This document shows positions 1 through 64,000 of a DNA stretch of 64,000 bases, one piece after another. The first letter of the stretch is position 1, and every line of letters starts with the position of its first letter. A program made the translations under genes and the position numbers. The stretch is taken from contig CAVYTU010000013.1 of assembly GCA_963771465.1 (NCBI GenBank), positions 96,001 to 160,000 of the forward strand, given 5' to 3'. The stretch is from an uncultured delta proteobacterium. GTDB lineage: Bacteria; Desulfobacterota; Binatia; UBA9968. Below the pieces are notes generated by a model that was not told the origin of the DNA, did no database searches, and worked only from the letters and a program-made list of their open reading frames with translations.

Positions 1-101
1 TGGATATCGTCTTCAGGGGACGTGAAACGGCCAACGGCTACACCGAGGCCGTGCTGCATAACTGCCGCCGGAGGGGCAAGTCGGCAAAGCCCACGATTTA
101 G
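1..101 (+). CDS. glcB: Malate synthase G, 3' end (partial)
   Basis: Frame from nt 3 reads DIVFRGRETANGYTEAVLHNCRRRGK...TAG, matching the GlcB C-terminal pattern (F.G..QPNGYTE.LLH..RR). Confidence 0.75.
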   Translation, partial: DIVFRGRETANGYTEAVLHNCRRRGKSAKPTI

Positions 102-509
102 TTAGCAGGATGCAACCCGATGGATCACGCCGGCGGCCGGTAACGATCCAGCTTTAGACCCACCCAGTGATTTCGAGCAGCGCAACGCTCACACCTCCGG
201 TAATGAGACAGAACAGCGGATAGGCCACGGACCAGGTTTACGGGCATACGAGACATGACGGACAACTGTCCGGTGGCTGAAGTGATCAAGCGGTCTAAGT
301 TTGGCGCGTAGCGTAGGCGTCGAGCGTCGATTGGTCAAATGGCGTGCGAAGAATTGAAGTTAGCTTGTTAAATTATTATTTTTAAATAATTTGCCATAAG
401 TAATCCTCCGAAAAATGAGCCGGGTAAACTAACTCACTCACGCGAGCGGTAACAAACTGAAGGCAGCGTGTCAAATCTCATTCAGCGAGTTTGATATCTA
501 TTTTTTTCC

Positions 510-1723
510 TTAGCCGCGCGCGCTCTGGACGAGTTTCTCGGGCGCATCTTGGAATTTTATTTCGGCGTCCTGGGGCAAGAGCCATTTCTTCAGCGGCCGG
601 CCTTCGGCCAAGGCGCGCAGCTCTCGTTGCCAAATTTTTCTAAATAGGATGATGCCGACATCGGAGCGTCCTAGATGTTCCCGAGCGCGATCGGCGACCA
701 GCCTTGGCCGACTTGCGCGACATAGTCTTGGGTATGCACTAAAGCAATTTTGTCATTGAAAAACTTATCCAAGTCGTGGAAATTGAGTTTTCCCGACAGC
801 ACCGCTTCGCCCATCTGCGCGACGGAGATTTTTGTTTCCGGCGCGGCGGCGGCGCGGCGTGCGCGGTATTCATCGGCGGCTTTACCGGTCAGCGGCAAAC
901 GGCGCAGGCGAAATTCCAAAGACCGCTCATCGTCGAGCGGCACGTCCCACTGCATGCGGTCTTCCGCGCCGCACTCCGGTTCCGGCGAGGGATTTCTAAA
1001 CGCGTAAGCGTTGGGCATGAAAAAATGAAAAACATTGCGCCAGCCTTGCGCGAAGCTGGCATAGGACGTCGTGCCCCAGGGGCTTTCCTCTTTGGAAATC
1101 TCCGGCAGCCCGGCGCGATTATTGGCTGAGGACGCCGAGTAGGCGCCGCGATGCACGAACGGCACGTGATAGGTGTCGCCGTTGTTATCGATGCGCTGGA
1201 AAAAATTGCACGGCCAGACTTCGGTTGACAGCACTTCGAGGACGCCGTCCGCTTCCATATGCGGATAGCGTGGAAATGTCGGCGCAGCCCCAACGCCAAG
1301 ATAAGCGAAGATCAGGCCGAGATATTCCTGAGTGGGATAACTTTCGATGTGGATCTTGCCGGCAAAGGATTGATCTTCCGCCGGCTGCTCGGTGCACTGG
1401 CCGGCGCCGTCGAACAACCAACCGTGATACATGCAGCGGATGCAGTCGCCTTCCACCCGGCCGGCGGAGAGCTGCGTGCCGCGATGGGGACAGCGAAAGC
1501 CGACAACATGCGGCGCGCCGGTTTCACCGCGGTAGAGCGTAAAGCGCTCGCTCATGATCTCGATCGGTTTGGCTTCGCCGGCGCGGAGATCCTCAGCGCG
1601 GTAGATCGGCTGCCAGAACCGGCGCAGGTAATTTCCCGCGAGGGTGCCGGGCTTGGTCGAGACGAGATCGTTCCAGCGCAATTTTTTTGTGGCGCGGCTG
1701 TTTTTGCGTTTAGCTAAAGGCAT
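510..1723 (-). pseudogene. Rieske non-heme iron oxygenase alpha subunit (phthalate 4,5-dioxygenase-like) with 1-nt frameshift near 700
   Basis: CPHRG...CMYHGW Rieske motif. The ORF ends early at 671, but the conserved tail (VADRAREHLGRSDVGIILFRKIWQRELRALAEGRPLKKW) continues in another frame to TAA at 510. Real lesion or sequencing error. Confidence 0.8.
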
Positions 1724-1846
1724 GTTGCTTCTCTAAGTTTCATCTTGAAGCAAAATCCAACCCGGTCGGTCGTTGTGCAGTGAGTTTGCATTCAATTAGT
1801 CCAACGAACTATAGATGCGGTTGCTATATATAGCATCCAGATTTTT

Positions 1847-2617
1847 TTGACAATGAAACTTGACGGCAAAGTTGCTCTTGTCACCGGCTCGGCGCGCGGG
1901 ATCGGTTGGGAGATCGTTCAGGCTCTGGCCGAAGCAGGTGCGCAGGTTGTGCTTTGTGATCTCGCGCAAGCTGATGTCGATGAAGCTGCGGCGAAATTAA
2001 GATTGCCTTGCGAGAATGTTTTGGGCGTTAGCGCGGATGTGACTTCGGAGCGCGACGTCGCGAATCTTATCCGCCGCACAGTGGAAACGTTTTCGCGCCT
2101 GGATGTCCTGGTGAACAACGCCGGCTTTGCCTGGCCGCGCGGCGGGCCGGTTAATTTGGAACTGGCCCAGACGCCGCTGGATGTTTGGCGCAAAGTGCTC
2201 GACACCAATCTCAACGGCACATTTCTTTGTAGCCGCGAAGCGCTCAAGGTCATGCACCGGCAGGGAGGCGGTTCGATCATCAATATTTCTTCGCCCCAGG
2301 GGAAAAAGGGCAAACTCTTGCGCGGTCCGTACAGCGCGGCCAAGTTTGCCGTCGAAGGATTGACGCAAGTGCTGGCTTTGGAGAACGAGGCTCACAATAT
2401 TCGAGCGAATTGTCTCGATCCCGGCGGCATCGTCGCCACCGAAGCGATCAGAAATATTCCCGGCAATCGCGGCGTGCGCATGCTCAGTCCAGCGGTCGTC
2501 CGGCCTTGCGCTGTTTACCTCGCTTCGGATGAGTCTAGCGGAATCACCGGTCGATCGCTTGTTGCGCCGGATTGGAACAGGGAGCACGGGCTTGAGGTGC
2601 CGCACACTGTAGCCTAG
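1847..2617 (+). CDS. SDR family NAD(P)-dependent oxidoreductase
   Basis: TGSARGIG, VNNAG and YSAAK motifs. Confidence 0.9.
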   Translation: MTMKLDGKVALVTGSARGIGWEIVQALAEAGAQVVLCDLAQADVDEAAAKLRLPCENVLGVSADVTSERDVANLIRRTVETFSRLDVLVNNAGFAWPRGGPVNLELAQTPLDVWRKVLDTNLNGTFLCSREALKVMHRQGGGSIINISSPQGKKGKLLRGPYSAAKFAVEGLTQVLALENEAHNIRANCLDPGGIVATEAIRNIPGNRGVRMLSPAVVRPCAVYLASDESSGITGRSLVAPDWNREHGLEVPHTVA

Positions 2618-2659
2618 CGGAGTACACTAAGCCGAAAACGCCAAGAGGAAAAGAAAATC

Positions 2660-3643
2660 ATGGTGGCAAAGTCAAAGCTGAAATTTCTTACCTGTTTGCT
2701 CGCGGTCGTCGGTTGGTTTGGCAACGCGGAAGCCAGGACGATTCACGTCGCCGTGCCGACGCTCAGCATGGTCGTCATCGCTTTCACCGCGGCTAAAGAG
2801 CGAGGCTATTACCGCGAGGAAGGATTGGACGTCGACTTGGTGCAAATGCGCGACACGCTGGGCATCTCGGCGCTGATCGGCGGCAACGCGGATTTCGCGT
2901 CCATGAGCGGCGCGGGTTTGACCGCGATCTTGGGCGGCATGCCGCTGCGTTTTGCTTACAGCAGTTTTTTTCGGCCGATGTTTTGGCTCTATGCCAAGCC
3001 GGAGCTTCAGGACGTTAAGTCGCTAAGAGGCAAGCGCATCGGCGTCACCGGCCTCGGCAGCGGCCCGGATAATCTTCTGCGCGAGGTGCTCAAACGCAAC
3101 GGCATCGAGGGCGGACGGGATGCGACGATATTAGCTTTGGGCTTGCCGGCCACTCTCGCGACCGCGCTCAGAAACGGCATCGTCGATGCCGGGATGATCA
3201 GCCCGCCGTTTAATTTCGTCGTGCGCGACGCCGGATTTCGCGATTTGGTTTCGTTCCTGAAAGAAGATTTCGTCGAGCTGCAAGGCAGCATTCTGGCGCA
3301 CGAGCGAATCTTTCAATCCGAGCCCGCGACGGTGGAAAAATTCGTTCGCGGCACCGTAAAGGGATTGCGCTATGCGCGCGAAAACAAAGCGGGGACGATT
3401 CCAATTCTTCTGCGCTACATGAAGATCAAGGAAGACCTCGCCGGACAATACTACGAGCAAGTGCGCCCGATCATGACCGCCGACGGCACCGTGAGCGTGG
3501 ACCTGCAGAAAAAGTATCTCGACCAAGCGCTCAAAGTTTTGAACCCAAAAGAGCAGCCGACAGTGGAGCGGATTTACAACTATTCCATAGCGCGCAAGGT
3601 CAATACCGAGCTCGACGCCGCAGGATGGAAGCCGGGGAAATAG
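2660..3643 (+). CDS. ABC transporter substrate-binding protein (NMT1/SsuA/TauA-like)
   Basis: Signal peptide; GYYREEGLDV and LRGKRIGVTGLGS motifs. Confidence 0.85.
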   Translation: MVAKSKLKFLTCLLAVVGWFGNAEARTIHVAVPTLSMVVIAFTAAKERGYYREEGLDVDLVQMRDTLGISALIGGNADFASMSGAGLTAILGGMPLRFAYSSFFRPMFWLYAKPELQDVKSLRGKRIGVTGLGSGPDNLLREVLKRNGIEGGRDATILALGLPATLATALRNGIVDAGMISPPFNFVVRDAGFRDLVSFLKEDFVELQGSILAHERIFQSEPATVEKFVRGTVKGLRYARENKAGTIPILLRYMKIKEDLAGQYYEQVRPIMTADGTVSVDLQKKYLDQALKVLNPKEQPTVERIYNYSIARKVNTELDAAGWKPGK

Positions 3644-3669
3644 TGGAGCCGGAATTTTCTTGGACTATT

Positions 3670-5358
3670 CTAATCAAGCCGAATCAGCAAACCCTCGTCC
3701 GGGCGCAGTTGGAAATCGCCTTGAACACGTTCGCCGGAGCGATCCAGGTGCGTTGATAATTCAATCGTTCCCTCGGAAGTATCCGTGTAGCGACGGAGCA
3801 CCTGCGGTTGGGAACCGAGGTTGAGAGCGATCAGAAATTCCCTCTCATCCGTCGACGTGCGCCGAATGTAGGCGAGCATGTCGCCCTCGGCTTCCAGTGG
3901 CTCGAAGCCGCCCACCTCCAGCGCGGGTTCTCCGCGACGCAGCTCAATGAGGCGACGATAGAGGGTTAGGATGGAGCGCGGATCGTTGCGTTCGGTGTCG
4001 ACGTTCACCTCATGGAAGTCCTCGGCGATTGGGAGCCATGGCTTTCCTGCGGTGAACCCCGAATTTTCCTCAGAACTCCACTGCATGGGCGTCCGTTCTG
4101 GATCTCGGCCCAGTCCCTTCCCGGGTACGTTCTTCTCGAAGGGATCCTGTACCCGCTCCGGCGGGATCGCTACATCGTGCATACCGATCTCGTCGCCGTA
4201 GTAGATCGTTGGCGTGCCGCGCAGTGTAAGTAGGAGCATTGCGGCGACTCTCGCCTGCGCTGGACCCACACGCGAGGCGATCCGATGCTGATCGTGGTTT
4301 CCCAGAACCCAATTGGGCCATGCACCCTTGGGCAGTGCCGTTTCGTATTCCGTGATGAGCCGCGCGAGATGACGCGCATCCCATTTGGCAAAGATGAGCT
4401 GGAAGTTGAAAGGTAGGTGCGTGCCGGTGAGATCGGTACCATAGTATTGAACCAATCGCTCCACCGGGAGATAGATCTCGCCGATGAGCACGCGCTCCTG
4501 GTATTCGTCGAAGAGCTGGCGCATCCGGGCAATAATGCTGTGCACCTCTGGCTGATCGGTGGTTTGGATTGGGATCAATGCCTCGTACGGGTCCATCCCT
4601 TCGTGCCAGCTTGGGTTGGAAGGGTTATCGCGGAAACGCTCGTCTTTTATAATGTGCCAGAGCACATCGACTCGAAAGCCGTCCACACCGCGTTCCAGCC
4701 AGAAGCGGAGCACGTCGAGCATGGCGATCAACACTTGGGGATTACGCCAGTTGAGGTCCGGCTGCTCCGGAAGAAACGCGTGATAGTAATATTGTCCGGT
4801 GGGTTCGTGATGCTCCCAAGCACTTCCGCCGAAGGCGGAGAGCCAATTATTGGGCGGGCGACCATCCGGAGCGGGATCGTACCATAGGTACCAGTCGCGT
4901 TTCGGGTTATGGCGCGATGATTTCGATTCGAGAAACCAGGGGTGCTGATTAGAACTATGATTGGGTACAAAGTCGAGGATCACTTTGAGCTTTCGCGCGT
5001 GCGCCTCACGGAGCAGGTCATCAAAATCACCGAGGTTGCCGAATAGCGAGTGGATACCGGTGTAGTCCGAGACGTCGTAACCGAAGTCCTTCATCGGCGA
5101 GGGATAGATCGGCGAGATCCAGATCGCTTCCACGCCAAGCCAGCGCAGGTAATCGAGCCGCGAGGTAATGCCAGGAAGGTCGCCGACGCCATCGCCGTTG
5201 CTGTCCATGAAGGAACGCGCGTACACCTCGTAGATTGCCCCGCGCTGCCACCAGGTGTAGGTCGGTGTGAGTCCAACATCACGCTCGGAGTGGCTCGTCG
5301 GCTCGATTGCGCGATCTTTCATCCCAGAAATTTTCCCGTTACTGAGATCTAACGTCAC
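3670..5358 (-). CDS. GH13 alpha-glucosidase / oligo-1,6-glucosidase
   Basis: DSNGDGVGDLPG, DFVPNH, DGFRVD, GEIY and LGNHD conserved GH13 regions. Confidence 0.92.
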   Translation of the reverse strand: MTLDLSNGKISGMKDRAIEPTSHSERDVGLTPTYTWWQRGAIYEVYARSFMDSNGDGVGDLPGITSRLDYLRWLGVEAIWISPIYPSPMKDFGYDVSDYTGIHSLFGNLGDFDDLLREAHARKLKVILDFVPNHSSNQHPWFLESKSSRHNPKRDWYLWYDPAPDGRPPNNWLSAFGGSAWEHHEPTGQYYYHAFLPEQPDLNWRNPQVLIAMLDVLRFWLERGVDGFRVDVLWHIIKDERFRDNPSNPSWHEGMDPYEALIPIQTTDQPEVHSIIARMRQLFDEYQERVLIGEIYLPVERLVQYYGTDLTGTHLPFNFQLIFAKWDARHLARLITEYETALPKGAWPNWVLGNHDQHRIASRVGPAQARVAAMLLLTLRGTPTIYYGDEIGMHDVAIPPERVQDPFEKNVPGKGLGRDPERTPMQWSSEENSGFTAGKPWLPIAEDFHEVNVDTERNDPRSILTLYRRLIELRRGEPALEVGGFEPLEAEGDMLAYIRRTSTDEREFLIALNLGSQPQVLRRYTDTSEGTIELSTHLDRSGERVQGDFQLRPDEGLLIRLD

Positions 5359-7385
5359 GCACCCTCAGCCGGTGCCGGCAAGAGCGCGCATGCAGCATGA
5401 CCCGGAATTCGCCATCCCTCGTCCGTCTCCAACGGCGGAGTGCCGGTCCCGCCATAACTCGGGTGCTCGCTCGACCACAGCGTCTCCCATCGCCTTCCCT
5501 CCGGCGGGGCAAGCAGCGGCTCGGGCGCCGGAGAGCGATGCAGGTCACGGCCCAAGTTTACGATCAGGATTCGGTCGTTTCCACTGGCGGTGAAAAAGCG
5601 CAGGACGAATGCTTCCGGACCAAGCACCGCGCCATCCACTGACCCGGCGTGATGATGGCGAAATACGTCGTCATCCCGGCGTAGCCGCAAAAGGTCCCGA
5701 TGTAGCGCGTATACCTGGCCATGGCTCTGCCGTTCGCTAAGATCGAGCTTGCAGAGTTCGAAGATTTTGCGATCGTGTGGATCGGGGAGCAGTTGCTGCA
5801 CCTCGGCGGTAGCTAGACTTCGGAACTGTCTGACAAACTCGGCCCGTCCCTTTCGCACTTTGACGGCGAGATCCTGTTTATGGTCCGCAAAAAATAGGAA
5901 CGGGCTTGAGGCGGCGAACTCCTGTCCCATGAAGAGCATAGGTGTTTCAGGTGCAAGCAATAGCAACGCCGTAATCGCCCGGTACCGTCCCGGACTGGTG
6001 AGCAGATGAATGCGCGTGCCGGCGGCGGAGTTGGCGATCTGATCGTGGTTCTGGATGTAATTGACGAAGGCGGTGTGCGGAAGCCCGAACGTTGGGGTGC
6101 CACGCCGTTGGTTTTGCCATTGGTACCGCTGTCCCTGATAAAGGTAGCCCCACTTCACCGCGGAGACGAATTCTTGGGGCGTACCCAAGTAGTCGGTGTA
6201 ATAAGCCTCGTTTCGCCCGGTTAGCGCTACACCGGCAGTATGATGGAAGTCGTCGTTCCAGAGCGCATCCATACCATAGCCGTCCTTGTCGACTGAACGG
6301 ACGAGTTTGACGTCCTGAAGCTCATTTTCCGCGATGACGACGGTATCGCGTCCGCGCGCTGCCTCGCGCACGCGCCCGGTGATCTCCTTCAGAACATGCA
6401 CTGGGGAGGCGTCGAAGATCTGCTGGGTTGCATCCAGGCGAAGGCCATCGATGTGGAACTCATCGACCCAGTAGCCGGCGTTCGCGATGAAGAACTCCCG
6501 CACCGGTGCGCAATGCTCGCCGTCGAAATTGATCGGCTCACCCCATTCGTTTTCGTAGCGGTGGGTGAAGTAATATCCTGAAAATTCCTTTAGGTAAGCC
6601 GCGTCGGGACCTACGTGGTTATAGACAACGTCCAGAATCACTCCAAGTCCGGCCGCGTGTGCCCGGTCGACGAAGCGACGAAAATCATCCGGGGTGCCAT
6701 AGAGGCGGGTGGGCGCAAAGAGGTCCACGCCATCGTATCCCCAACCGAATTGGCCGGAAAAATCTGCCACGGGCATTATCTCCAGCAGGGTGATTCCGGC
6801 GGCGGCGAGTTCGCCCAGCTCTCGGGCGGCGGCATCCCAGCTCCCCTCGCGGGTAAACGTCCCGATATGCATTTCATAAATGACTTGCCCTTCAAGGCCG
6901 ACTCCGCGCCACGCATCGTCAGTCCAGCGAAATGCCTCCGCATCCACAACCTGCGAGGGACCGTGCGGACCCTCGGGTTGGAAGCGCGAGGCCGGGTCAG
7001 GGTACGCCTTGGCACCGTCGAGTCGGTATCGATAAAGCGTGCCTGCCGTCGCATCCGGTACAAGCCCAGAATAGTAGCCCGTACTCTCTTGTTCCAGTTC
7101 GTGAATCAGCGAATCTTTGCCAAGGCTGGCAGTTGCCATTCCGCCATCGAGCACGACCTCCACCCGCTTCCGGTGCGGCGCCCAGACGCGGAAGTGAACT
7201 CCCCCCGCACGGATGAGTTCAGCGCCAACGGGTAACCGCCGAGTTATTTGGCTGGATCTAGTTTCAGCGGCTTTTAGTATGGTCATCAGATGTTCCTTTG
7301 ATGTGCTCGCGGAGAAAATGAAATTGCCGGCGCGTACGCTGATGCTTGCGACTTGTGCGCCCTTGCTCTGGTTTTCGGTGGCCAA
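5355..7385 (-). CDS. treZ: Malto-oligosyltrehalose trehalohydrolase (true start probably near 7286)
   Basis: FRVWAP, PDPASRFQPEGPHGPS, WGYDGV, DGLRLDA, QNHDQIAN, PMLFMGQE. Confidence 0.9.
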   Translation of the reverse strand: MATENQSKGAQVASISVRAGNFIFSASTSKEHLMTILKAAETRSSQITRRLPVGAELIRAGGVHFRVWAPHRKRVEVVLDGGMATASLGKDSLIHELEQESTGYYSGLVPDATAGTLYRYRLDGAKAYPDPASRFQPEGPHGPSQVVDAEAFRWTDDAWRGVGLEGQVIYEMHIGTFTREGSWDAAARELGELAAAGITLLEIMPVADFSGQFGWGYDGVDLFAPTRLYGTPDDFRRFVDRAHAAGLGVILDVVYNHVGPDAAYLKEFSGYYFTHRYENEWGEPINFDGEHCAPVREFFIANAGYWVDEFHIDGLRLDATQQIFDASPVHVLKEITGRVREAARGRDTVVIAENELQDVKLVRSVDKDGYGMDALWNDDFHHTAGVALTGRNEAYYTDYLGTPQEFVSAVKWGYLYQGQRYQWQNQRRGTPTFGLPHTAFVNYIQNHDQIANSAAGTRIHLLTSPGRYRAITALLLLAPETPMLFMGQEFAASSPFLFFADHKQDLAVKVRKGRAEFVRQFRSLATAEVQQLLPDPHDRKIFELCKLDLSERQSHGQVYALHRDLLRLRRDDDVFRHHHAGSVDGAVLGPEAFVLRFFTASGNDRILIVNLGRDLHRSPAPEPLLAPPEGRRWETLWSSEHPSYGGTGTPPLETDEGWRIPGHAACALLPAPAEGA

Positions 7386-7435
7386 CCGTTTCGCAGAAAC
7401 AGGAAAAAACCGGAAACTGAAAAACAGCAGGTGGC

Positions 7436-7560
7436 GGCTTCGGCGTCATACGGCATGTCGCCGACTATAACGATTTTATCGAGAGCGTTCTCGCCAAGCT
7501 TACTGAGCGCAGGTTCGAAAATATCCGGGTGCGGCTTGGATTGTTTGACGTCGGGGACAA
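7436..7560 (-). pseudogene. HAD-family hydrolase remnant
   Basis: DVKQSKPHPDIFEPALSKL...VGDMPYDAEAA (HAD motifs III and IV) without the N-terminal DxD motif. Confidence 0.65.
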
Positions 7561-7671
7561 AGCGTCGGCTTCGATCCGTGCGATTTTTTATGAGCTCACC
7601 AACGCACCTTTCCGGCAGGTCGTGAGAAGATTGACCATTGAACATGCTAGTGAGAGCATGAGAGTTCGCTA

Positions 7672-7833
7672 TCATGCGCACTCTGCATGGCCGCATTGAC
7701 ATTCTTCCGCGCTACCGACGGGTCCAACATTGGCGCAAAAAGAGCTGCAAAAGATTTCGCCCTCTTTGTCAAAACCCTTGCCCTCTTGGATGATGCAATC
7801 ACAATCATCGTGTGCGCAATTCAGTTCTGCCAT
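7672..7833 (-). CDS. Bacterial metallothionein (SmtA/BmtA-like), 53 aa, below ORF-track cutoff
   Basis: MAELNCAHDDCDCIIQEGKGFDKEGEIFCSSFCANVGPVGSAEECQCGHAECA; 8 Cys and 2 His in SmtA-like spacing; GAAAGGAAGG RBS. Confidence 0.8.
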   Translation of the reverse strand: MAELNCAHDDCDCIIQEGKGFDKEGEIFCSSFCANVGPVGSAEECQCGHAECA

Positions 7834-7876
7834 TGGCTATAACCTTCCTTTCAGGTGAATTGATGTAAAAGAGAGT

Positions 7877-7892
7877 AGCAACCCGAGTGCCA
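7877..7892 (-). promoter_or_regulatory. Sigma54 -24/-12 promoter upstream of metallothionein/treZ
   Basis: TGGCAC-TCGGG-TTGCT, a perfect consensus match. Confidence 0.8.
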
Positions 7893-8170
7893 GTGGGCGA
7901 CAAAGAAAAACACTAATGACTAGTCGCGAATTTGAAGTTCACGCAGGATTTTCGCTATCACACAAGCGGAATTAAAAGTCCCGATTAGGAGTGATTTTTC
8001 CGACAGCAACATGCCGCTATTCAGCGGCCTCGCGCCCGTTCTAAAAGGCCGACCATTGCGAACGTTGGGCAAACCCATTTCGCGGAAGTAGGATCGCCAC
8101 GGCATCGGTCCAATACTGGACCCTCGCGTTTAGCCCGGCGTATACTCCGCTGGTACTATGGAAATTCGAT

Positions 8171-8866
8171 TTGATGCGACAAGGAGGGAATCACATGCCT
8201 CAAGTATCTGCGGAATTGCGTTGGTTTTTGAATGCGACGAATGTGAACGATGTGGACGCGTTCGATCGGTGGTTCAAATCAGGAACCTTGTTGCCAGGGG
8301 GCGGCAAGAAGCCGCGCGAGGACGTGTATGCAGTCGATCCCTCCACCGACGAGCTTGGAGTGAAGAAACGCGAGGGCAAGTCGGGACTCGAGGTGAAAGC
8401 GTTGGTCGAACCAGGATTTTTTTCCGTTGAGTTCGGAACCCGAAACGCGACGGTTCAACTCTGGTCCAAGGTGACATCGAATATTCTGACGCTACCGGTT
8501 GGTGTGACAGCCAGGCGTACGACGCTGAAGACACGATGGCTCCGGATGTTCGACACCGCAACATCTGTTGCGACGGAGGTCAAACTTGGGGCGGGCTCGT
8601 TCGGAGAAGATCCCGCACAGGAGTCTCCGCCCAATTTCGGATGCAATGTGGAATGGACCTTCGTAGAGGTACCTGGCTTGGTCGCGAAGTGGTGGACATT
8701 TGGCCTAGAGGCTTCCGCATTTGAGCAAACTACTCCGGTTCACTCCCGTTTGGAGAATGGGATCCGAAGAACCCTGGCCGCAATGACGACTAATTTAGGG
8801 AACGCACCAATCCTGGGCGAAGCATGGTGTGAGCAGAGTTATCCGCAGTGGATTAGATCGTTATAG
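8171..8866 (+). CDS. Hypothetical protein (possible CYTH-like fold); likely start near 8195
   Basis: ELRWF...R.DVY...GVKKRE...LEVK pattern; AGGAGG RBS before MPQV. Confidence 0.55.
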   Translation: MMRQGGNHMPQVSAELRWFLNATNVNDVDAFDRWFKSGTLLPGGGKKPREDVYAVDPSTDELGVKKREGKSGLEVKALVEPGFFSVEFGTRNATVQLWSKVTSNILTLPVGVTARRTTLKTRWLRMFDTATSVATEVKLGAGSFGEDPAQESPPNFGCNVEWTFVEVPGLVAKWWTFGLEASAFEQTTPVHSRLENGIRRTLAAMTTNLGNAPILGEAWCEQSYPQWIRSL

Positions 8867-9235
8867 ATTCGCACCTCCGTGGTTCAAATCCCGTTAAGAG
8901 CATGGCGGCGCAGCTAAACGATGACTCGAAGGTCAGGTTTTCCCTGTCTGAACCCATTCGATCACCTTGACACGAATTTATCTGCGCGACTTTCAGCCGT
9001 ACTTATCGCCGAGACTAAAGCTGTTGTCGTGGTGGCCCTTTAATTTGCCGCGGCACGTTGCAGTAGTCGGTCGAACTGACGCGTCGACCAATTAAATAGC
9101 CAGCCGTAGAGTTAAGATTCGCAGAGGAGGATTATTTGTTAAATATTTTTAAAATATTCGATTCTTCAGAACTGTCGGTGTAACATAGTTTTAAGCCAGT
9201 ATAGTGCTTAGGCCGTGAAACGCAGGGAGGAATCT

Positions 9236-10255
9236 ATGCGTGACGGAAAGATCCAAGTCGGACTCATGGGGTTAGGCCAGATCGGCCGACACCTTTATCA
9301 GCTTGCGGCAGAAAGCGACGATATCGAGATCGTCGCGGTTGCCGACATCGGCAAGCCGGAAATTCTCCACTATCTCCTCAAGAGCGACAGTGCCGACGCA
9401 CCACAATGCGAACTCCAGGACAATTATCTGGTCAATGACAAGTTTCGCACCAGGATGTTGCAGATTGCCAAACCCGGGGACGTTCCGTGGGACGTTTTCG
9501 GGGTCGATTGCGTGATCGATGCCACCGGCCGATATCGCCGCCGTGAATATCTGGAAACCCACCTGCAAACCGGCGCAGGCCGGGTGATTCTCGCATCGCT
9601 TCCAGCAGAGCCCATCGATCGTGTGCTGGTTCCCGGCATCAACGAAGCCAGCGCGGTCCGTGGCGACAGATTGATTTCGGCAGGTTCGGCAACCACCAAC
9701 GCGCTTGCGCTGATTTTGTATTTTCTCGACGCGGCGCTGGGAGTCGACTACGCGTCGCTGACCACAGTCCATGCCTACAGCAGCGATCAATCTTTGCAAG
9801 ATTATGCCCACGAGGATTTTCGTCGGAGCCGGTCCGCCGCCCAGAACATTATCCCCAACAGTAATGAGTCGGCGCATTGGGTCGAATTGATATTGCCAAA
9901 ATTCGCCGGAAAGTTGAGCGGCTACGCCCTCAACGTGCCGGTGCAACGAGGATCGTTGTTGGATCTGACCTGCGTGATGCACGACAGCGGCGTGACCGTC
10001 GCGCAGGTGAACGACGCTATGCGCGCCGCGGCTAACGCTCATCCGGTGCTCATCGGTATCACCGATGATCCCATCGTTTCTTCCGATGTCATTGGCTGTC
10101 GGCAATCGTTGCTGTTTGATGCGCAAGCGACCCTCAAAGCAGGAAAAAACATCGTCAAGGTCTTGGCCTGGTACGAGAGTTTGGGTCATGCGTGCCGCGT
10201 GCTCGACGTGGTTCGGCGCTACGGTCAGCTCGATGGCGATGGAGGTGTCCAATGA
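9236..10255 (+). CDS. GAPDH-family paralog lacking the catalytic cysteine
   Basis: GLGQIGR Rossmann motif, TVHAY, AAQNIIP, PIVSSD and AWYE present; SCTTNC is replaced by SATTNA. Confidence 0.85.
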   Translation: MRDGKIQVGLMGLGQIGRHLYQLAAESDDIEIVAVADIGKPEILHYLLKSDSADAPQCELQDNYLVNDKFRTRMLQIAKPGDVPWDVFGVDCVIDATGRYRRREYLETHLQTGAGRVILASLPAEPIDRVLVPGINEASAVRGDRLISAGSATTNALALILYFLDAALGVDYASLTTVHAYSSDQSLQDYAHEDFRRSRSAAQNIIPNSNESAHWVELILPKFAGKLSGYALNVPVQRGSLLDLTCVMHDSGVTVAQVNDAMRAAANAHPVLIGITDDPIVSSDVIGCRQSLLFDAQATLKAGKNIVKVLAWYESLGHACRVLDVVRRYGQLDGDGGVQ

Positions 10256-11253
10256 GAGTTGCCATTAACGGATTTGGCCGCATCGGCCGCACGGTATTTC
10301 GTATTCTCGACAAGCGTGGAGACGTCGAGGTGGTCGCGATTAACGATCTCTTTGACAATGAAGCGCTGCGCTACTTACTCCATTACGATACCGTCATGGG
10401 TCCGTTCGACGGCACCCTGCGGCTCGAAGGCGATGATTTGGTCACCCCTAATGGCCGAACGCGGATGGTGTGTGAAAGGGATCCGCTAAAACTGCCGTGG
10501 AAAGATCTAGACATCGATGTGGTAATCGAGTCGACCGGGATTTTCACCGCCAAGGAGCAATTGACCCAGCACCTGCGCGCTGGCGCCAAGCGGGTTGTGC
10601 TCACGGTGCCAGCCAAAGACGCCATCGACTACACGGTCGTCCTCGGCGTCAACGATGACGGGCTCAATCCCGAACATCGGATCATTTCCAACGCCAGCTG
10701 CACCACCAACTGTCTAGCGCCATTGGCGAAGGTCTTGCACAACTCTTTTGGCATCGTCGAGGGCGTCATCAACACGGTGCACGCCTACACCAACGACCAG
10801 CGTCTTGCCGACGTGCCGCACTCGGACTGGCGGCGTAGCCGCGCCGCGGCGGAAAATATCATTCCGACTTCGACCGGCGCCGCCAAAGCGGTCGGCATGG
10901 TATTGCCGCAATTGAAAGGCCGGCTGGACGGCATCGCCGCGCGCGTGCCGGTGCCCGACGGTTCGGTCGTCGACCTATTCGTCGAACTCGAGAAAAGCGT
11001 GACCGCTGACACTGTGCATGCCGAGATCCGCGCGGCCGCCGAATCCAAGCGCATGAAAGGCATTCTGCAATTCGTGGACGCCCCCGTGGTGTCCTCGGAT
11101 ATTATAGGAAACGCCCATTCCTCCATTTTCGACGCGGGATTTACCACGGTTACCGGTGGTAAGTATCTCAAGTGTCTCAGTTGGTACGACAACGAATGGG
11201 GTTACTCTAACCGCGTCTGCGATTTGCTGAGATTAATGGCAGGATGGCAATGA
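10252..11253 (+). CDS. gap: Type I glyceraldehyde-3-phosphate dehydrogenase
   Basis: INGFGRIGR, SNASCTTNCLAP, WYDNEWGYSNR; ATGA overlap with the upstream paralog. Confidence 0.95.
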   Translation: MRVAINGFGRIGRTVFRILDKRGDVEVVAINDLFDNEALRYLLHYDTVMGPFDGTLRLEGDDLVTPNGRTRMVCERDPLKLPWKDLDIDVVIESTGIFTAKEQLTQHLRAGAKRVVLTVPAKDAIDYTVVLGVNDDGLNPEHRIISNASCTTNCLAPLAKVLHNSFGIVEGVINTVHAYTNDQRLADVPHSDWRRSRAAAENIIPTSTGAAKAVGMVLPQLKGRLDGIAARVPVPDGSVVDLFVELEKSVTADTVHAEIRAAAESKRMKGILQFVDAPVVSSDIIGNAHSSIFDAGFTTVTGGKYLKCLSWYDNEWGYSNRVCDLLRLMAGWQ

Positions 11254-11356
11254 CCCGCGATTGTTTGATTTCCATGTGTCGCTCCGGGGTTTTGCGGGTT
11301 AATTGTCATGCTAATCAAGTGTAGGAATCTCTTTCTCGCCTCAACCGTGAAACCTG

Positions 11357-13486
11357 CTACGGTTCGATCAATTCAAAATCGATCTCGCTGCGAAACGCAT
11401 TGATGCGCGCGACTTTTACGCGCACGTTGTCGCCGAGACGAAATTTCTTGCCGTGGCGGCGGCCTTTGATGACGTATTCTTTTTCGTAGTAGTCATAATC
11501 GTCGTCGGTGAGCGTGGCGAGTTTTACCAAGCCTTCGATAAAAAAATCATCGAGCTCGACGAAGAAGCCGAAGTTGGCGAGGCTGTTGATAAAGCCGGGG
11601 AATTCATCGCCGATCTTGTTCATCATGAATTGGGCTTTTTTGAGCGCGACCATCTCGCGCTCGGCATCCATGGCGTGGCGTTCTCGTTCTGAAGTGTGCT
11701 TGCCGGATTCTTGCAACCCGCGAAGGAGGTCTTCGCGCTCGTTGGGCTTGAGTTTTTCGCTGCGCAGTGCTCGGTCGAGCATGCGATGGACGATTAAATC
11801 CGGGTAGCGGCGGATCGGCGAGGTGAAGTGGGTATAGCAGGTCGACGCCAGACCAAAGTGGCCGATGTTTTCCGGCTGATAGACCGCTTGCTTCATCGAG
11901 CGCAGTAGCACGCGGTTGACCACCCGCTCTTCCGCTTGGCCGCGCGCCGACTCCAATAGTTTTTGTATTTCCAGCGGCGCGATGTTGTCTTTCTTTTGCG
12001 GCAGCCGGTAGCCGAGTGAAAGTAGGAACGGCGCCAGGGCTTCCAGCGCGTCTTGGTCCGGCCCTTCGTGAACCCGGTAGATCGTCGGCCATTTTTTTTC
12101 CGTCAGATGGCGCGCGACCGCTTCGTTGGCAGCGATCATGAATTCCTCAATGATTCGATGGGCGATATTGCGTTCGGCCCGGACGATATTTTCCGGCATG
12201 CCTTGGAGATCGAGAATTATTTCCGCTTCCGGCAGATCGAAGTCGAGATTGCCTCTGGCCTTGCGGTTGTTGAAAATCAACAATGCCAGCTCTTCCATCA
12301 GCCTGAATGCAGCGACGAGATTTCGATAGCGCTCCAGACACTCCTCGTCCTTGTCGACCAAGATGCGCCGCACGTTGGTGTAGGTCATGCGCTCGTGGCT
12401 GCGGATAACCGAATTGAAAAAGCGGCTGCCGACGACTTCACCTTTGGCGTTGAATTCGATGGCGGCCGATTTCGTGAGCCGGTCTTCGTTGGGATTCAAA
12501 CTGCAAATGCCATTGGACAGCGCCTCGGGCAGCATGGGGATCGCGCGGTCGGGGAAATAAACGCTGGTGGCGCGCGCGTAGGCTTCCTGATCGAGGGCGG
12601 TTTCGGGGCGGACGTAGTAGGCGACGTCGGCGATGGAAACAATCAGTTCATAGCCGCGCTCGGTTCTGCGCACGTACACCGCGTCGTCGAAGTCCCGCGC
12701 GTTCTCGCCGTCGATGGTGACGATGGGTAAATCGCGCAAATCTTCGCGTGCGGCGATTTCCGCGGCGCTGATTTCATAGGACGCCTGCGCCACCTCGCAA
12801 TGGACTTCGGCGGGAAAGCTGGTGGAAAGACCAAAACGAAATAGGATCGACTGTGCTTGCACGGCCGGGTCGTCGGGATCGCCCATGACATTGACCACCG
12901 TCGCCTGCGGCGGTGACATGGCGGTGCCGAAACGGTTGATCTCGGCGGCGATCACTTTGCCTTTTTCAAGTTTATCCGCGCCGCGCTGCAGCGGAATAGC
13001 CGCGATCCGCGCGTCCATCGGCACGAGATAGGCGTTGCCGTCGATTTCATCATAGGTTCCAAGCAGATGTTTTTGCGCGTGCTCGATGACTTGCAGCACA
13101 TGCGCTTCGCTGCCGCCGCGTTGTTTGCGGTCGATTCGCACCATCACTTGGTCGCCGTGCATGACGCGGCGCATTTCGCGGCGGTTCAAATAGACATCTT
13201 CAGTGTCTTTGTCTTCCGGAATTAGAAATCCAAAGCCGTCTGGATGTGCTTGGACCCGGCCGCGGATGAGATTTTGCCGGTCGGGCAGGGCATAATGATT
13301 TTTTTTCAACCGGACCAGCTGGCCGTCGCGGCAAAGTGCGCGCAGCGCGTCGATGACGGTTTGAAGCGCATCGCGGCCAAATCCGGCGCGGCGCTGAATT
13401 TCCGGCGGCGTCAATCGTTCGCGTGGTTTCTTGGCGAAGATCTCAAGAATTTTCCGCTGGGCATCGTTCAAAGTTTGTCGACTCAT
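11357..13486 (-). CDS. rnr: Ribonuclease R
   Basis: HPDGFGF CSD, TIDGENARDFDDA, HFTSPIRRYPDL, C-terminal S1 domain. Confidence 0.95.
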   Translation of the reverse strand: MSRQTLNDAQRKILEIFAKKPRERLTPPEIQRRAGFGRDALQTVIDALRALCRDGQLVRLKKNHYALPDRQNLIRGRVQAHPDGFGFLIPEDKDTEDVYLNRREMRRVMHGDQVMVRIDRKQRGGSEAHVLQVIEHAQKHLLGTYDEIDGNAYLVPMDARIAAIPLQRGADKLEKGKVIAAEINRFGTAMSPPQATVVNVMGDPDDPAVQAQSILFRFGLSTSFPAEVHCEVAQASYEISAAEIAAREDLRDLPIVTIDGENARDFDDAVYVRRTERGYELIVSIADVAYYVRPETALDQEAYARATSVYFPDRAIPMLPEALSNGICSLNPNEDRLTKSAAIEFNAKGEVVGSRFFNSVIRSHERMTYTNVRRILVDKDEECLERYRNLVAAFRLMEELALLIFNNRKARGNLDFDLPEAEIILDLQGMPENIVRAERNIAHRIIEEFMIAANEAVARHLTEKKWPTIYRVHEGPDQDALEALAPFLLSLGYRLPQKKDNIAPLEIQKLLESARGQAEERVVNRVLLRSMKQAVYQPENIGHFGLASTCYTHFTSPIRRYPDLIVHRMLDRALRSEKLKPNEREDLLRGLQESGKHTSERERHAMDAEREMVALKKAQFMMNKIGDEFPGFINSLANFGFFVELDDFFIEGLVKLATLTDDDYDYYEKEYVIKGRRHGKKFRLGDNVRVKVARINAFRSEIDFELIEP

Positions 13487-13620
13487 AGGCGTGACGTAAG
13501 CTTCTACCGGAATCGCCAAGTTTTCAATCGAGGGACACTGCGTTGTTCGGCGCAAGAGTTCTCGGCTGCCCCTCGAAATGGCAACGATCGGAAGACGCTA
13601 GCCTGGACCATTCGCGGGAA

Positions 13621-13803
13621 ATTGCGATCGAGGTGCAACCCTTCCGGAACGAAGGTAAATCAGTTGTGCCTTGAAGATTCAATCGGGAAGAGTTGCTTAT
13701 GAGCGCAGTAACGAGAAGGTCAACCATCGTGCCAAGGGGCGAATGCAAGACAAAATATCGGCGCAGGTGCCTTCGTTTCTCCAGGGTCGCACCCCGATCG
13801 AAT
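13621..13803 (-). ncRNA. ssrS: 6S RNA-like (copy 1)
   Basis: 17-bp closing stem (with G-U pairs), second stem AACGAAGG/CCTTCGTT, central bubble. CCTGCGCCGATATTT resembles E. coli 6S CCTGAGCCGATATTT; TTGAA..TTCAAGG on the 3' side. Paralog at 48346. Confidence 0.75.
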
Positions 13804-13842
13804 CAGTATCATTCGTTGCCTTCATAGTCGGAATAATCCGGC

Positions 13843-14127
13843 CTAGGTTTGCGCTCGCGACGATTCTTTGGCCAACTCGGCCATGAACCAATCGTCGGTC
13901 ATGTCGGCGGGCCGGGGAATTTCGGCGAATGGAATGTCTCGCTTGAGCGATTCGAGAATCCCACGCGCGGCGTCGAGAAAGTCGCGCATGGCGAGCAAAA
14001 CGATAATGGCTTTCTTGCGTTCGACGGTGCGAATGATGCCGACCTCTTCATAGGACTCGAAGATGAATTTGATGTAAGCGATGTGCTCCGGTGGAATTTC
14101 TAAGTAGATGTCCTGCAGGTCCATCAT
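13843..14127 (-). CDS. DUF4911-like small protein
   Basis: IAYIKFIFESYEEVGIIRTVE pattern. Confidence 0.7.
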   Translation of the reverse strand: MMDLQDIYLEIPPEHIAYIKFIFESYEEVGIIRTVERKKAIIVLLAMRDFLDAARGILESLKRDIPFAEIPRPADMTDDWFMAELAKESSRAQT

Positions 14128-14136
14128 GGTGATTCT

Positions 14137-16791
14137 TTATCGATTGAGAAAACGATCGAGGGCGTCGGGGAGCCACGCTTTGCCGTCGCGAGGTTCTGGG
14201 TCGGAGCGGGTTTCCGATTCACCGCGGTCGCCGCGCAAAGCTTGGGCGAGAGCGCGGTTGTCGAGTCTGATTCTCACGTCGGGAATCGTGCCGTCGGCGC
14301 GAAAGGTGATTGCCATGCGGCCGCGCCGGTCGAGCAGGTAGCGGAGCAGACGATAATCGCGTTGTACTTCTTGGGTGACCTTTGGCGAGAGCGAGATCAA
14401 ACCGTTCCATTTCGTCGTGCGGTCGAATCCGATCCAGCCGGCCCCGGTGACTGTGTATTCGGGAGTGACGATGACAAGATTCTCGCTCCGAATACGCGCA
14501 GGCTCGATGGTGAAATCGGCCTTCAAGGAGTCGAATGAGGTGTCGGGTTGGCTTACCAATCTTGCAAAACCAGGCGGCAGCCGGGCGGTCGTTTCGGTGG
14601 AAACGGTCGTGCCACTGCCGCGCAGCAACAGTTGGCTGACTAGATTGAAATCCTTAATCGCTCCCGCTCGGACCTCGGCTGCGCCGGAGCCGATAATCGC
14701 CCTGCCGATATTGCCGCCGGCTTTCGCTTCAACGGCGAGGCGGGCGTGACCGCTGAGTTGTCCGATGAATTTGTTGGGGAGTAGCGACAAACGCTGCGCC
14801 GCGAGGGAACGCAGATCGAGGTCATCACTTTGTGCCGTCACTTCAACCCGTCCGGGGTTAGTACCACCGCTTAGATAACCGTCAGCGCGAACGATACCGC
14901 CGAAGACTCGCAGCGATAAATTATTGAAGTCTAAGCCAGCTGCCGAATAAACGACATCCGCGCGCAAGTCGCGAAAGTCGAAATCTTGCAGCTTGCCGTC
15001 GCTCGCCGTGAGCTTACCCTTGAGCACGAACAGGTTTTTTTCATAGCGAATCTCACCCTTGGCGCCGGCGTTGTCGAGACGAACTTTTGGCGCCCTGTCG
15101 AGCGTCGGTAGGTCGGCGAGATTGAGCTGAACGGACTGAAGCCGGTAGGAGACGTTAGGTTCGAGCAGATTGGCCGCGACGCCGTCGAAAGCAAACTTCG
15201 AAGCGCCGAGACGAAAGTTTACGTTTTCAAACCTCGCTTGTCGGCCGGCAAAGACAATCGTACCGTTAACGGTGTCGATCTTGTGGCCGTTCTGGCGATG
15301 ATTGAACGTACCGTCGGTGAGCTTGAGTTGGCCGCGAATGCTCCAATCGTCCGCGCCCGGCAGGGATCGCCGGTCGATGGTAATATTCACATCAATCGCA
15401 CCGCCGACGCCGGCGTAAGCGGCAGGTGTGAAAATCCTACTCCAACCCGCTACGGTGCCTTGAGGGCTGGCGAGATTGAGTTGGAGCCGGGCTTCCTCGC
15501 CGACCGTGGCGCTGCCGCTGAAAACGATCTGGGTCGGCCCGCTGACCATCATCGACTCATGAAATAAATATTTTTGCTTCTGCCGTGAAATCTGCGCGCG
15601 GATATCCAAGGGCCGATCGAGAGGCTTGCGCAGCCAGTCATTGAAGCTAAGCTCGCTTTTGTCGGCGCGAACCAGCGCGCCCATGCGTAGAGTGCTCCAT
15701 GTGCCTTCGAAACGGCTGTAAGCGCTGATGGCGCCGTCAAGGGCGATGTTCGGCGACAGGTTTTCACGAAATATGCCGAGATTACGCAAGCGAGCGATGG
15801 GCAGTGATTCCAACGTCAGCTTGCCTTGCACGTAAGCGTCTTCCCAATTGCGCCGCTCGGTAAACTCGATCTTGCCAGTGACCACGGCGTTGTAATCGGA
15901 CGACCCGAACAGCGGCGCCTTAAGCGTCAGATCGTCGATGCGTGGGCGCGCCAAGGTGCCGGACAGTCTGGCTTGCAGCGACATGGGCCCGGTGACGTCG
16001 AGTTCACGAGGAATTTTATCGCGCAGATCGGCGATGGCGCGAGCAACGAGCGGCACATGAAGTGAGTCGAACCGCATCGACACGTCGAGGCCGCGTTGCT
16101 GCCAAGAACCGTTTGGCGGCCCGGGACTCAGCTCGCCGTCGATCCGCATGTCTTGTCCCGCTCCTTCGGTTAACGCCGCGGTCAAGCGGATTCGCATTTT
16201 GGCCGTCGGATCGAAGCCGCTGACCTTCAATGAGATATTTTTTAAGCGCAGCTCGGCGGGCACTTTGATGGAGCGGTCGAGATACTCGATCCGGCCGTCC
16301 TGAATGCGAAATTCACTGACGGCGATACGAACCGAACCACGTCCGTGCCTGCTCGCGCTAGAAGATGACTTAGTAGACTTTGTCGATTCTTGCAGTTTAC
16401 TGATTAGCTCGGTGAGGTTGAGCAAGCCGATCTCGTCGCTGATGATTTGCAGTTCAGGCTCCTTGAACGTCAGCGAATCGATGACGACGCGGCCAAACAC
16501 GAGTTCCCACAAACTCACGCCGAGGATCAATTCCTTGGCGCGCACGGCCGGAGTCGCGGCGAAACGGGCATCGTCGGCGATGCGAAATTCCTTGGCGGAA
16601 AACCCCAGGGTGCCGAGCAGATTGACTTCGAGGCTGGCAAAGCTGATCTCATTGCCGAGAAATTTTTGCAATTCCTGCTGCACCAGCTCGCGATTGCGGC
16701 CGGCTATCAGGTTGAAAGAGTACGCCAGACTCGCGGCCACGACGGCGCTGACGGCGAGCATGACTAACAGAATGTTGCGCGGGCTTTTCAT
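14137..16791 (-). CDS. AsmA family membrane-anchored protein
   Basis: N-terminal TM helix, 884 aa beta-rich, AsmA-like C-terminus (FDSLKADFTI...GAGWIGFD). Confidence 0.75.
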   Translation of the reverse strand: MKSPRNILLVMLAVSAVVAASLAYSFNLIAGRNRELVQQELQKFLGNEISFASLEVNLLGTLGFSAKEFRIADDARFAATPAVRAKELILGVSLWELVFGRVVIDSLTFKEPELQIISDEIGLLNLTELISKLQESTKSTKSSSSASRHGRGSVRIAVSEFRIQDGRIEYLDRSIKVPAELRLKNISLKVSGFDPTAKMRIRLTAALTEGAGQDMRIDGELSPGPPNGSWQQRGLDVSMRFDSLHVPLVARAIADLRDKIPRELDVTGPMSLQARLSGTLARPRIDDLTLKAPLFGSSDYNAVVTGKIEFTERRNWEDAYVQGKLTLESLPIARLRNLGIFRENLSPNIALDGAISAYSRFEGTWSTLRMGALVRADKSELSFNDWLRKPLDRPLDIRAQISRQKQKYLFHESMMVSGPTQIVFSGSATVGEEARLQLNLASPQGTVAGWSRIFTPAAYAGVGGAIDVNITIDRRSLPGADDWSIRGQLKLTDGTFNHRQNGHKIDTVNGTIVFAGRQARFENVNFRLGASKFAFDGVAANLLEPNVSYRLQSVQLNLADLPTLDRAPKVRLDNAGAKGEIRYEKNLFVLKGKLTASDGKLQDFDFRDLRADVVYSAAGLDFNNLSLRVFGGIVRADGYLSGGTNPGRVEVTAQSDDLDLRSLAAQRLSLLPNKFIGQLSGHARLAVEAKAGGNIGRAIIGSGAAEVRAGAIKDFNLVSQLLLRGSGTTVSTETTARLPPGFARLVSQPDTSFDSLKADFTIEPARIRSENLVIVTPEYTVTGAGWIGFDRTTKWNGLISLSPKVTQEVQRDYRLLRYLLDRRGRMAITFRADGTIPDVRIRLDNRALAQALRGDRGESETRSDPEPRDGKAWLPDALDRFLNR

Positions 16792-16944
16792 CGCACCTGC
16801 GAGGGCGCGCCAAAAGTGATTCTAGAAACTCTGCCGATGATGATTGGCTGGAAAATGCGAATGGCGGCCAAGGTCAATTGATATCATGCCGTCGCAACTG
16901 TTGCAGCGAACGCCGGATAATTTATTTCGCCGTGATGCCGCGCT

Positions 16945-18144
16945 TTAGTTCACGCGCTCGACGACGGTGGCGATGCCTTGGCCGACGCCGATGCACATGG
17001 TCGCTAGGCCGTAACGGCTGCCGCGTTTTTTCATTTCATGAATGAGCGTCGTCACGATGCGCGCGCCGCTGCAGCCGAGCGGATGGCCAAGCGCGATGGC
17101 GCCGCCGTTGACGTTGAGCTTATTCAAGTCGATGCCCAGCTCCCGGGCGCAGGCGAGCACCTGGGACGCGAACGCTTCGTTCAACTCCACCAAATCAATT
17201 TGGTCGATGGTCAGGCCGGCGCGCTTCATGGCCTTCTGCGCCGCCGGGATCGGCCCGATGCCCATGTAGTTGGGATGGACGCCGGCGGCGGCCGAGGCGA
17301 CGATGCGCGCCAACGGCTTGAGCTTGAGCTGCTCGGCTTTCTCAGGCGTCGTGATCAGCAGCGCCGCGGCGCCGTCGGAGAGTGGCGAGGAATTGCCCGC
17401 GGTGACGCTGCCGCCCTTTTTGAAGCTCGCTTGCAAGCCGGCCAGAATCTCCAAGGTGGTATCGGCGCGCGGTCCTTCGTCTTTGTCGTGGACGACGGTC
17501 TTGCCGCGCTGGACTGTTTCAAAGGGCATGATTTCGTCTTTGAGCCGGCCGTCTTGCTGCGCCTTGAGCGCTTTCTGGTGGCTGGAGAGCGCCAGCTTGT
17601 CTTGGTCTTCGCGGTTGATCTGATATTTTTCCGCGACGTTCTCGGCGGTCTCACCGTTGTTGATGAGGGAGTAAAGCTCGCCCATGCGCTTGTTGGGAAA
17701 GCGCCAGCCCAGGGAGCTGTCGTACATTTGCACATCGCCGCGCTGAAAGGCATTGGCCGGCTTCGCCATCACCCAGGGGCCGCGCGTCATGCTCTCGACT
17801 CCGCCGGCAACGAACAGGTCGCCATGATCGGTCTCGACGGCGCGTCCCGCTTGATTGATCGCTTCGAGGCCGGAGCCGCATAGCCGGTTTATCGTGGCGC
17901 CGGGTATCGTGTAGGGAAGTCCCGCTAGCAGCGAGGCGTTGCGCGCGACGTTGCGCGAGTCTTCGCCGGCTTGATTGGTGCAGCCGAAATAGACGTCTTC
18001 GATCTCGTCTTTATTGATGCCGGTCTTGGCGACCAATTTCGCGATGATATAAGCCGCGAGGTCGTCGGTGCGAACGTCTTTGAAGATGCCACTATGCCGG
18101 CCCATGGGCGTGCGCACGGCTTCGACGATGACTGCTTCTCTCAT
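16945..18144 (-). CDS. paaJ: Thiolase (PaaJ/PcaF-like 3-oxoacyl-CoA thiolase)
   Basis: NRLCGSG, NEAF, GHPLGCSG, MCIGVGQG; lies in a paa-like operon. Confidence 0.85.
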   Translation of the reverse strand: MREAVIVEAVRTPMGRHSGIFKDVRTDDLAAYIIAKLVAKTGINKDEIEDVYFGCTNQAGEDSRNVARNASLLAGLPYTIPGATINRLCGSGLEAINQAGRAVETDHGDLFVAGGVESMTRGPWVMAKPANAFQRGDVQMYDSSLGWRFPNKRMGELYSLINNGETAENVAEKYQINREDQDKLALSSHQKALKAQQDGRLKDEIMPFETVQRGKTVVHDKDEGPRADTTLEILAGLQASFKKGGSVTAGNSSPLSDGAAALLITTPEKAEQLKLKPLARIVASAAAGVHPNYMGIGPIPAAQKAMKRAGLTIDQIDLVELNEAFASQVLACARELGIDLNKLNVNGGAIALGHPLGCSGARIVTTLIHEMKKRGSRYGLATMCIGVGQGIATVVERVN

Positions 18145-18887
18145 GATTTCACCTGACCTTCTTGATAACGGTAAAATCCTCGGCCGCTACTCTCGCCGAG
18201 GAATCCGGCGATAACCAATTTTTTCAACAGCGGCGCCGGGCGATAGCGGTCATCGCCGGTCTCGCGCTGCAAGCCTTCGAGCACGGCGAGCACCTCGTCC
18301 ACGCCGATTTGATCGGCCCACTTGAGCGGCCCTTGGGGATAATTGACGCCCAAGCGCATGGCCACGTCGATCTCATCCGCGCTGGCGACGCCCTCTTCGA
18401 GACTGCGCGCGGCTTCGTTGATGATCAAACTCAAAATGCGCGGAAAAGTCAGGCCCGGCGCGTCTTTGACCCGAACGGTGTCTTTGCCGAGGGATTTGAA
18501 TAGCTGCTCTGCCTGCACCAGAGACGGCTCGCTGGTTCTAAGGCCGCCGGCCAATTCGATCAATTTTCGATCCTTGAGCGGATAAAATGTCGCGAAGCCG
18601 GCAAGCCGTTCCGGTTTTTTGATCCACGCAGACATCTGCGTCACGGTGAAGCGCAGGCAAGTGCTGACGATGACGGACGCCGGCGGCAACGAAGCGTCGA
18701 GACGTTGCAACACGGCGCGCTTTTTATCTTCGGCGCCGCTTTCCGTATCGATGACAAAGTTGGTCGTCGCCGACACCGCCGTGGCATCGTTGAGTTGTGA
18801 TGTCTCCAAGCCTTGCGCTTGTCCTAAGGCGCGCAGCTCTTCGGCGAGGCGGTTTTTGCCGATAATCGCAACGCTACTTTTTGTCAT
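18141..18887 (-). CDS. 3-hydroxyacyl-CoA dehydrogenase-like protein, degenerate second half of long PaaH
   Basis: 3HCDH C-terminal domain ([22 protein letters not shown]); N-terminal GxGxxG and catalytic HFFNP are degenerate. Confidence 0.75.
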
Positions 18888-19740
18888 AGCTGTAAAAACC
18901 CCGTCCGGTTTTACGCCCAAGATTGCCGCCGGCGACCATGCGTTGTTGGATCGGGCTCGGACGAAATCGGGGATCTTCAAAAAAAGAGCGGTAGAGCGAC
19001 TCGGTGGCGGCGAAGTTGATGTCGTTGCCGATCAAGTCCATGAGCTCAAACGGCCCCATGCGGAAGTTACCGGCCTCCTTCATGATGCGGTCGATGGTTT
19101 CCACCGAAGCATCGCCGTCGCCGAGGACGCGCAAGCCTTCGTTGTAAAACGGCCGGGCAACGCGATTGACGATGAACCCCGGCGTATCTTTGGCGCGCGC
19201 CGGCGTTTTGCCCATCGCCTTCATCAGCGCCGTGGCTTTCTCCATCGTCGCCGCGCTGGTGCGGTCGCCTTGAATCACTTCGACCAAGGCCATGAGCGGC
19301 GGCGGATTGAAAAAATGCAGTCCCAGCACGCGTTCTTGATGAACGGCGCTGGCGGCGATGGCGGTGACGTTGAATGACGAGGTATTGGTTGCGAGCAGTG
19401 TTTCTGGTGCGCAAATGGCGTCGAGTTGCTTGAAAATATCGCGCTTGAGCTCAAGCTTTTCCGGCGCGGCTTCGATGACCAATGCGCTGCCGTGGGTGTC
19501 TTCGAGACGGATGCTGGCGCGCAAACGGCCGAGAATCTCTTGCTCTTGCTCGGCGCTTAGCTTGCCGCGCAGACGGCTGCCTTCGAGAAAACTTTTCACC
19601 CGTCCCAAACCGGTGTCAATAAACTCCTGCTTGACGTCATAGATAAGCGTTTCGAAGCCCGCCTGCGCCGCCACCTGAGCGATCCCCGCGCCCATGGTGC
19701 CGGCGCCGAGGACGGCGATTTTTTCTGCTTTGTTGGCCAT
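18874..19740 (-). CDS. paaH: 3-hydroxyacyl-CoA dehydrogenase
   Basis: [35 protein letters not shown]. Confidence 0.85.
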
Positions 19741-19799
19741 GGTTTTTTGCTGTTTCGAGTTTCGCGTTCTAACTCGGAACTAGCAACCCAAAACAAATT

Positions 19800-20579
19800 T
19801 TATTTCCCGGTAAATACCGGCGCGCGTTTTTCCAGAAACGCTTTCACGCCTTCGTCGTAGTCGGCGCTCCGGCCGGCGATCTCTTGCAAGTGCGCTTCGT
19901 ATTCCAAGTCCGATTCGACATTGGGCAAATTCGCATGATTGACGGCGCGCTTGATCAAGCCGATGCCGCGCGGCGCGCGGGCGACTTGTTCGGCGATGGC
20001 GCGCGCCGACGCGGCGAATTCCGCCGCCGGGAAAACCCGCGCCACTAAACCGATGCGCTGCGCTTCGTTGGCATCGACGGTATCGCCGAGCAGCAAGAGC
20101 TCCATCGCTTTGCTCAGGCCGACGAGCCGGGGGAGAATAAAGCTGCCGCCGGAATCCGGCGCTAGGCCGACGCGTACGAAGGACTGAATGAATTTGGCTT
20201 CATCCGACGCTAGGCGCAAATCGCAAGCGAGGGCAAAGTTGCAGCCGGCGCCGGCGGCAACGCCATTGACCGCGGCGATGACGATTTTCTCCATGGCGCG
20301 AATCTGCCGGATCATCGGATTGTACTTTTCCCGTAGCGAGGCGCCCAACGAGCCTTTCTGCTCCGGCGTGCGGCCTTTCAAATCCTGCCCGGCGCAAAAC
20401 GCCCGGCCGGCGCCGGTGATCATAACGCAGCGTACTTCTTGGTCGCGTTCGCCGTCGCGCAAGGCTTCGAGCACTTCCTTGTTCATCTGCGGGATAAAGG
20501 CATTTAGCGACTGCGGCCGGTTGAGCGTGATTGCAGCCACGCCCTTTCGTTTTTCGTAGATTATGGTTTCGTAGGCCAC
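19800..20579 (-). CDS. paaG: Enoyl-CoA hydratase/isomerase (PaaG-like)
   Basis: FCAGQDL, VNGVAAGAG, GLAPDSGG. Confidence 0.8.
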   Translation of the reverse strand: MAYETIIYEKRKGVAAITLNRPQSLNAFIPQMNKEVLEALRDGERDQEVRCVMITGAGRAFCAGQDLKGRTPEQKGSLGASLREKYNPMIRQIRAMEKIVIAAVNGVAAGAGCNFALACDLRLASDEAKFIQSFVRVGLAPDSGGSFILPRLVGLSKAMELLLLGDTVDANEAQRIGLVARVFPAAEFAASARAIAEQVARAPRGIGLIKRAVNHANLPNVESDLEYEAHLQEIAGRSADYDEGVKAFLEKRAPVFTGK

Positions 20580-20590
20580 GGTTTGTCTCG

Positions 20591-21364
20591 CTACTTGCCT
20601 TTGAATTCCGGTTTGCGCTTTTCGAGAAAGGCTTTCATGCCTTCAGTGCGATCTTCTGAGGCGAACAGCAGATAAAACGATTTGCGTTCAAACTCCAAGC
20701 CTTCGTCAAGCGCGCTGTTGGCCGCTTTGAGCACCGCTTCTTTGGCCGCTTTGATCGCCAGCTGTGGTTTGGCGGCGATTTTCTTGGCGATGTTTTTCGC
20801 TTCTTCGAGACAAAGCTCGCCGGGCACGACGCGATTGACCAAGCCGAGGCGTTCGGCATCGGCGGCGTTGAGCATGTCACCGGTCAGGACCAATTCCATG
20901 GCGCGATATTTACCCAGGACGTGAGTCAAGCGTTGGGTGCCGCCGCTGCCGGGGAGGATTCCTAAATTCACTTCTGGCTGGCCGAAGCGCGCCGATTCGG
21001 CCGCGACGATGATGTCACAGCTCATGGCGAGCTCACAACCGCCGCCTAGAGCGAAGCCGTTCACCGCCGCGATCACCGGTTTCGATATCTGGTTAATCTG
21101 GTCGCGATAGGCGAGCCGCTCTTGAATGCGTTCGTCGAACGGACCGCGCTCGGCCATTTCTTTGATATCGGCGCCGGCGGCGAAGACTTTTTCTCCGCCA
21201 GTGACGATGATCACGCGCACTTCTACGTCGTGATCGAGTTCCTGCATGGCCAGCGACAGGTCTTTAACTAGACCGTAGGAAAGCGCGTTGAGAGCTTGCG
21301 GGCGATTGAGCGTGACGACGGCGACGGCGCCGTCTTTTTCGACGATAACGTTATCAAAGTCCAT
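20591..21364 (-). CDS. paaF: Enoyl-CoA hydratase (PaaF-like)
   Basis: [34 protein letters not shown]. Confidence 0.85.
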
Positions 21365-21531
21365 GGTGATTGAGCTTTAAGACATACACCATGGTAGAGG
21401 GCGATTCAAGAAATGCGCCGCTGCGTGGATGCTACTGACAAAGCGGGTTTTCACATTTTCTGGCGCCGTGCCGCGCCTTAGCGCGCCGCCGTTTGACACC
21501 CTGGAGTCGATTTGTAACTATCCTGCCATCC

Positions 21532-22215
21532 ATGTCCAACCGTCTCGAACCTGCAACGCGGCACTACGACGAAAAGCTGCAACAGATTCTTAAAACCTCG
21601 GCGAAAATTTTCGCTGAAAAGGGATTTCATCACACCTCGGTGCGCGACATCGCGCGCACGACCAAGATGAGTTTGTCGGGCTTGTACTACTATTTCACGA
21701 CCAAGGAAGAACTGCTCTATCTGATCCAGGAACGCTGCTTCATGACCCTGTTGCAGCGCTGGGAACAAAGCGGCTCGCCGGACTTGGATGTGCGCGCGCG
21801 CATCCGCGCCTTTGCGGAGAATCATCTGAGTTTTTTTCTTCATAACATGCCCGAAATGAAAGTGATGGCCCATGAAGATGAGTCGCTAACCCGCGAGTTT
21901 GATGACAAAATCCTCGTGCTGAAGCGCCGCTACGTCAAAGTGATCATGGACCTGATCGGCGAGCTGCAAGAGCAGGACGGCGCCAAGGGTGTCGATCTGC
22001 GCTTGGCGACATTCTCGCTGTTCGGTATGATGAACTGGATCTATACCTGGTACCAACCCAAGCGCGATCTGCCGGTGGGGCAGCTGATCGATCAAATGTT
22101 GCGCGTGTATTTTTTCGGTTTGCTCAACGCGGGCAATTCCGATGAAGGCTGGTTCACGGCGCGCGCAACGGCGAATCAGAAGGACGCTTATTCACTGTGG
22201 CAGAATAGACGTTGA
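21532..22215 (+). CDS. TetR family regulator (KstR2/PaaR-like), divergent from the paa-like operon
   Basis: FAEKGFHHTSVRDIA...LYYYF.TKEELL HTH; MMNWIYTWY. Confidence 0.9.
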   Translation: MSNRLEPATRHYDEKLQQILKTSAKIFAEKGFHHTSVRDIARTTKMSLSGLYYYFTTKEELLYLIQERCFMTLLQRWEQSGSPDLDVRARIRAFAENHLSFFLHNMPEMKVMAHEDESLTREFDDKILVLKRRYVKVIMDLIGELQEQDGAKGVDLRLATFSLFGMMNWIYTWYQPKRDLPVGQLIDQMLRVYFFGLLNAGNSDEGWFTARATANQKDAYSLWQNRR

Positions 22216-22335
22216 GCCGAGCAGGCGATAGTTAAAAGGTAAAATCAAGGGGCCTGGAACTGGTTGGTCTCCGAAGGATTTTCCTTTTTCCAGTTGCCTT
22301 TAGAATGGGTCGGTTCAAGTTCAATGGGAGTTGTT

Positions 22336-22869
22336 ATGAGTCTTTTACGCATCGGCGATCTGGCGCCGGAGTTTAAAGTCAAAGGAATCTTGCGCGGACA
22401 AGTCGCCGACTATTCACTGGCCGGATACAAGGGCAAATGGCTGGTGCTGTTTTTCTATCCGGCCGATTTCACTTTCATTTGCCCGACGGAAGTCACCGGC
22501 TTCAGTAAAATGGCCAAGGATTTTGCCGCCGAAGGCGCCGCGATTCTCGGCGTCAGTGTCGACTCCATCGACAGCCACCAGTCGTGGGCCGAAGAGTTAG
22601 GTGGTTTGGAATACCCGTTGCTGAGCGACGAAGCGAAAACACTTAGCCGTGCTTACGGTGTGCTCGATGAGAAAGAAGGCGTGGCGTCGCGCGCGACTTT
22701 TATCATCAATCCCGCCGGCGTTATTTTCTATCAGGTGGTCAGTCACGTCAACGTCGGCAGGAGCGTGGAAGAAACGTTGCGCGTTCTAAAAGCGCTGCGC
22801 ACCGAGCGGCTCTGTCCGTCCGATTGGAAACCAGGCGAGGCGACGGGAGATTTGGCGCTAAAATATTAG
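22336..22869 (+). CDS. ahpC: 2-Cys peroxiredoxin (AhpC-type)
   Basis: FYPADFTFICPTE and resolving LCPSDWKPG. Confidence 0.9.
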   Translation: MSLLRIGDLAPEFKVKGILRGQVADYSLAGYKGKWLVLFFYPADFTFICPTEVTGFSKMAKDFAAEGAAILGVSVDSIDSHQSWAEELGGLEYPLLSDEAKTLSRAYGVLDEKEGVASRATFIINPAGVIFYQVVSHVNVGRSVEETLRVLKALRTERLCPSDWKPGEATGDLALKY

Positions 22870-22870
22870 A

Positions 22871-22960
22871 ACAATGGAAAATGGATAATGGATAATTTCG
22901 GATTTCGAGAGCGCCGTGCTTGTTCCTCAATTTTCAATTATCCATTTCCCATTATCAATT
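22871..22960. repeat. Intergenic 7-mer tandem repeat arranged as an inverted pair
   Basis: AATGGAA/AATGGAT x3, then the complementary ATTATCC/ATTTCCC/ATTATCA run. Confidence 0.7.
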
Positions 22961-22965
22961 GATCT

Positions 22966-23694
22966 ATGTCCCTCGACACCATCCAGCAAAAAAAGCAGGT
23001 TATCGAAAGCCGCGCGCGCATCCGCGAGTTCGTCTTCGGCATTCAAGACGGCTTGATCAGCACCGTCGGGCTGCTCGCCGGCATCCAGGGCGCTACAGAA
23101 AACAATCTCGTCGTGATCGTGACCGGCTTGACCGCAATGTTTTCCGGCGCGATCTCGATGGCTACGGGATCCTATCTCTCGTCCGGCGCGCAGAAAGATA
23201 TTTTCGACAAAGAGATCGCCGATGCCGAGAAGCTCGCCACGAGCGAACCTTATCTCGCCGCTGAGGGACTGCTGAAAGCGCTCGGTGACGAGGGACTGAG
23301 CAAGGAACAAAGTTATCGCATGGTGAAGGTGTTGTTGCTCGAACGCAACGTGTTTTTGCGCACGTTCCAAGAAAAAGTTTTCGGTCTGGGCAGCGCCGAA
23401 ATCAATCAGCCGCTCAAGGCCGCGTCGGTGATGGGTTTGTCTTTCATTATCGGCGCGGTCATTCCGCTCCTTCCTTATATCGCGATGGCCGGTGTGCCAG
23501 CGCTTTATGTATCGGCGCTCTTAAGCGCGCTGACCTTGTTTGTCGTCGGCGCGTTCAAAGGTCATCTTGCCGGCCAGTCGTGGTTGGTTTCCGGTGGTAA
23601 ATTTTTCGTGATCGCCGTCAGTGCGACAGGATTGGGATACCTGATTGGTCTCGTTGTGCAGTGGTTCTTTCCGGGGATCTCGATCCCGGCTTAG
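22966..23694 (+). CDS. VIT1/CCC1 family Fe/Mn transporter
   Basis: REFVFGIQDGL, GAISMATGSYLS, GAVIPLLPY. Confidence 0.9.
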   Translation: MSLDTIQQKKQVIESRARIREFVFGIQDGLISTVGLLAGIQGATENNLVVIVTGLTAMFSGAISMATGSYLSSGAQKDIFDKEIADAEKLATSEPYLAAEGLLKALGDEGLSKEQSYRMVKVLLLERNVFLRTFQEKVFGLGSAEINQPLKAASVMGLSFIIGAVIPLLPYIAMAGVPALYVSALLSALTLFVVGAFKGHLAGQSWLVSGGKFFVIAVSATGLGYLIGLVVQWFFPGISIPA

Positions 23695-23697
23695 ATT

Positions 23698-23742
23698 CAA
23701 ACCCTCACCCTTCCCTTTGCCATCGGAATGAGCGAGGGTAAG
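23698..23742. repeat. REP-like palindrome between convergent genes
   Basis: ACCCTCACCC...GCGAGGGT; same family as 45083-45178. Confidence 0.5.
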
Positions 23743-23747
23743 ATTCG

Positions 23748-24623
23748 TTAGACTGCGATAAGACTTCGCAGCAGCGTCAGATTCTCGCGGTCTTCTTTGA
23801 GATCCGGCCCCTTCGGCGTCTCCAAACACATCGGCAGGCCCCAAAAGCGTTGGTCGTTCATCAGCAGGCGAAAGGCTTCGACTCCGATAAAGCCTTTGCC
23901 AATATGCTCGTGGCGGTCGACCCGGGAGTGAAATTCTTTTTTCGAATCGTTGAGGTGGAACGCCGCCAGCAGGCTGATGCCGATGGCTTCGTCGAATTCG
24001 CTGAAGGTTCTTTCGTAGCCTTCTTGGGTTCGCAGATCGTAACCGGCGGCGAAGGCGTGCTCGGTGTCGAAACAGACGCGAAGACGATCACAGTCTTTGG
24101 TCGCGTCGATCATGGCGCTGATCTGCTCGAAGCGGTAGCCGAGATTCGAACCCTGGCCGGCGGTGACTTCCAGTGTGACTTTGACGATGAATTTCGGGCA
24201 AGCTTTGTGGATTTCATCCAACGATTTGGCGATGGTCTTGATTCCTGCCAACTCGCCGGCGCCGACGTGGGCGCCGGGATGAGCGATCAGATTCGACACG
24301 CCGAGAACTTCGCAGCGCTCCATTTCGTCGATGAACGCGGCAACCGAGCGCTGGCGCAATGCCGCGTCGGGGGAGCCGAGATTGAGCAAATAGGAGTCGT
24401 GGGCGACCACCGACGTGATGCCGGTTTCTTTGCGGTTGGCGTGGAACTGGGCAATCTCGTCTTTGTCCAACGGTTTTGACGCCCACTGGCGCGACGACTT
24501 GGTAAAAATCTGAATCGCCTCGCAGTCGACCTTCCGGCCTTCAAGAAAGGCGTTGCCGACGCCACCGGCGATGGACATGTGAGCGCCCAATAATGGGCCT
24601 CGTGGAGTGTTTGTGGTCTTCAT
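23748..24623 (-). CDS. nfo: Endonuclease IV
   Basis: GAHMSIAGG, HDSYLLNL, HPGAH, HLNDSK, DRHEHIGKG, LETP. Confidence 0.95.
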   Translation of the reverse strand: MKTTNTPRGPLLGAHMSIAGGVGNAFLEGRKVDCEAIQIFTKSSRQWASKPLDKDEIAQFHANRKETGITSVVAHDSYLLNLGSPDAALRQRSVAAFIDEMERCEVLGVSNLIAHPGAHVGAGELAGIKTIAKSLDEIHKACPKFIVKVTLEVTAGQGSNLGYRFEQISAMIDATKDCDRLRVCFDTEHAFAAGYDLRTQEGYERTFSEFDEAIGISLLAAFHLNDSKKEFHSRVDRHEHIGKGFIGVEAFRLLMNDQRFWGLPMCLETPKGPDLKEDRENLTLLRSLIAV

Positions 24624-24629
24624 AACATT

Positions 24630-24725
24630 TTGAACGGCTTGAACGATTTGAACCTTTTGAACGAATTAAAACCGCGGCATTTGGTTTAAGCCGTTAAAGT
24701 CGTTCAAAACGTTCAAGTCGTGTTC
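24630..24725. repeat. Intergenic 9-mer tandem repeat with inverted copy
   Basis: TTGAACnnn x4 followed by nnCGTTCAA-like units x3-4. Confidence 0.7.
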
Positions 24726-24727
24726 GG

Positions 24728-26338
24728 TCATCGGATGAAGTGTCTTTTTTCCACCAGCGGTAAAGAAATACTGCCGGCGCTTAAGAGTTTGTCGTGGAAT
24801 TCGCACAAGCTAAACTTGCTGCCCAGTCGTTGCCGTTCTTGGTCGCGTAGGCGGTTGATGATCGACCAGCCGAGCGCATAGCCCATCGGCACCGACGGTG
24901 ACTGGCTGTACCAGTTGAGATCGCCGCAGGCCTGTTCGCGGGGAAAATGCAGCTCGCGCACCATCCGGTCGGCGGCTTCATCGTAGGTCATTTTGCCGGT
25001 TTGGGTTTTTACGTCGATGATGATTCGCAGCGCGCGCCACAGGCGGTCTTTGAGCATGACGAAGCGGTGCTCTTGGGACTGTAAGAAGCCTTGCTCCTGC
25101 ATGAGCTGCTCGCAGTAAAGTGCCCAGCCTTCGTAAAACACGGAAGACTCGTTCATGAGACGCGGCAGAGTTGCCGCCGCCGGCGTGCCGTTGGCGATGG
25201 AAAACTGTAAATGGTGGCCGGGATAGCTTTCGTGTACCGAGGTATTCTCCAATCCGACGAAGTTGTGCTCGCGCAGCAAATCGTCGTTGGTTACCGGCGT
25301 GACGTAATAGTAGCCGACTTGGTCAGGGTCTTTCGGCGACGGCGAAAGATAAGCCGCGAACGGAATTTCGTGGCGGCGGAATACCGGCGTGTGGACGACA
25401 TGGAGTTCTTCTTTGGCTGGAAATGTCACCAGCCGCTTTTCCCGGACAAAGTCGCGCGCCGCTTTCATCGCTCGGTCATAGACCGACAAGACTTGATCGC
25501 TCGACGGATGGTTTTCCTGAATGCTCTTGGCAACCGCTTCGACGCTCTGGCCCGGCGCCAATTCTTCAGCGAGGGTTTCCAGCTCAAGCTTAGTCTTGGC
25601 GAAAAGATTTTCTCCCAGGGCGAGGAGACTCTGGGCGTCGTGATCGAGAAAGTGTTTTTTCTTTAGCAGCAGGTTGAAATGCTCTTCGCCGACGGCGTAG
25701 ACGCCGCGGCTGCGGGGCAGGAGATGCTGTTCGAGAAATGACGCGAAGTCATTGATCGCGCTCTTGGCTCTCCCAATCGCTGTGCCGAGGGTAATCGCGT
25801 CGATTGTCGCGGCTTGGACTTTGGGATGGTCCGCCAGGCTGTCGAGAAAAGCGATGCCGCCCTTGGCGCCTTCAAGCGCATTCTCCGTCCAAAGCTTGGG
25901 CGGATTGGCTGCTTTACGGTTTAGATTGGTGATGCCCTGTTGCATCAGCGCCGGTGTGCGATTCAAACGGCTCAGGAGATTGCCGGCGAGATCGTTGGTC
26001 GCGCGCACCGTGAGAATGTAGATCGCGTCGATGGGCGAGTAGGTATCCGGCTGCTTGAGGCGGTAGTCTTCCTTGGCGTGTTCGTATTGCTGAATCGTCA
26101 GTCTGCCTTCGAGCAAGGCGTAATCGATGGCTTCGTCCGCGGTCAAATCCGCGGTCGGAATTTGCCGCAGTTTGCGCAGCGATTCCCGCACGAAGATGGT
26201 TTCCGCTTTGTAGCTCTTGTCGGAATAATCGTTGAGCAGGTGGTCATAGCCGGCGATGCCATAATAGATAGCGTCGGTCGGGTGCAGGTCGAAGTATGAT
26301 TTGAAATAGCTTGCGCAAAATTCGCTGAACTCGGACAT
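24728..26338 (-). CDS. DUF885 family protein (putative metallopeptidase)
   Basis: HESYPGHHLQ, EGWALYCE, RALRIIID. Confidence 0.88.
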   Translation of the reverse strand: MSEFSEFCASYFKSYFDLHPTDAIYYGIAGYDHLLNDYSDKSYKAETIFVRESLRKLRQIPTADLTADEAIDYALLEGRLTIQQYEHAKEDYRLKQPDTYSPIDAIYILTVRATNDLAGNLLSRLNRTPALMQQGITNLNRKAANPPKLWTENALEGAKGGIAFLDSLADHPKVQAATIDAITLGTAIGRAKSAINDFASFLEQHLLPRSRGVYAVGEEHFNLLLKKKHFLDHDAQSLLALGENLFAKTKLELETLAEELAPGQSVEAVAKSIQENHPSSDQVLSVYDRAMKAARDFVREKRLVTFPAKEELHVVHTPVFRRHEIPFAAYLSPSPKDPDQVGYYYVTPVTNDDLLREHNFVGLENTSVHESYPGHHLQFSIANGTPAAATLPRLMNESSVFYEGWALYCEQLMQEQGFLQSQEHRFVMLKDRLWRALRIIIDVKTQTGKMTYDEAADRMVRELHFPREQACGDLNWYSQSPSVPMGYALGWSIINRLRDQERQRLGSKFSLCEFHDKLLSAGSISLPLVEKRHFIR

Positions 26339-26407
26339 GCCAGTGAGATATCACCTAAATCACTAGCGCGCAATTTTTCACTGACGCGGCTCGGCGAAGC
26401 GCGGGTT

Positions 26408-27187
26408 TTATCGTCGGACTTGCGCGGGACGGTCCAAGACGACGTTGGTGATCGCCGGGGAGTTTTCCAGAACGATCAAGGCATCGACGCCGACGCGCAG
26501 CGCGATGCCGGGAATCTTGCCGTAGAGCCGCACGACTTTGTAGCGTGTGCCGGCCAATTCGGCGAGCACGTAACTCTGCGCGCTGTGGATCGCGTGACGT
26601 TGCAACGCCCAGAGTTCTTCGCTCAAGCCGTCTTCGTGCTGCCAAGGGGTTCGCAACCCCGCGAGCACGAGCACCGTGCCGTCGCGCGTCGCACGGGTGA
26701 AAAGTGTGGACGGCACCTTTTCGCTGCTGCCGAGGTCGGCCGTGGCGGCGCGCGGCAAAGCGATCGGTTTCGGCGCCGGGATCGCGCTGCCGGAAGGGCG
26801 GTCGAGCAAGACATTGGTCACGATCGGCAGGCGCGCCAATTCGGCCAACGCGTCGGCGCCGACTTCCAATGCGATGCCCGGAATTTCCTGATAGCGGCGC
26901 ACGAGTCGGTATTTTCTGCCGTCCAAATGATTCAGCAGATCGCCTTGAATCGATGCGATGGCGCTGCGCTGCGTGCGCAGGGCTTCATCGCTGAGCCGCG
27001 ATTCCAGCCGCCACGGAACGTTCAAACCAACCAACACTAACGCCGTGCCCTGGACGGCCGTCTGATCGATCACTTCGCGGGAAATCTTACCGGCGCTCTG
27101 TGCTAGCGCGACGGTGGCAACAAGAAGCAGTAGCCCGGTGTGGCAGGTCGTTCTCAACAACCGCTGACTCCGAATCGGGTGGATCAT
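26408..27187 (-). CDS. Secreted protein with two tandem subtilase-propeptide (I9-like) domains and no protease domain
   Basis: Signal peptide, then two ~85-aa repeats (GT.LVL.GL..PW..E..LS.E....QR.AI.S.Q...Y..VR.Y..IPGIAL.VG.DAL..L...P..TNV.LDRP). Confidence 0.6.
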   Translation of the reverse strand: MIHPIRSQRLLRTTCHTGLLLLVATVALAQSAGKISREVIDQTAVQGTALVLVGLNVPWRLESRLSDEALRTQRSAIASIQGDLLNHLDGRKYRLVRRYQEIPGIALEVGADALAELARLPIVTNVLLDRPSGSAIPAPKPIALPRAATADLGSSEKVPSTLFTRATRDGTVLVLAGLRTPWQHEDGLSEELWALQRHAIHSAQSYVLAELAGTRYKVVRLYGKIPGIALRVGVDALIVLENSPAITNVVLDRPAQVRR

Positions 27188-27390
27188 AAATATGCTCCAT
27201 CGGAATGAAGGTTCGCCCAGGTTACAGGATGAGCAGCAAGAAGCTCTGCCTTGAAAGAATACTATACCGGTTTGAGCCTGCCTGTCGAGCCGGTGTATCG
27301 TGACGCGCGTCATGGGGCGCGAAACAAAATGTTTGACCGGTCTCGGCGGAGAGGATATTCCTACAGTCAAAGTCAAAGGAAGAATTGTCC

Positions 27391-28677
27391 ATGGAACTGG
27401 AATTGCTCGATTACTCGATTGACGAATTGCGCTGGGCTGATCGGACTTCGCTGATAGGGAAATCGCTGACCGTCGCCGCGGCCGATCTTGAGGGATTACT
27501 GAAAGAGCTGAGCCATGGTATTCGCGTTGACTACGAGCTCGTCCGTCCCGGCGAATCGACACGCATCGTGCATGTCTTGGACACGGTGCTGCCGATCGCG
27601 AAGCTGTCGGACTCCGTTAAGGCATTCCCTGGTTTTGACGGTCCGGCGCAATTGGTTGGCAGCGGAAAAACGGTTCGTATCAAAAATCTTTTGGTGACGG
27701 TTGCCGGGCGTTTTCCCGACTATGACACGTTGACACCGATCGAAAAGCCGCGTGAAGGGATCATCGACATGGCCGGCATCGGCGCGCCCTATTGTTACGG
27801 CTCGGATTATTTTCATTTGGTGCTTACGCTCTCGCCGGATCAAACCGTGTCCAACGCCGCTTTCGATCACGCGCTGCGAATGATGAGTCTGCGCTGTGCT
27901 GGTTTTCTCGCGGCCGTGGCGAAAACCGAGTGTGAGCCAGAAAAGCGTTTGATCAAGCTACCGATGGTTAATGACGCTCTACCCAAAGTCGCGCTGGTTT
28001 ATCAGGTGCAGAGCCAGCTTTGTTGTGCGCGCACGTTTTACTATGGCGAAGAGATTTCGAAGACGCTGCCGACGTTCATCCATCCGGCGGAGTTTTTCGA
28101 CGGCGCGGTGGTGAGCGGTAATTTTAAAAGCGAGCGTAAGATCGCCACATCCGTGCATTGCGATAATCCATTTGTCACCGAGCTCCTCGGGCGGCACGGC
28201 AAGAGTTTAAATTTTCTTGGCGTGATTCTGTCGCGCGGTTACAACGACAGCTTCGAACAGAAAAAGAAGCAGGGATTGTGGGTGGCGCGTTTGGCGCGCA
28301 ACCTCGGCGCCGATGGCGTCGTCGCATTCATGGAAGGAACCGGCAACGGTACCGTCGATTTCATGCAAACGGTCAAGGCGTGCGAAGACGAAGGCATCAA
28401 AACTGCGGCTGTGCTGCACGAATCCAACGGGCCCAGGGGTTACGAACGGCCGCTGGTGGATCATCCTACCGAAGCGGACGGCATGATCAGCCGAGGTAAT
28501 GTGTCGGAAAAAATACTGATCCCGCCATTGACCGTCGTAGTCGGTGGCACGGAGTTGGATTTACATCTGAAGGCGAAGCACAATCCACATCTGCCATTCC
28601 TATTCGACCCAACGATTTTTTTCGGCTCCTATGGCAAGATGGGCGTCAGCGGCTTTCGCGCGGAGTATGAGAACTAG
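27391..28677 (+). CDS. Glycine/sarcosine/betaine reductase component B proprotein (GrdE/GrdG/GrdI-like)
   Basis: VRPGESTRI, REGIIDM.G.GA.Y, LPKVALVY, PTFIHPAE.FDGAVVSG, LGADG; directly upstream of grdB-like gene. Confidence 0.8.
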   Translation: MELELLDYSIDELRWADRTSLIGKSLTVAAADLEGLLKELSHGIRVDYELVRPGESTRIVHVLDTVLPIAKLSDSVKAFPGFDGPAQLVGSGKTVRIKNLLVTVAGRFPDYDTLTPIEKPREGIIDMAGIGAPYCYGSDYFHLVLTLSPDQTVSNAAFDHALRMMSLRCAGFLAAVAKTECEPEKRLIKLPMVNDALPKVALVYQVQSQLCCARTFYYGEEISKTLPTFIHPAEFFDGAVVSGNFKSERKIATSVHCDNPFVTELLGRHGKSLNFLGVILSRGYNDSFEQKKKQGLWVARLARNLGADGVVAFMEGTGNGTVDFMQTVKACEDEGIKTAAVLHESNGPRGYERPLVDHPTEADGMISRGNVSEKILIPPLTVVVGGTELDLHLKAKHNPHLPFLFDPTIFFGSYGKMGVSGFRAEYEN

Positions 28678-28778
28678 CTGAGGCTGGAGATGATTCCAAT
28701 TCGGACGGTTAGCGGCAAGGCTTGTCCTGAGCGAATGCGCAGGAACTGGAGCCACGCAAAGGATTAAGGAGACACACA

Positions 28779-30083
28779 ATGATCAAAGTGCTCCATTATT
28801 TGAATCAGTTTTTCGCCGGCATTGGCGGGGAAGAAGAGGCTGGACAGGAAGTGGTTTTCTTGCCCCGCGCTGTCGGCGTCGGTGTTGAGATCGAGAAGGC
28901 GCTCAAAGAGTATGGAGTCGAGTTCGCCACCGTCGCTTGCGGTGATAACTACTTTCACGAAGCGGAAGAAAAGGCGCTACATGCGATTCGCTCATCCATC
29001 GCACAATTCCACCCCGACCTATTTATCGCCGGCCCGGCGTTCAATGCCGGCAGATACGGTATCGCCTGCGCTAAAGTTTGCAGTTGGGTGCGCGACAACT
29101 GGCAGATCCCGGCGATCACGGCGCTGCACGAAAACAATCCCGGCATCCAAGAAATCGGCCGCCATGTTTTCGTCGTTCAAACCGGTGCTTCGACGGCGTC
29201 GATGGCGGAAACTCTGAAACGCATCACGCTGTTGACGAAGAAGCTCATTGCGGGCGATGCCAGCGGCGCGGCGAATTTCCGCGCTGAGTATTGCTTGCCC
29301 ATTGCACGGCGCTTCACGGTTAGAACGGACAAAGCGGACCACGTGCGCGCCGTCGATCTCTTGCTGGCTAAGCTCAATGGCGAAAGATATGAAAGCGAGA
29401 TTCCGCGGCTCGAGTCCGAGCGGCATTCAATTCCAAACTTGGCGGTTGACCTTAAGGATTCGACCATCGCGCTGGTCACTGAAGGAGGTCTGGTGCCGAA
29501 GGGAAATCCCGATCGGCTGGAGAGCTCGCGCGGCTCAAAATACTTCAAATATTCCATCGACGGGCGCAATGATTTTCGACGCGGTGAATTCGAAGCGATG
29601 CACACCGGCTACGACACGTCTACGGTTGACCAAGATCCCGATCGCATCGTGCCGCTCGACGCCATGCGCGTGCTGGAAAAGGCGCAACGATTCAAAAAAC
29701 TCCACGATCACTATTTCGTGACCACCGGCACCGGCGCCATGCCGAGCAAGATGGCGGAACTCGGCGGCGGTATCGCTGATGAGCTTGTCGGCGCCGGTAT
29801 CGACGCGGTGTTGTTGACTGCGACGTGAGGCACCGGCACGCGTAGCGGCGCTACGATCGCGAAGGAGATCGAGAAGAAGGGAATTCCCGTGGTGTTGATT
29901 ACCTGTCTATCCAACGTTGCCGCGCAAGTCGGCGTCGGCAGGATACTCGGTGGTAACAAATTTCACTACCCGCTGGGCCAGCCGGAGTTGCCGGCGGCGG
30001 AAGAATTACGCTGGCGCGTGGCGCTGATCGAGAAAGCGCTGGTCTCGTTGGAGACAGAGGTCAAAGAGCCGAAGATCGATTGA
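28779..30083 (+). CDS. grdB: Glycine/betaine/sarcosine reductase family selenoprotein B (Sec at TGA 29826-29828)
   Basis: HYLNQFFAGIGGEE, AGPAFNAGRYG, GLVPKGNPD. Readthrough gives LTAT-U-GTGTRSGATIAKEIEKKGIPVV, collinear with GrdB. Confidence 0.88.
29841..29855 (+). promoter_or_regulatory. SECIS-like hairpin for grdB
   Basis: CGTAGC-GGC-GCTACG, 12 nt after the TGA, with G-rich loop. Confidence 0.7.
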
Positions 30084-30157
30084 TGCTTGACGATTCAATC
30101 GCTGTGGGTCGATTCTCCGCAACTGGCTGCGTATTGTTAGTCGCTTATCCGAAGTGG

Positions 30158-30233
30158 GTCATTCCCGCATGCATTAAGCGGGAATCAACGCGGGTCCGGA
30201 CCTGGACCCCCGATAGGAACATTCGGGGATGAC
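30158..30233. repeat. REP/BIME-like palindromic element
   Basis: GTCATTCCCGC...GCGGGAAT and CCCCGA...TCGGGGATGAC nested stems. Confidence 0.65.
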
Positions 30234-30289
30234 GCCCTTAAGACGAATCTCATCGCCGAGCTAATACCCGCAGCTCGCTACGGGGTTGT

Positions 30290-31714
30290 TTAGCGCGCCG
30301 AGCCGCCGGTGATCTGGCTTGCGGTATCGAGCCAGTCGAGCTCCATCGTTACACCCAGGAAAAATCGCCGCACGGTATCGTCGACCAGCCGGCGCGCGTC
30401 TTTGCCACGCGCGGCATCGATGAGTTCGAGCGCTCGTTGGTAGGCCTCGATGTCGAGCGGATCGTCGGCGCGCCGGTCGAATTCGCTCACCAGCCGATCG
30501 AGCGCTTTGTCGAGGATCGCCATGCCGCCGCGGTTGCGCACGTAACCGCAAGCGGCAACGAAGCCGATTAAGAACGGATCGCCATTCATCATCACATAAC
30601 GCTGATTGGCGTCCGACTCATAAGCCGCCGCCAGCTTGGGATGAACTTCGCCGCTGATTCGTTTCAACGTGGTGACGATATCGGTGATGTCGCCGATGTT
30701 ATCCAAGTAGGGCTGGTTCTCGTCGAGGAAACGCTCGGTCTCCACCGCTGTCGTCACATGGGCGTTGTGGGTGATAAACGCTTGGGTCGCCATGACGATA
30801 TCCGAGGCGAGAAATTTATCCCTGGGCCGCTGCTCGCCCGGCATCCTGCCGAGATCTTCCCAGATTGGGATGCCTTCGATTTTGAGATGCTCGATGAGCG
30901 GCCGTTTCATGATTTCCAACTGTACCCGCAAGCTCATGCGCCGCTGGCTCGAATTGAACGTCACCATGTAGTGGAGCAGGCCGGCGAGGCCGATACCGTA
31001 GAATATTTCGTAGCGAATCATCCGTTGCAGTAATGTTTCCGTGGCGCTTTGCGGATCACCGAGTTTTTTTACCGACCCGGCAACGAAGTTCCAGGCCTCC
31101 TCGGGCACGATGCCGTCTTGCACCAACTGTTCCCGGCGCCAGACCAACAGGACGGCGATAAGAAAGCAGTAAAGCCGCTGCAGCCCGTCGATGATCGAGT
31201 AACGAATGTTACCGTCGTTGAGCGAGCGCACGCCGCCGGCCCAGCCGATGGCAGCGATCTTACTTTCCGGCATGGCCGCGCCTTCGATGAAGTCGCGGAT
31301 CAGCCGGCGGTAGATCGGGTCGGTCATGTGATCGAATGGCGGCCGCTGGAAAAAGTTGTCTTTGACCGACAAGCGTTGGATGTAGGTGCCGAGGGACTCG
31401 CGCACGTGGCCGATCCTGCCGTCGGTCTTGGGATCGTCGATCTCCGGTCCGATAATAGTTACCGGACCCGGGCGCGTGAGCACCGCGGTGAATGCACTGC
31501 TCTTGAGCTCCTGCACCAAGGTTGTCACTGCGCTGTGAAGCTTGCGCGCGCGTTCCAGTTTCGTCGGCTTTTTGGCCCGGCGTTGGCCGCCGCCACCGCG
31601 CAGGTTTCTTAGTTCACGCTTGACGGTTCGAACCGACGGGCCGCTGTCCGCCACGTCCGGTCCGCGCACGATGTAATCGACGATGCCGTTTCTGCCGTAC
31701 TCGTTGATGGCCAT
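30290..31714 (-). CDS. DUF262/ParB-Srx-like domain protein
   Basis: FFQRP, IIDGLQRL and TFNSSQ..MS correspond to the QR / DGQQR / F..lN motifs; AAGGAGG RBS before ATG 31714. Confidence 0.65.
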   Translation of the reverse strand: MAINEYGRNGIVDYIVRGPDVADSGPSVRTVKRELRNLRGGGGQRRAKKPTKLERARKLHSAVTTLVQELKSSAFTAVLTRPGPVTIIGPEIDDPKTDGRIGHVRESLGTYIQRLSVKDNFFQRPPFDHMTDPIYRRLIRDFIEGAAMPESKIAAIGWAGGVRSLNDGNIRYSIIDGLQRLYCFLIAVLLVWRREQLVQDGIVPEEAWNFVAGSVKKLGDPQSATETLLQRMIRYEIFYGIGLAGLLHYMVTFNSSQRRMSLRVQLEIMKRPLIEHLKIEGIPIWEDLGRMPGEQRPRDKFLASDIVMATQAFITHNAHVTTAVETERFLDENQPYLDNIGDITDIVTTLKRISGEVHPKLAAAYESDANQRYVMMNGDPFLIGFVAACGYVRNRGGMAILDKALDRLVSEFDRRADDPLDIEAYQRALELIDAARGKDARRLVDDTVRRFFLGVTMELDWLDTASQITGGSAR

Positions 31715-32193
31715 TCTGGCCTCCTTTCTAACTTCGTATCCGGGAAACTGGATTGCCATATTGGTTATAGTTTCCTCGCGGTAAACTGAGGGAAGGGTTT
31801 TCGCAAGCTGTGTGGAAAGACGATGGTTATGACAGCGACGACAGCGAGCGAGCGCAAAACTCTTCGATGTCCTGGTTTGTCGCTTGGCGTGGATTAGCAC
31901 GATTCTATTCATCGCGTGCCTGAAAAAACCGCCGCCGAGAACGTTGGAAATGGGAAGATTAGGGGTGGATCGCTTTGCCGTTGAAGCAATCGCGATGGTA
32001 CATCCGGTGAATGTTAGCTCAATATATTGTGCCGACCCACCTGTGGGTCCACAATATACAGAAAAAAGCGGTCAACGGAAAGACAAATTTTGCGTTTTTT
32101 TCTTAATTTGACCTGATATTTGCTAGGGCGTTTGTCTTGTGGGCGGGTCGGTTGAACGGCTGTTGCCAGCTCCAATCTGCTAATCTCTTCTCT

Positions 32194-32736
32194 TCAAGCT
32201 AGCGGTTTCCTGCCGTCGGGGACGGTGACGTCGAATGCGTTGAGGGTCATCGCGACCATGGCATAAAAACCGATGGCGCTGACGAGCTCGACCATGCGTT
32301 GCTCGTCAAACATTTCCATGCCGCGCTTAAAAGTTGCTGCTGACAGGGTGTGCGTTGTATTTAGCTCCAGAGTGATATCGTAAACCAACCGTTCGTCTTC
32401 GCGCGAAAAATCAGGGGTGCGCCGTGCGCGGATGGCTTCGACGATGTCGGGCGCGATACCGTGCTGCAGCGCATGGGGTTCATGGATGTGCCATGCGTAC
32501 TGAGCGTTGGCGAAACGCGCCGCCACCAAGATCATCAATTGCACCAAGCGTCGTTCGAGTTTGACCCGCGAAGCGAACATGTCTTGGAGCTTGAGAGCAC
32601 CTTCGCCGAGCTCAGCATTGCGTAGCCAGACCGCGAACGGCCCGCGCACCCCGCCGCGTACGCGCTTGATGTCATCGTAGATTTTTCGTTGCTCGCTAGA
32701 GAGCGTGCTTTCATCCAGTTCGGGCAGGCGTCCCAT
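32194..32736 (-). CDS. Carboxymuconolactone decarboxylase (CMD) family protein
   Basis: GPFAVWLR, YAWHIHEPHA, ELVSAIGFY.MVAMTLNAF. Confidence 0.85.
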   Translation of the reverse strand: MGRLPELDESTLSSEQRKIYDDIKRVRGGVRGPFAVWLRNAELGEGALKLQDMFASRVKLERRLVQLMILVAARFANAQYAWHIHEPHALQHGIAPDIVEAIRARRTPDFSREDERLVYDITLELNTTHTLSAATFKRGMEMFDEQRMVELVSAIGFYAMVAMTLNAFDVTVPDGRKPLA

Positions 32737-32747
32737 GGGGCTTCCCT

Positions 32748-32815
32748 CGTGTTCGTGGTTCGTGCTCGTGTTACGTGTTGGTAATTTCTACCGCGATCAC
32801 GATCACGAACACGAT
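32748..32815. repeat. Intergenic CGTGnT / AnCACG repeat in inverted arrangement
   Basis: (CGTGTT/CGTGCT)n followed by (ATCACG/AACACG)n. Confidence 0.6.
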
Positions 32816-32818
32816 TTG

Positions 32819-33682
32819 TCAGTTCCGCCCGCTCAATTTCCGCCCCTGGTCGAGCACGCCGAAAGAGCGCGGTGAGGATGGCATCAGAAAACGAAAGCCG
32901 CTGGCGACCAGGCGCTCGATGTTTTTCGCATCGGGATGGGGATGGCCGCAGGGGATGTTGTGCTCTTTGCAGATTCTTAAAATATTATTGATCGCATCGG
33001 CGACCACCGGATGATCGTAGTCGCGCGGATGGCCCAATTCTTGGCTCAAGTCGCCTTCGCCGATCAGGACGACGCCGATGCCGGGGACTTCTTTTAAAAT
33101 TTTCGGCAGATTGTCGATGGCGCGGGTCTCCTCGCACTGGATGATGACGAGAATTTCGCCGTCCGGCGCGAGCGGCCAGACGTCGGCGCGCTTGTAATAT
33201 TCCTGCTGCGTGATGCCCCAATAGCGCGCGGCCCGAGCCGGCGCGTCGCCGCGGATGCCCGGCGGACTGTAATGCGGCGCGCTGGCGAGACGGGGATAGC
33301 GGCAGGCGCTGACGGCATTGGCCGCTTCTTCGACTGAACTCACATGGGGAAAGATGATGCCGAACACGCCGATGTCGAGCACCTGCTTGGCGATCCAGCT
33401 ATTCATTTCGATTCCGTTGGGAGGAATGCGCACCATCGGTGTCACCGCCGGCGCGAGGGTGGCGCGCTCGACGAGCTGTCCACGATCGAGCATGAATTGC
33501 AACGCGTTGCGCAATCCCGGAAAATCGAGTGGCGCGTGCTCCATTTCAAAGGCGACGCCGTCGAGCTTGGTCCCCGCCATCGCGACGGCGTTCTCGAGAT
33601 CGACGGGTGTGAAGGCGACGAAGGCGGTTTGGCCTTGCTCCAAGGCTTTGATTACTCCGTTGAGCCGAGGTATGTCTGCCAT
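32819..33682 (-). CDS. HpcH/HpaI aldolase family protein
   Basis: FEMEH, VRIP, KQVLD.G..GI.FPHV, QCEE, IGEGDLS. Confidence 0.88.
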   Translation of the reverse strand: MADIPRLNGVIKALEQGQTAFVAFTPVDLENAVAMAGTKLDGVAFEMEHAPLDFPGLRNALQFMLDRGQLVERATLAPAVTPMVRIPPNGIEMNSWIAKQVLDIGVFGIIFPHVSSVEEAANAVSACRYPRLASAPHYSPPGIRGDAPARAARYWGITQQEYYKRADVWPLAPDGEILVIIQCEETRAIDNLPKILKEVPGIGVVLIGEGDLSQELGHPRDYDHPVVADAINNILRICKEHNIPCGHPHPDAKNIERLVASGFRFLMPSSPRSFGVLDQGRKLSGRN

Positions 33683-33804
33683 AAGTATTTGCTCCTTTTC
33701 TAAATACGATTGCAGATGCGAAGGTTGGTATAGCAAAGGGTTTTGGAGCTGACAATCGACGCCCATGGCAAAGACTTAATTACGAATCATAGGAGGCGAC
33801 AGTC

Positions 33805-34809
33805 ATGATCATCGATGCCCATACTCATTTCACCACGGCGCCACCGCAGTTGCAGGCGTACCGCGGCCATCAGATAAGCAACCTTGCCAAGCCGATTCGC
33901 GCCAATTTGCAGATCAGCGACGAGGAGTTGGCGCACTCGATGGCGGGACAATTCAAACGGATGGCGGATTGCGGCATCGACCGGCTGTTGTTTTCGCCCC
34001 AGGCCGGGGCGATGGGGCATCATTTCGGCTCCCCGCTGGTCAGCCGCTACTGGACCGAAGCGTGCAACGATTTGATTGCGCGAGTCGCCAAGACATGGCC
34101 CGACAAAGTGTCGCCGGTGTGCCAACTGCCGCAGTCGCCGGGAGTGAGTCCGAAAGAATGGGCCGACGAACTCGATCGCTGCGTGAAAGATCTCGGTTTC
34201 GTCAGCTGCAACGTCAATCCCGATGTCGCCGGCGGGCGCGAGCCGATGACTCCCTCCATGGGCAGCGAGTGGTGGTATCCGCTGTGGGAAAAATTGGTTG
34301 CCCTCGACGTGCCGTGCACGGTGCACGCCAGCGCCTCGCTCAATCCGGCGATGCATCTGACCAATGCCTATTACATCGCGCACCATAATTCGGCGGCCGT
34401 CGAGATTCTCAAGTCGCAAGTGTTCAAAGATTTTCCCAAACTAAAAATCATCATCCCGCACGGCGGCGGCGCGATTCCTTTTCAATGGAACCGCCAGCGC
34501 GGCATGCACGTGAAAGAAGGCTTGGAGCCGTTCGAAGAAGCGGCGCGCCGGGTGTATTGGGATATGGCGATCTACGACAAGGAGTCGATGGAGCTGTTGA
34601 TCAAGCGCGTCGGCGCCGACAAAGTCTTGTTCGCCACCGAAATGTTCGGCGCGGTCAACGCCATCGATCCGAAGACGGGGAGAAACTTCGAAGACCTCGT
34701 GCCGATCTTCCAGTCCATCGACTGGCTCAGCGACGAAGAGCGCTACAACATCACCGAAGGCAACGCGAGGAAAGTGTTTTCGCGGATGTTTGCACAGACG
34801 AAAACTTAG
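33805..34809 (+). CDS. Amidohydrolase-2 family, LigJ-like (4-oxalomesaconate hydratase-like)
   Basis: MIIDAHTHFTTAP, VCQLPQSPG, IIPHGGGA, LFATEM.GAV..IDP.TG. Confidence 0.8.
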   Translation: MIIDAHTHFTTAPPQLQAYRGHQISNLAKPIRANLQISDEELAHSMAGQFKRMADCGIDRLLFSPQAGAMGHHFGSPLVSRYWTEACNDLIARVAKTWPDKVSPVCQLPQSPGVSPKEWADELDRCVKDLGFVSCNVNPDVAGGREPMTPSMGSEWWYPLWEKLVALDVPCTVHASASLNPAMHLTNAYYIAHHNSAAVEILKSQVFKDFPKLKIIIPHGGGAIPFQWNRQRGMHVKEGLEPFEEAARRVYWDMAIYDKESMELLIKRVGADKVLFATEMFGAVNAIDPKTGRNFEDLVPIFQSIDWLSDEERYNITEGNARKVFSRMFAQTKT

Positions 34810-34971
34810 TCCCTGGCGGATTACGTTGGGGCGGAGAATTGGCGCGGGCGCAATTCGGAATTCGGAAACTCAGATTCAGCTTGACGAGCAGGATAGATTG
34901 GCACGGCGAATCATGACGGCTTGTCCGGGCGCCCGTTACTTCGCCGTAGGCTCAACGTTTTGCAAGAGAAG

Positions 34972-35823
34972 CTATTGCAAGTTCTTATGAAAAAAATTTC
35001 CTACCCGGCTCTGGTAATCGGCAGCTAACTGACCATGGGCAAATCCCTCGTGGAACCAAAATTCGGCGCGGGGGTTATTTTTCAGCGCTGCTTGCAACGA
35101 CTGCGCGTGGGAAAAGGGGATCACAGCGTCCGCCGACGAATGGATCAAGAGAATCGGCACCGAAGTATTGCGCACTCGTTCCGCTGGTGAGACATCGCTC
35201 AGGTCGATGCCAAGGAAAAGCTTGGCCCACAAACCGACAAGATAGGCGACGGGATAGTTGAGCAAGGGTATTCTGAAAAGCTCCAACGCCATGTGCGCGA
35301 GATTGGCGTAACTCGCTTCGGCGATGACCGCTTTGATCTCGGGAGCTTTCTCGATGGCCATCAAAGCCACGGCGCCGCCCATGGAAAATCCCCACACGCC
35401 CACTTCTCTGACCCCTCTCGTTTTGAGAAATTGTACGGCCGCTAGGAGATCCTCGACCTCTTTGGCGCCGGCAGTGGAATAGCTACCCTCGCTTCGGCCC
35501 AGATAGCGGAAATCGAACAACAGGAGATTGAAATCTCCATGCAGAAACGCCAACCCAGGCAAGATATCTCCCTTGTCCGCGGGATAGCCGTGCAGCAGGA
35601 TTAGAGTCTTGTCGGTCGTTTTGGCGGATGGGATATGCCAGCCATGCAGCGTGAGGCCGTCCGCTGTTCTAAACGACACGTCCTGGTAACCCATCTTTAA
35701 ATCGCCCGGAGTGAGCGGAGAAATAATCTTCGGTGGGCGAATCGAAGCATAAAATCCCCAAAGGCTGATAACGATCAGAAATCCTAAGACGATAAGGACG
35801 ACGCGGAGCAGGGTTGCGCTCAC
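34972..35823 (-). CDS. Membrane-anchored alpha/beta hydrolase
   Basis: LLHGY, FDFRYLGRSEG, GFSMG nucleophile elbow. Confidence 0.88.
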   Translation of the reverse strand: MSATLLRVVLIVLGFLIVISLWGFYASIRPPKIISPLTPGDLKMGYQDVSFRTADGLTLHGWHIPSAKTTDKTLILLHGYPADKGDILPGLAFLHGDFNLLLFDFRYLGRSEGSYSTAGAKEVEDLLAAVQFLKTRGVREVGVWGFSMGGAVALMAIEKAPEIKAVIAEASYANLAHMALELFRIPLLNYPVAYLVGLWAKLFLGIDLSDVSPAERVRNTSVPILLIHSSADAVIPFSHAQSLQAALKNNPRAEFWFHEGFAHGQLAADYQSRVGNFFHKNLQ

Positions 35824-35856
35824 GGGAAACTCATTGGCGTGAAAAATTTTTGCCCA

Positions 35857-36225
35857 TCAATGCGGCCAGCCGTGTTGAGATAGGTCGATGGGATTGCCGT
35901 CAGGGTCGAGGACTCGGTATTCGGCTTCGCGGTTGGGCGGACGCTTGTTGACGCCGGTGGCGGCGTTTAAGTTCTTGCACGCTTCGCGCACCGCGGCGAC
36001 GTCTTCGACTTCGAAACCGAAGTGATTGATGCCCGTCTGCAATTGCGGCCCTTCGATTTCCCGCTCCGGTCCGATCGGGATGATCGCTAAGTTGATATGC
36101 CCGTCGGTCAGATAAGTCGCCGTGCCGATGCCGTGGACGATCTTCAGCCCGAATCCCTCGGTGTAAAACTTCACCAGCTTCTCCACGTCTTCGGTCAGTA
36201 TCGCGATATGACGGATGCGCGCCAT
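35857..36225 (-). CDS. VOC/glyoxalase family protein
   Basis: IRHIAI, GINHFGFEV, DPDGNPIDL. Confidence 0.88.
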   Translation of the reverse strand: MARIRHIAILTEDVEKLVKFYTEGFGLKIVHGIGTATYLTDGHINLAIIPIGPEREIEGPQLQTGINHFGFEVEDVAAVREACKNLNAATGVNKRPPNREAEYRVLDPDGNPIDLSQHGWPH

Positions 36226-36269
36226 GCCTGTACTCCTTATTAAGCGGGCAGAGCTATGAGTTTTTGAGA

Positions 36270-37256
36270 TCAAAACTTCAACCCCTCGGCAAATTTTTCC
36301 TGCTTCAACCGTTCAATAATCGAGCCGTCGGCGAATTCTTTGGGGTCGCGTTTGGCGGCGTCGGGGTATTCTTTGCCGAAGTTTTCCAGGATGAGCTTGA
36401 TGCCATCGAACGTTGGGGCGATGTAGTCCGGCATCAGTGAAGAGACGAAGTCGAACTCGGTGGCGATCAGTTTGGGATCGTTGATCTTCATGTACTTGGC
36501 GATGATGCGTTCGCTGTCGGCGCGGCTGCGCTTCAACGTGACGATCGCTTCGGTGGCGCATTTCATGTAGCGGTAGGCGAGTTCGCGGTTCTTCAACAGC
36601 CAGGTTTCTTCGACCACCACCGAAGTCCACGGGAAAGGTATCGCCATTTGCTGGGCGTTCGACAAAACCCGAAAACCCAACGCGCGGGCGTTGTCGGTGG
36701 CGGCGGCGCCGAGAAAAGTGTACTGGATCGTGCCGGCTTTCAAAGCGGCGACTCGGCTTGAGTCGGCGCCCATCTGGAGCATTTTCAAATCGCGGTCGAC
36801 GTTCAAGCCATTCTTGCGAAACAAATAGCGGAAGCCCTGGTCGGTGGAGGAGCCGAAGCGCGAGATGCCGGCAAATTTGCCGGCCATGTCGGGGATCGAT
36901 TTAATGTCGGGATGGACGATTAGATTCGACGCCAGCCATGGCAACGGATTGCCTAAGATCGTCAGCTTGATGCCGCGTAACCGCGCTTCGATCGATACCG
37001 GCCCGCCGCCGGCGATCTGCACGCTGCCGCCAAGCAGAGCGGCGATGTTCATGGTGCCGCTGTTGATGTAAAGCAGCTCGCCTTCGAGGCCGTGCTTGGC
37101 GAAGATGCCACGGTCTTGGGCGACCCAGAGAAAAGCTTGGGTGGCGTTGACCGCCGAGTAGGAAATGCGCAGCTTGTCGGCGCCGGCGGCGTCGCGGATC
37201 GGAGCAAAGACGGCGATCAAGGTCAGCAGCGCTAAGTGCAATTTGCGATTCATCAT
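36270..37256 (-). CDS. ABC transporter substrate-binding protein (NMT1/SsuA-like)
   Basis: Signal peptide; GIFAKHGLE and GISRFGSSTD. Confidence 0.85.
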   Translation of the reverse strand: MMNRKLHLALLTLIAVFAPIRDAAGADKLRISYSAVNATQAFLWVAQDRGIFAKHGLEGELLYINSGTMNIAALLGGSVQIAGGGPVSIEARLRGIKLTILGNPLPWLASNLIVHPDIKSIPDMAGKFAGISRFGSSTDQGFRYLFRKNGLNVDRDLKMLQMGADSSRVAALKAGTIQYTFLGAAATDNARALGFRVLSNAQQMAIPFPWTSVVVEETWLLKNRELAYRYMKCATEAIVTLKRSRADSERIIAKYMKINDPKLIATEFDFVSSLMPDYIAPTFDGIKLILENFGKEYPDAAKRDPKEFADGSIIERLKQEKFAEGLKF

Positions 37257-37347
37257 GACCGATGGGATACAGCGCTTCAGCCGCCAAGGTCAAGGGATTG
37301 TATTGCGGCATGATGCTGATTTATAAACCAGTAGGAGGAAAGTTTTC

Positions 37348-37758
37348 ATGGCAACCCATTGGTTATTCAAGACCGAACCGAGTGTTTATTCTTACCAGCA
37401 ACTGGTGAAAGACAAATCGACCATGTGGGACGGCGTGGCGAATAATCTCGCGCTGATGCATCTCAAGGACATCAAAAAAGGCGATCAAATTTTTATTTAT
37501 CACACCGGCGACGAAAAACAGGCAGTGGGAATCGCGCGGGCGTTGGGTGGCGCATATTCCGATCCCGGCAAGGACAATCCGCGCATGCTGGTCGTCGACA
37601 TCGAGCCGGTGAAAGCTTTGGCCAAGCCGGTGACCTTGGCGGAAGTCAAAGCGGACAAGAAGCTGGCCAAATTCGATCTCGTGCGTAATTCGCGCCTGTC
37701 GATCATGAAGCTCACAGAAGAGCAGTGGGACGCGATGATGGAAATGTCGAAGAAGTGA
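37348..37758 (+). CDS. EVE domain protein
   Basis: WLFKTEP..YS, WDGV.N, FIYHTG, RLSI. Confidence 0.9.
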   Translation: MATHWLFKTEPSVYSYQQLVKDKSTMWDGVANNLALMHLKDIKKGDQIFIYHTGDEKQAVGIARALGGAYSDPGKDNPRMLVVDIEPVKALAKPVTLAEVKADKKLAKFDLVRNSRLSIMKLTEEQWDAMMEMSKK

Positions 37759-37809
37759 TGCAGGCAATAGGCATTAGGCAATAGGCAACAGTAAGAAGGA
37801 AAGAGACAA

Positions 37810-38865
37810 ATGGCGGACGAACATAAACACGAACATAAGGGTGAGCATTCGCACGGCCATGAGCACGAGGCTCACGGCGATAAGCACGGTCATGAACATC
37901 ATGACGACAAACAGGGTCATTCCCATGGGCACGACGCGCACGGCCACGACCACGGTCACGAGTCTGACCACTCCCACGAGCATGATGCGCATGCTCACGA
38001 ACACGGCCACGAACACGCGCATGCGGAGGAACACGGGCATAAACACGATCACGATCATTCCCACGGACACGATCACAAGACGCGCTTTCACGATCCGGCG
38101 CACGCGGCGGAATTCGACCAGCGTGGCATGTCGGACATGCGCAGTCACTTGACGACTAAGTTGATCGAAGCGCTGACGCTCAAAGGCGATGAACTGATTC
38201 TCGACGTGGCGACCGGCACGGGGCGTGTGGCGCGTCCGTTGTCCAAAGCGGTTGCCAGCGGCCGCATCGTCGGCGTCGATGAAGCGATGGCGATGCTCGA
38301 CGTCGGCCATCAGCACAAAGATCCCATCGCGCACTACGCACAAAGCGCCGGCGAAGCGGACAAGCTGCCATTTAAAACCGGCACGTTCGATCGCGCTTTC
38401 GTGTCGTTCAGCTTGCACCACTTCGGCAATCCCGCCGGCGTCGTCGCCGAAGTCTTGCGGGTGCTCAAGAACAGCGGGCGGTTCGTCGTGCTCGATCCGA
38501 TTATCGAAGAGGCCAAAGACAGCGTCGATATCGCCCTTGAGGCAAAAATCAATCAGGTCTTCCGCCGCACCCACGGCGACGCCTTTCGATTTCACACGGC
38601 GAACAGCATTCAACGCTTGCTGACCAAAGCCGGTTACCGCGTGCCGCGCACCAGCGTGCTTTCTTATCCGTTCAATCAAGAAGGCATGGACGGTATTCCG
38701 ACCGGACCTCACTGGCTCGAAGCCGCGTTAGAATTGGAAACGGAAGCGCCGGAGCTTGCCGAACGCATGAAGAAAAACTATTTCACCTGGCACTCCCACG
38801 GCGATCACGCGCACGTGAAGGGAAGTTTTTCTTACGCGCTGATCACCGGCGTGAAGCCGGCGTGA
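37810..38865 (+). CDS. Class I SAM-dependent methyltransferase with ~90-aa His-rich N-terminus
   Basis: HxHxH tract; LDVATGTG motif I, LPF..GTFD, SLHHF, RVLK..GR. Confidence 0.85.
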   Translation: MADEHKHEHKGEHSHGHEHEAHGDKHGHEHHDDKQGHSHGHDAHGHDHGHESDHSHEHDAHAHEHGHEHAHAEEHGHKHDHDHSHGHDHKTRFHDPAHAAEFDQRGMSDMRSHLTTKLIEALTLKGDELILDVATGTGRVARPLSKAVASGRIVGVDEAMAMLDVGHQHKDPIAHYAQSAGEADKLPFKTGTFDRAFVSFSLHHFGNPAGVVAEVLRVLKNSGRFVVLDPIIEEAKDSVDIALEAKINQVFRRTHGDAFRFHTANSIQRLLTKAGYRVPRTSVLSYPFNQEGMDGIPTGPHWLEAALELETEAPELAERMKKNYFTWHSHGDHAHVKGSFSYALITGVKPA

Positions 38866-38875
38866 AAAAAGTTTT

Positions 38876-38927
38876 GAGTGCTGAGCGATGAGTGCTGAGG
38901 TGGACTCAGGACTCAGGACTCAGGACT
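38876..38927. repeat. Intergenic 7-mer repeat, inverted (TGAGTGC / ACTCAGG)
   Basis: TGAGTGC-TGAGCGA-TGAGTGC-TGAG, then ACTCAGG x3. Confidence 0.7.
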
Positions 38928-38956
38928 TTTTCCCGCTAATGACAGGAGCACCAACT

Positions 38957-39217
38957 GTGGCTAAAGCTGACTTCCGAACTTTCTATCGCGACGCCCACGC
39001 GGTTACTTGTTTAACTGACAGAGAGAAGATGCTCATGGGATTGGCCGTAGCCATGATGCGGCTCTGCGATCCGTGAGTTGAGCGGCGCCTTGCGGACGCA
39101 AGGAAAGCGGGGATGACGGAAGAAGAGTTGGACGCTGCGGTCGACGTGATTGCCGCGGTGGATGCGGGAGTGCTGGAATCGCTGAATCAGCGGGTAAAGC
39201 AGCGAAACAAGATGTAA
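38957..39217 (+). CDS. Small AhpD/CMD-like selenoprotein, CxxU (Sec at TGA 39074-39076)
   Basis: AGGAG RBS and GTG start. LTDREKMLMGLAVAMMRL-CDPU-VERRLADARKAGMTEEELDAAVDVIAAV; the AhpD-like pattern continues across the TGA. Confidence 0.82.
39088..39103 (+). promoter_or_regulatory. SECIS-like hairpin
   Basis: CCTTGC-GGAC-GCAAGG, 11 nt after the TGA; loop starts with G. Confidence 0.75.
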
Positions 39218-39422
39218 CGAGACGGTTGTGGACTACATGGGGACTACAATATGACGTAGAACTATGGTTCCTGCCAAGGTTCGACCAATTTTACCTCAAT
39301 GCGACGCCGGTCAAATTAGAACCCGGTACAAAGGCTTGGACCGAAGATTGTCGAGCCTCAACCTCTCCTTGTAAAGAGTGGAGATTGTTGATTGCGGGCG
39401 GCTTTTGCAGACATGAATATCG

Positions 39423-39824
39423 ATGTTTAGCGCGATGAAAACGTACTGCGGGAGTTGCCATTGCGGAAAGATCAAATTCGAAGTCGATGCCGAGATTGAC
39501 TATGTTCGAGTGTGCGACTGCTCCATCTGTCGCCAAAGAGGTGCGCTCATTCATCGTGTTCCAAGAGAAAGCCTGCGGCTATTAACTCCTTGGAAAGAGC
39601 TGGTCTGTTATCAATGGGGGTCTCGAACTGCAATGGATTATTTTTGCCCAACATGTGGCATTGTCCCTTTCCGACGCCCAAGCGATCCAACGCCGCAAGA
39701 ACTGAAAGAAGGGATACTCCCCTTTGATGGTTGGGCCGTGAACGTAAGGTGTTTGGAAGGCGTAGATCTCGAATCTATTCCAATCAAGTCTATCTATGGC
39801 AGCAAAATCCAACTTGGCGTCTAA
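39423..39824 (+). CDS. GFA (glutathione-dependent formaldehyde-activating) family protein
   Basis: GSCHCG, CDCSIC, FCPTCG, AVNVRCL. Confidence 0.9.
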   Translation: MFSAMKTYCGSCHCGKIKFEVDAEIDYVRVCDCSICRQRGALIHRVPRESLRLLTPWKELVCYQWGSRTAMDYFCPTCGIVPFRRPSDPTPQELKEGILPFDGWAVNVRCLEGVDLESIPIKSIYGSKIQLGV

Positions 39825-39913
39825 CAAACTAATCCACCCGGACGCGGTATTGACGCGGCTGTTGTTGTAATCGCGGCCGTGGACGAGGGCGTTTTTCAGT
39901 CGCTCAATTTCTT

Positions 39914-40540
39914 ATGAAGCTCTATATCACCCCGGGCTCTCCCTATGCGCGCATCGCACGAGTCGTAGTTCTCGAGAAGGGATTGGAAAGCCGAGTCGAA
40001 ATCATCGGAGCACAGACACGTCGTGCGGACAGTCCGTACTACAGTGTCAATCCATCGGGTCGTGTCCCGTATCTCATCCGCAACGACAGCGTCGGACTGG
40101 AAGATTCCGCAGTCATCTGCGCTTACCTCGACCATCTCGACGGCAACCCGCTCTTCGATTTGCCGGCCGGTGATCAGGGGTGGGAGGCACGACGGCTCGA
40201 GGCCCTGGCGAGAAGCATGTTGGACGGTCTCGCAGTTTGGGGCCGTGAGATCGTGCGGCCTCAGAACGAGCAATCGCCCACAGTCCTACAACACGAAGCA
40301 CAACGTAGCGAACGAATGGCTGACCTCTGGGAGGTAGAAATCGAGCATCCGCTGATGCGCGGCGCACTCAACCTCGCGCAGATCACGCTCGCCTGTGCTC
40401 TCGGGTTCGAAGCTCGCATTCCCGATCTTCATTGGCGGCCAGGGCATCCGAAGTTGAGCGATTGGTTCGGTTACATCGGATCACGCCCGTCGATCGCAGC
40501 GACTGCGCCACCGAGTGCAATATTGGCACTTCGGTCGTAG
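39914..40540 (+). CDS. Glutathione S-transferase family protein
   Basis: SPYARIARV, NPSGRVP.L, LEDS.VICAYLD. Confidence 0.9.
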   Translation: MKLYITPGSPYARIARVVVLEKGLESRVEIIGAQTRRADSPYYSVNPSGRVPYLIRNDSVGLEDSAVICAYLDHLDGNPLFDLPAGDQGWEARRLEALARSMLDGLAVWGREIVRPQNEQSPTVLQHEAQRSERMADLWEVEIEHPLMRGALNLAQITLACALGFEARIPDLHWRPGHPKLSDWFGYIGSRPSIAATAPPSAILALRS

Positions 40541-40693
40541 ATTGGCTTTCGGTAGGCGACTTCAAGCTTTTTTAAGCGGCTGAGTACGGGTTATCCAAAC
40601 GCTGTGCAAGACGGCGGAGACGACAGCCCCAATAGGCTCTTGGACCACAACCGGGTGCTGGACGCACTCAGTAGTAAATTATACGCTAGTGGC

Positions 40694-41185
40694 ATGAATC
40701 GGCGAGAACTTGTTGTGAACGGATTGCTTCTGGCGGGAGCGTTTTCCTTGTCTCCGGCTCACTCGTTAGGCGCTGGCGGCCATGTTTACAAACTGGCACC
40801 AGTGTCGATGCTTCCAGAGGGTTTGAGAAATACTCCTTCGGAAATCCGGGACGCTTATCGCTTCGCTGTCCTCAATCGAGAAACGCTCCGCTACATTCCT
40901 TGTTACTGCGGCTGCGTCAACGACGGCCACACAAGTAATGCATCATGCTATGTAAAGGACAAATCGCCGCCAGACAAACCCGAATTCGACCCCATGAGCA
41001 TTGGTTGAAAAATCTGTATAGGCATCACGCGTGACGTGATGAAGATGATGGATGAAGGCAAAAGATTGAAAGACATCCGAACGTACATCGAGAAGACGTA
41101 CAGTCACAACGGACCGTCGACTCCGACTCCACCCGTTCCTGGGGACTCGATCAAGATTAACGAGGTTTGGTTAAAACGAAAGTGA
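40694..41185 (+). CDS. PCYCGC-motif protein with Tat-like signal and putative Sec (UxxC, TGA 41006-41008)
   Basis: MNRRELV signal; YIPCYCGC...GH.SN..CY. Readthrough FDPMSIG-U-KIC-IGITRDVMKMMDEGKRLKDIRTYIEKTYS..GPSTPTP restores the family C-terminus. Confidence 0.8.
41023..41041 (+). promoter_or_regulatory. SECIS-like hairpin
   Basis: CATCACG-CGTGA-CGTGATG, 14 nt after the TGA; GT in the loop. Confidence 0.7.
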
Positions 41186-41192
41186 GGAAGTC

Positions 41193-41462
41193 ATGAAAAA
41201 GATTCTTTTTGGACTTATCGTGGGCATGCTGGTCGCCTCGGCAGTGGGCGCGTATCAGGCCGAAGAGCATAAGAGCGGTTCTCCAATGGGTGGAATGATG
41301 CAGGGGATGAAGGGAATGATGGGAGAGCAAAAGCCGGGTGAGCAGTCGCAGGACATGATGCAAGGTATGAAGGAAATGATGACCAGGATGACGAAGATGA
41401 TGGATATTTGCAGCCAGATGATGGGCAACAGCTCAGATCGGCAGCCCTCAGAAAAGAAATAA
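41193..41462 (+). CDS. Small secreted Met-rich protein (possible Cu/metal binder)
   Basis: Signal peptide; repeated MMQGMK and MMDICSQMM. Confidence 0.7.
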   Translation: MKKILFGLIVGMLVASAVGAYQAEEHKSGSPMGGMMQGMKGMMGEQKPGEQSQDMMQGMKEMMTRMTKMMDICSQMMGNSSDRQPSEKK

Positions 41463-41471
41463 CCCGTTGTT

Positions 41472-42110
41472 ATGGACGACTGTTGTCAGGAGAAAGAAGC
41501 CGAACTTGCCGCGATGCAAGCGACACACGGTCGCGTATTGAGGATTGTTCTCGCGATCAATGCGGTCTTTTTTCTGATTGAGTTCACCGCGGGTATTTTC
41601 GCCAACTCGACCGCTCTTCTGGCGGACTCATTGGATATGCTCGGAGATGCTTTTGTTTACGGCCTTAGCCTATTTGTGTTGTCACGGAGTGTTAAATGGA
41701 AAGCTGGTGCATCGATCGCGAAAGGCGTCATTATGGTCGCCTTTGGCATCGGCGTACTTCTGGAAGCCTTTTATAAAGGTATGACTGGCCAAGTGCCAGT
41801 TTCTGAAACGATCGGACTGATTGGTGCGCTGGCTCTCTTGGCCAACTTAGTGTGTTTTGCACTTCTGTATGGATACCGAGCTGATAATCTCAACATGCGC
41901 TCTACGTGGCTCTGTTCGCGAAACGACATAATAGCAAACGCTGGCGTTTTAGTAGCGGCCTTCGGGGTGTACGCAACTCAAGCCGTATGGCCGGACGTTC
42001 TGATCGGTGGCGCTATAGCCCTACTGTTTCTGAAATCGGCCTTAACCGTGCTTACCGAATCTTTTAGCGAATTTAAGCGTGCGAAGCCGGTTCCTTCCTG
42101 CTCGATCTAA
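41472..42110 (+). CDS. Cation diffusion facilitator (CDF) family transporter, TM domain only
   Basis: MDDCC N-terminus; STALLADSLDMLGD, WLCSRND, WPD. Confidence 0.88.
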   Translation: MDDCCQEKEAELAAMQATHGRVLRIVLAINAVFFLIEFTAGIFANSTALLADSLDMLGDAFVYGLSLFVLSRSVKWKAGASIAKGVIMVAFGIGVLLEAFYKGMTGQVPVSETIGLIGALALLANLVCFALLYGYRADNLNMRSTWLCSRNDIIANAGVLVAAFGVYATQAVWPDVLIGGAIALLFLKSALTVLTESFSEFKRAKPVPSCSI

Positions 42111-42498
42111 GTCGAGCGAATTTCTGCCGTCTTCGCCTTCGGTCCGCGCTTCTTTGCTCCGGGTGCCGCGATCTTCTTTCCGCCAATGACGACGTGACCG
42201 ACTTTCAACGCGTGGCGCCATAACATTAGTCCGGCGCACATTCTGAATCGACCGATCGCGCCGTGGCGGTCCATATCGACGTTGGGCGGAGTCCTGCCAT
42301 TTTCCTTCAAAAACCTTTAAACGCTGCCCAAATCAAATGCCCTTTGCTTCTAGCGAATGCGTTATTCTTGCGCGCAGCCTTTGCGGAGAGTAACTTCAAA
42401 AAATCCGGTCTTTATATTATTGGTTAGGGCCGCAGTTATATCGAAGAACATTCGGCAAACATTTCGACCTTGAACGTACAAAGGAAGGACCATCAGCT

Positions 42499-43521
42499 AT
42501 GAACACGTTGTCGCCAGCACGCATTATGGAAGTTGGCCTGGCCTTTTGGCCAGCGAAAGTTCTGCTCTCTGCGCTCGAGGTCGGACTGTTCACGAAACTG
42601 AGCGCCAATTCCATGACTGGCCACGATCTGCAGCTTGCGCTTGGCTTGCATTCGCGCGCTAATCCCGATTTTTTCGACACGCTTGTGGCGCTGCAATTTC
42701 TGGAGCGTGACGGCGATGGCCCTGAGGCACGATATCGCAACACAGAGGAAACCGCTTTGTTCCTCGATCGGCACAGCCCACAGTTTATGGGCGGCTTCTT
42801 AGAAATGGCCAACGCTCGCCTTTATCGATTCTGGGGCGATCTCACTGATGGACTTCGAACCGGCAAGCCGCAGAACGAGATCAAACACACCGGCACGTCC
42901 ATGTTCGCTGAGCTTTACAGCAAGCCCGAACGGCTTGAGCAATTCATGGACGCGATGAGCGGCATTTCTGCGGGCAATTTTCAGGCCTTTGCCGACAAGT
43001 TCGATTTCTCCCGTTATCAAACCGTCTGTGACGTGGGTGGCGCGACCGGTCAGTTGTCAATGTTTGTCGCCAGCAAGCACCCACACCTTCGATGCACTTC
43101 TGTAGACCTTCCGGAGGCCACCCGAATCGCGGAGCGGAAAATAGCGGCTGCAGGACTCACCGATCGGGTCGCCGCGAAGTCTCTTGATTTCTTCGCGAAC
43201 CCGTTGCCAAAGGCTGATGTGATCACGATGGGCATGATACTCCACGACTGGAATTTGGAGCAGAAAATGCACCTCGTCCGTGCCGCCTACGATGCCCTGC
43301 CTCCCGGGGGAGCGTTCGTCGTCATTGAGAACCTGATCGATGACTCAAGACGTGAGAACACATTCGGGCTCCTCATGTCGCTCAACATGTTGGTCGAGTT
43401 CGGCGATGCGTTCGACTTCACTGCCGCTGATTTCTTTGGCTGGTGTCGCGAGGTCGGCTTCAGTAGGACCGAGGTGATTCCGTTGGCGGGTCCTGCAAGT
43501 GCCGGCGTGGCTTACAAGTAA
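42499..43521 (+). CDS. O-methyltransferase (ASMT/Methyltransf_2 family)
   Basis: Dimerisation N-terminus; DVGGATG, DFF, ILHDW. Confidence 0.9.
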   Translation: MNTLSPARIMEVGLAFWPAKVLLSALEVGLFTKLSANSMTGHDLQLALGLHSRANPDFFDTLVALQFLERDGDGPEARYRNTEETALFLDRHSPQFMGGFLEMANARLYRFWGDLTDGLRTGKPQNEIKHTGTSMFAELYSKPERLEQFMDAMSGISAGNFQAFADKFDFSRYQTVCDVGGATGQLSMFVASKHPHLRCTSVDLPEATRIAERKIAAAGLTDRVAAKSLDFFANPLPKADVITMGMILHDWNLEQKMHLVRAAYDALPPGGAFVVIENLIDDSRRENTFGLLMSLNMLVEFGDAFDFTAADFFGWCREVGFSRTEVIPLAGPASAGVAYK

Positions 43522-43580
43522 CGGAAGCGGAACGGTCGGTTGGCGGAGCGCTGGAGTAATGGAGTGATGGGTTCAGGGAG

Positions 43581-45026
43581 ATGATGATGAGTAGATTCGT
43601 CTTTCGCTTGCGCATGATCTGTCTCTCGGTGCTGTTTGTTTTCCTAGCGCCGGCGGTTTTATGGAGCCAGAGCAGACCGATTGCTGTCGTCGGTGCAACG
43701 TTGATCGACGGCACGGGGCGAGCGGCTGTTGCGGATTCTGTAGTCGTCATTCGCGACGGCAGGTTTCAGGAAGTCGGCGAACGGGGCAAGGTGTCGATTC
43801 CACAAGGCGCCGAAATCGTCGACGCCAAGGGAAAGAGCGTTCTTCCCGGATTGATCGATGGCCACTGCCACTATCGCGATTGGATGGGTGAAATCTATCT
43901 CGCCTACGGTGTGGTCACCTGTCCGAATATTTCCAACAATCCGGTGGACTGGATCATCGCGCAGCGCGAAGGCGCGAAGAACGGTAGCGTGCGCGGGCCG
44001 CGGGTGTGGGCTTCGGCAAACATCATCGACGGTCCGCCGCCCGAGGGAACCGATGTGCTGAGGCGCCAACGCACCAGCATCATCGTCGATAGCGAAGAGG
44101 AAGCACGGCAAGCCGTTCGTAGTTTGGTGGAGAAAGGTGTCGACGGCATAAAGTTATTCGAGCGCTTGAAACCGCAAGTCGCCAAGGCAGCGGCGGACGA
44201 GGCGCATAAGCTCGGGCGACCGGTGTTCGGTCACACTCTCGATATTTTCACCGCGGCGGAAAATGGTTATCAGTCCGTCGAACATTCGTGGTCGGTGGTT
44301 TACACGTCGATCCAAGACCCGAAAAAGAAACACGAGCTGGACATCGGTCGCATGTTGCGGAAAGTAGACACCGACGAAGTCCATGCTCATATGGAACCAG
44401 CGATGTTCGATAAGATCGTCAAAACGATGATCGCCAAGAACGTGCATTGGAGCACGACCTGGGCGACGTGGTTTCGACCGCTTTCGACTTATGCGGAGGA
44501 GATGAAGCGCCGCGAGCTGGCGCTGCTGAAAAACCCGCAACTAAAATATCTGCCGGCCTACATTCTCAAGGACACGGAAAGCTTTTTTGCGAAGTATGAA
44601 AAGATGGCGCCGGAAAAGCGCAATTCAATTGTGGCCGGTTACAAGATGCTTCAGGACTTTGTCCGCAAGTTCGCAGCGGCGGGCGGCAAGATTCACACCG
44701 GCTCCGATCCCAATCACGTCGTCCCCGGATACGCCATGCACGCCGAATTACAAATGCTCGTCGAAGCGGGACTGACGCCGCTGCAAGCGATTCGAACCGC
44801 GGCGCTCAATGTCGCTGAAGCGTGGGGCAGGGAGAAAGATTTTGGCAGCGTCGAGAAAGGCAAGGTGGCGGATTTGGTGATTGTGCGCGGTGACGTGCTG
44901 AAGAATATTTCGGCCACGCAGGACGTCGAGATGGTATTTATCGACGGTAAAAAAGTCGACACGTCGTTTCACGCCGACTACAAGAATCCGCTGCCGCGGC
45001 CGATCGAAGATCGGCCGGAGCAATGA
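43581..45026 (+). CDS. Secreted amidohydrolase family protein
   Basis: PGLIDGHCH, GSD, GSVEKGKVADLV. Confidence 0.88.
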   Translation: MMMSRFVFRLRMICLSVLFVFLAPAVLWSQSRPIAVVGATLIDGTGRAAVADSVVVIRDGRFQEVGERGKVSIPQGAEIVDAKGKSVLPGLIDGHCHYRDWMGEIYLAYGVVTCPNISNNPVDWIIAQREGAKNGSVRGPRVWASANIIDGPPPEGTDVLRRQRTSIIVDSEEEARQAVRSLVEKGVDGIKLFERLKPQVAKAAADEAHKLGRPVFGHTLDIFTAAENGYQSVEHSWSVVYTSIQDPKKKHELDIGRMLRKVDTDEVHAHMEPAMFDKIVKTMIAKNVHWSTTWATWFRPLSTYAEEMKRRELALLKNPQLKYLPAYILKDTESFFAKYEKMAPEKRNSIVAGYKMLQDFVRKFAAAGGKIHTGSDPNHVVPGYAMHAELQMLVEAGLTPLQAIRTAALNVAEAWGREKDFGSVEKGKVADLVIVRGDVLKNISATQDVEMVFIDGKKVDTSFHADYKNPLPRPIEDRPEQ

Positions 45027-45039
45027 AACGAGTCATTGA

Positions 45040-46197
45040 ATGAAGAACAGCCGCGGCATCAAATCGGTTCGTCGTTCTTTTTCCTCGCCCTCCGCCAGGA
45101 GGGAGAGGATGAAGGTGAGGGTGGTTCATCTTCGAGGGACCCTCACTCCGGCCCTCTCCCGCTTTGCGGGCGAGGGGGCAGCTCTCTCTCGCGTCTTACA
45201 TCTTATTCATGCGTTGGTGCTCTACGTGTGGGTGTTTGTTCCGACAAGTTTGATGGCTGCTGATTTACACGCTCTTACTGTCCTTTCCTACCCCGATCGT
45301 CCGGCGAAGTTACCGCTTTGGTTGGCCCAGGATGCCGGGTTGTTCGAAAAATACGGCTTGAAAGTTGAAATCAGAACGCCAAAGTCCGGCGAAGAATTGG
45401 TCGAGCGGGCCGGCCGTGATGAAGCGGAAATTTATGTCGCCACGGCGAACTGGATAGTATCGGCGGTTGGCGACGGCAAAGATTTAGTGTTTTTCGCCAA
45501 CACGGGTTACAGCGTGCTCAAGCTATTGGCGCATCCGTCGATCGCGCGGCCGGAACAATTAAAAGGCAAAAGAATCGGCACCGGCGAAGCCAATAGTTCC
45601 CAGGACCGGATCACGCGCGAAACTTTGCGCCGGCTAGGATTGGACCCTGAGCGCGATGTCACGCTGGTGCCGTTCGGCAGCCGGAGCGTGCAGCGAGTAA
45701 ATGCTTTGATCAAGGGCGAGATCGATGCGACCACCAGTAACGAAGACAATATCTTTGATCTGGAACGGCGCGGTGAGATTAACAAAGTTCGCGTGCTGGC
45801 CGACAACGATAGTCTCAAACTCTACATCGGCGCCGGCGTGGATTTCGCCGTGACGCGCACCTTGCTAACGAGCTCGCGCGACATTGTCAAAAAATTTGTC
45901 CGAGCGCTCAGCGAAGCGATTTCTCTGGCGCGGCGCGAGCGCGCTGCGGCGGATAGGATTTATGCGCGCTATTTGAAAGTGAACGATCCAGCGCTGCTCG
46001 ATTTCATGTATCGCACCTACGTGCAAGGTGCGATTCCCGAGCGGCCGTTTCCTCGGCTAGAAAATGTCGCGCTGGGCATCGCGGAGTTTGCTTCGAAGCC
46101 CGGACTTAAGGGAAAGACCGCGGAAGCGATCACCGATTCCGCGCTTGTCCGTGACCTGCAGCAGGAAGGATTTTTTAGCCAACTCTATCGCAAGTAG
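45040..46197 (+). CDS. ABC transporter substrate-binding protein (true start probably downstream, ~45210)
   Basis: GLFEKYGLKVE, LKGKRIG, LGLDPERDV; the 5' extension of the ORF runs through a REP element. Confidence 0.8.
   Translation: MKNSRGIKSVRRSFSSPSARRERMKVRVVHLRGTLTPALSRFAGEGAALSRVLHLIHALVLYVWVFVPTSLMAADLHALTVLSYPDRPAKLPLWLAQDAGLFEKYGLKVEIRTPKSGEELVERAGRDEAEIYVATANWIVSAVGDGKDLVFFANTGYSVLKLLAHPSIARPEQLKGKRIGTGEANSSQDRITRETLRRLGLDPERDVTLVPFGSRSVQRVNALIKGEIDATTSNEDNIFDLERRGEINKVRVLADNDSLKLYIGAGVDFAVTRTLLTSSRDIVKKFVRALSEAISLARRERAAADRIYARYLKVNDPALLDFMYRTYVQGAIPERPFPRLENVALGIAEFASKPGLKGKTAEAITDSALVRDLQQEGFFSQLYRK
45083..45178. repeat. REP-like pair (CCCTC...GAGGG family)
   Basis: CCTCGCCCTCC...GGAGGGAGAGG...GTGAGGGT / ACCCTCAC..CCCTCTCCCGC..GCGGGCGAGGG. 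Confidence 0.65.
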
Positions 46198-46326
46198 CCT
46201 GAACACGGCCTCTACAGCCAACAAAAGTTGACAGGCGCGAGACGTTCCTAATCGCAAGCAGAGCGACAACTAGGGCGGCGTGTCGTTCTGATGCGAACCG
46301 TCTTGTGACCACACAAATGGCTATGA

Positions 46327-46797
46327 TCACGATGAAAACCCGATCCACGGTTTTGGCCAGGGGACGCTCAGCAGATTGTCATAAACGCCGTAGAGAAAAC
46401 CCCAAGTGACCGCCGTCAACACTATCGCGGTCAACCAGCCGCCGCCGTATAACTTGACGTAGAGCAAAACAAACAGCGGCAGCGCGATCAGAAAGCCGAT
46501 CAGGTGGATGGCGAAGAAAAGTCCCCAGAGCCACGCCCAGATTTCCAAACTGCCCCAGCGGCCTTGATGCTCGATGGCCTGAACCTCGAATGTCGGGCGC
46601 ATGATGACTGAGCCCTCGGAGCGCGCGGCCTTGAAGTCTAGCCGCAGTTGCAGCAACGCGAGGACGACGCCGATGCTTCCCAGTAGAAGGATGATGATGG
46701 ACGCGCGCACCGGCCAATCCTTGGCGACGAACAAAGCCGCGACCATGACCAGACCGATGAACGCGGTAAAAAATAGTTGTTCCTTGGCGCGACTCAT
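46327..46797 (-). CDS. tctB: Tripartite tricarboxylate transporter TctB family
   Basis: Small multi-TM protein ending LSVPWP; TAATG overlap with tctA. Confidence 0.8.
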   Translation of the reverse strand: MSRAKEQLFFTAFIGLVMVAALFVAKDWPVRASIIILLLGSIGVVLALLQLRLDFKAARSEGSVIMRPTFEVQAIEHQGRWGSLEIWAWLWGLFFAIHLIGFLIALPLFVLLYVKLYGGGWLTAIVLTAVTWGFLYGVYDNLLSVPWPKPWIGFSS

Positions 46798-48287
46798 TAA
46801 GCCTCCGACAAAGACGTCTCGATTTTTCGTTTTCGCGCGGTGAGAATCGGGTACACAATGGATGCAATCACGAGCAGGATCAACACAATCACGGTGGGCC
46901 GCGCCAGCCATTCAAATCCATAGCGGGTGTACGAGAGCCAGAGATACAGTTCCATCTTGTCGCCCAGCACCATGCCCAGCACCAGTGGCGCGCGCGGCCA
47001 GCCGTAGCGGCGCATGAAGAAACCGAGGGAGGAGAAAATCATCAGCCCGGTAAGATCATAGGTGTGAAAGTTGGCCGCGAAGGCGCCGATGAAGACAAAA
47101 GCCACCACCGGCGGAACGATGGCGTAAAACGGCATGAAGCAAATCTTGGCTATGGGTTTGGCAAACACCATGCAGATCGCCGTGGCGAGAATATTGGCGA
47201 TGACCAATGTCCAGATCACGGCGAAGGTCAGGTTGAGCTGTGAGGTCAGCATGTCCGGGCCCGGCTTGATGCCGACGGCGATAAAGGCGGTAAGCACGAG
47301 CGCCGACGAAGTGCCGCCGGGAATGCCGAAGGCCAGTGTCGGAATGTAATCGCCGCCTTCCTTGGCGTTGTTCGAACCTTCCGACGCGATCACGCCGCGC
47401 ACGTCGCCCTTGCCGAAGTTCTCCCGGTTCTTTTCGGTCTGCACCGCGTGAGCGTAAGCGAACCAATCCGCCACCGAGCTGCCCAGACCGGGGAGAAAGC
47501 CGACCCAGACGCCGATGATCGAAGTGCGAATCAACAGCCACCAGTGAATGAAGACATCCTTGATGCCTTGCACGTAGCCGCGGCCAAATTCTTCCGCCTT
47601 GGCGATGGCGCCCTTGCGGCCGGCGAGATCGATGACTTCCGGGATGGCGAAGATGCCGAGGGCGACGAGAACCAGATCGATGCCTTCCCAAAAATACGAA
47701 ATATTGAACGCGTAACGCTCGATGCCGGATTTGGCGTCCAGGCCGACGGTTGAAATCAGCACGCCGAGAATGCCGCCGAGCAAGCCTTTGATGGGCGCGT
47801 TGCCGCTGAGAATGCCGACCATGCTCACGCCCCAGAGCGTGAGAATAAAAAATTCCGGCGAGCTAAAAGAAAGCACCAGCGGGCGCAGCACCGGTAACGA
47901 AGCAAATAGGACCAGCGCGCCGAAAATACCGCCCAGCAACGATGCCACGAACGAAGCGCTGAGCGCTCTGGCGCCTTCGCCGTTTTTCGCCATCGGATGG
48001 CCGTCGAGAATCGTCGCTTGGGAGCCCGTGCTGCCCGGCACTGAGATGAGAATCGAAGTAAACGCGCTGGCGGTGTTGCCGACTGCGTCCATGCCGACCA
48101 GGAGCGCAATGACGAGAAGCGGATCTTTCATCGTCATGACGAAGGGAAGCATGAGGGCGAGCGTGCTCGGCCCGCCGATGCCCGGCAAAAAGCCGACCAG
48201 GCTGCCGATGCCGACGCCGAGGCACATGAACATGAAGGCCTCGGGTTGAAGCACGCCGACCAAGCCTTCAAGAGCCGCCTCAAACAT
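46797..48287 (-). CDS. tctA: Tripartite tricarboxylate transporter TctA
   Basis: GFLPGIG, DGHPMAKNGE, SEGSNNAKEGG, GIPG, PGP. Confidence 0.92.
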   Translation of the reverse strand: MFEAALEGLVGVLQPEAFMFMCLGVGIGSLVGFLPGIGGPSTLALMLPFVMTMKDPLLVIALLVGMDAVGNTASAFTSILISVPGSTGSQATILDGHPMAKNGEGARALSASFVASLLGGIFGALVLFASLPVLRPLVLSFSSPEFFILTLWGVSMVGILSGNAPIKGLLGGILGVLISTVGLDAKSGIERYAFNISYFWEGIDLVLVALGIFAIPEVIDLAGRKGAIAKAEEFGRGYVQGIKDVFIHWWLLIRTSIIGVWVGFLPGLGSSVADWFAYAHAVQTEKNRENFGKGDVRGVIASEGSNNAKEGGDYIPTLAFGIPGGTSSALVLTAFIAVGIKPGPDMLTSQLNLTFAVIWTLVIANILATAICMVFAKPIAKICFMPFYAIVPPVVAFVFIGAFAANFHTYDLTGLMIFSSLGFFMRRYGWPRAPLVLGMVLGDKMELYLWLSYTRYGFEWLARPTVIVLILLVIASIVYPILTARKRKIETSLSEA

Positions 48288-48345
48288 TTTCGCTTCCGAG
48301 CGGTGACAAGACCGCGCTCGCCTGGATTACTTTCAGTAAAACTGT

Positions 48346-48517
48346 GATCGAGGTACAACCGTTCCGGAACGAAGGCAAAACAGTTGTGCCTTGAAGCTGC
48401 AAGCGCGGCCAGTTGCTTGTACGATCAGCTGTAAAGAAGTCAAACATCATGGCGAGTGCCGAGCACAAAATGAAACATTCGCGCCGGTGCCTTCGTTTCT
48501 CCAGGGTTAACCTGATC
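48346..48517 (-). ncRNA. ssrS: 6S RNA-like (copy 2)
   Basis: Collinear with 13621-13803; shared blocks GATCGAGGT.CAACC.TTCCGGAACGAAGG, CAGTTGTGCCTTGAAG, AGTTGCTT, GGTGCCTTCGTTTCTCCAGGGT; same stems. Confidence 0.7.
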
Positions 48518-48554
48518 GAGATGTTCTATTTCCTCGTGGCGTGAATAACCCACG

Positions 48555-49613
48555 TTAGGATTGTTTCTCGCCAAGCGGGAGATTGTATTTCTGACGCAGC
48601 TTGGTGATGAATTCCTTAGCGTCCTTCGAGATGCTGGTTTGTTCCCGAATCAGCTCCTCAAGCCTCTCCGCCGTGATAGGTTTCCAGCCGTCGCCGAAAA
48701 ACTTATCGCCTTCCTTGTCGACTTCGGGATCTTTCATGAGCTTGGCAAAGGCCTCGCGCAGCGAATGCAGCAGATGATCCGGCGTTCCGGGCGGCGCCAC
48801 CAAGAATTTATCCAGATCCGGCGAGCCGGCCCAGGCGACGAAGGCCTGCCAGGCCAATCCGGTCGGTTTTTTTGCGCCCAAGGTTTCAAGAAAGGTTGGA
48901 ACATCGGCGAAGTCCGTACGCCGCCGTTCATCCTCGGCGAGGAGAATCTGAACGATCCCCTCGCGCCGTAAATCGCCGACCAACTTGACGTTAGCTGTGG
49001 ACCAAACATCGATCTCGCCTTGGCGTATGGCCAACTGCAGTTCTCGACTGCCCGGATAGCCGTAAATCCAGCGCATGTTCCAGCCGAGATATTCGGTGGC
49101 CCACACAGTCATGGCGACCCAGGAACGAATTCCGTCCGAGTCGCCGACCACCACCGGCTTGGCACTGCGGTTGGTGAGCCGATCGCGGGCGTCATTGCGT
49201 ATCATCATTAGCGTCCCCGAGCGGGCGACACCGCCGATCATCTTGTTCTTTCTCGGGTCGTATTTGATCGTCGGCCCGCCGCGAACGAAGTTGCCGATGC
49301 CCGATGAGGAGTCCTGAAAAATCGTCAATCCATCCGGCTTGGCCTCTGTGGCAAAATAGTTGTTGGCGATTGTGCCGCCGCCGCCCGGCATGTTTTGCAC
49401 GAGCACTCGGGGATTTCCCGGCAAATATTTGCCGATGAACCGTGACACCAGTCTTGCCGCCGTGTCCGTGCCGCCGCCGGTTCCCGAGGAGACGAGGAGT
49501 TTGAGCGTCTTGCCCTCGTAGTAGGGCGCTTCAGCCGCGCCGGCCACCACTCCAGCTGCAAACACGCCCACAAAAAAAGCGCTGCCCACCAAGCCGTTAA
49601 TCATCCTCGACAT
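48555..49613 (-). CDS. tctC: TctC/Bug family substrate-binding protein
   Basis: GGGTDTAARL, PGNP.V.VQNMPGGGG, KPDGLT, GYPGS. Confidence 0.88.
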   Translation of the reverse strand: MSRMINGLVGSAFFVGVFAAGVVAGAAEAPYYEGKTLKLLVSSGTGGGTDTAARLVSRFIGKYLPGNPRVLVQNMPGGGGTIANNYFATEAKPDGLTIFQDSSSGIGNFVRGGPTIKYDPRKNKMIGGVARSGTLMMIRNDARDRLTNRSAKPVVVGDSDGIRSWVAMTVWATEYLGWNMRWIYGYPGSRELQLAIRQGEIDVWSTANVKLVGDLRREGIVQILLAEDERRRTDFADVPTFLETLGAKKPTGLAWQAFVAWAGSPDLDKFLVAPPGTPDHLLHSLREAFAKLMKDPEVDKEGDKFFGDGWKPITAERLEELIREQTSISKDAKEFITKLRQKYNLPLGEKQS

Positions 49614-49666
49614 AAAGTTTGATCCTTTTCTGCTCGGACAATGGACCCGTTGGCAAATCGGTTTGC

Positions 49667-50743
49667 TTATTTAGAATCGCCCACGGGCAAATTATACTTC
49701 AGCCGCATCTTGGTAATATAATCCTTTGCCTCTTTAGGAATCGCGATATGCTCGCGAATCACGGCTTCGATTTTTTCCGCGCTGTGGCCGCGCCAGCCGT
49801 CGCCGAAGAATTTATCGCCGTCTTTATCCACTTCCGGGTCCTTCATGACTTGCATAAATGCTTCGCGCAAAAGTTTGACAAGCTGATCCGGTGTGCCCTC
49901 GGGCGCGACTACATATTTATCAAGCTCCGGCGCGCCGGCCCACGCCTGGTAAGCTTGCCAAGCCAGCCCCGTGGGCTTTTTTGCACCCAAGAGCTCAACA
50001 AAAGTCGGCGCGTCGGAAAAATCGGCGCGCCGTTGATCCTCTTCGGTGCAGATGACCTGCACGACGCCCTCACGTTGCAGATCCTTTACCAGCTTGGCAT
50101 TTTGCGTCGCCCAGATATCGATTTCGCCCTGGCGGATGGCTAGCTGCAGCTCGCGGCTGCCGGGATAGCCGTAGATCCAGCGCAAATTCCAGCCAAGGTA
50201 TTCGGCGCCCCAAACCGTCATGGCGATCCAGTTGCGGATACCATCGGTGTCACCGACGACGACGGGTTTGGCGGCTTTGTTGGTGAACCGGTCGCGGGCG
50301 TCGTTGCGGATCATAAGCATACTTCCCGGTCGGGCGACTCCGCCGATGAGGCGAAATTTTCTTGGGTCATATTTGATCGAAGGCCCGCCACGAACGAAGT
50401 TCGCCACGCTGGAAGACGAATCTTGCATGATCGTCAGGCCGTCCGGTTTTACCTCGCTGGCGAAATAGTTGTTGGCGATGGTCGCACCGCCGCCGCCCAT
50501 ATTCTGGATGACTATCTTCGGATTACCCGGCAGATATTTCGGCAAGTAACGCGCTATGAGCCGGCCCGCGGTATCGGTGCCGCCGCCGGGACCCGAAGCG
50601 ATCAGAACGCGCAAGGTTTTGCCTTCATAGAACGGCGCCTGGGCCGCCGGTGCCGATGCCGCCAATGCGGCGACCAACCCCACCAGCGCAATAGACAGAG
50701 TGAATCTTGAATGCCGATTTTTCATGATCAGTTTAACCTCCAA
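49667..50743 (-). CDS. tctC: TctC/Bug family substrate-binding protein (tandem paralog)
   Basis: Same motifs; highly similar to 48555-49613. Confidence 0.88.
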   Translation of the reverse strand: MEVKLIMKNRHSRFTLSIALVGLVAALAASAPAAQAPFYEGKTLRVLIASGPGGGTDTAGRLIARYLPKYLPGNPKIVIQNMGGGGATIANNYFASEVKPDGLTIMQDSSSSVANFVRGGPSIKYDPRKFRLIGGVARPGSMLMIRNDARDRFTNKAAKPVVVGDTDGIRNWIAMTVWGAEYLGWNLRWIYGYPGSRELQLAIRQGEIDIWATQNAKLVKDLQREGVVQVICTEEDQRRADFSDAPTFVELLGAKKPTGLAWQAYQAWAGAPELDKYVVAPEGTPDQLVKLLREAFMQVMKDPEVDKDGDKFFGDGWRGHSAEKIEAVIREHIAIPKEAKDYITKMRLKYNLPVGDSK

Positions 50744-50964
50744 TTTCTGCTCGCGCCCAATTCATCGGCCCATGGCGCGTCAGGTTATCGACAATCCATC
50801 GAGCGCGGGCATCATACACAAAAACAGCGCTTGGCAACAATCATTTTGCAATTTTCCGAGATCGCGTGTCGAGGCTGTGATGGGGCCAATCCTGAAAGTC
50901 GCTGTGGGTCAGCGAAAGGATTGTTGAAGCTGCTTTGACAAGGTGCTAGAAGAGATCTGCCAGT

Positions 50965-51041
50965 GGTCGCATAGCTCAGTTGGTTAGAGCGCGCGCCTCA
51001 CATGCGCGAGGTCGTAGGTTCAAGTCCTACTGCGACCACCA
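50965..51041 (+). tRNA. tRNA-Val(CAC)
   Basis: GGTCGCA/TGCGACC acceptor stem, D arm, CGCGC-CTCACAT-GCGCG anticodon arm, GTTCAAGTC T loop, encoded CCA. Confidence 0.95.
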
Positions 51042-51317
51042 TATTTGCTAGTGTAAAGAACCGCCCACTTTTGTCCTTCTTCGAGACGGTCGCGGGCGCC
51101 CACGGCAACCGATACGTCAGGGTGATTTTTTGCCGCGAACCCGTACTTCCCTAATAATTTACTTCAAAAATTCTCTTTTCGACCCGATTGCTCGTTCTTT
51201 CCGTCGCTTCTGCATTTCTCTTATGTGTGAGCGTGCATCAGAGCGGTAGGAATCTGTCGGATTTCGGCCTTAAAAGTAGTCACTTTATTGAAAAGTACCA
51301 AATAAAATTATGAAACC

Positions 51318-51491
51318 CTACTCTTCCGCGGCGGCCGAAAGAATCTCTTCTTGCGTCGCTTTCAGCCAGTATTCTGTAGGGTCGTTTTTCAATTTGACTG
51401 GCGTCAGTGAGCCTTCAACGTCGTGCGTTACACGCTCAAAAGTTTGAAAATTTACTTCAATCATCCTGCCGTCGGCATTTTCAAATTTCAT
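51318..51491 (-). CDS. Small hypothetical protein (57 aa)
   Basis: Open frame MKFENADGRMIEVNFQTFERVTHDVEGSLTPVKLKNDPTEYWLKATQEEILSAAAEE; weak RBS. Confidence 0.35.
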   Translation of the reverse strand: MKFENADGRMIEVNFQTFERVTHDVEGSLTPVKLKNDPTEYWLKATQEEILSAAAEE

Positions 51492-51951
51492 AATCTAGAA
51501 ATAACATGCTGCATGCCTTGATAAAAGATACCCCACGATTCGGGTTCGCTAAAAACTGGATCGACGGTAATATGATTATAAAGGAGGAAATGAAGAAAAA
51601 CTTATTTTAATAACGCGGAGGCACCTTCCCGTCATCCACACGTTTTCACTCCTTGCACATCCTCATTCCTATGGCCAACCGACACTGTCGTTATTTCAGC
51701 GGCTCGCTAACCCAGAGTTGATTGGTTTAGAGGTGTGTTCTTGTAAGAGAAAGTCTTACTGCTGCCCTGCCGTGGCTGCCTTCTGTTTGCGGCAGTTCGT
51801 CGAGAATACTGGCAACGATTGAGGTGGGCGCGCAGCTCTTTACCGCTGTCTGCACGAAATGCCGCGGCAGGATTTCATAGGCCACACAGCTATTAAACAT
51901 GCGGAAGGAGTCGCGAACTGGAACCGCAAGGCATAAGGATTTTGCTCCGTC

Positions 51952-52275
51952 TCATATGCAGGGTCCAACGACAAGATCAGTCGTTCGACCTTGGGCACCG
52001 CAGCGCATGATGACGTCACTAGGTTTGGGCAACGGTACGGCGAGCGGCGGATAAAGATTGTATGGATTTACTTGGCGACCTTGTCCCGAAACACAGTGGC
52101 CTGTAACGTAATCTACACCAAGACCCTTCGCTCCACATGCCACATTTGACTGGCTTGTTTTATCCCGAGCCGGATTAGCTCCACTAGAATTTGGGAGATT
52201 CTGACTAAGGCTCACACTCGGCAAAAACAATAGAGAAATCATTAGCGATGGTATCAAGAAACTTACCTGCCGCAT
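51952..52275 (-). CDS. Small secreted protein with two Cys-paired repeats
   Basis: GGAGG RBS, signal peptide; CGAKGLGVDYVTGHCV and CGAQGRTTDLVVGPCI. Confidence 0.6.
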   Translation of the reverse strand: MRQVSFLIPSLMISLLFLPSVSLSQNLPNSSGANPARDKTSQSNVACGAKGLGVDYVTGHCVSGQGRQVNPYNLYPPLAVPLPKPSDVIMRCGAQGRTTDLVVGPCI

Positions 52276-52855
52276 GTCGGTTACCTCCTGATCTAGCACT
52301 TAATAACGGTCAACGGGCAATTGTACGAGTTTTCTCCGCCATTAGGCAAATCACCGCAACAGCGCTATTGAAGAATAGTCAGCTATAGTCCTCACAGGCG
52401 TCCCCTAGAATCGCGCAGGAATGGGCTTGACGACTTATCCGCACACATAGACAATGCGCCATGCGCCAAGGCAAGCCGACTCGTCGCTCCTGGAAGTGGA
52501 CCTTGCCTGCCTTTGTCGGCCCACCGGAATCTACAAATTGACTGTTGATATACATCGATGGTAGCCGGCTTTTTAACGTCAGAAAAGCGCCCAATGAACT
52601 CGGCGCCCTGGCGGGCGATCGGAGCGCAGCTCGCGATTCAGATTCAGCACCGTCTCAGGTTGATTAACTTCTTAAGCTACTTCACAAACCTGTCCAATAT
52701 TTTTTCTGCCGTGACAAGGACGGTCAAAAGAACGAGCTTTTTTCGGCCACTTTTGCCAATCGGGTGACGCACTATCCAGTGTACTGCCAGCTAAGTCCGG
52801 GAAATTTCACCCATTCCTTGCGCTTCTTCCTAGCAGAGCAGTGACGCTCATGACC

Positions 52856-52871
52856 CGGCACACCCATTGCT
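52856..52871 (+). promoter_or_regulatory. Sigma54 promoter
   Basis: CGGCAC-ACCCA-TTGCT, about 40 nt before the receiver gene. Confidence 0.7.
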
Positions 52872-52909
52872 CTAAACAGGCGTGACTTCTCGCTCTCTCT
52901 GGAGAATGG

Positions 52910-53353
52910 ATGCTTAGAAACATAGAATCAGAGACTAAGCCTATCTCTCTTACCGTGATCGTTGCCGATAAACATCCCATTGCTCGGGCCGCACTCGCTA
53001 GTTTCTTGACGTATGACGGATATCGAGTGTTCCAAGCAGACAGTCTTGCCGCGGCTGTTTCCTATATCAATTACAATGAGAATCTCTCCGTACTCATTGC
53101 GGACCTCGAAATGCCGGACTGGAGATCGATTGTGCGACATGCGGTAAGGACAACCCATGCTCTGGTGATGGGCATGGAGGGGAATCATTCAATTCCCGAA
53201 ATGTATGACCTTCACGAGCACGGTCTTCGGCTCTGTTTGCAGAAACCGATCAACTACAATGACGTGCGCGGAGCGATTGAAAAGAATGTGTTACGTCCTC
53301 GTGTGCCAAAACTTGAATATGCGCATTGGTTCGGCTCCGCTGTAATGCATTGA
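52910..53353 (+). CDS. Stand-alone atypical response regulator receiver
   Basis: VIVADKH...GYRV...IADLEMPD...LQKP. Confidence 0.7.
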   Translation: MLRNIESETKPISLTVIVADKHPIARAALASFLTYDGYRVFQADSLAAAVSYINYNENLSVLIADLEMPDWRSIVRHAVRTTHALVMGMEGNHSIPEMYDLHEHGLRLCLQKPINYNDVRGAIEKNVLRPRVPKLEYAHWFGSAVMH

Positions 53354-53625
53354 AGGAATTCCGTCCGTTCTCATCGATTGCAACCACTTCCCCATCGATT
53401 AGCGTGTTTGGCGGCAGCTTTGCGCAAGCACTGGCGCCATCGCGGAACCGCGTTCGTGAATCCATTGTCCCGACGTGACCAGAGCGTAACGCCGCTGTAC
53501 TCGGCCGCAAGGCATCGGTAGCCATCAAGACTGGCCTCATAGCTGCCAGGGTCGCCGGATGGCAGCTCGGTAACGGCATGTGCGTACATCGGTTCGATGA
53601 ACGCCAGTTTAACTCGCGGTATTGT
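53300..53625 (-). pseudogene. ATP-dependent DNA ligase (LigD-type) fragment
   Basis: FIEPMYA..V.ELP.G...YEASLDGYR...LWSR; after a frameshift, IDGEVVAIDENGR.SFNALQ. Catalytic K of KxDG is missing and the gene is truncated. Confidence 0.75.
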
Positions 53626-53773
53626 TGAAACTTCTATCCGAGCATTTAATTACAGCGGGAGATTGTGTTGATGGAATTTGAGATTTGATTCCCGCCGACT
53701 TGGATATCATGCCTGAGGCATAAATTTTCGCTAGGGCAATTCATCTTTTCAGGCGGCATGGCATTATAGAGGT

Positions 53774-54400
53774 ATGGGGAGAGTAACTAGAGACCTGGGC
53801 CTCTTTTCAATCTCGACAAAAGTTCCAGATGGATTCATTTATCGCCCAAGCTTTATCTCGGAGGCCGAAGAGCACGAACTTATTGGCGAGATTCAGAAAA
53901 TTAATCTTGCGCCGTTTAAATATTATCAATTTACAGGGAAGCGACGAACAGCTAGCTTTGGTTGGGAGTACGAGTTTGGCACGAGTGACATCACACCAAC
54001 TCGGGATCTGCCGGCATTTCTTCTACCATTCCGGAGACGCGCAGGACAGCTTTTCAACATTGATCCGAACGTCCTGGTTCAAGCATCCATTATTGAGTAT
54101 TCCATCGGCGCGCCGATCGGATGGCACCGGGACATTCCGCAGTTTGGCAATGCAATAGGCATTTCTCTTGGCGCGCCGTGCCGAATGAGGTTTCGCAAAT
54201 GTAGCCGCAACCGGTCGAAGGTTGGTCGTGATGAAATATTGTCAATCGAACTAGAACCGCGCTCAATTTATTTCATGAGCGGCGCGGCGCGAGAGATCTG
54301 GCAGCATTCAATACCGCCGGTGAAGGAGCTACGCTACTCGGTCGTGATGAGGACTCTGCGCGTGAAACCAAAACTTATAAAAGATAGAGATGGCGAATGA
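53774..54400 (+). CDS. AlkB family 2OG-Fe(II) dioxygenase
   Basis: IGWHRD, ISLG, WQHSIPP, RYSVVMR. Confidence 0.88.
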   Translation: MGRVTRDLGLFSISTKVPDGFIYRPSFISEAEEHELIGEIQKINLAPFKYYQFTGKRRTASFGWEYEFGTSDITPTRDLPAFLLPFRRRAGQLFNIDPNVLVQASIIEYSIGAPIGWHRDIPQFGNAIGISLGAPCRMRFRKCSRNRSKVGRDEILSIELEPRSIYFMSGAAREIWQHSIPPVKELRYSVVMRTLRVKPKLIKDRDGE

Positions 54401-54919
54401 TGCCCGGGTCGGGTGTGGTGCTAGCAGCCGGAGTTCTCATACTCACCCATCGCCGATAATTATTCAGTTGAAAATCGCAGCCCTGGTGCTAGCTAACGGT
54501 TCGACAATTCCATCACTAGTCGATAACTTCGGGTGGCGGGGGCGTTCGGAATGAACCTTCATCTCTCGAGGTATTAGGTCGCAAGGATTTTCAGACCGCA
54601 GAGCAGCAACCCAGGAGCGTGCTGACGCGGTGGTCTTGTTGCAAAACGGTGTCGCTGCTGCTCACCGGACAGAGATTGCAGAATTTGCAATAAGGAAAAG
54701 GTTTTTTCGTCAGCCTTCTTGGCTTCCTACCTTCGCTGTCATGGGAGTTCACGTCCGCAAGGAATTATTTGGATATTTTACATTGCACAACATTTGTTCG
54801 GCGAAGCGGTAGAGATAAAGGGTCTACTCCTGCATTTGACATGAACGTTGGTAATAGAAGAAACTATGCCGAATAATATCTGATTTGCAGAAACTAGGTT
54901 TGAGAAAAAGGGGCTGTTT

Positions 54920-55318
54920 GTGAGTAAAAAAGACGATCCGACGCTGTGGGACGTGGTGGCATTTGGTAGTATGTCCGTGGCAATGTTCACGGGTTTTTCC
55001 TTATGCCTCGGTCTTGGCTTTCTGGCTATTATCTTTTTCGGATTGTGGGACGCAATGGGCCAAACATTTGAAAAGTCGATCATCTCCTTTAGCCTTTTTG
55101 ACATCTCTACACTTTTTGGTAGTTGTTCGGTGATCCTTTTTGGAGCGGGTGTGGGCAGAATAATGGGTGCTGATTGGATGCATAGTGCGGAGCGGTGGTT
55201 CAAGACCACGGAAGAATGGGCACAAGAACAGGTAGGTATTGAGACGCGCGGGTTTCGTTGCGTATGGCTTGCTAGTATGAAAAATGTCCGACGGATATTT
55301 TCAAGCCGACATCACTGA
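54920..55318 (+). CDS. Hypothetical membrane protein
   Basis: Two hydrophobic segments; no recognisable motif. Confidence 0.35.
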   Translation: MSKKDDPTLWDVVAFGSMSVAMFTGFSLCLGLGFLAIIFFGLWDAMGQTFEKSIISFSLFDISTLFGSCSVILFGAGVGRIMGADWMHSAERWFKTTEEWAQEQVGIETRGFRCVWLASMKNVRRIFSSRHH

Positions 55319-55804
55319 ATGAGGTTAAGTCGCACAACATCTGGATTTGCGACACGAACATGGGTCAAGCATCACGGCTTGGCCCTTTTTTTACGGTTAG
55401 GGATATTCACCATTGACAAAAGGTCAATATTTGCTTTGCTGTTGCGTTAGAGAGAGCGCGCGGTAGGAAACAAAGCGGGAAGAGTGAGACGCAAACCCTT
55501 GGAAGAATTGATTGCCAGTTGGAACCGAAGCCGAAATAATTCGTCGCAGCCATCGATGACGCGATCGCTTGCGACAATAAATTCTCCGACTGTTCAGAGT
55601 GGCTCGTCTGAGCGCGACGCTATGCCGACGCGATCAACTTCTTGCAAGTAGAATGTGTGCCGCTGCCGACCAGTAGCCTGCTGCTCCAAAAGGCTTTCGA
55701 AGTGACCTTTTAAAACCGCAACAACTTATAGGTTATGCCAGCTCCGACTGCGAGCGAGTGCTCGCGGGTCAATCGGCCGCGGCGACTACGCCATCGTTTC
55801 CGGT

Positions 55805-56254
55805 TTACACTGATAGTAATCGGTCAAAAAAAGATCGGTAACTGCGCAGCGCTAGGCGCAGCTCCTCCGTCGAAACCTTTTCGGAGTGCTCCCATTCAGA
55901 TTCTAAGCGGCTCCTTTGATCGCTAAAGCTTTTTGCTAACTGTTGCATAAGCTCAGCTACCAGTTCATCAGCCTGTTCGACGGCCCGGCGCGGCTCGTCG
56001 ACGAAACCGGTTTGGATGTTTTGCCAGCGGGAGCGGAACTCTTTTCCCTCATTTGGAGAGAGCAGCGGACTTAGCGCTTCGCCGTTTGTTCGCTCCAAAT
56101 GCGCTGGAACTCCGTTAGCCGGCTCGTCCTTTGCGACCAATTTACGGTCCTGATCGGAATGCTCAAAGTCTGCCTTGTCGCTCTCCGCCCGCGCCATATC
56201 CTTCGTCGTCAATTTCTTGCTTTCCGACACTTCCATCGTACGTGCCTCCTTCAA
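55805..56254 (-). CDS. Conserved hypothetical protein
   Basis: RWQNIQTGFVDEPRRAVEQAD...STEELRLALRSYRSFFDRLL; same domain as the upstream gene. Confidence 0.75.
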   Translation of the reverse strand: MKEARTMEVSESKKLTTKDMARAESDKADFEHSDQDRKLVAKDEPANGVPAHLERTNGEALSPLLSPNEGKEFRSRWQNIQTGFVDEPRRAVEQADELVAELMQQLAKSFSDQRSRLESEWEHSEKVSTEELRLALRSYRSFFDRLLSV

Positions 56255-56862
56255 TGGTTTGGCTGAACACCCGAGGATTTACCGTTGCGCAGTCGCACGG
56301 TCTTGCTTTTATCGCTGCTTACGTCAGGTTCTTCGGATTTGAGAAGATCGTCGAACAATATCCGATAGTGGACAAGCGCCTGCCGTAGCTCTTCAGTGCT
56401 CGCGTTGGACTTTTCGCTGCGGTCTGCGATGCGAGTGGCGGCTCGAAAATTTTCGACGACATGGGGATGGTCGACCGATATATCCGCAGCCGACTGCTCG
56501 AAATCGGTTAACGGGTAGCCGCACCGCTGCATTACCTCTTGAACCAGCCGGTGTGCGTCGGAGACTGCACTATCGGGTTGATCCACAAAGCGGTTTTGAA
56601 CCACTATCCAGTTTTCCCGATATCGCGCCCGTTCGGCACGTGGCAAAGAGACGATATTGAATTTGCGGACTCTTTTTTCGCGCTTGCTCAGCTCCGCTTC
56701 TGCGCTCTGTTGGCTTTGGTACGCGCTAACTGTCTTATCGTATTCCGGTCCGAAACGTTCACGTAACCGCTCGGTTGTTTTTCGACGCGCAAAAAACCAA
56801 ATTCCGAAGCCGATCAAAATTAACGCAATCGCGCTAAGAGCAATAATAAGTTCATTAGTCAT
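56251..56862 (-). CDS. Conserved membrane-anchored hypothetical protein
   Basis: N-terminal TM; RFGPEY, W..VQ.RFVDQP, STEELRQALVHYR. Confidence 0.8.
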   Translation of the reverse strand: MTNELIIALSAIALILIGFGIWFFARRKTTERLRERFGPEYDKTVSAYQSQQSAEAELSKREKRVRKFNIVSLPRAERARYRENWIVVQNRFVDQPDSAVSDAHRLVQEVMQRCGYPLTDFEQSAADISVDHPHVVENFRAATRIADRSEKSNASTEELRQALVHYRILFDDLLKSEEPDVSSDKSKTVRLRNGKSSGVQPNH

Positions 56863-56896
56863 AGATCACCTGTGCTTGGTATTTCTTGCAATAAAC

Positions 56897-56912
56897 CGCA
56901 AACAGTGTGCCA
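56897..56912 (-). promoter_or_regulatory. Sigma54 promoter
   Basis: TGGCAC-ACTGT-TTGCG, 35 nt before ATG 56862. Confidence 0.8.
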
Positions 56913-57486
56913 TTTAATTTTGGCACTAACACGGGGCTTGCAGAAAAGCGGCGTCACATTTCTGCAAACATTTGCTGCCGTTCATCGCAAATTTGGGACA
57001 CGAAAATGCGGGCGCGATGTGGTGTTTCGAGCAGCGCCCGGGTCGCAATGAGATGATTTGCTGCGTAGTCATCTAAGATAAATTTCCTTCCTTACCCTCT
57101 GAACATCACATGCAGCGAGACAATGATCGTCGCCGTATGCCGAGATTGATCGAGCGGCTATGAATATTGCGTGACCGCGTTTGGAGGGAAAACCAATTTG
57201 CCGCCCGAGGCAGAAAATCGCGCCGGGGCAAAGGAGCTTGAAGTGACCTGCACGAGCCGAGAATGCAAGCCGTCGGAGCAGTAGCAATTGACGTATGCTG
57301 CTGAAACTTTTTGGCCCACCTAAAAGTTGGACTCAAAATTGCCTATTGATACGGTAGAGTTGCAAGTTTTCCGAGTGTGACACGCGCACGGCAAGCTGAG
57401 GAGATTGTTTAAGCTGGCTTTTTGTGAGCGCGGCCGCAACGAGGGCTTGAATTCGTAATCATCTTTATGATTATGTACTTCGGGAA

Positions 57487-57536
57487 CGTCCCAAATTCGG
57501 GACGGTCAGTAATGCATTTGTCCCGTAAATGAGACA
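57487..57536. promoter_or_regulatory. Tandem palindromic enhancer (UAS) sites
   Basis: CGTCCC-AAATTC-GGGACG (57487) and TGTCCC-GTAAAT-GAGACA (57519), 32 bp apart. Confidence 0.7.
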
Positions 57537-57576
57537 GACTCCTTCGTGAAATCTTTATAAACCGCAGTCTCATTTT

Positions 57577-57592
57577 TGGTACGGGGATTGCC
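57577..57592 (+). promoter_or_regulatory. Sigma54 promoter of the NtrC-family gene
   Basis: TGGTAC-GGGGA-TTGCC. Confidence 0.7.
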
Positions 57593-57625
57593 CTAAAATG
57601 CTCTTATAAAAAAGAGGAGAGTGTC

Positions 57626-58981
57626 ATGCAAGGTAGTATTCTTGTTGCCGAAGATGAATTGTTGCCCAGAAAAAATATCTGCCGGGTTCTCGAAGAGGAG
57701 GGTCTATATCAGATTCATGAAGCCGCTGATGGGAACGCGGCAATAGAAGCAGTCGACAAAAACGATTTAGATTTGGTTCTGCTGGACTTAAAGATGCCGG
57801 GTGCGGACGGTATGACGGTGCTCCAGCATGTGCGACAGGCTTCGCCCCAGACGTTAGTCCTGATCATGACTGCTTATGCATCGCTCGAAACCTCGGTTGA
57901 GGCGCTCCGCCTGGGAGCGCAGGATTATATTTTTAAACCAATCGTGCTCGACGGCGTGGTGAAGAAAGTGCGCACGTTGATGGAGAACAAGCGGCTTGCT
58001 TGGGAGATCCAGACGCTACGCCGGCAAATTAATCTGGAATTCGAGGGCACCGAATTGATCGGAAACAGCCCCGCCAACGCGGAAATTCTCGAGGTGATCG
58101 AGAAAGTTGCTCCGACCAACTCGACCGTTTTAATTAGTGGCGAGAGCGGTGTCGGAAAAGAGGTCGTCGCGCGTACTATTCACAACCAAAGCGCGCGCCG
58201 CGACAAAGTCTTTCTCGCGGTCAACTGCAGCGCGATTCCGGAAACCCTGCTGGAAAGCCAACTCTTCGGTCACGTTAAAGGCGCCTTTACGGGTGCGTCG
58301 AATTATCAAGAGGGTTTGTTTCAGCGCGCCAACGGCGGGACTATTTTTTTGGACGAGATTGGCGAGATGCCGCTCATGTTGCAGCCGAAAATTTTGCGCG
58401 CCATTGAAGAAAGAGCGGTAACGCCCATTGGCGCAGCCAAGCCGCTTCAAGTGGATGTGCGGATCATTGCCGCGACCAACCGGGAGCTAAAGGAGGAAGT
58501 GGATGAGGGAAAGTTTCGCGGCGACTTGTATTACCGCTTGAATGTCATTCATCTGCAGATCCCACCGCTGCGTGAGCGGCGGGAAGACATCCCGCTCTTG
58601 GTTGAACACTTCATCCGCCGCCAGAATAGCGAGCTCAAGAAAAACTACCAGGGCGTGGAAAGCAGTGCGTTGAAGGTACTCATGTCGCTGCCCTGGAAAG
58701 GCAATATTCGCGATCTCAACAACGTGCTCGAGCGCGCCATGATCCTCGGCAATGGCGAGTGGATTACGGTTAAAGATCTACCGCGCTGGGAAGTGCCCGA
58801 GGTCGATGTCTCCCGCAGCGTCGGTCACGATCTCAGGCGGACGGTTCGCGCCTATGAAAAAAGTCATATCGAAAATGTTCTGAAGGAAACTCACGGCGAC
58901 CGTACCCAGACCGCAGAATTGCTCGGCCTGAGCCGCTCATCTTTGTATCGTAAGATCGAAGCGTTAGGGATTCAATCTTAA
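57626..58981 (+). CDS. Sigma54-dependent enhancer-binding response regulator (NtrC/AtoC family)
   Basis: Receiver (AEDE, DLKMP, KP), GESGVGKE, GAFTGA, LDEIGE, WKGNIR, Fis-type HTH. Confidence 0.95.
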   Translation: MQGSILVAEDELLPRKNICRVLEEEGLYQIHEAADGNAAIEAVDKNDLDLVLLDLKMPGADGMTVLQHVRQASPQTLVLIMTAYASLETSVEALRLGAQDYIFKPIVLDGVVKKVRTLMENKRLAWEIQTLRRQINLEFEGTELIGNSPANAEILEVIEKVAPTNSTVLISGESGVGKEVVARTIHNQSARRDKVFLAVNCSAIPETLLESQLFGHVKGAFTGASNYQEGLFQRANGGTIFLDEIGEMPLMLQPKILRAIEERAVTPIGAAKPLQVDVRIIAATNRELKEEVDEGKFRGDLYYRLNVIHLQIPPLRERREDIPLLVEHFIRRQNSELKKNYQGVESSALKVLMSLPWKGNIRDLNNVLERAMILGNGEWITVKDLPRWEVPEVDVSRSVGHDLRRTVRAYEKSHIENVLKETHGDRTQTAELLGLSRSSLYRKIEALGIQS

Positions 58982-59020
58982 AATCTTGTCGGCGGATTTG
59001 AAGTTATTCATTTCCGCGCC

Positions 59021-59461
59021 TCAATGCACCGCCATACTTGGTTCTTCCGGCGGCGGTAGCGCTTTCCTTTTGGGACGGCGCCCCAGATGGGAAAGCGCGG
59101 CGACTAGGCCGTGCATCGCCGCGCTCGCTTCGCGCACCACGGCCGCAGCGCCGGTGGTTGTCTTCGTGCCGATCCGCTCGATTCCGTCGAGAAGACCGTT
59201 GACTTTTTGTTGCACGCGGGAGGAGATTTGGTTTCCAACCTGGCCGTAATGGCTCGCTTGCTTGTTGATTTCATCCATCAGTCGGACGACCTGCTCCGTA
59301 ACGGCCTTAGTTTGATCGGATAAGCGAGCGACGGTCTTTTCGACTTCGGCGGCTAATTTGGCGACTCGGCGAAAGATGACAAATAATATAATTGCTTGAG
59401 CCGCTGAGGCGACAGCCATGACGCCGATAAATACCGTCAGATAGGTCACGTAAGATTCCAC
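59021..59461 (-). CDS. Membrane-anchored coiled-coil protein (DUF948/YtxG-like)
   Basis: TM helix plus heptad region; downstream of the YtxH-like gene. Confidence 0.6.
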   Translation of the reverse strand: MESYVTYLTVFIGVMAVASAAQAIILFVIFRRVAKLAAEVEKTVARLSDQTKAVTEQVVRLMDEINKQASHYGQVGNQISSRVQQKVNGLLDGIERIGTKTTTGAAAVVREASAAMHGLVAALSHLGRRPKRKALPPPEEPSMAVH

Positions 59462-59489
59462 GGTGGCTCCTTATCTGTGAATGCGGTTT

Positions 59490-59831
59490 CTAATCACGCT
59501 GACGATCACTAAATTCGCTGCGAATCTCTTCCTTCGTCTCTCTATACGCCTGCTTGCCAGCATCGACAGCGTCATTTACGCTGGATCGGCCGCCTTCAAC
59601 ATATTGCTTGCCTTTCTCAATCGCGCTATGCGCAATCTCGCTCAGCTGGCGGCTGCGCCGCTCTAGCGCTTCGCGGCCCTTGTCCGTTGTTTCTCGAATA
59701 GCATGACGTATATCCTGACCGGTTCGCGGCGCGAATAAGAGACTAATTGCGGCGCCGATACCGATACCCAACAATATATAACCTATTTTACCGTCACCAG
59801 TGCCCTTAGCTTCCATGCCGTGGTTCTCCAT
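59490..59831 (-). CDS. YtxH domain protein
   Basis: GIGIGAAISLLFAPRTG..IR. Confidence 0.85.
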   Translation of the reverse strand: MENHGMEAKGTGDGKIGYILLGIGIGAAISLLFAPRTGQDIRHAIRETTDKGREALERRSRQLSEIAHSAIEKGKQYVEGGRSSVNDAVDAGKQAYRETKEEIRSEFSDRQRD

Positions 59832-59927
59832 TGGTTTTCCCCTTCACTGTTTAGATTTTCTTATCACCAAGCACGAATGATCGCAGACTATTTAATTTTG
59901 ATCGACGACCCTTTAGCGCCAAGTTTC

Positions 59928-60134
59928 TTAATGCGTGTCGATATTATTCGTCCAATCGGCGACGCGGCGCTCCGCCTCATCTTTGCTCAGGCCGTATCTC
60001 TCCTGGATCTTGCCAACCAACTGATCGCGTTTGCCAGCGATCTTATCCAGCTCGTCGTCGGTGAGATCGCCCCAATTTTCTTTGATCTTACCTTTCATTT
60101 GTTTCCACTGTCCTGAAATTGTGTCCCAGTTCAT
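59928..60134 (-). CDS. CsbD family general stress protein (YjbJ-like)
   Basis: [29 protein letters not shown]...GKIQERYG. Confidence 0.92.
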
Positions 60135-60177
60135 AACGTACCTCCACAAAGAGAATTTGCCAACGACCGATTAAACG

Positions 60178-60193
60178 AGCAAAAGATGTGCCC
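60178..60193 (-). promoter_or_regulatory. Sigma54 promoter upstream of csbD-ytxH
   Basis: GGGCAC-ATCTT-TTGCT. Confidence 0.75.
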
Positions 60194-60361
60194 GCAGCGA
60201 ATTTAGGAGAGCTCTATCAGAGAGGTCAGGTAAATCGCAAGTCTAAGACAACAGAACTTGTAATGTTTCGGTGATGGGACAAATTGCCATTCGTCTCACG
60301 CGCCGCCAGAGTACAAACGTCAATGTAGCGCGGCCATTCGGTCCGCCAACAACGACCGTGG

Positions 60362-60619
60362 TCAAGCCTCCGTTCCCGTGGAGACACTCTCAATTATAGC
60401 CGGTCGGGGCGGTACAGCTTCTTGGCCGATGATTTCTATTTCTGACGGATAAGCGTAATCGGTCACACCGGAATCCCATCGCACCAGAATGGGATGACGA
60501 CCGACGTTGTCCATCTCACACTGGATCACACCTTCCGTGGAACAGCGAATTAAGCCTTGACTGGTTCTGATCTCTCGTGTGGCTCGGCAGCGCATTCGCG
60601 TCAAAGTTGGGTTAGTCAT
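60362..60619 (-). CDS. Small hypothetical protein (possibly SH3-like)
   Basis: 85 aa with G.I...I.VRWD.G...Y.YP.EIE pattern. Confidence 0.5.
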   Translation of the reverse strand: MTNPTLTRMRCRATREIRTSQGLIRCSTEGVIQCEMDNVGRHPILVRWDSGVTDYAYPSEIEIIGQEAVPPRPAIIESVSTGTEA

Positions 60620-60796
60620 TGTATGCTGACGATTCGCGATTTTCTGGTGACCATCCCTAGTCCTGTCAAATTCGATTGGTGGTCACAGGGAGCAGGCGAT
60701 GCCGTTCGTCTGCGGTTTTATGTCCCGCAAGCGAACGGCATACATGATTCTTGCGCGAATCTAGATCCTTTATTTTGTTTTTATCTGCAGCTGCAG

Positions 60797-61564
60797 CTAT
60801 CGGCTGCTACGCGCACTTCGGCCATTCTTTTGATTCGCGTCGACTGCTCGCTCGGTCGCTTCCGCTTGCCACATGTTGGTGGTCACGTCGATTTTGTTAG
60901 CCTTATGGCTTGTCTTGTCTAAACTGAGTTGTACTTCGTAGCTTTGATCGCCTTTGACGATCTCCCATTCGGCGTAATCGGGCTTGTCGCTATTAACCGA
61001 AGTGATTTTCCAGCCCATTTTTTCCAGCTCTCGACGGTAAACGTCCTTTTCTTGTCCCGTTTTTAACGTTTGCTCGAGCTGCTCTTTTCCTTTAGTCCAG
61101 TCAGCGCGCCGGTCTCGGTCGCTATAACGAACATCGCCCCGGCCCATGGCTGGTACTTTGTTTCCTTTCAATGCTTTTTTCGTCGGGTCCGCTTTCCACA
61201 TGTTCGTAGTCACGTCGATTTTGCTCGCTTTGTTACTCTTGTCCAGATCGATCTGCACTTCGTAGCTCTGGTCGCCCTTAACGATTTCCCACTCGACGTA
61301 ATCGGCCTTGTCGCTATTGACCGCTGTGATTAGCCAGCCCATCTTATCGAGCTCGCGGCGATATTGCTCCTTGGTCTCGCCGAGCTTTAAAGCTTGTTGC
61401 AATACATCTTTTTGCTTGTTCCACTCGACGCTGCGGTCGCGGTCGCTGTAACGTCCGGCCGGTGTGCTCGTTACACTGTCGCTTCGTTGCGACCAAGCCA
61501 ACTGCGGCGACAACGCAAGAATCCCGATCAGTATTGCAGGCCCTCTAAAAATTAATTTTCTCAT
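60797..61564 (-). CDS. Secreted protein with two tandem PepSY-like repeats
   Basis: Signal peptide; two ~105-aa near-identical units (RYSDRDR...MGW.IT.VNSDK.DY.EWEIVKGDQSYEVQ..LDK...KIDVTTNMW). Confidence 0.75.
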   Translation of the reverse strand: MRKLIFRGPAILIGILALSPQLAWSQRSDSVTSTPAGRYSDRDRSVEWNKQKDVLQQALKLGETKEQYRRELDKMGWLITAVNSDKADYVEWEIVKGDQSYEVQIDLDKSNKASKIDVTTNMWKADPTKKALKGNKVPAMGRGDVRYSDRDRRADWTKGKEQLEQTLKTGQEKDVYRRELEKMGWKITSVNSDKPDYAEWEIVKGDQSYEVQLSLDKTSHKANKIDVTTNMWQAEATERAVDANQKNGRSARSSR

Positions 61565-61604
61565 TTCTACGCTCCTTTTCGGTTTTTGCACAATTTATGA
61601 TCTG

Positions 61605-61620
61605 AGCAACTGTCGTGCCA
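61605..61620 (-). promoter_or_regulatory. Sigma54 promoter
   Basis: TGGCAC-GACAG-TTGCT. Confidence 0.82.
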
Positions 61621-61796
61621 CACCTAGGGGATAGAGAGAGCTGGCCCTCGTGGTTTAACCAATGCATGCGCGGATTGTCGTCTTGTTTCTGCGATGAGTT
61701 CGCGTTTTTGGGACAATCCTTTTAACGGCGCGATGGATTCGCTGTAGGGTCGGCGTGCCGGGTTGAATCTCATAACTTTAAATTCTTAACTCTGTG

Positions 61797-61812
61797 TGGC
61801 ATGTTGTTTGCG
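61797..61812 (+). promoter_or_regulatory. Sigma54 promoter
   Basis: TGGCAT-GTTGT-TTGCG. Confidence 0.78.
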
Positions 61813-61865
61813 CATGTTCTGTTCATCACTTTTTGAATTGGCGGGCGTAATAGGAGGGATTTTTT

Positions 61866-62414
61866 ATGGCGGACAGCGCTTTTCTGACGGATGTGAAAAC
61901 GCTACGGGAGCGGGCGCGGCAGCATATTGAGCATGGCGCCGTGACCGAGGGATACCAAGCTAACCGCGACGTCGTGTTGAAACTCCTGAATGAAGCTGTG
62001 GCTACGGAGATCGTTTGCGTATTGCGATACCGCCGCCACTATTTCATGGTGTCGGGGATCAATGGTCAGGGGGTCGGCGCTGAGTTCCTGCAGCATGCGA
62101 ATGAGGAGCAGGGTCATGCCGATCAAATCGCCGCCCGCATCGTGCAACTGGGTGGTGCGCCGAATTTCTCTCCTGACGGTATGCTCAGTCGCAGCCATTC
62201 CGAATATGTCGAGGGCGAATCGTTGATCGATATGATCCGCGAAAATCTGGTTGCCGAACGCATCGCCATCGATAGCTATCGGGAGATGATTCAATACTTG
62301 GGCAATGAAGATCCGACCAGTCGCAGGATGCTTGAAAACATATTAGCCGTCGAAGAAGAACACGCCGAAGATATGGCCACCCTGCTTGACCGTCACGAAC
62401 ATCCTCCGAGGTAG
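61866..62414 (+). CDS. Ferritin-like / bacterioferritin family protein
   Basis: LNEAVATE, EEQGHAD, ENLVAERIAI..Y, EEEHAED di-iron ligands. Confidence 0.9.
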   Translation: MADSAFLTDVKTLRERARQHIEHGAVTEGYQANRDVVLKLLNEAVATEIVCVLRYRRHYFMVSGINGQGVGAEFLQHANEEQGHADQIAARIVQLGGAPNFSPDGMLSRSHSEYVEGESLIDMIRENLVAERIAIDSYREMIQYLGNEDPTSRRMLENILAVEEEHAEDMATLLDRHEHPPR

Positions 62415-62585
62415 AGGGCTCGGTGTCGTTGCAACAAAGAATGGAAGAGTCTCTCGCAACGCAAAAGGAGTAGACGACGAACTAGATCGGCGAACTCATC
62501 ATGCAGGCACGCGCATCCAATTGTCTCGTGCATTGTTGATTCAGCTGGGTTTGACCCGGCCTCTGTGGTCTTCCATAGCGAAGGG

Positions 62586-62619
62586 GAGACAGATGAACAG
62601 TCGCCTGCTCATCTGTCTC
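62586..62619. terminator. Hairpin between convergent genes
   Basis: GAGACAGATGA / TCATCTGTCTC 11-bp stem; no U-tract. Confidence 0.45.
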
Positions 62620-62686
62620 GGGAGAAACGCCGGCGGGGGAAGAAAGACCGGCGCCGCGCGGAGCCAAGATTGAAAATGATGGACGA

Positions 62687-62839
62687 CTATACTCGTCCCA
62701 TTAAGGCGAGAACGATAATGATTAAAAGGATTAAACCAAGCCCGCCGCTCGGATAATAACCCCAGCCGCTACTGTAGGGCCACGTCGGCAGCGCACCCAC
62801 TAATAAAAGAATTACTATGATGAGTAGTATAGTTCCCAT
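62687..62839 (-). CDS. DUF3309 family small membrane protein (50 aa, missed by ORF track)
   Basis: MGTILLIIVILLLVGALPTWPYSSGWGYYPSGGLGLILLIIIVLALMGRV; AAAGGA RBS. Confidence 0.88.
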   Translation of the reverse strand: MGTILLIIVILLLVGALPTWPYSSGWGYYPSGGLGLILLIIIVLALMGRV

Positions 62840-62926
62840 AATGTGTCCTTTCTCGGTTGTCTAGTTCGCTCTTCTCTCTTTACGTTTTTCGAAAGCTCAC
62901 CATATCCTCCTCTGCGAGTTCCGAGG

Positions 62927-62942
62927 AGCAACAGCCATGCCA
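62927..62942 (-). promoter_or_regulatory. Sigma54 promoter
   Basis: TGGCAT-GGCTG-TTGCT. Confidence 0.8.
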
Positions 62943-63159
62943 GTCGGATAGCATTCTTATTCTCTGGAAAGATAGGGAGAGCACCAAAACCGAGACGAGC
63001 AGTTCCAGGAATGTCCCAATATCAGGAGGAGCGCGAGGATGGTGGTGTCAAGTTCGAGACACTGTTTAGTTGAGTCGATTAATCCACGGGTCCGCGACTT
63101 ATCCAGCGCGGCAGCATACTGGCCGGAACTCAACCCGACAACCTGAAGGAAAGTTATAC

Positions 63160-63208
63160 GTGTGAGGAGTCGAGATCGCGATTGCGCGAATCTCTCGACT
63201 CCTCACAC
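63160..63208. terminator. Strong hairpin downstream of the BON gene
   Basis: 16-bp stem GTGTGAGGAGTCGAGA / TCTCGACTCCTCACAC. Confidence 0.55.
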
Positions 63209-63232
63209 CAACTGCTAACGGGGCGTGGGATG

Positions 63233-63541
63233 TTACGACGTGCGTTTTTGAATTTGCAGATTATTGACCACGTTGCGCACACCATCGACGCGTCGCGCAA
63301 GCTGTTCAGCGCGAGTTTTTTGCTCGCCTGACTCGACGACGCCATTTAGCGCCACGACGCCGTTATTGGTGTCGACATCGACGCGGGTCAAATTGGCGGC
63401 CTTGTCGGCGACCAGAGTACTCTTGACGGACGCCGTTATCGTCGCATCGTCGACGTTCCGACCCGCTGTTTTGCCGGTCATTGATTGGCAGCCCATTAGC
63501 GTCATCACCAACAGTGCCGTGACGATCGTTTTTATTTTCAT
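63233..63541 (-). CDS. BON domain lipoprotein (OsmY-like)
   Basis: Lipobox LMGC; DDATITASVK, VDVDT.NGVV.L.G.V, V.GV..V.NNL; GGAGG RBS. Confidence 0.9.
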   Translation of the reverse strand: MKIKTIVTALLVMTLMGCQSMTGKTAGRNVDDATITASVKSTLVADKAANLTRVDVDTNNGVVALNGVVESGEQKTRAEQLARRVDGVRNVVNNLQIQKRTS

Positions 63542-63584
63542 ATGCTGATTCCTCCCTCGTAGATTACTATCGAGCAGCCATAAC

Positions 63585-63600
63585 CGCAAAAGCCGCGCCA
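63585..63600 (-). promoter_or_regulatory. Sigma54 promoter
   Basis: TGGCGC-GGCTT-TTGCG. Confidence 0.78.
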
Positions 63601-63790
63601 GCTCAGTGCCGGTGCGATGCCAGCCAGAAATGATCGAGTGCAATTCTCTTTTCCCCATAGTTCTCGATTGAACTAGCGCAGTAACGGGACATATGGGCGT
63701 GTTCATGTCGCGGGATTGGGACAGGTTAGTCGGTCGGGGCAATTGCAGGTCCCTGGTTTTTCGCTCGGTTGATCTACCGGCTAGGATGAC

Positions 63791-63806
63791 TGGTTTGGTA
63801 TTTGCT
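63791..63806 (+). promoter_or_regulatory. Sigma54 promoter (weaker match)
   Basis: TGGTTT-GGTAT-TTGCT keeps GG-N10-GC. Confidence 0.55.
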
Positions 63807-63826
63807 CCTAAAAGTTTCCGTGAACT

Positions 63827-64000
63827 TTGAACTCTGAACGATATAAGTACGAAAAGAACTTTGAGCTTGGCTCGAACCCCGCGCAGCGGGGCAGATTGCC
63901 AGGCGTGAGTTTTTTTGCCGCCGCGACGCTTTTCGTCGCGATTCTTTATTGGGCGCAGGCGATTCTGATTCCGATTGCGCTCGCTACGCTGCTGACGTTT
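63827..64000 (+). CDS. AI-2E family transporter, 5' end (partial; start uncertain)
   Basis: FVAILYWAQAILIPIALATLLTF, typical AI-2E N-terminus; runs off the window. Confidence 0.65.
   Translation, partial: MNSERYKYEKNFELGSNPAQRGRLPGVSFFAAATLFVAILYWAQAILIPIALATLLTF

Follow-up and report, generated by a model that had tools for sequence, protein, structure and literature searches.

A probably exported PCYCGC-family (PF13798) protein with a predicted UxxC motif and a possible CcmH-like role

Introduction

Proteins of the PCYCGC family (PF13798) are already listed as UxxC selenoproteins, under the names OS_HP4 and CYCXC, in the available text of a 2026 review (PMC13188914) and of PMC9312934. Both cite PMC1976440, whose main text, in the part available, names OS_HP1-3 only and does not contain the name HP4. 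The one row available of the deep-Sep supplement (PMC12013277) gives an OS_HP4 representative with U at the column considered here, and NCBIfam holds the entry NF041379, OS_HP4_CYCXC, 'CYCXC family (seleno)protein'. The available text of PMC13188914 and PMC9312934 does not say what OS_HP4 does, how it is exported or what its fold is, and that of the 2026 review makes no mention of Ccm or Tat. We found no functional study of PCYCGC, PF13798, CYCXC or OS_HP4 in the papers searched, with subscription papers outside that coverage, and neither CcmH or ccm leads nor a twin-arginine clade for this family in the literature searched. The PCYCGC motif-containing (lipo)proteins of Bacillota and Chloroflexota (for example AOT13_14730, PMC13068155) have the same domain and conserved cysteines. 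These Cys forms are surface-exposed and often lipoproteins, but they carry CxxC rather than UxxC and mostly lack a twin-arginine (RR) motif.

Selenocysteine and export across the membrane are combined in the Tat-exported FdnG and FdoG of E. coli and in the periplasmic [NiFeSe] hydrogenases, so that selenoprotein export is not new in itself, although these are large cofactor enzymes with folds unrelated to the protein described here. The gene studied lies in a 64-kb stretch of DNA, referred to below as the window. The initial annotation implied that it was a new selenoprotein. That implication does not stand, as the family is already catalogued with Sec at the same column and the Sec assignment itself was previously published; what is new here is the unannotated twin-arginine clade, its cultured and harmless hosts, and the CcmH and ccm leads.

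Results

The PCYCGC gene occupies positions 40694..41185 of the forward strand. From an ATG at 40694 it runs for 104 codons to an in-frame TGA (41006-41008), the predicted Sec105, and then to a final TGA at 41183-41185, giving 163 amino acids. A GTG at 40604 was set aside as a start because the homologues begin at the Met of MNRR. As the initial annotation had noted, the frame stays open for 58 extra sense codons, which bring the K-I-C of UxxC (41006-41017), the helix GK.LKDIR.YIE.TY and the GPSTPTP segment. Family sequence accounts for only 44 of these codons, however; since the six closest loci end directly after PTPPVP, the last 14 (41141..41182, forward strand) represent a C-terminal extension private to the query copy. 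On readthrough the PF13798 score rises from 47.8 bits (profile positions 26-95) to 87.7 bits (26-149 of 153), well above the gathering cutoff of 25. The PCYCGC motif (C70, C72 and C74; 40898..40915, forward strand) is followed by conserved H79 and C85, all in near-invariant alignment columns, and the AF2 model of residues 26-150 has a pLDDT of 96 and a pTM of 0.90.

Compared by eye, the query reads M-S-I-G-U-K-I-C where the OS_HP4 row available in PMC12013277 reads H-A-S-T-U-V-T-C. The two agree in Pfam domain, motif order and Sec column, whereas the query differs in its twin-arginine N-terminus, in having Met rather than His at column 101 and in its Binatia-type lineage. Against NF041379 the query scores 52.5 bits, below the equivalog cutoff of 90, and is thus related but outside the curated subfamily. 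Five relatives tested gave 53.7-71.3 bits, all under 90. Because its scores miss this cutoff, the clade has probably been left truncated in databases.

A genome scan gave 13 GTDB loci, six from Binatia/Deltaproteobacteria metagenome-assembled genomes and seven from Bacillaceae, a sample that leans towards the query's kin because the search patterns came from the query. The Sec105 column is TGA in 13/13 of these loci (14/14 counting the query), while the 14 genes differ in their true stops (TAA in 10, TGA in three, TAG in one). The plasmid copy of Thermomicrobium roseum also has TGA here, so the codon is not peculiar to this assembly; in 15/15 genomic copies from three phyla it is never TAA or TAG. 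The Cys expected at this position in homologues was found in 136 of the 140 full-length sequences among the best 150 of 1080 distant representatives, in agreement with a UxxC that replaces CxxC. The near-homologue set comprises 120 listed of 154 protein matches, and protein data carry no stop codons. Among these 120, 115 end at residue 104, just before the TGA column, one of them (P0089) being an alignment artefact; the other five continue past it and carry R (in two), C, L or W in that position. In the window and its six closest loci (seven sequences), the codons upstream of the TGA have a pN/pS of 0.20 and those downstream a pN/pS of 0.22. Purifying selection therefore persists beyond the TGA, and there is no start codon ahead of the conserved C108.

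The hairpin reported in the initial annotation, 14 nt after the TGA, is present at 41023..41041 of the forward strand. It is SECIS-like, with a stem of 7 bp and the 5-nt loop CGUGA, which lies 21 nt after the UGA, and a folding energy of −9.0 kcal/mol. Its folding z score is about −2.1 to −2.4 for lengths of 33-65 nt and −1.0 for 95 nt. In the available text of PMC13188914, the bacterial SECIS consensus has a loop of 3-9 nt, a stem of 4-16 bp, a G in the first two loop positions, a spacing of 16-37 nt and an MFE of at most −7.5. The query falls within these ranges (loop 5, stem 7, spacing 21, −9.0), as do all 11 TGA copies tested and neither of two Cys-codon controls, which lack the hairpin. 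Since 49 of 150 random TGA triplets of the window also pass, the hairpin alone is weak evidence; it is the in-register conservation of the predicted structure that lifts it above chance. Between Binatia and Bacillaceae, a single contrast of two clades rather than many events, 3/7 pairs changed on both sides with 96.9% of cells paired. Across the seven sequences, silent divergence over the hairpin is 0.30, against 0.68-0.74 outside it, and none of the seven varies at the silent sites of codons 6-10 downstream of the TGA. The T. roseum hairpin core is identical to the query's.

The TGA might nevertheless be a true stop, marking a pseudogene, a split gene or an assembly error, or be read as Cys or Trp. 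TGA is the most frequent stop in the window (26 of 62 mechanically called ORFs), and four of the five full-length near homologues listed have R, R, L or W rather than C at the column. Sec machinery was likewise not seen: selA, selB, selC and selD were not found in the 64-kb window or the fetched loci, and Rfam and ARAGORN detected only tRNA-Val and no tRNA-Sec in the window. A search of PLSDB with E. coli SelA matched 151 records and was uninformative on this point, neither the T. roseum plasmid nor Bacillus sp. N5-665 being among the matches listed. Against this reading stand the constancy of TGA across three phyla, the coding selection that continues past it, the conserved hairpin and the U of the published OS_HP4 representative; moreover, ordinary TGA stops elsewhere in the window exclude genome-wide reassignment. 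We regard a stop or a Cys/Trp codon as very improbable. From the codon, its conservation, the coding selection and the RNA covariation we infer that UGA105 is almost certainly decoded as selenocysteine through the usual bacterial pathway of SelB, tRNA-Sec and SECIS, and the readthrough product would be a full-length PF13798 protein bearing UxxC.

A second in-frame TGA in the window serves as a proxy for Sec use in the source genome. A pair of GrdE-like and GrdB-like genes lies at 27388-30083 of the forward strand, and the GrdB-like gene has a TGA (29826-29828) at the known Sec position, followed by 84 more codons and its own SECIS-like hairpin. Readthrough raises its TIGR01918 score from 308 to 396 bits. 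The GrdB-like protein is without both Cys of the usual UxxCxxC motif, its partner also matches FarE, weakly, and neither GrdA nor GrdC was seen in the window. Elsewhere, two tandem GAPDH-family genes lie at 9215-11250 (forward strand); the first is divergent and has a TGA followed by 77 open codons that overlap the second gene, probably by chance. From 50965 to 64000, directly after tRNA-Val, G+C drops from about 57% to about 50% and many short unannotated ORFs occur, making this segment a possible island.

The Tat consensus is S/T-R-R-x-F-L-K followed by a hydrophobic region. At about residues 1-25 (40694..40768, forward strand) the query has a twin-arginine-like signal peptide with a putative cleavage site and no lipobox Cys, and the MNRRELV N-terminus is as first described. 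By regular expression, an RR-x-F-type motif occurs in 111/120 near homologues listed and a lipobox-like pattern in 51/120, compared with an RR motif in 16/140 full-length Cys forms among the best 150 of 1080 distant representatives. The proposal of Tat export thus fits the clade better than the query itself, whose N-R-R-E-L-V is weaker and lacks the Phe of the consensus. Overall, the protein is probably exported, most likely by Tat, as judged from these N-termini. The Bacillaceae Sec forms resemble ordinary lipoproteins without RR, hence Sec does not require Tat.

Directly downstream on the same strand are a gene for an 89-aa secreted Met-rich protein (18 Met; 41193..41462), which has no family match, and one for a CDF-family cation transporter that is short (212 aa) and consists of the transmembrane domain alone (41472..42110; PF01545 79.6 bits, TIGR01297 83.8 bits). 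Met-rich binders of Cu(I)/Ag(I) are known and, by analogy, this one is a candidate for such a role. Scans of the window for promoters and terminators gave chance level only, so the suggested co-transcription of the three genes rests solely on gaps of 7 nt (PCYCGC to Met-rich) and 9 nt (Met-rich to CDF). Linkage to these neighbours held for the transporter, a CDF orthologue (58-61% identical) adjoining the PCYCGC gene in four of six Binatia/Deltaproteobacteria loci (L001, L002, L003 and L005), but largely failed for the Met-rich gene, a homologue of which lies upstream in L005 only (1/6). One protein, P0210, fuses a PCYCGC domain to an N-terminus similar to the Met-rich protein. The six Binatia-type loci also include TlpA in three, SCO in two and a diheme cytochrome c in two, and CusF, CusB/CusA-like, OEP or MerR genes lie near the PCYCGC gene in L001, L003 and L005; L004 and L006 have no TlpA, SCO, diheme cytochrome c, CusF, CusB/CusA-like or MerR genes. 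No ccm genes occur within the 64-kb window. Two methyltransferases were observed in these regions. In L001 (6097-6855) an ArsM-like enzyme directly follows the PCYCGC gene, its best NCBIfam matches being ArsM selenoprotein fusion models, below cutoff. In the window, at 37810-38865 (forward strand), 1.8 kb upstream of the PCYCGC gene, a methyltransferase whose N-terminal 90 or so residues are His-rich is possibly a further metal-binding protein.

In 7/7 closely related Bacillaceae loci the genes immediately downstream of the Sec gene are those for a diheme cytochrome c and ccmE/F/H/C/G, and the operon also encodes a separate CcmH of the CxCGC type. In these loci (L007-L013; Neobacillus, Priestia and Bacillus) the TGA form is thus the first gene of a System I ccm operon, an arrangement that, at the level of sequence, would imply Sec use in these bacilli. 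The same operon contains a 350-aa membrane-anchored protein (L007:11328-12377) with no Pfam or NCBIfam match. A search for longer PCYCGC forms gave three matches among 8000 scored candidates. The informative one, P0392, is a fusion that combines a PCYCGC domain with a zinc ribbon and with a homologue of this 350-aa protein (E 2e-12); the two others look like frameshift junk.

The plasmid search gave 23 matches, four of which were fetched; one (L017), without a motif match, was left unscored. On T. roseum plasmid NC_011961.1 (L016:5878-6333) the RefSeq annotation of WP_012642643.1 stops at the predicted Sec codon; the protein has a Tat-lipoprotein-like N-terminus, and T. roseum offers a cultured test organism. 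Bacillus sp. N5-665, considered as a whole-chromosome TGA form, was rejected as a Cys form. NZ_CP093325.1 (L014) is listed among the plasmids although, at 5.5 Mb, it is evidently a chromosome; of its two PCYCGC matches, the one fetched is a Cys form. In a poorly resolved quick-search tree of 92 rows, TGA forms fall in three places (the Binatia clade, Bacillaceae and T. roseum), compatible with one origin, and P0007, a Cys form, nests among the Binatia TGA forms.

HHalign comparison of PCYCGC with CxCGC-type CcmH gave 82.4% (E 1e-5, 57 columns), with the CxCGC motif and the His aligned and the Sec column opposite an invariant Cys. A local rerun gave 84%, compared with 0.6% for a reversed decoy and at most 42% for 60 block-shuffled decoys. 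The CcmH/CycL N-terminal redox domain (PF03918; 2HL7, 2KW0) appears to resemble PCYCGC in its topology of helix, Cys-loop and two helices and in the signature of its C-terminal helix pair. PCYCGC is predicted to be extracytoplasmic, as CcmH is, and the two proteins are co-encoded in Bacillaceae. They differ in that the PCYCGC protein lacks LRCxxC, the place of which is taken by the PCYCGC motif, has the extra UxxC and a 15-residue insertion, shows 23% pairwise identity and is anchored or targeted N-terminally, whereas CcmH has a C-terminal transmembrane helix. A profile search gave no PF03918 match to the query, in which we found no C-terminal transmembrane segment. CcmH ranked top for the PCYCGC model in Foldseek and VIA, with weak scores that are not significant; the AF2 model of Bacillus CcmH, although of low confidence (pLDDT 61.5), ranked CcmH structures first. 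An ESM Atlas search without PF13798 gave no usable match. Saposin and ferredoxin matches were rejected as short CxxC-helix matches.

The likeness to CcmH could be convergent, a CxxC-capped helical hairpin in a genuine selenoprotein whose function lies apart from both the metal and the ccm contexts, for example as an envelope antioxidant. The weak fold scores fit this, as do the saposin and ferredoxin stretches, which outscore CcmH by hmmsearch, and the unrelated neighbourhoods of the plasmid Cys forms and of L004, L006 and L016. We consider convergence unlikely, however: the HHalign result is better than that of any of the 61 decoys and the Cys motifs line up in it, and cytochrome c, TlpA and ccm neighbours recur in two phyla, together with one fusion. 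Whether the PF13798 domain is a distant relative of the CcmH redox domain, as a small helical bundle, appears to us evenly balanced.

Discussion

Our best guess, one we hold at no better than even strength, is that the protein, once exported, helps metal and heme proteins through CcmH-like thiol/selenol redox chemistry. The mature domain would place its CxCxC...H...C loop where CcmH has CxxC, with UxxC capping the N-terminus of the helix after the loop. The low-pKa selenol would make the nucleophilic attack, to be resolved by C108 or by one of the loop cysteines. As an extracytoplasmic thiol-disulfide reductant, the protein would keep the Cys pairs of metalloproteins reduced (apocytochrome CxxCH, SCO/Cu sites), and a TlpA/CcmG-type thioredoxin would recycle it. 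In the window, the gene forms part of a small metal-efflux cassette that also encodes the Met-rich protein and the CDF transporter. It is from gene context and profile similarity that we infer this chemistry and these partners.

The initial annotation envisaged a periplasmic metal-handling module. The link to the CDF transporter agrees with this, but metal handling alone is an incomplete reading: the wider context, with the ccm operon, TlpA, SCO and the cytochromes c, and the CcmH-like profile suggest no less strongly a part in maturing periplasmic metalloproteins through thiol redox. A selenoprotein that binds or chaperones soft metals (Cu(I), Ag, Hg, Cd, Zn) in the periplasm, and has the CDF exporter and the Met-rich protein as its partners, is a possible reading that we hold tentatively. 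Its site would comprise C70, C72, C74, H79, C85, M101, U105 and C108, and six Cys/Sec plus a His suit such a role. Column 101 is His in 131/150 best distant representatives and Met in 119/120 near homologues listed, both metal ligands. The CDF gene and the Cus-type and MerR neighbours described above favour it, one Cys form has ArsR/SmtB and a heavy-metal P-type ATPase as its neighbours, and Tat export frequently accompanies cofactor loading. The RR motif is nevertheless scarce among the distant Cys forms, the Bacillaceae Sec form sits in a ccm rather than a metal-efflux context, and there was no metal-binding fold match. Metal binding and the redox-helper role overlap and are not mutually exclusive; what links the contexts is the chemistry of cysteines in heme and copper proteins that are exported.

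A wider and more doubtful reading is that PF13798/OS_HP4 may form a second, so far unrecognised, branch of the CcmH fold, the Sec forms of which would be selenol reductases for the maturation of apocytochrome c and copper sites outside the membrane in aerobic and facultative soil bacteria (Binatia, Neobacillus, Thermomicrobium), encoded by a gene that is routinely annotated as truncated. For the family, the results correct a systematic mis-annotation, in which the C-terminal third is lost at the Sec codon in a clade of more than 100 protein clusters and likewise in the RefSeq gene of the cultured T. roseum. As a CcmH-like redox helper, this orphan selenoprotein family gains what is, in the papers searched, its first testable functional hypothesis.
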